DNA from: a bacterium
GTDB lineage: Bacteria > UBP7 > UBA6624 > JBBIMK01
Direction: 5' to 3'
Assembly (NCBI GenBank): GCA_037444445.1
Contig: JBBIMK010000003.1
Coordinates: 1 to 32,000, forward strand
DNA length: 32,000 nucleotides
Position numbers and translations under genes: made by a program. Position 1 is the stretch's first letter. Each line of letters opens with the position of its first letter. The notes under the pieces were generated by a model, which saw only the letters and a list, made by a program, of their open reading frames with translations, did no database searches and had not been told where the DNA came from. Below are positions 1 to 32,000 of the stretch, one piece after another.

Positions 1-95
1 TCCTTCTGCTGTCTAATTTCCAACCTTGCAATATTATCCTACTACAAGTTCAGGGGAAAATCAAGCGGAGGTTACCTTCTGTGCCGGAAGAAATC

Positions 96-123
96 GGAGA
101 AAAGGATAGCCCCTGCTTTCTCC
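96..123 (-). terminator. Candidate stem-loop about 30 nt downstream of the hbd-like stop codon
   Basis: GGAGAAA (96-102) pairs with TTTCTCC (117-123), with inner AGG/CCT pairs. On the minus strand it is followed by GATTTCTTCC, only a partial U-tract. Confidence 0.3.
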
Positions 124-153
124 CGTAAGATGGCTATGATAGGGAATTGGGAT

Positions 154-1041
154 TTACGAGGAGGCCTTAGGCGGGTAAGTGTAAAATCCTCTTCCAGTTT
201 TTCTGCCGTGATAGCCGAGTTTGACCAGTCGCCGGAGAAGAGGAGGTGCTGCCCATTTTGGCTCTCTATACTCGTTGAACATAATGTCAGCGATGTAAAG
301 AGTGGTGTCAAGCCCGACGAAATCCAGGAGTTCAAAGGGTCCCATCGGGAGATTCAATCCCAGTTTAATGGCGGTATCAATATCCTCTTTCGTGGCGGTG
401 CCGTGTTCGTATAGCCGAATGGCGTCCAGAATGTAAGGAATCAGGAGGTAGTTGACGATGAAGGCGGGGGTATCCTTGCAAACCACCACCGTTTTCCCCA
501 GGCTTTCCACATAGTTTTTCACCACGTGGACAACTTCCGGGCGGGCATCCACCGGCACCACCAGTTCCACGAGTTTCATCACAGGAACCGGGTTGAAATG
601 GTGCAATCCCACGAAATTTTTCCGGCGGCTGGAAGAGACTACGGAGGAAAGGTCAGAGATGGGGATGGAGGAAGTATTGGAAGCGAAGATGGAGGTGGGT
701 GAGACGATGGAATCCAGCTGGCGGAAGAGGGTCTGTTTATCCTCCACCCTTTCAATGATGGCTTCAATAATCAGGTTGCAATCGTGGAAGCTCGCCAGCT
801 CCAGGGTAGGATGAATGCGCTGGAATGCTTCCATCACTTGCTGGTCCGGGAGATTCATTTTCCTGGCCTGACGTTCCATATTGGCTTTCACCTTAAAGAG
901 GGCTTTATCTATGATTTCCTGGCTCACATCCGTTACCACGACCTCATAGCCAGCCATGGCATTCACCTGGGCGATGCCTGACCCCATCAACCCCAGCCCT
1001 ATCACACCCACTTTCTGGATACCTTCCACATATTCTGCCAT
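154..1041 (-). CDS. hbd: 3-hydroxybutyryl-CoA / 3-hydroxyacyl-CoA dehydrogenase
   Basis: ORF 154..1140(-). Has the N-terminal Rossmann motif VGVIGLGLMGSGIAQ, then FASNTSS and HHFNPVPVMKLVE motifs typical of the 3HCDH family. I moved the start to the ATG at 1041 (MAEYVEG...) because GGAGGTGAGG lies just upstream (rc of 1047-1056). The longer ORF would overlap the upstream gene's stop. Confidence 0.85.
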   Translation of the reverse strand: MAEYVEGIQKVGVIGLGLMGSGIAQVNAMAGYEVVVTDVSQEIIDKALFKVKANMERQARKMNLPDQQVMEAFQRIHPTLELASFHDCNLIIEAIIERVEDKQTLFRQLDSIVSPTSIFASNTSSIPISDLSSVVSSSRRKNFVGLHHFNPVPVMKLVELVVPVDARPEVVHVVKNYVESLGKTVVVCKDTPAFIVNYLLIPYILDAIRLYEHGTATKEDIDTAIKLGLNLPMGPFELLDFVGLDTTLYIADIMFNEYREPKWAAPPLLRRLVKLGYHGRKTGRGFYTYPPKASS

Positions 1042-1109
1042 TTTTACCTCACCTCCGATTTCCATTATCATACTAAAGCATTTTTCTTTAAAAAAAGCAA
1101 GGGTGTTTA

Positions 1110-2531
1110 TCAGCGACCGGGTAGAATCTGCAACAGCCACTCTTCAGTCATACCCAGGAGTTCTTCCAATTCTTGCGTGGAGGCGGATTCGGCATAGATA
1201 CGAATGAGAGGTTCCGTGCCTGATTCTCTCAGCATTAACCAGGCTTCCGGGGAGAGGGTGAATTTGAGGCCGTCCGTGGTATTTAAGAGGAGTTGGGGGT
1301 AACGAGCCTGGAGGCGTTCCAGAAGATGGGTCCGGTAGCGCTGGAGGAGGTGATGTCCCTGGTGGGATGAAATGGGCAGGTCTTTTCGTCGGTAGTAAAG
1401 GGTGCCGAACTGTTTCTGAAATTCTGCACGAAGTGCACTCAAAGGGCGGTCGGAGGAAACGAATCGCTCCAGGAAAAAAAGAAAGGAGAGGAGGGCATCT
1501 CTTTCCGGGATGTGAAAGGCGTAACCGATACCACCGCTTTCTTCGCCGCCGATGAAGATTTTTTCTTCCTGCATCAGGGCGCTCAGATGCTTAAAGCCCA
1601 CGGGAGTTTCAAACAGGGGGCAATGGTAGGAGCGAGAAACCCTGTCCACCCAGAGGGAAGTAGGGAGAGTTCGCCCCACACCGCCGGAATGCCCCCTTTC
1701 GCATAAATGTTGAAGGATGAAGGGAAGGAGTTCCTGGACGGACATCAGGGAGCCCGTTTCGTCCATAATGGCGAGGCGGTCGCCATCGCCATCAAACGCC
1801 ACGCCGAAATCTGCCTGGCTGTGAACCACGGTGTCGGATAGAAGTTGAAGATTGGGCAGGACTGGCTCCGGGGTGACACCGCCGAAGAGAGGGTTCCGTG
1901 CTCCCCGAATCGTCAGAATCTCCAGCGGAGTGCCTTTCAAAAGAGATTCTAAAAAACCGGTTAGAACCCCGTGCATGAAATCCACTACGATACGGAGTTT
2001 CCTCCGTAACAGGGCAGGGCGTTCTATGTGAGTTAAAAGGCTCTGAAGATAGGGAGGCATAAAATCGTGGTATGACCAGGATGCCTTTCCTCTGCGACCC
2101 TTTCGTGGTTCTTTCTCCGCGTGAATATAGCCTTCTATGATGTGGATGATGTCATCGGTGGCTGTCCCTCCGTAACTGGGGCGGAATTTGACTCCATGAT
2201 AACGGTAGGGATTGTGGCTGGCTGTGAGGATAATTCCACCCTGCAATTTCTGCTTCCTTACCGTCCAGGCTACCGCAGGCGTGGGGCAGACCCGGGAACT
2301 TAATAGCACTTGAATTCCATAGTCCGAAAGATATTCCGTCACCAGTCGGGCAAATCGCTCGGACCCAAACCGACAATCATACCCCACCGCTACCTTCACT
2401 TTCTTTCCCCGATACTCTTCCAGTAGATATCCGGCAATCCCCCGAACGGCCTTCAGCAGGTTCTCATCGGTAAAGTCATCGGCGAGAACTCCCCGCCACC
2501 CGTCCGTGCCAAACCGTATCGTTTCCACCAT
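1110..2531 (-). CDS. alpha-D-phosphohexomutase family protein (phosphoglucomutase/phosphomannomutase)
   Basis: 473-aa ORF with FGTDGWRG at the N-terminus, the phosphoserine loop TASHNP, the metal loop FDGDGDR and the sugar loop GGEESGG. GGAGGA SD lies about 10 nt upstream of the ATG at 2531. Confidence 0.9.
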   Translation of the reverse strand: MVETIRFGTDGWRGVLADDFTDENLLKAVRGIAGYLLEEYRGKKVKVAVGYDCRFGSERFARLVTEYLSDYGIQVLLSSRVCPTPAVAWTVRKQKLQGGIILTASHNPYRYHGVKFRPSYGGTATDDIIHIIEGYIHAEKEPRKGRRGKASWSYHDFMPPYLQSLLTHIERPALLRRKLRIVVDFMHGVLTGFLESLLKGTPLEILTIRGARNPLFGGVTPEPVLPNLQLLSDTVVHSQADFGVAFDGDGDRLAIMDETGSLMSVQELLPFILQHLCERGHSGGVGRTLPTSLWVDRVSRSYHCPLFETPVGFKHLSALMQEEKIFIGGEESGGIGYAFHIPERDALLSFLFFLERFVSSDRPLSALRAEFQKQFGTLYYRRKDLPISSHQGHHLLQRYRTHLLERLQARYPQLLLNTTDGLKFTLSPEAWLMLRESGTEPLIRIYAESASTQELEELLGMTEEWLLQILPGR

Positions 2532-2667
2532 TCAGGGTCTTTCCTCCAGAACCCACCCTTCATTGTAACCCTCTTTCTTCTCTTCCGTCAAAAGTTATGG
2601 AAAAAAGGGAACCCAACCGGTGAGAGATTATTTCCTGCTTCGCCCACCGGGCTTTGAATCACGAAGT

Positions 2668-2681
2668 ATGATAAATATCAT
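2668..2681. promoter_or_regulatory. 14-bp palindrome ATGATA-AA-TATCAT with a TGAT-N4-ATCA core (FNR/CRP-family half-site pattern) upstream of the respiratory operon
   Basis: Perfect inverted repeat read directly from the sequence. It lies 75-88 nt upstream of the first ATG of the operon (2756), in the divergent intergenic region. Confidence 0.3.
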
Positions 2682-2689
2682 CAATAAAT

Positions 2690-2736
2690 CTGACACAGGT
2701 CATTTCCATTGATTATGCTTGCGATAAAATTAAAAT
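2690..2736 (+). promoter_or_regulatory. Candidate sigma70-type promoter elements for the respiratory operon
   Basis: Option A is cTGACA (2690-2695), N18, TATGCT (2714-2719). Option B is TTGATT (2709-2714), N16, TAAAAT (2731-2736). Option B would place the transcription start inside the SD (AAGGAGGG, 2741-2748), so A is slightly preferred. Neither is proven. Confidence 0.3.
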
Positions 2737-2755
2737 GGTTAAGGAGGGATAAAGG

Positions 2756-3421
2756 ATGAAAAACTGGATTCGGGTGGGAGTTGTGATAGGGGTGGTAGTG
2801 GTGCCTCTTATCGCCACTGGAACCGGCGGTGAGAAAAAGCCGGAAGAAAAGAAATCCCCCACCGCTTTTGTAGGCTCCAAGAAGTGTATGCCTTGCCATC
2901 TGGCAATCTATAAGTCGTGGGAAGCCACTCCGATGGCAAAAGCGTATGAGTCTTTGAAGCCGGGTGTGAAAGCGGAAGCCAAGCAAAAGGCAGGTCTGGA
3001 CCCTCAGAAGGATTACACAACGGATACGAGTTGTCTGGGCTGCCATACTACAGGAAATGGCAAACCCGGTGGGTTCGTGAGCCTGGAGAAAAGCCCTGCA
3101 CTGGCAGGAGTGGGATGTGAGGCGTGCCACGGAGCAGGCACAGAGTACCTCAAGGAAGGGTTGATGACTATGAAGACCCAGGCCCATTCCCTGGAGTCGG
3201 TTCGTAAGGCAGGGCTCATTTATCCTCCTTCTCTGAAGGACTGTGCCACCTGTCACAATGAAAAAAGCCCGTTTAACGAGAAACTGGATAAGAAATATCA
3301 ACTCAAATTTGACAGGGAGACACTGACGAAATCCACCCACTCCCACTCCAGGTTAAAATATGACCACGGAAAAATAGAGGGTTCTTTCTTCCAGCAGGTT
3401 GAAGAGAAAAAAGCCGGATAA
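2756..3421 (+). CDS. tetraheme c-type cytochrome (cytochrome c554-like family), N-terminal signal/anchor
   Basis: 221 aa with a hydrophobic N-terminus (VGVVIGVVVVPLIATG). Four CXXCH sites: CMPCH, CLGCH, CEACH, CATCH. The first is in the FVGSKKCMPCH...YKSW context typical of c554-like multihemes. AAGGAGGG SD lies 7 nt upstream. Confidence 0.85.
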   Translation: MKNWIRVGVVIGVVVVPLIATGTGGEKKPEEKKSPTAFVGSKKCMPCHLAIYKSWEATPMAKAYESLKPGVKAEAKQKAGLDPQKDYTTDTSCLGCHTTGNGKPGGFVSLEKSPALAGVGCEACHGAGTEYLKEGLMTMKTQAHSLESVRKAGLIYPPSLKDCATCHNEKSPFNEKLDKKYQLKFDRETLTKSTHSHSRLKYDHGKIEGSFFQQVEEKKAG

Positions 3422-3452
3422 CCTTATTGCCATCATTCATTGAGGGGTCAGA

Positions 3453-3962
3453 GTGATTTATAGATTTCTACTCCTGGTGCTGGTGGGAGTTATCGTGGTA
3501 CTAATCTACACGGGGATACGAGGACGCACTCCGCCTATCGTTCAGCCTATTGCCTACAACCACAAACTTCACATAGATAACGGTTTGAATTGCAGTGATT
3601 GCCATCAAGGGATTGGCACTTCATCGCCTTCCGCCGGGCGTCCTTCCATCCGAACCTGCTCCACCTGCCATGACCCCTCTTCTCCTCTGGGAAAAAGTCC
3701 GGAAGAGGCAAAACTACTGGAGTTCATCAGGAATGACCGGGAACCGCCGTGGAAACGGATTTACAGGGTGCCGGATTATGTTTATTTTTCCCACTATCGG
3801 CATGCCACGCTGGGGAAGATAGGGTGTGACACCTGTCACGGGAAAGTGGAAGGTCTGACGGAGCCTCCTCCACGCCCGCTGGTTCGCTTTTCTATGGACT
3901 GGTGCATTGCCTGCCATAAGAAGAATCAGGTGAGTGTGGATTGCAATCGGTGCCATAAATAA
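3453..3962 (+). CDS. membrane-anchored pentaheme c-type cytochrome, ActA-like (cytochrome c3/c7 superfamily)
   Basis: 169 aa with a GTG start preceded by GAGGGG. One N-terminal TM helix (FLLLVLVGVIVVLIYTGI). Five CXXCH sites: CSDCH, CSTCH, CDTCH, CIACH, CNRCH. The C-terminal MDWCIACH...VDCNRCHK arrangement resembles, from memory, ActA of alternative complex III. Confidence 0.75.
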   Translation: MIYRFLLLVLVGVIVVLIYTGIRGRTPPIVQPIAYNHKLHIDNGLNCSDCHQGIGTSSPSAGRPSIRTCSTCHDPSSPLGKSPEEAKLLEFIRNDREPPWKRIYRVPDYVYFSHYRHATLGKIGCDTCHGKVEGLTEPPPRPLVRFSMDWCIACHKKNQVSVDCNRCHK

Positions 3963-3977
3963 ATTGGGGGGAGTGAG

Positions 3978-6326
3978 ATGAAACTGACCCGGCGGGACTT
4001 CCTGAAGTGGAGCGGAGGAACGGCGGTTGCCGCCGGTGTGCTTCACCGCCCCCTCTCTTCCCTTTTGCAGGCGGATGATTTTTCTTCGGAATGGGGTCCA
4101 GGAACTGAAACCTACATACCCTCCACCTGCCTGTTATGCCCCTGTGCCTGTGGAATTCTCATCCGTGTCGTAGATGGAAAAGCGGTGAAAATAGAAGGGA
4201 ACCCCTTAAGCCCTGTCAATCAGGGAAAACTATGTCCGAAAGGGCATAGTGCTGTGCTGGAACTGTATCATCCGGACCGTCTGAAGAAACCCTTGAAACG
4301 GGCAGGGAAAAGAGGGGAAGGAAAGTGGGTATCTATTTCCTGGGAAGAAGCGGTTCAAACTTTTGCTGAGAAACTCAAAGAACTTCACCACCAGAAGAAA
4401 CCTCATACTTTTGTTTTTTTGAAAGGGAACGGGTATGGTCTCACGACCGGGAAAATGATAGAGCGTTTTTTGCAGGCTTTCGGCTCACCCAATCTGGTGA
4501 TTTCTCCATCCAGAAGTGGTATGGATGGCGCCTACTGGGCAACCCAGGGAGTGAGCGGTGTAGATTATGATTTCTCCCACACTCGTTTGATTCTTTCTTT
4601 TGGAGCCTCGCTTTTAGAGGGTCAGAAATCGCTGGTTCATTTTATGAATGTGTTCGGGAATTCCCGGGGGGAGAATCGTGGCAGGATGCGGCTGATTCAA
4701 ATTGAGCCCCGCCTATCCGTAACGGGTGCGAAGGCTGATTTGTGGGTGCCCATTCAGCCGAATACCTATGCCACTTTTGCTCTGGGAATTGCTCACATCC
4801 TGATTCGCGATGGTCTTTATGACAAAGAATTTATAGAAAAATTTACCGCCGGGTTTGAGGACTGGATAGATGAGGAGGGGAAGGTCAGAGAAGGCTTGAA
4901 AACTATAGTCCTCCGAGACTACACGGTAGAACATGTTTCGGAGGTCACGGGTGTGCCTTTAGACACTCTCCTGCAGGTGGCGTATGAATTTGCCCGAACT
5001 CGCCCTGCCATCGCTTTATCAGACTGGAATGCCACATGGGCTCCAGATGGATTTTTTACGGCGATTGTGGTTCATTCCCTCAATGCTCTTGTGGGCTCAA
5101 TGGATGTGCCCGGCGGAGTGCTTTTACCTCCCTCCCTTCCCTCTGGCGAACTGCCCCCCCTTCCCCCTGATACTCCAACACAGGCGCCCATCCTTCCTCC
5201 CGAAAAAGCATTACTCCCCTCGCTACCTGAGTGGCCTTTCTTTCAAAACCTGATGGAAAATCGCCTTCCTTATATGCCGGAAGTGCTTTTTTTGTATCAT
5301 ACCAATCCAGTGTATGAATATGGGAAGGGAGAAAAAATTCGTAAGGCGCTGGACTCTATACCACTCATCGTTGCCTACACTTCTTTGATGAATGAAACTG
5401 CGGAATATGCGGACCTGGTGCTACCGGAGCCATCCGTTCTGGAGCGGTGGGAGGACGTTCCCGGTTTTGCATCCGGAACCACCCTGGTAGGAATCGCTCA
5501 ACCTGTGGTCACTCCACTTTATGATACTTTACCGCTGGGTGATTTTTTAATCCGGGTGGCGAAAGCCGTTGGAGGTTCCTTATCCTCTGCCTTTCCGTTC
5601 GAGAATTTTGAGGAGGCTCTGGAGGCTCAACTGAATGCCCTTTTTTCTGCCCGAAGGGGCACCCCTTTCACGGACCCCCTGGAAGTGGCGAACATCCGCT
5701 CACTGGAGGAAAGAGGCTGGTGGACTCCGGTGGAGTCCTCGCTGGAAGATTTCAAAACTCGCCTCCTGGAAAAGGGAGGATGGGTTGACCCTTATTACCC
5801 TTATGGGGAGCCTTCCAGAATTTACCAGACGCCGACTCGCCAGTTTGAATTTTTTCCTTTGGTCTGGAAAAGATTGGGAATCCCGACTCCCACAGGACCC
5901 ATCCAATCCGCACCGTCTGACCCAGAATATCCTCTGTTTTTACTTCCCTACTTCCCTCTGGTGTTATGGAATGGTGGAGGAGAATTACCCTGGCTACAGG
6001 AAGTTCTTTCTCCCATTCTGCCAGTGAACTGGGATTCCTGGGTGGAGATAAATCCGGAAACAGCAAAGAAACTGGGGGTTGAGGATGGAGAGGTGGTGTG
6101 GGTGGAGACGCCGGCGGGTCGGGTGAAAACACGGGCGAAAGTCTACTCCGGATTACCCCCTGATGGAGTGGCTATTCCTGCCGGCCTTGGCCACACCTCT
6201 TATGGGAGATACGCCCGAGGAAAGGGAATTCCCGTGGCAGAAATTCTGACCCAGGATTCTGTCCCCCACACCTTTTTTCCTTCCTGGTTTTCTACCCCTG
6301 CACGCATTCGGAAAGTGAGGGAGTAA
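3978..6326 (+). CDS. Tat-exported molybdopterin-oxidoreductase-fold subunit (ActB1/QrcB/PsrA-like), paralogue 1
   Basis: 782 aa with twin-arginine leader MKLTRRDFLKW. FS0 cysteine group C51-x2-C54-x-C56-x-C58...C86. Fold motifs KIEGNP, FGSPN, LILSFGASLLEG, IEPRLSVTGAKADLWVPI. C-terminal MGD-barrel-like WVEINPETAKKLGVEDGEVVWVET. There is no further Cys in the protein. Confidence 0.85.
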   Translation: MKLTRRDFLKWSGGTAVAAGVLHRPLSSLLQADDFSSEWGPGTETYIPSTCLLCPCACGILIRVVDGKAVKIEGNPLSPVNQGKLCPKGHSAVLELYHPDRLKKPLKRAGKRGEGKWVSISWEEAVQTFAEKLKELHHQKKPHTFVFLKGNGYGLTTGKMIERFLQAFGSPNLVISPSRSGMDGAYWATQGVSGVDYDFSHTRLILSFGASLLEGQKSLVHFMNVFGNSRGENRGRMRLIQIEPRLSVTGAKADLWVPIQPNTYATFALGIAHILIRDGLYDKEFIEKFTAGFEDWIDEEGKVREGLKTIVLRDYTVEHVSEVTGVPLDTLLQVAYEFARTRPAIALSDWNATWAPDGFFTAIVVHSLNALVGSMDVPGGVLLPPSLPSGELPPLPPDTPTQAPILPPEKALLPSLPEWPFFQNLMENRLPYMPEVLFLYHTNPVYEYGKGEKIRKALDSIPLIVAYTSLMNETAEYADLVLPEPSVLERWEDVPGFASGTTLVGIAQPVVTPLYDTLPLGDFLIRVAKAVGGSLSSAFPFENFEEALEAQLNALFSARRGTPFTDPLEVANIRSLEERGWWTPVESSLEDFKTRLLEKGGWVDPYYPYGEPSRIYQTPTRQFEFFPLVWKRLGIPTPTGPIQSAPSDPEYPLFLLPYFPLVLWNGGGELPWLQEVLSPILPVNWDSWVEINPETAKKLGVEDGEVVWVETPAGRVKTRAKVYSGLPPDGVAIPAGLGHTSYGRYARGKGIPVAEILTQDSVPHTFFPSWFSTPARIRKVRE
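3989..4063 (+). repeat. 75-nt tract 100% identical to 9632-9706 (Tat signal-peptide region of the two MoPt-fold paralogues)
   Basis: Base-by-base comparison: ccggcgggacttcctgaagtggagcggaggaacggcggttgccgccggtgtgcttcaccgccccctctcttccct is present at both sites. Flanking coding sequence has diverged. Confidence 0.95.
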
Positions 6327-6327
6327 A

Positions 6328-7008
6328 ATGGCAAGATATGGTATGGTTATAGATTTGGATAAATGCACGGGCTGTCAGGCGTGCGTGGTGGCATGCAAAT
6401 CGGAGAATAATATCCCCATTTCTACCCCTGAGGAAAGTGAGGAGGGGCGAAAAATTTCCTGGATGGAAGTCATACCCCGGGTGGAAGGAGAATATCCTCA
6501 TGTCACGGTGAAGTTTATTCCCCGCCCCTGCTTCCATTGCGATAAGCCACCCTGCACCCTCGTTTGCCCGGTTTATGCCACCTATAAAAACGATGAAGGT
6601 TTCGTGGCACAAATCTATCCTCGTTGCATCGGGTGTCGCTACTGCACTCAAGCATGCCCCTATACGGTGAAATATTTCAACTGGTATAAGCCCAGATGGG
6701 ACGCTCCTCTCCAGGCTTGCTTCAACCCGGAGGTGTCAGTTCGGCCGGCGGGAGTGGTGGAAAAATGCACCTTCTGTCATCACCGTTTAATGAAAGCGAA
6801 GGAGAAGGCAAGAGGGGAGAATCGGGAGGTCCGGGGAGAAGAGTATCAGCCCGCCTGCGTCCAGTCTTGCCCTACCGGTGCCATCTATTTTGGTGACCTG
6901 GATGACCCGAAAAGCACGGTCCACCTTCTCGCCAGAGACCCCAGAGCCTTCCGAATTATGGAAGACCTGGGAGCGGAACCCAAAGTCTATTATTTATCCG
7001 AGAAATGA
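6328..7008 (+). CDS. four-cluster [4Fe-4S] ferredoxin subunit (PsrB/NrfC/QrcC/ActB2-like), paralogue 1
   Basis: 226 aa with four Cys groups: CTGCQACVVAC, CFHCDKPPCTLVCP, CIGCRYCTQACP, CTFCHH...CVQSCP. The ATG lies 1 nt after the upstream stop. Confidence 0.9.
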   Translation: MARYGMVIDLDKCTGCQACVVACKSENNIPISTPEESEEGRKISWMEVIPRVEGEYPHVTVKFIPRPCFHCDKPPCTLVCPVYATYKNDEGFVAQIYPRCIGCRYCTQACPYTVKYFNWYKPRWDAPLQACFNPEVSVRPAGVVEKCTFCHHRLMKAKEKARGENREVRGEEYQPACVQSCPTGAIYFGDLDDPKSTVHLLARDPRAFRIMEDLGAEPKVYYLSEK

Positions 7009-8384
7009 GAGACTACGCACGAATCCGAGACCTGGAAAAACTCCAGAAGGACATCGGTAAAGACGCTCAGGTCTTTTCTCCGATTCTCCTGAAACCTACA
7101 CCCGCCTACTGGGCAACCGTTCTGGTTTTATCGGCGATTCTGGGGTGGGGAGTTTATGCTTACATTCGGCAAATCCAGTATGGGCTGGGAGTAACAGGGT
7201 TGAATCGCCCGATATACTGGGGATTCTACATTATCAACTTCGTTTTCTGGATTGGGATTGCTCATGCGGGCACTCTGATTTCTTCAGTTCTGCGCGTGAC
7301 CAGCACGGAGTGGCGTCGTCCGTTTACCCGGGCTGCAGAAGCGGTTACCGTCTTCAGCCTCCCTTTCGCCGCCATCAACCCCATTATTGACCTGGGGCGC
7401 CCGGACCGCCTCCTGAATGTCTTCCGCACCCCCCACTTTACTTCCCCTCTTCTCTGGGATGTGGTCTGCATCTCTATTTATCTCATCTTTAGCGTAATCT
7501 ACTTTTATATTGCTCTGCTCCCTGACCTGGCTATGTGCCGGGATTACCTCATCTCTGTCTCTCCCTTCCGCAGGTGGCTTTATAAGACCCTCTCTTTAGG
7601 ATTTCGCTACGATGAGAAGAGATGGAAAAAAATTGAGTGGTGGATGAACGGCCTCGCCATCTTTCTGTTTATGGTCGTGGTGTCCGTTCACACCAATGTT
7701 TCCTTCGTTTTTTTGATGACTCTTCAGCCCGGCTGGCACACCACCATTCTCGCTCCTTATTTCGTTCTCGGAGCCATTTATTCCGGGTGTGCGGCTGTGA
7801 TTATCATTATGGCCCTTCTTCGCTGGGTCTACCGCCTCTACAATTATGTAACCGATGTTCACTTTCAAAAAATGGCGAAATTTATGATTGCTTTAGCCCT
7901 TTTCTGGCTTTACTTCACCGGTATTGAATTTTTAGCCATCTACTATGGGCGAGAGGTCGCTCCGATGACCATCTTCCATGCCAAAGTGTTCGGTGCCTAT
8001 AAAGATGTATTCTGGCTGATGTTCCTTCTGACTTTCCTCATTCCTCTGACACTTTTGGTGATTCCAAAAACCCGGAACATCCCCGGTCTGGTGGTAGCAT
8101 CAATCTCTATCATCATCGGAATGTGGCTGGAACGATATTCAGTGATTGTGCCCAGTGAGGCTTATCCTCGGATGGCGAATTTTGTAGGGCTTTATTTCCC
8201 CACCTGGGTGGAATGGTCTATCACTGCGGCTCTTCTGGCAGGATTTTGCCTTTTTTATGTCTTATTCGCCCGCTTCTTTCCTATTCTCACCGTGTGGGAA
8301 GTTCGTGAAGGGCGGGAGCACGGATTGCAGCATTTCGTTTCGGAAATGAAAGCCTTCTACCCGGGTGAAGAATTTCACGGATGA
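7005..8384 (+). CDS. NrfD-family integral membrane quinone-interacting subunit (ActC/ActF/QrcD-like, ~10 TM), paralogue 1
   Basis: 459 aa with about ten hydrophobic helices by eye. The NrfD-like core is GLNRPIYWGFYIINFVFWIGIAHAGTLIS. ATGA start/stop overlap with the ferredoxin gene at 7005-7008. Confidence 0.85.
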   Translation: MRDYARIRDLEKLQKDIGKDAQVFSPILLKPTPAYWATVLVLSAILGWGVYAYIRQIQYGLGVTGLNRPIYWGFYIINFVFWIGIAHAGTLISSVLRVTSTEWRRPFTRAAEAVTVFSLPFAAINPIIDLGRPDRLLNVFRTPHFTSPLLWDVVCISIYLIFSVIYFYIALLPDLAMCRDYLISVSPFRRWLYKTLSLGFRYDEKRWKKIEWWMNGLAIFLFMVVVSVHTNVSFVFLMTLQPGWHTTILAPYFVLGAIYSGCAAVIIIMALLRWVYRLYNYVTDVHFQKMAKFMIALALFWLYFTGIEFLAIYYGREVAPMTIFHAKVFGAYKDVFWLMFLLTFLIPLTLLVIPKTRNIPGLVVASISIIIGMWLERYSVIVPSEAYPRMANFVGLYFPTWVEWSITAALLAGFCLFYVLFARFFPILTVWEVREGREHGLQHFVSEMKAFYPGEEFHG

Positions 8385-8400
8385 AAGGAGGAATACAAAG

Positions 8401-9624
8401 GTGAAAAAAATGACGCACCTGCCCTGGGTAAAAAAAGGATTCTGGGGAATTTCGGTCGGGATGCTTGTATTTCTGCTGAGGTCGGGATACGCTCAGCCTC
8501 CCACCTTCACCGGAAGCCCTGTGGAAGGCAGAAGAATTTTTGTGTTGAAGGGATGCGTCCGGTGCCATTCGGTGTGGGGGGAGGGAGGAAAAATTGGGCC
8601 TGACCTGGCCCGCACCACCGGGCGAAATTTCTACGAAATGGCTGGGTTGATGTGGAATCATTCTCCCCAGATGCTGACAAAGATGCGGGAGACAGGCACA
8701 CCGGTTCCAACGCTTTCTTCCGATGAAATGGGCCATCTTCTGGCTTATCTTTCCTTTCTCACCTATTTTGATGAGCCTGGCGACTTCGCCCGAGGGGAAG
8801 AGTTGTTTACTCAGAAAGGTTGCATTCTGTGCCACTCAGTGGGGGGCAAAGGAGGTAATGTGGGACCTTCTCTGGATAAATTTGCCGGGAAAATGTCCCC
8901 GGTTTATCTGGCTCAGGCCATCTGGAACCACGGACCCGCAATGACGGAGAAGATGAAAGAGAAGGGGATTTACCGCCCCACCTATGAGAAAGGAGAAATG
9001 GCGGACCTTCTGGCATTTATTCGGGGAAGCGCCCTTTCCGATGTTCGGGAACGGACCTTCGCTCCACCGGGCAATGCGGATTCAGGCAAGGCACTCTTTA
9101 CCTCCAAAGGGTGCATCCGCTGTCATTCCATTTATGGTAGTGGTGGAACAGTAGGACCCGACCTGGGCAAAATCGGTTTGAGCAGAAGTGTCACCGAAGT
9201 AGCAGGGTTAATGTGGAATCATGCCGTAAAGATGTGGGGTAAAATGAAAGAACTGGGCATTCCCATCCCCAGGTTTGAAGAGAACGAAATGGCAGATATT
9301 TTCGCTTATCTTTATCAGGTTGGCTACCTCGGTGAGAGGGGAGATGCCAGCAGGGGAAAGATGGCCTTTAGCCAGAAAAAGTGCAAGGTTTGCCACAGTG
9401 TGAATGGTGTGGGTGGGGATGTAGGACCGGATTTAGCGAAGAGCCCTGTTACGGCATCTCCTGTTTCTCTGGCGTCAGCGATGTGGAACCACGCTGCCAC
9501 TATGTATGAATTGATGCGTTCCAGAGGCATCGCCTGGCCCATCTTCCGGGGCAGTGAAATCTCCGACATCATCGCCTACATCCGCACTGCAAAAAAAACT
9601 TCTCCCCCTCTCCCATCCCGATGA
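8401..9624 (+). CDS. secreted tetra-domain class I c-type cytochrome (4 x monoheme domain), paralogue 1
   Basis: The ORF is open from GTG 8365. I prefer GTG 8401 because GGAGG (8387-8391) lies 9 nt upstream. ATG 8410 is also possible. Signal peptide GISVGMLVFLLRSGYA. Four CXXCH sites (CVRCH, CILCH, CIRCH, CKVCH), each in a ~100-aa repeat G..F..KGC..CHS..G.GG..GP.L...WNH...M. Confidence 0.8.
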   Translation: MKKMTHLPWVKKGFWGISVGMLVFLLRSGYAQPPTFTGSPVEGRRIFVLKGCVRCHSVWGEGGKIGPDLARTTGRNFYEMAGLMWNHSPQMLTKMRETGTPVPTLSSDEMGHLLAYLSFLTYFDEPGDFARGEELFTQKGCILCHSVGGKGGNVGPSLDKFAGKMSPVYLAQAIWNHGPAMTEKMKEKGIYRPTYEKGEMADLLAFIRGSALSDVRERTFAPPGNADSGKALFTSKGCIRCHSIYGSGGTVGPDLGKIGLSRSVTEVAGLMWNHAVKMWGKMKELGIPIPRFEENEMADIFAYLYQVGYLGERGDASRGKMAFSQKKCKVCHSVNGVGGDVGPDLAKSPVTASPVSLASAMWNHAATMYELMRSRGIAWPIFRGSEISDIIAYIRTAKKTSPPLPSR

Positions 9625-12047
9625 AAATCAGCCGGCGGGACTTCCTGAAGTGGAGCGGAGGAACGGCGGTTGCCGCCGGTGTGCTTCACCGCCCCCTCTC
9701 TTCCCTGCTTCAGGAGGATGCGACCCTTCCTGACTGGTCTACGGGCGTTGAATCCACCTTTTCTACTGCTTGCACTCTGTGCCCTGCTGGGTGCGGTATC
9801 CGAGTTCGGATTGTGGACGGAAAAGCGGTCTCTCTGGAGGGCAATACTCTTCATCCTATCACCCGGGGAGGCATTTGTGCGAAAGGGCTTTCCGGACTTC
9901 ATATCCTGTATAGTCCTGAACGAATTCAAACTCCTCTAAAAAAGGTGGGCGACCGGGAAACCGGGCGATGGCAACCTGTCTCCTGGGAGGAAGCCATTCA
10001 GGCCGTGGCGAAACGGCTACAGGAATTCCGCGAACAGGTATCCCCTCAGAGTATGGTCTTCCTGGATGGTCGCCCTTTCGGGCTGATGCATCAACTCATC
10101 CATCGCTTCACACAAGCCTACGGAACGCCGAATCACATTGCCGATTTCTATGGAGATGGGATGTCTTCCGTCGTGTATGCAATGCAGGGAATTCGCTCTC
10201 TGCCGGCTTACGATTTTGCCCGCTCCAACTACATTCTTTCCTTCGGTGCTTCTTTAATGGAAGCAGGCTGGTCGCCCGTGGGTTTTGCCCGTGCCTACGG
10301 TGAGTTTCGCCAGGGTAGTGGGCGAAAACGAGGAAAATTGGTTCAGGTGGATACTCGCTTCTCCGCCACCGCGGCGAAAGCGGATGAATGGCTTCCCATC
10401 CGCCCGAATGCCTATTCCGCTCTTGCACTCGGAATCGCTTATGTCATTGTGAAAGAAGGCCTGATTCACCAAAACTTCATCAATACTTTTACCGAGGGGT
10501 TTGAGCAGTGGAAGGCGGTCGTGCTGGAGGAGGGGCGCCCGGAACGCGTTTCCTCTGTCACCGGAATACCCGTAGATAGGATATTCCGTGTGGCGCGGGA
10601 ATTTGCTACCCATTCTCCAGCAGTAGCTGTGGCTGGATATGAAGCCTCTTCCGGTACATCCGGTTTTTATGCCGGGATGTGTATCCACAGCCTGAATGCC
10701 CTCGTGGGCTCCATTGATGTACCGGGGGGCGTTCGCTTTGAACCTCCTGCCCCTTTCCCAGAATTGGAAATCCCTCTGGATGAAATTGCCAAACGCTCTC
10801 TGTCTCATCCAAGGATAGACTCTGTAAATCGCATGGAATCTATTTCTGAAAGCCACCCATTTGCCCTCTCTCAAGCAATTCTTTCATCCACTCCCTATCC
10901 GGTTAGCGCCCTTTTCCTGTATTATTCCAACCCTCTTTATTCTCACCCCAATCCCAATTTGTTTCGGGAAGCAATCCAGAAGGTTCCCCTCCTCGTGAGT
11001 TTTTCTCCTTTTATGGATGAAACGACAGCGCTTTCAGATTTTGTGCTTCCCGACCACACCTATTTAGAGCGATGGCAGGATGTTCCGTATATACCCAATA
11101 CGGGAACCCCCGTGGTGAGCCTTGCACAGCCGGTGGTGAAACCTCTTTACGATACCCGGCATACGGGGGATGTTCTGCTATCTTTAGCCAGGGCGATTGG
11201 GGGCGTGATGGCGAATGCGTTTCCCTGGGAAACCTATGAAGATTACTTGAAATGGAACTTTCACGGACTTTATGAAAGCCATTCCGGAACTCCTTTCCTT
11301 CCCCCTCTGGAGTTAGAGGAAATCCGTCGTCTGGAGGAAGCCGGGTTCTCAAAACCCGCTTTTACCTCTTTTGACGACTTCTGGGATGCCCTGGTGAAAT
11401 CCGGGGGCTGGGTGGACCCGGTTTACTTCTATAACGAGTGGAATCGGATTTTTCAGACCCCATCACGGAAATTTGAGTTTGTCTCCAGCCTCTTACGCTC
11501 TGCTTTTGAATCGGCTTTTCAAACAGGAAGTAAAAAGGGTCAAACGGTTGGAGAAGTGCGTGAAAGGCTCCTGACGGACTGGAAGATTACCGCTCGTGAT
11601 GAGCGATTATTTATGCCTCACGATGAATTTCCTCCCCTGGCAGGAGAGGGGGAATTTCTGTTGAATCCTTTTAAGCCTTATACGCTATCCACCGGTAGCC
11701 TTTGCAATCTTCCGTTTTTATATGAAATTTTAGGTTTTTTGGTGAATTCCCAGTGGGAGTGCTGGCTGGAGTTGCACCCGATAGATGCGGAAAAACTGGG
11801 TCTTCAGAATGAAGAAAAAACCTGGCTCAGGCTGGGAGAAAAGCGATGGTCGTGCAGGGTAAGAGTTACGCCGGGTGCTCAACCCGGTGTCGTGAACCTG
11901 CCTTTTGGATTTGGCCACAGGGCTTACTCCGCTTTTTCCACTGGAATGGGTGCAAACGCATTTGACCTGCTGGAAGGCAGGCTCAGCCCCCTTACTGGTC
12001 TTCCGGAACTTTATACCCGGAAGGTTCGCATAGAAAAAGCCGAGTGA
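9621..12047 (+). CDS. Tat-exported molybdopterin-oxidoreductase-fold subunit, paralogue 2
   Basis: 808 aa with leader MKISRRDFLKW. FS0 group CTLCPAGC...CAKG. Motifs LEGNT, YGTPN, ILSFGASLMEAG, VDTRFSATAAKADEWLPI. C-terminal barrel WLELHPIDAEKLGLQNEEKTWLRL. ATGA overlap with the upstream cytochrome gene at 9621-9624. Confidence 0.85.
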   Translation: MKISRRDFLKWSGGTAVAAGVLHRPLSSLLQEDATLPDWSTGVESTFSTACTLCPAGCGIRVRIVDGKAVSLEGNTLHPITRGGICAKGLSGLHILYSPERIQTPLKKVGDRETGRWQPVSWEEAIQAVAKRLQEFREQVSPQSMVFLDGRPFGLMHQLIHRFTQAYGTPNHIADFYGDGMSSVVYAMQGIRSLPAYDFARSNYILSFGASLMEAGWSPVGFARAYGEFRQGSGRKRGKLVQVDTRFSATAAKADEWLPIRPNAYSALALGIAYVIVKEGLIHQNFINTFTEGFEQWKAVVLEEGRPERVSSVTGIPVDRIFRVAREFATHSPAVAVAGYEASSGTSGFYAGMCIHSLNALVGSIDVPGGVRFEPPAPFPELEIPLDEIAKRSLSHPRIDSVNRMESISESHPFALSQAILSSTPYPVSALFLYYSNPLYSHPNPNLFREAIQKVPLLVSFSPFMDETTALSDFVLPDHTYLERWQDVPYIPNTGTPVVSLAQPVVKPLYDTRHTGDVLLSLARAIGGVMANAFPWETYEDYLKWNFHGLYESHSGTPFLPPLELEEIRRLEEAGFSKPAFTSFDDFWDALVKSGGWVDPVYFYNEWNRIFQTPSRKFEFVSSLLRSAFESAFQTGSKKGQTVGEVRERLLTDWKITARDERLFMPHDEFPPLAGEGEFLLNPFKPYTLSTGSLCNLPFLYEILGFLVNSQWECWLELHPIDAEKLGLQNEEKTWLRLGEKRWSCRVRVTPGAQPGVVNLPFGFGHRAYSAFSTGMGANAFDLLEGRLSPLTGLPELYTRKVRIEKAE
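9632..9706 (+). repeat. Second copy of the 75-nt identical tract (partner of 3989-4063)
   Basis: Identical at all 75 positions to 3989-4063. Encodes RRDFLKWSGGTAVAAGVLHRPLSSL in both genes. Confidence 0.95.
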
Positions 12048-12054
12048 TGAGAAG

Positions 12055-12750
12055 ATGCCGCTCTGGGGAATGATAATTGATTTAGACAAATGCACCGCCT
12101 GCCGGGCTTGCATTATTGCCTGCAAAGTGGAGAACAACATTCCCATTTCTTCCCCACAAACGGTGAGGGAACATCGGGTGATAAACTGGCTGGAAATGGT
12201 TTTATTTCCCGAAGAAGGCCGGGAGGAACACCCGTGGAAGGTGCGCATCCTTCCCCGCCCCTGCTTCCATTGCGATAAGCCACCCTGCATCAAAGTATGC
12301 CCGGTATTTGCCACCTATAAAAATGAGGAAGGAATCGTAGCGCAGATTTACCCCCGCTGTATCGGGTGCCGATATTGTATGAACAACTGCCCGTATAATG
12401 TGAAGAAATTCAACTGGTTTGAGCCACACTGGCCAGAAACGATGAAGCAGTGTTTCAACCCGGATGTATCCGTGCGACCCAGGGGGGTTGTGGAGAAATG
12501 CACTTTCTGCCATCATCGGCTTATCAAAGCGGAAGAGATGGCAAAAGCAGAGGGGCGTGAACTCCAGGATGGCGACTATCTCCCCGCTTGCGTTCAAGCC
12601 TGCCCAGCAGGTGCCATGTATTTCGGCGACCTCAACGACCCCAACAGCCAGGTGTACCACTTATCCAGAAGTCCTCGTGTTTTCCGGCTCCTGGAAGATA
12701 TGGGAACAGAGCCCAAAGTCCTTTATCTCACGGAGGAGAAATCGGAATGA
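12055..12750 (+). CDS. four-cluster [4Fe-4S] ferredoxin subunit, paralogue 2
   Basis: 231 aa with Cys groups CTACRACIIAC, CFHCDKPPCIKVCP, CIGCRYCMNNCP, CTFCHH...CVQACP. Collinear with 6328-7008 and clearly the most similar of the four paralogue pairs by eye. Confidence 0.9.
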   Translation: MPLWGMIIDLDKCTACRACIIACKVENNIPISSPQTVREHRVINWLEMVLFPEEGREEHPWKVRILPRPCFHCDKPPCIKVCPVFATYKNEEGIVAQIYPRCIGCRYCMNNCPYNVKKFNWFEPHWPETMKQCFNPDVSVRPRGVVEKCTFCHHRLIKAEEMAKAEGRELQDGDYLPACVQACPAGAMYFGDLNDPNSQVYHLSRSPRVFRLLEDMGTEPKVLYLTEEKSE

Positions 12751-14129
12751 AATATGTTCAGATTGACCCGAAGAATCTGGGGCATGAGGAAAAACTTCTT
12801 CAGCCGCTTTTAAGAACTACACCTGCTTTTTACTGGACCATTCTGATACTTTTCATTCTCGTCGGATGGGGGTTCTATGCCTATTCGGTCCAGGTTCGGC
12901 GCGGTCTGGGGGTTACTGGCTTGAACCAGCCGGTCTACTGGGGATTTTATATTGTGGATTTTGTTTTCTTTATCGGGATCAGCCATGCGGGAACCTTGAT
13001 TTCTGCGATTTTGCGTGCCACGCAGGCAGAGTGGCGTCGGCCCATCACCCGCTCCGCTGAAGCCATCACCGTTCTCGTTCTCCTCATCGGCGGCATTCAA
13101 CCCATCATTGATTTGGGTCGCCCCGACCGAGTTCTCAACGTCCTCCGAACGCCCAATCTCCGTAGCCCCCTCCTCTGGGATGTGATTTCTATCTCCGCTT
13201 ACCTGACCTGCTCCAGTATCTATCTATGGATTCCTCTCATCCCGGATATTGCCATCTTGAAACAGCGAGTTCCTCGTTTCCGATGGCTTTATTCTCTCCT
13301 TTCTGCCGGGTGGAAAGGCACGGAAGAACAGTGGCGAAAATTGGGCAAAGCCATCTCCATTATGATGGTGATTATCATCCCCATCGCTGTGTCCGTTCAT
13401 ACCGTCGTTTCCTGGGTGTTTGCGATGACCGTTCAACCCTTCTGGCACAGTACCATCTTCGGACCCTTTTTTGTCGCGGGAGCTATCTTCTCCGGTATTG
13501 CCGCTATCATCGTGGCGATGGCAATCATCCGAAAGGTCTATCACCTGGAAGATTACCTGAAGCCAGTGCACTTCAGTAATCTCGGCATTCTTCTTCTGGT
13601 AATGTCTGCCATCTGGTTGTATTTCGTCATTGCCGAACATCTCACCTCTTATTACGGAGCAGAACCCGCTGAAATGACCATTCTGTGGGATAAACTCTTC
13701 GGCCGATATGCTCCCGTATTCTGGACGATGGTGATAGCCAATTTCATCATTCCCGTGGCCCTCCTTTCTTTCCGAAAAACAAGGACAGTGCCGGGCACGG
13801 TGATTGCTTCCATTTCTGTTATCATCGGTATGTGGCTGGAGCGCTATCAGATTGTGGTTCCCACGCTGGTGAATCCACGCCTCCCTTACCCCCGTGGTTT
13901 GTATTTTCCCTCCTGGGTAGAGTGGTCCATTCTCGTAGGCTCTTTCTCCATTTTCATCCTCTTTTATGTTCTCTTCACCAAGTTTTTTCCCATCATTTCC
14001 ATCTGGGAAGTGAGAGAAGGGAAAGAACTGGGTATAGAAGAGACGCTGGAGCGATTAAAACTGTATCAACCGGAGGAGGGGGAACTGACCAGACCCGGGT
14101 TGCCCGGGCTTCACCTTAAGAAGGAATGA
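12747..14129 (+). CDS. NrfD-family integral membrane subunit (~10 TM), paralogue 2
   Basis: The track ORF starts at 12588, but that extension overlaps the ferredoxin gene out of frame. I set the start at ATG 12747 (MKYVQIDPKNL), which forms an ATGA overlap with the ferredoxin stop as in paralogue 1. The core GLNQPVYWGFYIVDFVFFIGISHAGTLIS is conserved. Confidence 0.85.
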   Translation: MKYVQIDPKNLGHEEKLLQPLLRTTPAFYWTILILFILVGWGFYAYSVQVRRGLGVTGLNQPVYWGFYIVDFVFFIGISHAGTLISAILRATQAEWRRPITRSAEAITVLVLLIGGIQPIIDLGRPDRVLNVLRTPNLRSPLLWDVISISAYLTCSSIYLWIPLIPDIAILKQRVPRFRWLYSLLSAGWKGTEEQWRKLGKAISIMMVIIIPIAVSVHTVVSWVFAMTVQPFWHSTIFGPFFVAGAIFSGIAAIIVAMAIIRKVYHLEDYLKPVHFSNLGILLLVMSAIWLYFVIAEHLTSYYGAEPAEMTILWDKLFGRYAPVFWTMVIANFIIPVALLSFRKTRTVPGTVIASISVIIGMWLERYQIVVPTLVNPRLPYPRGLYFPSWVEWSILVGSFSIFILFYVLFTKFFPIISIWEVREGKELGIEETLERLKLYQPEEGELTRPGLPGLHLKKE

Positions 14130-15355
14130 TGAATCACTTGAAAAATTGTGCACCTCTGCTGGCTGTATCTCTCGTTGCAGGAATTTTACAACTGCTGTGG
14201 GCTTCACATCTATACGGTCAAAAAGGGGAAGCGAATTTTCTACCGGATAACCCCCTCAAGGGGCGAGAAACATTCGTTCAAAAAGGCTGTGTGGTCTGTC
14301 ATTCCATCTTCGGCGCTGGTGGCACTCTCGGGCCTGACCTCGCCCTCGCCTCACAAGGGAAAGGTTTTCTTGAACTTGCCGGCCTCCTCTGGAATCACAC
14401 CCCCAAAATGATGGAGGTCTTTCAGAAAAAAGGCAAGAAATGGCCCCAACTCTCCCCTGAAGAGATGACGGATATCTTCGCTTATCTCTACTCCCTGAAC
14501 TATTTTGAGCCCGCTGGTAACTTCGTAGAGGGCGAAAAACTCTTTTCAGAAAAACGCTGTGCTCACTGCCATTCGGTGGGCGGCAAAGGAGGAAAGGTGG
14601 GACCCTCTCTGGATAAATACGCCAGAGATGCTTCCGCGATTGCCCTCGGCTCCGCTCTCTGGAATCACTCCCCTGCCATCCTCCAAAAACTCAAGGAAAC
14701 GGGAACTGACATCCCTGTTTTTGAAGGTTCTGAACTGGCGGATATCTTAGCCTATATTCGGGGCGCCTCTCTGGAATTTCACGGACCCCGCCACTATCTG
14801 CCCATTGGCAGCCCCTTGCGCGGAAGCGCCCTCTTCTCCACCAAAGGATGCATTCAATGCCACTCTATCCGGGAGAAGGGTGGAAAGGTGGGACCCGACC
14901 TATCCGAGGTTTCCTTTACTGTGAATGCCGCCTCCATAGCAGGGATATTGTGGAATCACTCCGCCGCTATGCAGGAAAAAATGAAAAACCTTCAGATCCC
15001 CTGGATTCCTTTGTCTCCAGAAGAAATGGCAGACATCATTGCCTATCTCTATTTTCTTGAATACACAGACACTCGTGGCGACCCCGTGAAGGGGAAAAGG
15101 TTATTTGAGAAAGAGCGCGGATGCGGATTCTGCCATAATGGTGGTAAGGAAAGCGAAAAAACTGCACCGGATTTAAGGCAGTCAGAGGCTATGAATTCTC
15201 CGGGTGCTTTCGCTGCCGCAATGTGGAACCACTCTGCTACAATGAACGAATTGATGCGCTCCCGGGGGATTGCCTGGCCTACCTTTCAAGGCAGTGAAAT
15301 ATCCGACATCATCGCCTACATCCGTTCCACGAAAAAACCATTCCCACCCCGCTGA
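14126..15355 (+). CDS. secreted tetra-domain class I c-type cytochrome, paralogue 2
   Basis: 409 aa with a signal-like N-terminus (APLLAVSLVAGILQLLWA). Four CXXCH sites: CVVCH, CAHCH, CIQCH, CGFCH. Same four-repeat organisation and WNH motif as 8401-9624. ATGA overlap with the NrfD-like stop at 14126-14129. Confidence 0.85.
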   Translation: MMNHLKNCAPLLAVSLVAGILQLLWASHLYGQKGEANFLPDNPLKGRETFVQKGCVVCHSIFGAGGTLGPDLALASQGKGFLELAGLLWNHTPKMMEVFQKKGKKWPQLSPEEMTDIFAYLYSLNYFEPAGNFVEGEKLFSEKRCAHCHSVGGKGGKVGPSLDKYARDASAIALGSALWNHSPAILQKLKETGTDIPVFEGSELADILAYIRGASLEFHGPRHYLPIGSPLRGSALFSTKGCIQCHSIREKGGKVGPDLSEVSFTVNAASIAGILWNHSAAMQEKMKNLQIPWIPLSPEEMADIIAYLYFLEYTDTRGDPVKGKRLFEKERGCGFCHNGGKESEKTAPDLRQSEAMNSPGAFAAAMWNHSATMNELMRSRGIAWPTFQGSEISDIIAYIRSTKKPFPPR

Positions 15356-15614
15356 AAGAGAATCCGAAGTTTTCGCAAAAGCATAAAAAATTCCCCCCCA
15401 TTTTTACATTTCTCTGTGGGGTTTACATAATTACTGATTTTTTCACCGCTTCGTCAGAAACTAAAATATGAAAAACTGAGTAAACCGATGCCACCGTCGC
15501 CGGAATCCCTCTCTCGGGTTCAAGTGTCTCTGTTACAAAGTAGAGAGGGACATGGCTCGCATCCGCTTTCTCATCAGGAATTCGGGGATTTGGGATTTTG
15601 AGACTTAGAAGAGT

Positions 15615-17855
15615 TTACAGGGAGTGGTGGAAAGGTTTGCCCACTCGTGGGGAGGCAACTCGTTTTCCATCCACATAAACAGTTTGCTCGTCTCTTCGGC
15701 GTTTGATAGTGATGCGATGCCCTTGAAATGGGATGTCTTCTATGGTCAAACGGGAGAGTGGGATGGGGAGAGGGTCTACGGTGAACCGGCGCTCTATGGA
15801 GGGGTGAAAACCTGCGATATATCGGATGATGAGGTCGGCAACCCAGGAGTGCATATAATCATCTATGCCACGGTAGGCGGAAGGCTCGCCGGTGAAGGGG
15901 TTGTAGTGCTCGTAGCAGTTAGGGCGGGTTGCATCCCCGTCCCAGAATAACATTTTCAGGTAACGGAGGAGGAATTCCGCCAGTCTGGGCTTGAACCGTG
16001 AGTCTATATGGTAAGCCACATAGCCGAGAGCATCCGCGATATGGGAATTAATCATAGGCCAGACTCTACCGTTCCAGGGGCAGTTGTGGCGTTTGCCTTT
16101 CCATTCCGGGGTGGGGGAAAAGGTGCGGTCATCAACGGATGTGGCTGGGACCGGGAAAGGGGTCCAGAACTCTTCAGGGTTGAAGAGATGGCGGGCAAGC
16201 CTGCGAACATGGGGCTTCCCCACGATGTCGGTGAGATAAGGATAGAAGCAGATGGCGGCTTTGATGTTCGTTTTCTGCCCCGTTGAAGGGTTGATATCGG
16301 AAAACATCCCCGTCCGCTGGTTCCACATCCTGAGGCGGATGGCTTCCCGGATGGCATCTGCCTGCCGGTTCCACTTCTCCGTCTCTTCCGCCTTTTTCAG
16401 GAGAGCGGCAGCCTGTGCCAGAGCTCGCTTTAACTCGTAGATGTAGACGGTGGCATCTACTCCTTTTAGCCGGAATACACTTCCCCAGTTTTCCGCGTCG
16501 GCAGTGGGGTGAATCGCCGTATACCGGCTCATAAACTCCTGCCCGGTTTCAAAGTGATTCACTACATCGTATAGCCCGCTCTTTTCCGGGTCCCGCACTT
16601 CATCAAAATACCTTGCATAATCATTGAGAGCCCGGTAGACGATATTTAAGAGGGATGGGTCCGGGTGAATGGCGTAAAGTTTCAGGAGAGCCCTGCCCCA
16701 GTTAGCGTGGTAGAAGGCTTCTTCTGGAGGCGCAAACAGGCGAAGGATGCCGTAAAATGAGCCGTCGGTTTTCTGGGATTCTATGAAATTTAACAGGATA
16801 CCCCAGGGAATTTCTGATGATTTCATCCATCGGGTCTCTAAAACTTGTGCGGGGGCGCTGTAAGCGATGGGTGACCGAAAATAAGAAATGCCTTCGCACA
16901 CAGCAGGATGGCGAATAGTACCCAGCCCACCCGGCACCGTATTCAGCCACAGCCCGTAAACCCGGTGGCGGTAAGAAGCCTGGATGAAGGGGTTGGAGCA
17001 GGAGAAGGTGGGGAAACGCGAAAACAGCGACTGCCACCAGGTCCGAGCCACTCCCACCGGGTCCGATTGTCGCCGAGCGCTCTTCACCGCCTCCATCGCC
17101 CCATTCAAAGTCAGGCTGAAAGACCGGCAGGTCATAAAAGTAAGCCTTTCTCCTCCGGGAATGCTAATGGAACGGTGTAGACCGATATATAAAAGCCCCG
17201 CAGGGCTCACGCCTGTAGTTTGTATCTGATTCGGCAAATGCTGATGGAAAGATTCCACCCAGGGAGTTAAATACCAGTGAGGCTGTATCGCTGTTCGCTC
17301 GGAAAGATTCACAGAGTAAGAAAGGATAGAGGAGGGACTGCCGGGAGAGAGAGAAAGGCTCATAGCAGTCCAGATTCCTCCCGCTACATCCATCCGGTAA
17401 GAGACGATGTCAGATTCCACTTTCAACAGGCTGATGGAATTCTTTTCCTTATCTTCCACATTCCAGAGGATAGCATGGAGTGCAAGAGGCATCCGTCGGC
17501 TGTTTTTAACTGTGAACACGGAAGCAAGGGTATCCGGAGGGAGGAGGATTCGGGATTCCTGAAGGAGGAAGTTTTTCGCCCGGTAGGTGATGGAAAATTC
17601 TGCTGGTGTCCACCTGCGCTCCACTACTTCCAGGGCTACCGGTTCTTCTTTTTCATCCAGCAGGGTGAGGGTAAAAACGGGGGAGAGGCGGAACTCATAG
17701 AACTGGGCTTCATCCCAGAAGCCGGGAGTGGTAAGCCAGAGGGGGAAAGGAGGGGCAAAGAGGAGCCTTTGCCCTCCACCTAAATACCACTTGTCCTCCC
17801 TCTCCGAAAGATTTTGGATTTTCAGATTCGTCATTTCTGCCCCCGGGTCAGCCAT
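15615..17855 (-). CDS. (alpha/alpha)6-barrel glycoside hydrolase, GH63 / MGH1-like (glucosidase or mannosylglycerate-hydrolase-like)
   Basis: 746-aa ORF. Motifs NHFETGQEFMSRY and CYEHYNPFTGE resemble the acid/base regions of clan GH-G enzymes (GH63/GH37/GH15-like). The start is uncertain: ATG 17855 has no SD, while ATG 17834 (MTNLK) follows GGGGG. Confidence 0.6.
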   Translation of the reverse strand: MADPGAEMTNLKIQNLSEREDKWYLGGGQRLLFAPPFPLWLTTPGFWDEAQFYEFRLSPVFTLTLLDEKEEPVALEVVERRWTPAEFSITYRAKNFLLQESRILLPPDTLASVFTVKNSRRMPLALHAILWNVEDKEKNSISLLKVESDIVSYRMDVAGGIWTAMSLSLSPGSPSSILSYSVNLSERTAIQPHWYLTPWVESFHQHLPNQIQTTGVSPAGLLYIGLHRSISIPGGERLTFMTCRSFSLTLNGAMEAVKSARRQSDPVGVARTWWQSLFSRFPTFSCSNPFIQASYRHRVYGLWLNTVPGGLGTIRHPAVCEGISYFRSPIAYSAPAQVLETRWMKSSEIPWGILLNFIESQKTDGSFYGILRLFAPPEEAFYHANWGRALLKLYAIHPDPSLLNIVYRALNDYARYFDEVRDPEKSGLYDVVNHFETGQEFMSRYTAIHPTADAENWGSVFRLKGVDATVYIYELKRALAQAAALLKKAEETEKWNRQADAIREAIRLRMWNQRTGMFSDINPSTGQKTNIKAAICFYPYLTDIVGKPHVRRLARHLFNPEEFWTPFPVPATSVDDRTFSPTPEWKGKRHNCPWNGRVWPMINSHIADALGYVAYHIDSRFKPRLAEFLLRYLKMLFWDGDATRPNCYEHYNPFTGEPSAYRGIDDYMHSWVADLIIRYIAGFHPSIERRFTVDPLPIPLSRLTIEDIPFQGHRITIKRRRDEQTVYVDGKRVASPRVGKPFHHSL

Positions 17856-17982
17856 AATACTTATAGATTACCACAAAAGGAAAGTTCATATCCCTGCAGG
17901 CCAAGAAGTGTGGTCAGGACCCCCATAGTTATTCCTGTTTTTGTCCACTTTTCAGGTTCCATGAGCGGTAGCAACGCCTGCT

Positions 17983-19572
17983 CTACCTTGTGAGGTGGGC
18001 ATACCCGCCCTCTTCTATTTCCAGATAGTGCTCGGTGATGCCCTTCTGTCGGAGGGCGCCGTGACGATTAAATACCTCCACATCAAAAATCTCCGATGTA
18101 TCCAGGTGAAGGTATGAGTGAGGAGTGGCGTTTAAAATCCAGGCTTCAAACACCGTTTCCGGAATGGTGAGGAGGGGAGATTCAAACAGGCCGTAGATAG
18201 CCCGGACGCCATTTCGCACCTGGATATTCTTTCCTGTCACGAAGAATTCACCCCCCTCCAGAAGTTCTTTATGCCCCTCCCGGAAGGTAAGCCATCGTTT
18301 CATCAGGTTCTTTACATCTGGCTTCAGGGATGAAAGAGGAACGGAGATAGTGGGAATGAAGAAGATACCTGCCATCAGGGCACGGGCGATGTTTTCCAGG
18401 GGTTCTTCCGGATGCCAGGTTAAATAGTCCGTATGAACGGGTGAGAGAGGGGAAAAGGTTTTTAAGAGGATGCACCGCCAGAGGTTGGCATCGGGGTCAA
18501 AGGGTGCGTCCACGGCGCGGCACATAGGAGCAATGCGTCGTGAGAAGTAATTGGAATAATACTGTCGGAATTCAATGAGAGCCTCTGGCGCCATCTTCCG
18601 CAGGCCATCATAGAATTGCATCAATCCGTCCGCCACTTCGGGCTCATAGACGGGGATTGAATCTATGAAGTCAATTTTAAAACCGTCCAGAGTATAATCA
18701 GACAGCAGGCGGGAGAAAACGGAGAGGATGTAATCCCGGGCTTCGGGGTCGGTGGGTGAGAGGTGCATCACCCCTTGTTCCGGGTTGCCGTGAAGTTTTT
18801 CCTGGAAGCGCGTCCAGGCTTTCGAGCGGACGCCCACCATAAAGGGGGCAATCCAGAGGAGCACGCGGGTATGACGGCGATGCATAGCCTCTACAAAGCC
18901 TTTCAGGTCCGGGAACTTGGATGAAGCAGGTTCCCAATCGCCTGTGAATGAATAATCACCAAACGGGACTGTGCCGTCAAAAAACCAGCCGTCATCAATG
19001 ATGAAGGTTTTTAAGCCACAATTGCTTGCCTGCTCTCCTTCTTTTATGCACCATTCCTGATTCACTTGATGGTGAATGGAATACCAGGTGCAGTAGGTGG
19101 GGTCAAAAGAACCTTCCGGAAATAAGGGTTCCGGTAGCCCGGTCAGCAGGCGTATCTCATTCCCATACTCGTAGACCACTTCATTCCAGGGGCGGGGGTC
19201 CCTCGTCATATAGATATGCACCACCTCCGGCTTTGGCAGACGGAGTTCAATATCATAGCAGGCTTCCGCCTCGTTCAGCACCGCTGTGAACTTCAGTACC
19301 TTGTCCTGTTCCAGGAGCCCGATGGAGAAAAGGCTCTCCTCTCGGCGGTTGAGGAAAAGCCAGAGAGGAATCCCCTTCTGAGGCCCTGTGGTGGCTTCCA
19401 CCTTCCAGGGCAGGCGATGGAGGTCCGAGATGTCCGTGAGAGCGGAGCGGACAGTCGTTATGCCCTTTATGGGCGCTTTCAGGGTTTGAGCCTCTAAGAG
19501 GCCCCGCCAGATTCTTCCACGCCTGACCTCTTCAAATCCACTCCACATTCTGCTATATATTAAATCACACAT
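17983..19572 (-). CDS. alpha-galactosidase-like glycoside hydrolase (GH36/GH27 clan D TIM barrel)
   Basis: 529 aa. FIIDDGWF...GDWEP..SKFPDLKGFVEAMH....VLLWIAPFMV and LDGFKIDFID match the DDGWF and K-x-D nucleophile regions of melibiase-type enzymes. No clear SD at either candidate ATG. Confidence 0.6.
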   Translation of the reverse strand: MCDLIYSRMWSGFEEVRRGRIWRGLLEAQTLKAPIKGITTVRSALTDISDLHRLPWKVEATTGPQKGIPLWLFLNRREESLFSIGLLEQDKVLKFTAVLNEAEACYDIELRLPKPEVVHIYMTRDPRPWNEVVYEYGNEIRLLTGLPEPLFPEGSFDPTYCTWYSIHHQVNQEWCIKEGEQASNCGLKTFIIDDGWFFDGTVPFGDYSFTGDWEPASSKFPDLKGFVEAMHRRHTRVLLWIAPFMVGVRSKAWTRFQEKLHGNPEQGVMHLSPTDPEARDYILSVFSRLLSDYTLDGFKIDFIDSIPVYEPEVADGLMQFYDGLRKMAPEALIEFRQYYSNYFSRRIAPMCRAVDAPFDPDANLWRCILLKTFSPLSPVHTDYLTWHPEEPLENIARALMAGIFFIPTISVPLSSLKPDVKNLMKRWLTFREGHKELLEGGEFFVTGKNIQVRNGVRAIYGLFESPLLTIPETVFEAWILNATPHSYLHLDTSEIFDVEVFNRHGALRQKGITEHYLEIEEGGYAHLTR

Positions 19573-19604
19573 TTTGCCATTTACAATGTAAAGGCAGTCA
19601 GGAA

Positions 19605-19634
19605 TTGTCTTCCTCTGTCAGTTTTTGATATAAT
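19605..19634 (+). promoter_or_regulatory. Candidate promoter for the small zinc-ribbon gene
   Basis: TTGTCT (19605-19610), N18, perfect TATAAT (19629-19634). The ATG at 19646 lies only 11 nt after the -10 box and has no SD, implying a leaderless or very short-leader mRNA. Confidence 0.35.
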
Positions 19635-19645
19635 TCCTTCTGACT

Positions 19646-19897
19646 ATGAAATGCAGGGCGTGCGGAGCGGAATTCACCCCCCTTCGGAAAGACACAAGAT
19701 TCTGCAAACAAAAGACCTGCCTCCGCCTCCGGCGCCGGGCGTATATGCAGAAGTATTACCCTCGCTGGAAGAAAGCCCACCCTACCTATATGAAAAACTA
19801 TTTGAAAAAGTGGAAATTAAATCATCCTGGCTACCACGCAAGGTGGCATAGAATGCGAGCCTTGCAAAGAAATCGGGGAAATTTCCCCACCGAATAA
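19646..19897 (+). CDS. small, highly basic zinc-ribbon protein (hypothetical)
   Basis: 83 aa. CRAC...FCKQKTC gives a CxxC-x14-C-x4-C arrangement. Rich in K/R/H/Y/W. Internal repeat YYPRWKKAHPTY / YLKKWKLNHPGY. Confidence 0.5.
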   Translation: MKCRACGAEFTPLRKDTRFCKQKTCLRLRRRAYMQKYYPRWKKAHPTYMKNYLKKWKLNHPGYHARWHRMRALQRNRGNFPTE

Positions 19898-19931
19898 CGC
19901 TGTCCTTTCTGCTTTCGGTTTACTGCTTCTT

Positions 19932-22562
19932 CTATCCCTTTTTCTTTTTAGAGAAAAGGGTTTCCATTTTCTCCAGCCGGTCTTTTATTCTTCGGTTTTC
20001 CTCTGAGAGTTTATCCACATCCTCGCGGAGTTTTTTGATTTCTTCAGGACGCTCTTTTCCTTCCTTTAGTTTGCGGATGACTTCTTCGGTGCGGCGTTTA
20101 ATTCGGGCATCCAGTTCCCGGGACCGTAACGATTGAAGGGCCGGGATGGCGCGGTCATCCCGCAGCTCACCGAGAGCCTCTACGGCAGAATAACGAATGC
20201 GGAACAGGGGTTCCTCCAGGTAGCCGGTGAGGGTATCTAAAATTTTCGTTTTGCGGGCCCCGGTCTGGTCCTCTCCTAATTTACCGAGGGCTCGTATGGC
20301 ACTCACCCGAAGCATCGTGGGCTTGCCCACCCTCGCTGACTCTTCGGCAACGGCAATGGCTCGCTCATCTCTCAGTTCAACCATTCCCTCCAGAGCCATC
20401 CGCCGAATCACATCGGTCCAGGAATCTTTCTTCATCGTCTCTTTTAGAGCGTGAAATGCTTTCTCCCATTTGGTTTTGCCAATGGAAGCGGCCGCTTCTG
20501 CTTCCACGAAAACGCTTTCATCTTTTTTTACCTTCGGCAGGAGAACGGAGGCGGGTTCCTCCCCCCGAAAGTTCCCTAAGGCTTTCACGACTCCGCGGCG
20601 GGCTTTGGGATGCTTCACCTTCAACCCTTCCTTCAGTGCATTCAAGGCTTTTTCCCCCTTAATCAAAGACAGGGCTTTCGCCGCCTCCGCCTGCACCCCC
20701 CAGAAGGAATCTTTCTTCATTGCCCCTTTCAAGGCATCCACCGCTTCCGGGCTCCCATCCTTTGCCAGAGCATAGGCGGCTCGGATCCTCCCCATGCAGT
20801 CATCATCCTCCTGCAACTGGGCGATGAGCATATCCCGAGGAAAAGCCAGTTCCGCTGTTTTTAATATCCAATTGCCCTTATCAAACGCTATCCACTTCGG
20901 TTTTTCTTTGAGAGGGATATGGAAGGTTTGTTCCTTCTCTGAAAATTCTATCCGGTGGGTTTCCATTTTTCCCTTCCCCTTTTTGTTGTCGCTGAAGTGG
21001 AACTCCAGGTCCACGGGCATGCGGAAAAGAGGTGTCAGGTCATCCACCGTTTGATTTTGGGTAATTGTGATGTCTGCCACCTTCTTTTCGTCATCCCATT
21101 TGTAGGAGACTTTCAATTCCGGGTGGCCGCCTTTGAACACCCACTCATCAAAGAACCATTCCAGGTTTTGCCCTGTGGCTTCTTCTATGGCTTTCATAAA
21201 GTCCGAGGTTTCCACGCATTGCGCCTTATGTTTCGTGCAATAATGGTGAATGGCTTTCCACCAGAGGGCGTCGCCGAGGAGGAAGCGAATCATATGGAGG
21301 ATGAGGGAACCCTTTTCATACAGATGACGGTCAAACAGAGAGAAGGGCTGGGTGTAAGTTTTTGTAACAATGGGTCTGCGATAATTTTCTTTATCCTCCT
21401 GGAAGTAATTCTGGGCATTCTGGAACATCTCGTAGCGGAATTCGTCAATGCCTTTGTGATGCTCGGTCCAGAGGGCTTCAAAGTAGGTGGCAAAGCCTTC
21501 GTTTAGCCAGCCATGGCTCCAATCCTTGCAGGTCAGCAGGTCGCCCCACCACTGGTGAGCGAGTTCATGAGCCACCAGGGGGTCGCTGGTAAAATCCAGA
21601 TGTGCTCGCTCATCGTGAAGGGTCAGGTCCGTTTGCGTCGTTGCAGAAGTATTTTCCATCCCCCCAAAGATGAACTCGTGGGCGCACACCTGGGCATATT
21701 TCTCATACGGATATGGGACGCCGATTCTTTCTGAGAAAAACTCCATCATGGCTGGCGTGTTCCCAAAAGAACGCAGAGCCTCTGCCTCCGCATCCGGCCG
21801 GTTCGCTGGAACATAATACGACACCGGTATCCCTTTCCACTCCTGTTTCACCTCTACAAATTCCCCTATCGTTAGAGTAATCAGGTATGACACATGAGGC
21901 ACCCCTTCCAGCCAGTGATAGGTCTTCGTTTTTCTCTTCCGGTCGTGCCGGACCTCTAACAGTTTCCCATTAGAAAGTGCGAAGAAATTTTCCGGCACCG
22001 TCACTATCATTTCGCTGGTGGCTTTCTCATTGGGGTAATCCCAGCAAGGAATCCACCAGCGATTATCTTCATCCTCTCCCTGGCTCCACACCTGAACGGG
22101 GCGGTCGGGATATTCCTTATCCGGCAAGATAAAATAAAGCCCCTTCCTCGGCGTAGCGGAATATTCCACCATCACTTCATAGCGCTCCTGCTTCTTTAGC
22201 GGGCGGGGGAAATAAACGGTGAGCCGGTTATCAGAATAGTCGTATTTCGCCTGTATGCCGATGCCTCTTCTTCCCGAACCTGTCCCATAAACCCGTTGAA
22301 ATTCTACACGATGGATTTTCAGTTCACAGGCATCCAAAGTCACTTTCTTCAATCCATCATTAATGGGCTCAATGCGATGAATGACCTTCCCTGAAATGGC
22401 TTTTTTGAAGATGTCCACCGTGAGTTCCAGAACGATATGCCGCACATCAAAGGTCCGGTCGCGCCCGTATTGAGGCTTCGTCCCGGGAGGAGCGAAGGGT
22501 CCCCCGCTCCTGTAAAATCCCCCTCTACAGCGAAGTATTCCGTATTCTTCACCTGTGCTCAT
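19932..22562 (-). CDS. pepN: M1-family zinc aminopeptidase (aminopeptidase N-like) fused to C-terminal HEAT-like repeats and a charged coiled-coil tail
   Basis: 876 aa with exopeptidase motif GGMEN and zinc motif HELAHQWWGD-x18-E (WLNEGFATY). The C-terminal ~280 aa carry repeated ...A..ALG....A...L motifs (HEAT/PBS-lyase-like). The protein ends in a K/E/R-rich helix (EEIKKLREDVDKLSEENRRIKDRLEKME). Confidence 0.9.
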   Translation of the reverse strand: MSTGEEYGILRCRGGFYRSGGPFAPPGTKPQYGRDRTFDVRHIVLELTVDIFKKAISGKVIHRIEPINDGLKKVTLDACELKIHRVEFQRVYGTGSGRRGIGIQAKYDYSDNRLTVYFPRPLKKQERYEVMVEYSATPRKGLYFILPDKEYPDRPVQVWSQGEDEDNRWWIPCWDYPNEKATSEMIVTVPENFFALSNGKLLEVRHDRKRKTKTYHWLEGVPHVSYLITLTIGEFVEVKQEWKGIPVSYYVPANRPDAEAEALRSFGNTPAMMEFFSERIGVPYPYEKYAQVCAHEFIFGGMENTSATTQTDLTLHDERAHLDFTSDPLVAHELAHQWWGDLLTCKDWSHGWLNEGFATYFEALWTEHHKGIDEFRYEMFQNAQNYFQEDKENYRRPIVTKTYTQPFSLFDRHLYEKGSLILHMIRFLLGDALWWKAIHHYCTKHKAQCVETSDFMKAIEEATGQNLEWFFDEWVFKGGHPELKVSYKWDDEKKVADITITQNQTVDDLTPLFRMPVDLEFHFSDNKKGKGKMETHRIEFSEKEQTFHIPLKEKPKWIAFDKGNWILKTAELAFPRDMLIAQLQEDDDCMGRIRAAYALAKDGSPEAVDALKGAMKKDSFWGVQAEAAKALSLIKGEKALNALKEGLKVKHPKARRGVVKALGNFRGEEPASVLLPKVKKDESVFVEAEAAASIGKTKWEKAFHALKETMKKDSWTDVIRRMALEGMVELRDERAIAVAEESARVGKPTMLRVSAIRALGKLGEDQTGARKTKILDTLTGYLEEPLFRIRYSAVEALGELRDDRAIPALQSLRSRELDARIKRRTEEVIRKLKEGKERPEEIKKLREDVDKLSEENRRIKDRLEKMETLFSKKKKG

Positions 22563-22639
22563 CGGTCTTCCCCCCCTTGAATTTTGATATGGAATACGGG
22601 TCCATTCAAATCCATATTATTTTACACCTTTTCCCTGGC

Positions 22640-23635
22640 TCAGCGGCCGATGCCGGGAAGAACGAGGCGCAAATAAAGGGATGAAAGGAAATTCAAATAT
22701 CCCCCTTCCATAGGTATCAGCCGCCCGCTAAACATAGGGAGGATTTCTTTCTCGGGTTTTCGGATGTCTCTACGCCATTTTTTCCTTCGGTTCATCAGGT
22801 AACGGGGGGAGGTGAAAATCACTGCGTATGCGGAGAGGACGGGTAGAGGGGATTTTCCCAGCCACAAGCACCCCAGTAGGTGAAACAGAAAATCCAGGGG
22901 AAAGAGTGGAAGGAGTTTCAAAAGAGTTACACAGGAGTGAAAGGTGAAGAAGGTGAGCAAGCGGTTTCTCTGCTGGTGAAATTGTATCACAGACGCAGGA
23001 AGCAGGCGCACAGACGAGGAAGGATGGTGAGTGAACACCGCCTCGGGAACCTTCCGAATTCCATAGCCGGAAAGGCGGATTTGCCATCCGAGGTGCACAT
23101 CTTCAAAGTAGAGGAAAAAATCGTCGGGGAAGGGAGGGTCAACGATTCCTTTTCGGATGGCAAAGGCAGCACCGGAAGGGTAAAACACCTTCGTGGGGTC
23201 CTCAAAGTAATTGGGGATAGTGGTGAGGAAGAGGTTCAGGGTGCCGCCACCTTTTTCCGGTTCTCGCCCCACATTGAGAATCCGTGCGGTCACTGCCCCC
23301 GATTCCGGTTCTTCATTCAGGATTCTCACCATCTTTTCTAACCCGTCCGGAGTCAGTTCCCCATCCGGGTTGATGAAAAAAAGAATCTCTCCACGGGCTC
23401 TCCGCGCTCCTTCATTAGCCGCTCTGGAAAATCCATCATTCCTTTCCCTCCGAAGGATTTGGATTTCAGGAAAAAATTTTTGAACCTGTTCCGGGCTACC
23501 ATCGGTAGATGCGTTATCAATCACGAGAATTTCTGTCGGCGGCTGGGTTTGCGACAGGAGGGATTTCAAACAGGCGCCAATGTATGCCCCCCCATTGTAA
23601 TTGACCACGATGCAGGACACCTGTGGAGAAGGCAT
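22640..23635 (-). CDS. family 2 glycosyltransferase
   Basis: 331 aa. The N-terminus VSCIVVNYNGG......L.S...Q......ILVIDNASTDGS plus the FFINPDG motif are typical of the GT2 Rossmann-like GT-A fold. The C-terminal region is hydrophobic. Confidence 0.8.
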   Translation of the reverse strand: MPSPQVSCIVVNYNGGAYIGACLKSLLSQTQPPTEILVIDNASTDGSPEQVQKFFPEIQILRRERNDGFSRAANEGARRARGEILFFINPDGELTPDGLEKMVRILNEEPESGAVTARILNVGREPEKGGGTLNLFLTTIPNYFEDPTKVFYPSGAAFAIRKGIVDPPFPDDFFLYFEDVHLGWQIRLSGYGIRKVPEAVFTHHPSSSVRLLPASVIQFHQQRNRLLTFFTFHSCVTLLKLLPLFPLDFLFHLLGCLWLGKSPLPVLSAYAVIFTSPRYLMNRRKKWRRDIRKPEKEILPMFSGRLIPMEGGYLNFLSSLYLRLVLPGIGR

Positions 23636-23640
23636 GCAGT

Positions 23641-24594
23641 TTACGGAGGAAGCGGGTGTTCTTCCAGGAATTTCTCCGCATCCATGGCGGCCATACAGCC
23701 AGCGCCAGCAGCAGTAATCGCCTGACGATACCGGTGGTCCACCACATCGCCGGCGGCAAAGACTCCGGGAATATTCGTGGCAGTGGTGCGGTCACGGGTG
23801 AGGATATATCCCTTTTCATCCAGTTCCACTTGCCCCCTGAAAATTCCCGTGTTAGGCTCGTGGCCAATGGCAATAAATACTCCCTCACAGGGTAAGAGTC
23901 GCTCCTCACCGGTTCGTAAATTTTTTAACTGAACTCCCTTCACTTTTAACTCAAAGGGGTCCTGAATGTGGGTAACCACATTGTCCCAGATGAACTCAAT
24001 TTTCGGGTTCTGGAAGGCTCGGTTCTGGAGGATTTTAGAAGCCCGGAGTTGATTTCTGCGGTGAATCACCGTGACCCGGGAGGCGAACCTGGTCAGGAAA
24101 ATGGCTTCTTCCAGCGCCGAATCGCCACCCCCTACGACACAAATTTCTTTATTCCGGAAGAAGAAGCCATCGCAAACGGCGCAGGTGGAGACCCCGTGCC
24201 CCATCAGGGCTTTTTCTGAGGGAAGCCCGAGTAGGCGAGCCGATGCCCCCGTGGCAATCACTACCGCTGAGGCAGAATAGGTTTCATCTCCGGTGGAAAT
24301 CTGAAAGGGACGCCGGGAAAAATCCACCCCGATTACACTTTTTCTTACCATTTTCGCCCCAAAGCGTTCCGCCTGCTGTTCCATAAAAGCCATAAGTTCG
24401 GGACCCTGAATTCCCTCCGGGAAGCCCGGGAAATTCTCCACCGTCGTGGTGAGGGTGAGTTGCCCCCCGGGCTGGTCGCCCAGAAATACATAGGGAGATA
24501 GGCCGGCACGGGCTAAATAAAGCCCCGCCGTGTATCCCGCCGGACCGCTTCCCACCACCACTACCTGAACCCTCTGCCCGTTCGTTCTCTCCAT
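23641..24594 (-). CDS. trxB: thioredoxin-disulfide reductase
   Basis: 317 aa with FAD motif [13 protein letters not shown], redox-active CAVCDG, NADPH motif [12 protein letters not shown]...HRR, and C-terminal [16 protein letters not shown] upstream. Confidence 0.9.
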
Positions 24595-24621
24595 ACCCCT
24601 TATCCAGCCGTAAGGTTCACT

Positions 24622-25590
24622 TCATTCTCTCGGTGCTTCAGCGGGCACCACCGTGAGTTGAAGTTTTCTGGAGTCCCGAAGAACGATAACCGGGTAAGGC
24701 CGTCCAGTAGGATGTTCATCCAGGAATCGGTGCAGGTCGTCCACGGATGCCATATTTTCACCCCCGATGGAGAGGATGATATCCCCGGGCAATAGCCCGC
24801 CCCGGTGAGCCGGATGCCCGGGCAGAATTTCCACCACCTGAATGCCTTCGTCCCGGGATAGGCGGAGAGCCCTCCTTCCCTCGGGTGAGAAGCGAAAGGT
24901 GGTCACCATCATCCCTAAATAACCATGGGAGACATATCCTTTGGTGATGATTTGGGAGAGGACACGCTGGGCGGTGGTGGAAGGGATGGCGAAGCAAAGC
25001 CCCTGCGCTCCCGCAATGATGGCGGTGGCGATGCCCACCACTTCACCCCTGGAGTTCACCAGAGGTCCCCCGGAGGAGCCAGGGTTCAACGCCGCATCCG
25101 TCTGGATGATATTTTCAATCAACCGCCCGGATTGGGTTCGGAAAGCCCGATTCAGGGCGCTGACAACCCCGGCGGTGACCGTGGTCTGAAACCCTAAAGG
25201 ATTCCCGATGGCTACCACCAGTTGCCCCACCTCTAACCGGGAAGAATCCCCCACCGGAGCGTAGGGCAGTCCACTGGTCTGGATACGCACCACAGCCAGG
25301 TCGGTGTGTGGGTCCGTCCCCACCGGCTCCACCGGCAGGGTTCGTCCATCGGAGAGGAGGGCTTGAATTTCCACCGCACCCCCCACCACATGGTGATTCG
25401 TCAGGGTAAATCCGTCAGGGGTAACAATCACCCCCGACCCGATGCCACGGGCTTCGTAAGGCACCATAAAAAGCGCTTCCCGTGAATACCCTCGCTGAAC
25501 CACCGTGAGATTCACCACCGCCGGACCCGTCTTTTTCGCAATCCCCACCACGATCTTAGAATATGCGTCCATCGCCTCTTCTTCTCTCAT
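24622..25590 (-). CDS. HtrA/DegP-like S1C serine protease with one PDZ domain
   Basis: 322 aa with the catalytic triad contexts TNHHVV, TDLAVV and GSSGGPL. PDZ-like LLPGDIILSIGG. No obvious N-terminal signal peptide or TM segment. Confidence 0.85.
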   Translation of the reverse strand: MREEEAMDAYSKIVVGIAKKTGPAVVNLTVVQRGYSREALFMVPYEARGIGSGVIVTPDGFTLTNHHVVGGAVEIQALLSDGRTLPVEPVGTDPHTDLAVVRIQTSGLPYAPVGDSSRLEVGQLVVAIGNPLGFQTTVTAGVVSALNRAFRTQSGRLIENIIQTDAALNPGSSGGPLVNSRGEVVGIATAIIAGAQGLCFAIPSTTAQRVLSQIITKGYVSHGYLGMMVTTFRFSPEGRRALRLSRDEGIQVVEILPGHPAHRGGLLPGDIILSIGGENMASVDDLHRFLDEHPTGRPYPVIVLRDSRKLQLTVVPAEAPRE

Positions 25591-25672
25591 TTACAACCTC
25601 ACCATACTCAATTTTATCACATACAGCCCTTTCCCAATTCTGTCGCTATTTCGCCCATTTTTATGGGGGCAA

Positions 25673-25678
25673 ATTATA
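25673..25678 (-). promoter_or_regulatory. Candidate -10 box (TATAAT on the minus strand) for the HtrA-like/trxB/GT2 gene string
   Basis: The rc of attata (25673-25678) is TATAAT, about 83 nt upstream of the ATG at 25590 in an AT-rich divergent intergenic region. The -35 is weak. Confidence 0.3.
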
Positions 25679-25728
25679 CCCCTCTCCTGTGAAAATTTGA
25701 TGAAAATAGGACGAAGAAATAATGAAGA

Positions 25729-25758
25729 TTGATTTTTTTTTAAATCCTGCTCTATGAT
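25729..25758 (+). promoter_or_regulatory. Candidate promoter for the small secreted-protein gene
   Basis: TTGATT (25729-25734), N18, TATGAT (25753-25758), about 65 nt upstream of ATG 25823. Confidence 0.35.
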
Positions 25759-25822
25759 TAAGGTAGTTTTGAGTCTGGAAAGGATGAAGTATATCAACCG
25801 ACGAAAAAGGAGGAGATGCAGG

Positions 25823-26290
25823 ATGAGGAAATTTTCGGTTGTTTTCTTGCTCGTAGTGGTGCTTTCAGGTCTGGGATACGGGATTCCCAACCCGGATGGC
25901 GACCGCCAGATTTACCCCCAGGCGAGTGTGAAGAATAATGTCAGCCGGGTTGCGAATACCGTCACGATGACGCTGGACCCTATGTCGTCGCCAGCCTCCG
26001 GCGGCGCCTGGATTCACATTACTTTCAGCAGCGCACTGGACACCTCTTCGGTGAGAGTCTTCTTTGACACCATTGAAGCGGCAGGCTATGCCAACCCCAC
26101 TTCCACCACTCTGGATGTCCTCACTCCTGCTCACCCCGAAGGCTCTTCCACGGTCTATGGTGCCCCCCCGAATCCTGATGATGGAATGATAATTCCTCCT
26201 TTGAGGGGCTTTCAATTTTACAACTCTTCTGGCTCGCAATCCGCGAAGAGAACCACCCGGATTAACCCCAACGCAGACCGTTCATTTTAG
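25823..26290 (+). CDS. small secreted hypothetical protein (possible IPT/TIG-like beta-sandwich)
   Basis: The track ORF starts at 25754. I set the start at ATG 25823 (MRKFSVVFLLVVVLSGLGYG, a signal peptide), preceded by AAGGAGG (25808-25814). The segment ITFSS...VRVFFDTIEA..YANPTSTTLDVLTPAH resembles IPT/TIG strands. That assignment is weak. Confidence 0.55.
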   Translation: MRKFSVVFLLVVVLSGLGYGIPNPDGDRQIYPQASVKNNVSRVANTVTMTLDPMSSPASGGAWIHITFSSALDTSSVRVFFDTIEAAGYANPTSTTLDVLTPAHPEGSSTVYGAPPNPDDGMIIPPLRGFQFYNSSGSQSAKRTTRINPNADRSF

Positions 26291-26310
26291 CAAGCGAGTG
26301 GTAAGGTAAG

Positions 26311-26345
26311 CCCGACCGGGGGTGGTCGGGGCATATTCTTTCAAG
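26311..26345 (+). terminator. Candidate intrinsic terminator after the secreted-protein gene
   Basis: GC-rich 7-bp stem CCCGACC (26311-26317) / GGTCGGG (26324-26330) with a 6-nt loop, followed by GCATATTCTTTC. It lies 20 nt after the stop codon. Confidence 0.45.
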
Positions 26346-26479
26346 GGTTTTCTAAAAGAAAAGATATTTTGCGCCAATTTCAAAAAGAGGCGGCAGATGA
26401 TTCCCTTCATTGATTTAAGGAAGGGGAATCTTCGTGCGTCTTCTTCCATTCCGGGTGAAAAAATCAGGAGGTAAATTTC

Positions 26480-29400
26480 TTACCCGGGTGAATCGGCGGG
26501 AGTAGCAGAGAGGGCAGGTGCCTTCTCCGGGTCAGAAAGGAACGCTGTATACCACTCTTTATCCTTTTGAAGTTGTCCTGCTATGCCTCTGATAATTCTC
26601 TGGGCTCGGAAATACAACCGCTGGCTCTCCTCCCGATTCCCGCCGGTTGCGTAGTAATTTCCGAGGGCAGTGAGAACCCGCCATTCCGCATCTATAAACT
26701 TCATATTCTCCGCCTTGTGAAGCGCCCGGTCAGCCCACTCCCTCTCCCCCGAAATCTTGAATATCTCCAGCATAGTGAGGCAGTGATAATACTGCAATTC
26801 ATCCTTTTTCTTCTCTTTCAGGAGGTTGTGCAGGTGGTGGAGAGCGGAGAGAGTCTTCTCAATCCTCTCTTCCCGGAAGATGGAATGGTAGTTCAGGGAG
26901 GAATAAGCGAGGAGTTCCATTTCACGGATTCTGGCGGCGAATTCCATAGCGGAGAGGAGTGCTTTTCTGCCTTCAACGGGCTTGCCATCCAGGGAATCAG
27001 CGACGCCGAGGCGGGACAGACTGTAGTGAATCAGCGTTTCATCCTTCTCTTCCTCGCTCTTTTTCAGAGCCGTTTGCCAGAGAGATTGAGCATCCTTTAG
27101 CCTGCCGGTTTGCATCAGCACTTCACCTGCTCCGAGGAGCCCCCAAACCCGCCATCGGTCAATGCCTGATTTTTCCGCCAGTCCAACGGATTCCAGGAAG
27201 CGCTCATAAGCCCGGGTGTAAGCCCCCAGATAATAATCCACCACACCCTGCCGATGGAGGTTCATCACCTCCCAGTAGGGGAGCTGGAATACTCTGGTAG
27301 CATGCTCAACCAGTCCAAAGTGCTCTCTGGCATTATCATAGTTCCCTTCTGCCATTTTCAGGAGTCCGAAGTTGAGGTGGAGGGTGGTGAATCGGGCATT
27401 ATCCCGAAGGCTTCGGAAAGTATCATAAGCCTCGTTGTAGTGCTCCTCTGCGGCTGGTAAGTCATTCGCCACGCGAAAGTAGTAGAATCCGATGTTGTTC
27501 TCCATAGCGGCAACATTCCAGCGATTCTGCTGTTCCTGGAAGATTTCGCGAGAATGCCGGAGAAAACTGAGGGCTTTCGGGTCTTTACTGTGCGAGAAAG
27601 CGAGTCCGAGAAAAGCGGTGGCGATGCCTTCGGAGCGGGAGTTCGCTCTGGACGCCGCCCATTGCTTCCGAAGGCTTTCCATAGCAGACTCTACCCTTCC
27701 TCTCTGATACTCTATGTAGCCGATGTAGGAGGCGGCCTGAATGTGGGCTTCCGAGTCAGATTCTGTTTGGTCCACCACTCTCTGGAGGTAGTCCTGTGCC
27801 TCGCGCCATCTGCCCGTCTGATAGCAGAGGATGCCGAGGTTGAGGAGGGAAAGAATGGTATATTCTTTATCGGCAATGAATTCGGCCTCCTTCAGAGCCT
27901 GGAGGAAGTTTTCCTCAGCGGTGGAGTGGGCGCCATCAAAGAGGGCGAAACGCCCCACTTCCACATAGAATTTGATGCGGGTGACTGTCTCTACATCTTT
28001 TTCCAGCAGGAATCTCTGGGCGCTGTTCAGGATTTCTTCTGCGGTTTCGCGGTTGATGTGGGTTCGGGCATAGCCAAAGGCGATAGTGGAATGATACAGG
28101 GCATTGCCCCAGTCGCGGAGTGCGATGAACTGGGCGGCAATCCGGTCCGAGAAGGGTGCCTCTTGCCCCTTATAGGCTTCCAGCATGGCGTTCACCGCCT
28201 CCCGGTGGTATTCCATTCTGACCTCCTCCGGGAGGGAAGCCTGAATGACCTCCGGAATCAGAGGCGTGTAAAACAGGCACTCCTCTTTCCACGAGCCCTT
28301 CATCTGGGAAAAGATGAAATAGGTTTGTTCAAGGGAGGTGAGGATGGACCGGACAGAGGTTTTTTCCATCTTTAAGAACAGGTGGAGGAAGTTGGTGTAG
28401 AATCGGGGTCCGAGGACCGAGAGTTTTTTGAGGATTTCTTGCAGTTCTTTGCTCAGGCGGTCTATACGAGCCGATACATCGGTGAAGATGCGGTTTGGGA
28501 TGCAGATTTTTTCTCGTTTGTGTTCAGCGAAGTAGTAGAGATTATCCAGGAAGAAGAGGGGGTTTCCCTTTGCGGCGGGGAGGAGACGGCTCAAGAAAGC
28601 CTGAGCAGAGGCAGGCTCTAAACGGGAAAGCCACGGCGCTCCTATCTGGAGAAGTTCCTCGTCCGTCATCGGCCCCAGCGGATATTTCTGAATAGAGAAT
28701 CCCCGCAAGAAGAACAGGTCTTCCTGCTCCATCATAGCCAGGATTAAAAGAACCTGGTGATGGTAAGGACCTTCCCGGAAGATGGAGAGAAGTTTTTTAG
28801 AATCTGCATCCATATACTGAACATCATCAAATATCACGACGAGAGGCTTATTTTGTCGGAGGGCATCCAGGAAATGGGAGAAAGCCACCAGGAGGGAGGA
28901 GCCTTCTTTCTTCATTTCTGACAGGTCCTCCGGCGGCAGGTCCTGGGTAATAAAAAGTTTTTCCAGAATCATCAAATCCTGAGGCGGGAGGAAGTCTGAC
29001 AGGCTGTTCCAGAGGGCGTTTAATCCTTCCTCAGGGTCGTCGGATTCCACTCCACAGTAGCGTTCCAGGAGGTCTCGGAAGGCAAAAAAAGATGTCATTT
29101 TATGCCGGGGAAGGCAACGGGCAAAGAGGTAGTGCATATTCCTCTGCTGAAGTTTGCGGATGATTTGATAAAGCACTTCAGTTTTGCCAATTCCCGGGTC
29201 TCCGGTGAGCAGGAGGGCTCCGCCCACGCCCTCCTGAAGACGCAGGATGTGACCATACAGGGCGGTGAGAATGTTCTGTCTTCCAACGAAATTTTCCGCC
29301 GGCCTGACCTGAAGAGACTTTTTCTTTCCGCTGAGGAGTTGAAATAAGTTCAGGGGTTCTTGCGGAAGAGCCTCCACTTTATGCGGGGGGGAGAATTCGT

Positions 29401-29878
29401 AGAGTTCATTGAGTTCCCGGGCGAGGGAATCGGACACAGCGATGTGATTCAGGGCTTGATGAGCGAGTTCACGAGCCGCATCCAGGGGCTCCCCAGTAAA
29501 AATTTGTTGAACCCCATTCCCCAGATTCACTTTCAGGGAGGACACAAAGCCTTCGTGCATTCCGATGTTGGCAACGAGGTCCTGATGCATCTCCGCATTG
29601 TGCCGAAGGATAGCCTGGCGGATGAGGTGGGCAGCCCGCAGAGCCCGTTCCCGAGTATCTTCCAGTGCCTGAGGAATGCCGAAGAGGGCGTAAAATTGCG
29701 AGGTGGTGACCGCATTCACTGTGCCACCGAGGTTGAGCACAATCCGGCTCAACCGTTCAAATAATTTTTGCTGAGGTTCTGCATACAACTCCGGTGAACG
29801 GTGCAATGGCAGGCGGTAGCGAGGACGAATATCCACATATAATACTACCACCAGCTTCTTTTCTGCTGTCTCTACCAT
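26480..29878 (-). CDS. STAND-type signalling protein: degenerate class III nucleotidyl-cyclase-like domain + P-loop NTPase (AAA_16-like) + long TPR array
   Basis: 1132 aa. The N-terminal ~170 aa align by eye to the cyclase homology domain (VVLYVDIRP..., GGTVNAV....FYALFG, NIGMHEG, GEPLDAAREL). Walker A is LLLTGDPGIGKT and Walker B is LVVIFDDVQYMD. The C-terminal ~550 aa carry many TPR-like A..Y...A/G.. repeats. Confidence 0.8.
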   Translation of the reverse strand: MVETAEKKLVVVLYVDIRPRYRLPLHRSPELYAEPQQKLFERLSRIVLNLGGTVNAVTTSQFYALFGIPQALEDTRERALRAAHLIRQAILRHNAEMHQDLVANIGMHEGFVSSLKVNLGNGVQQIFTGEPLDAARELAHQALNHIAVSDSLARELNELYEFSPPHKVEALPQEPLNLFQLLSGKKKSLQVRPAENFVGRQNILTALYGHILRLQEGVGGALLLTGDPGIGKTEVLYQIIRKLQQRNMHYLFARCLPRHKMTSFFAFRDLLERYCGVESDDPEEGLNALWNSLSDFLPPQDLMILEKLFITQDLPPEDLSEMKKEGSSLLVAFSHFLDALRQNKPLVVIFDDVQYMDADSKKLLSIFREGPYHHQVLLILAMMEQEDLFFLRGFSIQKYPLGPMTDEELLQIGAPWLSRLEPASAQAFLSRLLPAAKGNPLFFLDNLYYFAEHKREKICIPNRIFTDVSARIDRLSKELQEILKKLSVLGPRFYTNFLHLFLKMEKTSVRSILTSLEQTYFIFSQMKGSWKEECLFYTPLIPEVIQASLPEEVRMEYHREAVNAMLEAYKGQEAPFSDRIAAQFIALRDWGNALYHSTIAFGYARTHINRETAEEILNSAQRFLLEKDVETVTRIKFYVEVGRFALFDGAHSTAEENFLQALKEAEFIADKEYTILSLLNLGILCYQTGRWREAQDYLQRVVDQTESDSEAHIQAASYIGYIEYQRGRVESAMESLRKQWAASRANSRSEGIATAFLGLAFSHSKDPKALSFLRHSREIFQEQQNRWNVAAMENNIGFYYFRVANDLPAAEEHYNEAYDTFRSLRDNARFTTLHLNFGLLKMAEGNYDNAREHFGLVEHATRVFQLPYWEVMNLHRQGVVDYYLGAYTRAYERFLESVGLAEKSGIDRWRVWGLLGAGEVLMQTGRLKDAQSLWQTALKKSEEEKDETLIHYSLSRLGVADSLDGKPVEGRKALLSAMEFAARIREMELLAYSSLNYHSIFREERIEKTLSALHHLHNLLKEKKKDELQYYHCLTMLEIFKISGEREWADRALHKAENMKFIDAEWRVLTALGNYYATGGNREESQRLYFRAQRIIRGIAGQLQKDKEWYTAFLSDPEKAPALSATPADSPG

Positions 29879-30009
29879 GTTGAACCCTACTATAATATAG
29901 TAACCCGACCCGCCCGACCTGTCAAGTGGACAGGGATTTTCCCTTCACAAGCCCCGCATAAAGCGTTGGCTGAAAAAAAATCCTCATCGGCGGAGCATTC
30001 TTCGTAGGA

Positions 30010-30035
30010 AGGCCTGTCGGATGGTGAACAGGCCT
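30010..30035 (-). terminator. Candidate stem-loop downstream of purH
   Basis: Perfect 8-bp stem AGGCCTGT (30010-30017) / ACAGGCCT (30028-30035) with a 10-nt loop, 18 nt after the purH stop. No clear U-tract, so terminator function is uncertain. Confidence 0.3.
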
Positions 30036-30052
30036 GAAGAAAGCGGAGAGTC

Positions 30053-31576
30053 CTAATGGCGAAAGTGACGAATGCCGGTGAAGAGCATAGTGATGCCATG
30101 CTCCCGGGCTGCGGCAATGACTTCCTCGTCCCGGATGGAGCCCCCCGGTTGAACGATGGCTGTCACTCCTGATTGAGCGGCTGTATCTACATTATCCCGG
30201 AACGGGAAGAATGCATCCGAAGCCAGCACAGCGCCCATCGCATTTTCACCCGCCGTCTTCAGGGCAGATTGCAGGGAAGCAATTCGGCTGGTTTGCCCGC
30301 ATCCTACTCCGGACAGAGCCTGATTCTTCACCACTACGATGGCGTTAGATTTCACATGCTTGCAAATTTTCCACGCAAAAACTATGTCCTCCCATTGTTC
30401 CGGTGTGGGTCGCTCGCCGGCGACCCATTTCCAATCCGCCGGGTCCTCTTCTATCGTATCCTCCGTCTGTAGCAGAATCCCCCCCAGAACGCTCCGAATC
30501 TCCAGGGATGGATGCGAAAGTGCGGAAGGCTCAAACTGCAGGATTCGTAGATTTTTCTTCTTCCGTAAAGCCAGCAGGGCGGATTCAGAAAATTCAGGAG
30601 CCAGAACGATTTCAAAAAAGGATTTCGCAATTTCTAAGGCAGTGGGCTCATCCACCGGGCAGTTGAATCCGATAATGCCACCGAAGGCAGACGAGGGGTC
30701 AGCCTGAAAAGCGCTCTGGAACGCTTCCTGAGGCGTAGGGCGTAACGCGGCCCCGGTCGGATTCGTGTGCTTGATAATCACACAGAATGCCGGGGGATTG
30801 ACGGAAAAACTCTGGATAAAACGGAGGCTGGAATCCGCGTCCAGCAAATTGTTGTAAGAAAGTTCTTTCCCGCCCAGGATGGTGATTCCCGCCAGTGCTC
30901 GGGCATTTTCTGCATAAAACGCCCCCCTCTGGTGAGGGTTTTCCCCGTAGCGTAACTCCCATTTTTTTCGGGCACGAAGAAAAAAAATTTCTGGCATTTT
31001 TTCTTCCACCAACCGGGAGAAGTAGGACTGAATAGAAATGTCATAATCGGCAGTTCGGCGGAAGGCTTTCAGAGCAAGGCAGAGGCGGTCATACAGGTCC
31101 AGCCCCCCTGCATGAAGTTTTTCAATAATCACAGGGTAATCTTCCGGGTCCACCACCACGATGACATGGCGAAAATTCTTTGCCGCCGCACGAATCATAG
31201 AGGGTCCACCAATGTCTATATTCTCTATAATTTCAGGGTCCGGAGCGCCCTCCGCCACCTTTTTCTCAAAGGCATACAGGTTCACTGCCACCAGGTCAAA
31301 AAGAGGGATTTGATGCTCTTCCACATCCCGAAGATGGGAAGGGTTATCCCGGTCCGTTAGAATCCCCCCATAAATCTTCGTGTGAATGGTTTTGATACGC
31401 CCATTTAGAATTCGGGTGAACCCCACAATCGTTTCTGTTGGCACTACGGGAATGCCGTTCTGACCCAGAAGTGTGGCGGTTCCGCCGGAGGCATAAATCT
31501 CCCATCCCATCCCCATCAGTGCTTGAGCAAACTCTACCACGCCTGTTTTATCTGTTACCGAAATCAATGCCCGCAT
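30053..31576 (-). CDS. purH: bifunctional AICAR transformylase / IMP cyclohydrolase
   Basis: The track ORF starts at 31702. I set the start at ATG 31576 (MRALISVTDKTG, the canonical MGS-like PurH N-terminus), preceded by AAGGAGGAA. Conserved SGGTA, NLYAF, IDIGGP.MIRAAAKN, YGENPHQ, KH.NP.G and a C-terminal RHFRH. Confidence 0.92.
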   Translation of the reverse strand: MRALISVTDKTGVVEFAQALMGMGWEIYASGGTATLLGQNGIPVVPTETIVGFTRILNGRIKTIHTKIYGGILTDRDNPSHLRDVEEHQIPLFDLVAVNLYAFEKKVAEGAPDPEIIENIDIGGPSMIRAAAKNFRHVIVVVDPEDYPVIIEKLHAGGLDLYDRLCLALKAFRRTADYDISIQSYFSRLVEEKMPEIFFLRARKKWELRYGENPHQRGAFYAENARALAGITILGGKELSYNNLLDADSSLRFIQSFSVNPPAFCVIIKHTNPTGAALRPTPQEAFQSAFQADPSSAFGGIIGFNCPVDEPTALEIAKSFFEIVLAPEFSESALLALRKKKNLRILQFEPSALSHPSLEIRSVLGGILLQTEDTIEEDPADWKWVAGERPTPEQWEDIVFAWKICKHVKSNAIVVVKNQALSGVGCGQTSRIASLQSALKTAGENAMGAVLASDAFFPFRDNVDTAAQSGVTAIVQPGGSIRDEEVIAAAREHGITMLFTGIRHFRH

Positions 31577-31578
31577 AC

Positions 31579-31836
31579 TTATTCCTCCTTTCGGATGTTC
31601 ATCCGTTTCAACAGAGTCGTCTGGAGTGCTTCTATTATGGTTTGCCTTTGAGCCGGAGTGGAGAAATGCAGAAAAGAGTCCCTGTGGTTGCACAGAGGAC
31701 ATGTCATCTGGCTGTCTTCACCTTTCCAGAGGATTTTGAAATCCAGATGGCAGCGAGGGCATCGCCGGTTTACATAGCCATCCTCATCCACTTTCAGGGG
31801 AACCCGCACCTGAACCTTATTCCCATTCATATTCAT
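31579..31836 (-). CDS. small zinc-ribbon protein (hypothetical), translationally coupled upstream of purH
   Basis: 85 aa with two CPxC pairs (CPRCH...CPLCN). Its ATG overlaps the upstream ORF's TGA (ATGA at 31833-31836). Its last codons contain the purH SD, and its stop lies 2 nt before the purH ATG. Confidence 0.5.
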   Translation of the reverse strand: MNMNGNKVQVRVPLKVDEDGYVNRRCPRCHLDFKILWKGEDSQMTCPLCNHRDSFLHFSTPAQRQTIIEALQTTLLKRMNIRKEE

Positions 31837-32000
31837 ACGGCAGAGGATAGTCCGAGTTGCATAGCCTGTTTAATTTTCCGGGCTAAATCCTGGGGGTCTT
31901 TATATTGCAGGATTCCGAAGGGAGCCCAGGCTTTTTCCGCCTGTTTCCCTTCTGCGGCGAAGAGAAAGGTATATTTCCCCAGACCATAGGAAATACCTAA
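31833..32000 (-). CDS. 3' end of an unidentified ORF running off the window edge
   Basis: Hand translation of the minus strand gives an open frame ...GISYGLGKYTFLFAAEGKQAEKAWAPFGILQYKDPQDLARKIKQAMQLGLSSAV*, ending at the TGA (31833-31835) that overlaps the next ATG. No family recognised. Confidence 0.35.
   Translation of the reverse strand, partial: LGISYGLGKYTFLFAAEGKQAEKAWAPFGILQYKDPQDLARKIKQAMQLGLSSAV

Follow-up and report, generated by a model that had tools for sequence, protein, structure and literature searches.

A ten-gene operon that may well encode two paralogous quinone:cytochrome c complexes related to ACIII and Qrc

What kind of respiratory machinery is encoded by an operon in which one block of genes, for a molybdopterin (Mo)-fold protein, a four-cluster ferredoxin, an NrfD-like membrane protein and a four-domain cytochrome c, occurs twice in the same order behind two multiheme cytochromes? 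This operon lies in the window, a stretch of 32,000 nucleotides from a bacterium of the lineage UBP7, and a first-pass annotation considered that its architecture fits no canonical layout. All ten open reading frames are present on the forward strand between positions 2756 and 15355:

2654–2736, + strand: four clustered sigma-70-like promoter matches between gene 1 and its divergent upstream neighbour, which lie 224 nt apart (suggestive only)
2756–3421, + strand: cytochrome c554-like tetraheme with an N-terminal signal or anchor helix (4 CXXCH; Cytochrome_C554)
3453–3962, + strand: ActA/QrcA-like pentaheme cytochrome c with an N-terminal TM anchor (5 CXXCH; ActA structures)
3978–6326, + strand: type-1 Tat-exported Mo-bisPGD-fold subunit, ActB1/QrcB equivalent (FS0 [4Fe-4S] motif kept, Mo-ligand Cys absent)
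6328–7008, + strand: type-1 four-cluster ferredoxin, ActB2/QrcC equivalent (no signal peptide, all 16 cluster Cys)
7005–8384, + strand: type-1 ActC-like 10-helix NrfD membrane subunit, NrfD1 (ActC structure match, residue mapping, clade placement)
8410–9624, + strand: secreted cytochrome of four class-I monoheme c domains, copy 1 (4 CXXCH; four Cytochrom_C stretches)
9621–12047, + strand: type-2 Tat-exported Mo-bisPGD-fold subunit (FS0 kept, Mo-ligand Cys absent)
12055–12750, + strand: type-2 four-cluster ferredoxin (Fer4_11, all 16 cluster Cys)
12747–14129, + strand: type-2 ActC-like NrfD membrane subunit, NrfD2 (Pfam NrfD, clade placement, quinone-site signature)
14126–15355, + strand: secreted four-domain monoheme cytochrome c, copy 2 (4 CXXCH; four Cytochrom_C stretches)

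The genes are as tightly coupled as the first-pass annotation had described, with gaps of 31, 15, 1, -4, 25, -4, 7, -4 and -4 nt in gene order and ATGA stop/start overlaps exactly at 7005, 9621, 12747 and 14126. These values take the first four-domain cytochrome from the ATG at 8410, which has an AAGGTG ribosome-binding site; a start at the alternative GTG 8365 would instead create a 20-nt overlap with the NrfD gene. Likewise, the true start of NrfD2 is the ATG at 12747, and a longer frame from TTG 12588 would overlap the ferredoxin gene. The operon is flanked by reverse-strand housekeeping genes at distances of 224 and 259 nt. Because these gaps are so short (-4 to 31 nt) and an 85%-identical relative has kept the layout, we regard the ten genes as one expression unit. 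In the scanned upstream region, the total of sigma-70-like matches equals the background level, and a search for a sigma-54 site upstream of the operon found none.

The cofactor inventory was likewise borne out. The 17 CXXCH motifs are distributed as 4+5+4+4 over the cytochromes, while one extra CTFCH in each ferredoxin is part of an FeS motif and not a heme site. Ten FeS clusters are supported by the FS0 cysteines in both Mo-fold proteins and by 16/16 cysteines in both ferredoxins. A hydropathy scan agrees with about ten helices in each NrfD protein and one N-terminal TM helix (residues 1–19) in the pentaheme; gene 1 has a hydrophobic helix at residues 5–23. Profile searches confirmed the gene identities, with Pfam matches to TAT_signal, Molybdop_Fe4S4, Molybdopterin and Molydop_binding in both Mo-fold proteins, Fer4_11 in both ferredoxins, NrfD in both membrane proteins, Cytochrom_C in the four-domain cytochromes, Cytochrome_C554 (2.5e-26) in gene 1, which also matches the Nitrosomonas c554 structure (1bvb_A, 6.6e-32), and c7/c3 families in gene 2. 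A periplasmic orientation is indicated by the Tat leaders of the two Mo-fold proteins and by the signal peptides of the cytochromes.

The closest solved structures place these proteins in an ACIII/Qrc-related family, because the top matches of the pentaheme, the ferredoxin and the NrfD protein are ActA (6btm_A at 5.9e-25, 8k9e_A, 6f0k_A and 6lod_A), the ActB C-terminal domain (6f0k_B, 7.1e-57, for the type-1 ferredoxin) and ActC (6f0k_C, 3.4e-64, for NrfD1). The pentaheme had been put forward as the first-gene ActA signature; it is in fact the second gene, as that annotation's own opening description has it. NrfD1 matches ActF only at 6.7e-9, and PsrC is not among its structure matches. The second NrfD had been assigned to the ActF position, which does not hold: both are complete proteins of the ActC type and share one quinone-site signature. 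The operon fits no characterized layout, as had been proposed. Every NCBIfam Qrc model matched by its proteins scores below its own cut-off (QrcA 83.7 bits for the pentaheme, cut-off 180; QrcC 312 bits for the type-1 ferredoxin, cut-off 400), and in contrast to ACIII, it has neither ActD nor a monoheme ActE, and its ActB equivalent is split into two genes.

Residue mapping against R. marinus ActC, based on a published residue list (PMC5928083), shows that NrfD1 keeps 14/14 residues of the cytoplasmic half-channel, 4/6 of the periplasmic half-channel, and Trp82, Ile86, Phe89, Pro136, Leu166, Asp169, Val250 and Ser245. The kept positions are invariant in 29 family members, NrfD2 included. The quinone-site triad of NrfD1, Asp129-Ser147-Asp152 with spacings of 18 and 5, fits the pattern listed for DsrP1 (Asp106-Ser124-Asp129) and QrcD (Asp120-Ser138-Glu142), but not that of ActC (His139-Ser164-Asp169). 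The signature His139->Asp plus Asp253->Val/Ile occurs in 80/81 type-1/type-2 members; canonical ActCs retain His and Asp. Together with this signature, two further lines of evidence define a distinct clade: the two NrfDs share 38–39% identity with a canonical ActC versus 44–60% with the module NrfD of that same genome, and in a neighbour-joining tree they form a clade of their own.

The architecture is not unique, however. The five-gene order ActA-like/Mo-fold/FeS/NrfD/tetraheme c is found in most of about 160 loci from Gemmatimonadota, Acidobacteriota, Ignavibacteria, Bacteroidota, Planctomycetota, Calditrichia, Thermodesulfobacteriota and other phyla, and the type-1 then type-2 tandem recurs in two MAGs (L013 and L050), one from Planctomycetota and one from Desulfobacterales, as well as in the 85%-identical relative. 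'ACIII-like' clusters, with duplicated act genes and an ActE-like protein of four hemes, have also been described in a genome paper (PMC9386147). The operon is thus a rare arrangement of a common, biochemically uncharacterized module and no new kind of machine.

On these demonstrated parts, homologies, cofactor-binding motifs and family distribution, we somewhat favour two paralogous quinone:cytochrome c complexes (type 1 and type 2) with a shared heme wire as the product of the operon; judged by sequence, one supercomplex in place of two complexes is conceivable as well. Each complex would be a trimer facing the periplasm: a Tat-exported Mo-fold protein with FS0, a ferredoxin of four [4Fe-4S] clusters that probably leaves the cytoplasm together with it, and an ActC-type subunit of ten helices, which contains a quinone site and a conserved route for protons from the cytoplasm. 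The complexes would exchange electrons between the quinone pool and a set of periplasmic hemes, provided by one anchored ActA-like pentaheme, the c554-like tetraheme and the two secreted four-domain cytochromes of class I; the reaction may be tied to the uptake, release or translocation of protons. Both modules could conceivably rely on the single ActA-like gene.

A first question is whether the Mo-fold subunits are catalytic. They had been equated with ActB; the fold assignment stands, but they are closer to ArrA/PsrA in sequence and predicted fold, yet lack the Mo-ligand Cys. The best structures for the type-1 protein are ArrA (3.9e-65) and PsrA (5e-56), with ActB only at ~1e-18 to 1e-20; its AF2 model (pLDDT 85.8) has ArrA as top fold match (TM 0.77), and ActB is absent from the top 50 fold matches. 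About 50% of the positions identical in PsrA and ArrA are kept, versus about 25% in ActB. The FS0 cysteines are conserved in 64/65 family members, so that a complete five-cluster wire leads into a Mo-enzyme fold, as expected of a real catalytic subunit, and all 16 ferredoxin cysteines are present in 64/64 members, so that a [3Fe-4S] cluster is not predicted. The [3Fe-4S] signature of QrcC and ActB (Table 1 of PMC8076601) is accordingly absent from the window ferredoxins, which resemble the all-[4Fe-4S] PsrB, DmsB and ArrB.

These features are what one would look for if the subunits bound Mo/W-bisPGD without a Cys/Sec/Ser/Asp ligand and catalyzed periplasmic redox chemistry on an unknown substrate, wired through FS0–FS4 to the quinone pool and to the cytochromes. 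A protein ligand to Mo is dispensable in arsenite oxidase, the Chloroflexota proteins of the wider family retain a Cys in a loop resembling that of ArrA ('SICAAATE'), and both window proteins have the Lys/Arg after the fourth FS0 Cys. We nonetheless consider such an enzyme unlikely. That Lys/Arg is found in only 36/65 members, and NuoG, with its cluster N7, sets a precedent for retaining an FS0-type cluster where there is no Mo. At the ligand position, the alignments of the type-1 protein show a gap or Met/Gly, and the loop that holds the ligand in PsrA/ArrA has no consensus across 13 columns and a variable length among orthologs. The Psr substrate-binding residues (PsrA Arg332 and His145) are not conserved, the Mo-fold protein is the fastest-evolving subunit (0.65 bits/aa versus 1.26 for NrfD and 1.46 for FeS), and TorD-type chaperones are not among the top flanking families of module loci. 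Moreover, the residues shared with PsrA are mostly kept in the fused, presumably cofactor-less ActB of canonical ACIII clusters (L035/L080), a kind of ActB that in R. marinus proved to be free of cofactors (PMC5928083). The hypervariable loop, the lost residues, the fast evolution and the overlap with fused ActB suggest that the Mo-fold subunits are probably scaffolds with no catalytic role, comparable to ActB1 and QrcB, and that their FS0 cluster was retained. With an ActC-like NrfD with altered quinone site, a 16-Cys FeS protein and a Mo-fold with FS0 but a hypervariable ligand loop, the module family, judged by sequence, sits between true Psr/Arr molybdoenzymes and ACIII/Qrc.

The direction of electron flow is a separate question. 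In every domain of the four-domain cytochromes, a family of 398 clusters at 50% identity (E<=1e-30), the motif CxxCH...GPDL...WNHxxxM is conserved; its CxxCH...WNHxxxM elements are typical of His/Met class-I hemes, which usually have a high potential. Multiheme cytochromes are enriched in the flanks of other loci, as expected of a quinol-oxidizing feeder. By analogy with ACIII, we therefore lean towards net flow from quinol to the cytochromes, and the 'ACIII-like' clusters have likewise been read as quinol-oxidizing feeders (PMC9386147).

Several observations pull the other way. Qrc is a quinone reductase, so the DsrP1/QrcD-type triad counts against quinol oxidation, as does the c554-type cytochrome encoded by the first gene, since the classical role of c554 is electron delivery towards the quinone pool. 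The complexes might then be cytochrome c:quinone oxidoreductases, in which periplasmic donors feed the c554-like, four-domain and ActA-like cytochromes, the FeS wire and finally quinone, with protons drawn from the cytoplasm through the conserved N-side channel; quinone reduction would be electrogenic or, with high-potential donors, an uphill transfer driven by the pmf. All 14 N-side half-channel residues kept are those that Qrc uses in proton uptake (PMC6303296), and QrcA, QrcB and QrcC are best or co-best NCBIfam matches for the other subunits. For the NrfD subunits, DsrP (112–130 bits) ranks above QrcD, which reaches only 37–52 bits against a cut-off of 570. The module also adjoins a canonical ACIII in L035 and L080 and a Rieske/cytochrome b complex in L017 and its relatives; such bona fide quinol oxidases in several lineages suggest a complementary role and argue against simple redundancy as a quinol:cytochrome c oxidoreductase. 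Even so, we regard the Qrc-like direction as possible but rather doubtful: no Qrc model reaches its curated cut-off, the ferredoxin lacks the signature of its QrcC counterpart, menaquinone reduction from His/Met class-I-like hemes would be uphill, and hydrogenase or formate dehydrogenase genes are not enriched in the flanks of module loci.

A further reading concerns the age of the duplication, for which two repeats are relevant:

3977–4077, + strand: Tat-leader segment, 93% nucleotide-identical to 9620–9720
9457–9720, + strand: junction segment, in which the second Tat-leader repeat (9620–9720) comes after the 3' end of cytochrome copy 1

Together with the identical gene order and the 77% identity between the cytochrome 3' ends (9457–9608 and 15197–15348), this 93% match could suggest that the second module is a young, redundant tandem copy without a separate role, heading for loss or subfunctionalization. 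We consider this highly improbable. The type-1 and type-2 proteins are only 41% (Mo-fold), 62% (FeS), 50% (NrfD) and 47% (cytochrome) identical, and neither copy has lost any of its cofactor motifs or channel residues. In the neighbour-joining tree, NrfD1 and NrfD2 fall into different subclades, both of which include members from other phyla that have a single module, and the same type-1 then type-2 order recurs in the two MAGs mentioned above. The modules thus appear, from their sequences, to be anciently diverged copies from separate old subclades, for which 'tandemly duplicated', the term used initially, is misleading. The high-identity patches are short and are best put down to local gene conversion between otherwise diverged paralogs. 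In the 85%-identical relative, contigs break at the Tat-leader and junction repeats.

NrfD-type modules are one of the main bacterial routes by which the quinone pool is linked to periplasmic redox chemistry, and to our knowledge studies exist for only a few (Psr, Nrf, alternative complex III (ACIII), Qrc and Dsr). The ten-gene operon described here unites, in a rare arrangement, two old subtypes of a further, common but uncharacterised module, which comprises an ActA-like pentaheme cytochrome, a molybdoenzyme-fold subunit (Mo-fold), a four-cluster ferredoxin (FeS), an ActC-like NrfD membrane subunit and a tetraheme cytochrome of four domains. In the following, we refer to all loci encoding this module as the module family. 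The ten open reading frames and four ATGA overlaps of the first-pass annotation were all recovered at the same positions, and a profile search with the ten proteins returned the expected Pfam families:

2756-15355, + strand: the ten-gene operon
gene 1, + strand: c554-like tetraheme cytochrome; Cytochrome_C554
gene 2, + strand: ActA-like pentaheme cytochrome; c7/c3 families
genes 3 and 7, + strand: Tat-exported Mo-fold subunits Mo1 and Mo2; TAT_signal, Molybdop_Fe4S4, Molybdopterin, Molydop_binding
genes 4 and 8, + strand: ferredoxins; Fer4_11
genes 5 and 9, + strand: membrane subunits NrfD1 and NrfD2; NrfD
genes 6 and 10, + strand: four-domain cytochromes, copies 1 and 2; Cytochrom_C in four stretches
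2654-2736: cluster of promoter-like sites, in a scan at background level overall

When the ATG at 8410, which has an AAGGTG ribosome-binding site, is taken as the start of the first four-domain cytochrome, the intergene gaps are 31, 15, 1, -4, 25, -4, 7, -4 and -4 nt, and there is no spare ORF space inside the operon. The cytochromes contribute 4+5+4+4 = 17 CXXCH motifs. As the flanking genes lie on the opposite strand and are of a housekeeping type (3-hydroxyacyl-CoA dehydrogenase, phosphoglucomutase, glycoside hydrolases), the operon is self-contained. Promoter and terminator scans stayed at background level and therefore do not prove a single transcript. Since sigma-54 activators flank the module in other loci, we also searched for a sigma-54 promoter but found no site upstream of the operon, and the matches were at chance level; no tRNA or Rfam family was found in the window. 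Further downstream, the - strand encodes a GH63/MGH1-like glycoside hydrolase, a melibiase-family protein and an M1 peptidase fused to HEAT repeats (15615-22562), a block that is syntenic in a relative (L163), as well as a 1132-residue protein with an AAA_16/AAA_22 ATPase and MalT-like TPR repeats (26480-29878), which resembles STAND-type regulators and has no evident link to the operon.

Among solved structures, NrfD1 matches ActC with 3.4e-64, ActF with only 6.7e-9 and PsrC not at all. We mapped its residues onto R. marinus ActC, using published residue lists (PMC5928083). All 14 residues of the N-side (cytoplasmic) proton half-channel are identical in NrfD1, as are four of the six in the P-side (periplasmic) half-channel, and most hydrophobic residues of the quinone pocket are retained together with Asp169 and Ser245. 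At the quinone site itself, Ser164 is kept, His139 is replaced by Asp129 and Asp253 by Val235. This signature (His139 to Asp, Asp253 to Val or Ile) is found in both paralogs and in 80 of 81 type 1 and type 2 members, and the mapped positions are invariant or nearly so across the family. By comparison, His139, Ser164, Asp169 and Asp253 are more than 95% conserved in 521 ActC sequences (PMC8076601), and the canonical ActCs in the loci we retrieved retain both His139 and Asp253. The resulting triad of NrfD1, Asp129-Ser147-Asp152, has the same spacing as that of DsrP1 (Asp106-Ser124-Asp129); the QrcD triad is Asp120-Ser138-Glu142 (PMC8076601). Compared with a Gemmatimonadota locus that encodes both proteins, the window NrfDs are 38-39% identical to the canonical ActC and 44-60% to the module NrfD. 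The first-pass annotation had placed the second NrfD in the position of ActF, a proposal we do not uphold: NrfD2 is ActC-like and shares the quinone-site signature with its paralog.

The ferredoxin finds its best match among solved structures in the C-terminal FeS domain of ActB (7.1e-57), and 64 of 64 family members have the full set of 16 cluster cysteines. In group III, the second of these positions is a threonine in canonical ActB but a cysteine in the window proteins and in all 64 members. From DmsB and NarH, we take this position to determine whether the quinone-proximal cluster is of the [4Fe-4S] or the [3Fe-4S] type; given the cysteine, we predict a family ferredoxin without the [3Fe-4S] cluster that characterises ACIII and Qrc.

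Of the cytochromes, the pentaheme protein has five CXXCH motifs and an N-terminal transmembrane helix, and its best PDB matches are ActA chains of ACIII (5.9e-25 to 6.6e-19). Gene 1 matches the structure of Nitrosomonas cytochrome c554 (6.6e-32), of which it is a true homolog. The four-domain cytochromes match only generic class-I cytochromes of solved structure; their conserved CxxCH...WNHxxxM motif suggests His/Met-coordinated class-I hemes. An exhaustive search (E<=1e-30) yielded 398 clusters of them at 50% identity, mostly of about 400 residues. We rejected an identification as SoxX: model TIGR04485 scores 84.8 and 89.7 bits (8410-9624 and 14126-15355) and exceeds its cut-off of 61 only because the scores of three repeated domains add up. 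Automatic annotation could nevertheless misname these proteins as SoxX.

The Mo-fold subunit raises the question of whether a molybdenum cofactor is bound. Against solved structures, it matches ArrA and PsrA at 1e-56 to 1e-75, compared with only about 1e-16 to 1e-20 for ActB. Likewise, an AlphaFold2 model of Mo1 (pLDDT 85.8) has its best fold matches in ArrA (TM 0.77) and PsrA, and no ActB chain is among its top 50. Both window proteins and 64 of 65 family members contain the four cysteines of FS0, the [4Fe-4S] site of the Mo-fold, which are missing from the canonical ActB of two Gemmatimonadota loci, L035 and L080; the Pfam family Molybdop_Fe4S4 matches the window proteins and not canonical ActB. 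Furthermore, where PsrA and ArrA are identical, the family retains about half of the positions, versus a quarter in ActB.

At the molybdenum site, the picture is different. The cysteine that ligates Mo-bisPGD (PsrA Cys173, or the Cys of the ArrA motif 'SSVCAEAH') aligns to a gap, Met or Gly in Mo1 and to Tyr or Gly in Mo2, and the same column holds G, N, D, A or S across the family. The surrounding loop, 13 alignment columns long, lacks a consensus and varies in length, and PsrA residues Arg332 and His145 are not conserved in the family alignment. With a median of 0.65 bits per residue in 71 loci, the Mo-fold is the fastest-evolving subunit (ferredoxin 1.46, NrfD 1.26). Most of the residues that are conserved recur in ActB proteins from canonical ACIII clusters and thus do not prove cofactor binding. 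Matches to Pfam Molybdopterin and Molydop_binding were rejected as such evidence as well, since these families also match a fused ActB from a canonical ACIII cluster. The alignments therefore leave a modest preference, somewhat better than even, for the Mo-fold subunit probably being a scaffold with a retained FS0. The somewhat less probable alternative is a molybdenum site without a protein ligand, by analogy with arsenite oxidase, whose molybdenum has none. An ArrA-like 'SICAAATE' loop is retained only in some Chloroflexota relatives. Of the Chloroflexota Mo-fold proteins with ArrA-like loops (L076 1409-3811, L016 6968-9352, L057 4645-7050), that of L076 has the cysteine, in 'HNSICAAATE'. 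In these loci, the Mo-fold genes adjoin cytochromes with 8 to 10 hemes, which replace the ActA-like and four-domain cytochromes; the three proteins may be still-catalytic relatives of the family.

The first-pass placement of the operon, as ACIII/Qrc-like but non-canonical, is borne out by these structure matches and by the NCBIfam scores, where Qrc and DsrP models are matched only below their cut-offs.

NCBIfam models and the window proteins: score in bits, then cut-off
QrcA: 83.7; 180
QrcB: 306 and 326; 440
QrcC: 312 and 304; 400
QrcD: 52 and 37; 570
PhsA (Mo-fold proteins): 313 and 322; 694
ArrA (Mo-fold proteins): 237 and 269; 1600
DsrP (best named model for both NrfDs): 112-130; 350
DsrO (ferredoxins): 175-178; 200

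With ACIII (ActABCDEF; R. marinus 6F0K, F. johnsoniae 6BTM, R. castenholzii 6LOD), the operon shares a membrane-anchored pentaheme ActA homolog, a periplasm-facing Mo-fold and four-cluster FeS part with a Tat leader, a 10-helix ActC homolog with the full N-side half-channel and most of the hydrophobic quinone pocket, and a c-type cytochrome as terminal heme carrier. Unlike in ACIII, the ActB equivalent is split in two, with an ArrA/PsrA-like, FS0-containing B1 part and a ferredoxin that has Cys for Thr and no predicted [3Fe-4S] cluster. In ACIII itself, the B1 domain is free of cofactors, and the B2 part contains three [4Fe-4S] clusters and one [3Fe-4S] cluster beside the quinone site. The quinone site has Asp for His139 and Val for Asp253, at an NrfD identity of only 38-39%. 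ActD, the monoheme ActE and ActF, which has no quinone site, are absent, and a four-domain cytochrome stands in their place; none of the ten window proteins matches PF11821 (ActD), for which the ActD of L035 scores 118.7 bits.

Qrc (QrcABCD), the menaquinone reductase of sulfate reducers and an electrogenic cytochrome c3:menaquinone oxidoreductase, resembles the operon in its four separate genes, their order (multiheme c, Mo-fold, FeS, NrfD), the Tat-exported Mo-fold and an acidic quinone-site residue where ActC has His, and Qrc models are the best or co-best named matches for three subunits (QrcA, QrcB, QrcC). All four subunit scores are, however, below the equivalog cut-offs. Moreover, the cytochrome of Qrc is a hexaheme protein and that of the window a pentaheme, accompanied by a four-domain class-I cytochrome; and while QrcB is cofactor-less and QrcC contains a [3Fe-4S] cluster (PMC8076601), FS0 and an all-[4Fe-4S] ferredoxin are predicted here. 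QrcD is restricted to Deltaproteobacteria (PMC8076601), far beyond which the module family is found. The Mo-fold finds its best matches, in sequence as in fold, in Psr, Phs and Arr (T. thermophilus PsrABC 2VPZ, Shewanella ArrAB 6CZ7), with which it has FS0, an all-[4Fe-4S] four-cluster partner and the Tat leader in common. The window Mo-fold differs from them in lacking the Mo-ligand Cys and the substrate residues and in its hypervariable loop; the membrane subunit is of the 10-helix ActC type without a PsrC match, and the operon encodes dedicated c-type cytochromes. DsrOP of DsrMKJOP, finally, shares the Asp-Ser-Asp spacing of its quinone site, but the scores are sub-cut-off, DsrMKJ genes are absent, and a Mo-fold and an ActA-like cytochrome are present.

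Published work comes closest with the 'ACIII-like' clusters 3 and 4 of the MBNT15 bacterium SHF-111, proposed to be quinol:periplasmic-acceptor oxidoreductases unrelated to oxygen respiration (PMC9386147). Based on annotation, these are reported with ActD and, in one case, also ActE/ActF (PMC9386147), all of which the window lacks; this comparison is by description only. Iron-oxidiser genomes encode a split ActB1 with an FS0 motif, yet also ActD, ActE and ActF (PMC4643136). We rejected MFIcc (Yanyushin 2005) as a name for the family, as it is the old name of ACIII itself; MFIc, its shortened deltaproteobacterial form, we equate with Qrc. The arsenate-induced 'Psr/Phs' of Melioribacter roseus (Mros1774-1776) was considered as a member and dropped, since its genome paper presents it as an ordinary Psr encoded by three genes together with a MerR regulator. 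For Caldithrix and Limisphaera, the genome papers report no variants other than canonical ACIII ones, and our literature search found no biochemical study of the module family.

An NrfD profile scan of one genome per GTDB species yielded 80 loci, and a metagenome scan 80 more, all annotated from heme counts and phmmer comparisons with the ten proteins of the window. In most of them, one ActA-like/Mo-fold/FeS/NrfD set is encoded, with one or two four-domain cytochromes after, or sometimes before, it. The hosts include Gemmatimonadota, Acidobacteriota, Ignavibacteria, Bacteroidota, Planctomycetota, Calditrichia, Zixibacteria, Fidelibacterota, Rokuibacteriota, Anaeromyxobacter and Thermodesulfobacteriota; in the genome scan, no relative has an NrfD identity above 58%. 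Both window modules show every feature by which we define the family: gene order, FS0, the 16-Cys ferredoxin, Asp129/Val-Ile235 and the CxxCH...WNHxxxM cytochrome. In two Gemmatimonadota MAGs (L035 33-12579, L080 2-12633), the module is directly preceded, on its own strand, by a canonical ACIII, with fused ActB, ActC, ActD, monoheme ActE and ActF identified by Pfam in L035 and by phmmer pattern only in L080; the module is thus not simply the ACIII of its host. Pfam analysis of 266 flanking ORFs in the genome loci revealed multiheme cytochromes (c7, c3, MtrC-like, c554), two-component systems with sigma-54 activators and, in some lineages, cytochrome b as recurrent neighbours; cytochrome oxidase and TorD-type chaperone families are not among the top 25 flanking families.

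The first-pass annotation had described a tandem duplication, a view that gives way to that of two old subtypes, rarely adjoining; the duplication is not unique, as double loci occur elsewhere. The paralogs are 41% (Mo-fold), 62% (FeS), 50% (NrfD) and 47% (cytochrome) identical. In a neighbour-joining tree of NrfD rooted on canonical ActC, NrfD1 falls into a small type 1 clade with L001/L083, L003-L006 and the first copies of a Planctomycetota MAG (L013) and a Desulfobacterales MAG (L050), and NrfD2 into a large type 2 clade with the second copies of both. Single type 1 modules, accompanied by an ActA-like gene and a tetraheme cytochrome of their own, are found as well, for example in L001 and L165-L167. 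Two modules are found in about six of 160 loci. L013 encodes a c554-like gene, one ActA-like gene and a type 1 followed by a type 2 Mo-fold/FeS/NrfD set, without four-domain cytochromes, and L050 a type 1 NrfD followed by a full type 2 module with its own ActA-like gene; other double arrangements occur in Chloroflexota (L016, L057, L076, L021).

Two patches of the window operon are more similar than the modules at large: the Tat-leader regions (3977-4077 and 9620-9720, 93% nucleotide identity), due to which the two signal peptides are near-identical (29 of 31 residues), and the cytochrome 3' ends (9457-9608 and 15197-15348, 77%). A relative at about 85% nucleotide identity (JGI metagenome 3300010938) is represented by two contigs, which match 4077-9545 and 9645-24351, including the same downstream genes, and break exactly in these two internal repeats. 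Consequently, the tandem and its local gene-conversion patches are conserved in the lineage of this relative, and the patches are likely to fragment assemblies of the operon. No such homogenisation is seen between the two Tat leaders of L013.

Mechanistically, a periplasm-facing trimer of Mo-fold, FeS and NrfD is the supported core. It would exchange electrons between the quinone site and c-type cytochromes, and has a conserved cytoplasmic proton path. As for the direction, the His/Met class-I hemes suggested by the CxxCH...WNHxxxM motif and the frequent multiheme cytochrome neighbours argue for quinol oxidation, while the DsrP/QrcD-type triad, the c554-like first gene and the recurrent location beside genuine quinol oxidases (ACIII or Rieske/cytochrome b) favour quinone reduction. 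On balance, we infer that net quinol oxidation is slightly ahead.

In the window and in L013, two coupled modules go with a single ActA-like gene, in contrast to the single-module loci examined, each of which has one for itself. This hints at a putative common heme wire or a single supercomplex. In the latter, the ten genes would encode one putative heteromeric assembly, in which a type 1 and a type 2 trimer pair in the membrane, like ActC and ActF in ACIII or the two PsrC in the Psr dimer, and share one ActA heme wire and two tetraheme cytochromes. We consider this assembly rather unlikely. If it existed, it would represent a stage between dimeric Psr-type molybdoenzymes and ACIII that has survived, with two quinone sites, two proton paths and possibly a site, still active or re-purposed, where the FS0-FS4 wire ends.

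The module family is present in many environmentally abundant phyla, namely Acidobacteriota, Gemmatimonadota, Ignavibacteria, Bacteroidota, Planctomycetota and Thermodesulfobacteriota. Its proteins carry generic public names ('molybdopterin-dependent oxidoreductase', 'NrfD/PsrC family'), so that it is probably misread as polysulfide, thiosulfate or arsenate reductase or as ACIII in metabolic reconstructions. With its mix of a retained FS0, an all-[4Fe-4S] wire, an ActC-type proton channel and a DsrP/QrcD-type triad, it offers a test case for the origin of cofactor-less ACIII and Qrc from true molybdoenzymes and for the residues that set direction and energy coupling of NrfD-type quinone sites. 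The tandem operon provides both subtypes in one organism with a common heme partner.

Several loci deviate from the usual layout. In L017 (7860-12818), the module is followed on its 3' side by a cNMP-binding protein, a 605-residue GltD-like NAD(P)H FAD/FeS protein, a split cytochrome b6 with subunit IV, a Rieske protein and a multiheme cytochrome, with similar ORF sizes in L011 and L070. We take such a Rieske/cytochrome b complex with an NAD(P)H-type subunit to be unusual and reminiscent of complexes in anammox bacteria. The four-domain cytochrome of L017 is doubled into a single 770-residue, 8-heme protein. Ten further loci (L089, L092, L095, L096, L098, L099, L101, L104, L112, L114) encode a type-2-like NrfD (540-575 bits) preceded by a divergent ferredoxin of 257 residues (about 130-160 bits); we detected neither a Mo-fold nor an ActA-like gene in them, which suggests a Mo-less derivative of the family. 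Finally, L093, L094, L097, L107 and L109 each encode a separate, distantly related pair of ferredoxin and NrfD (about 140 and 80 bits) directly in front of the ActA-like gene in a type 2 module, which adds a second NrfCD-like dimer to the locus.
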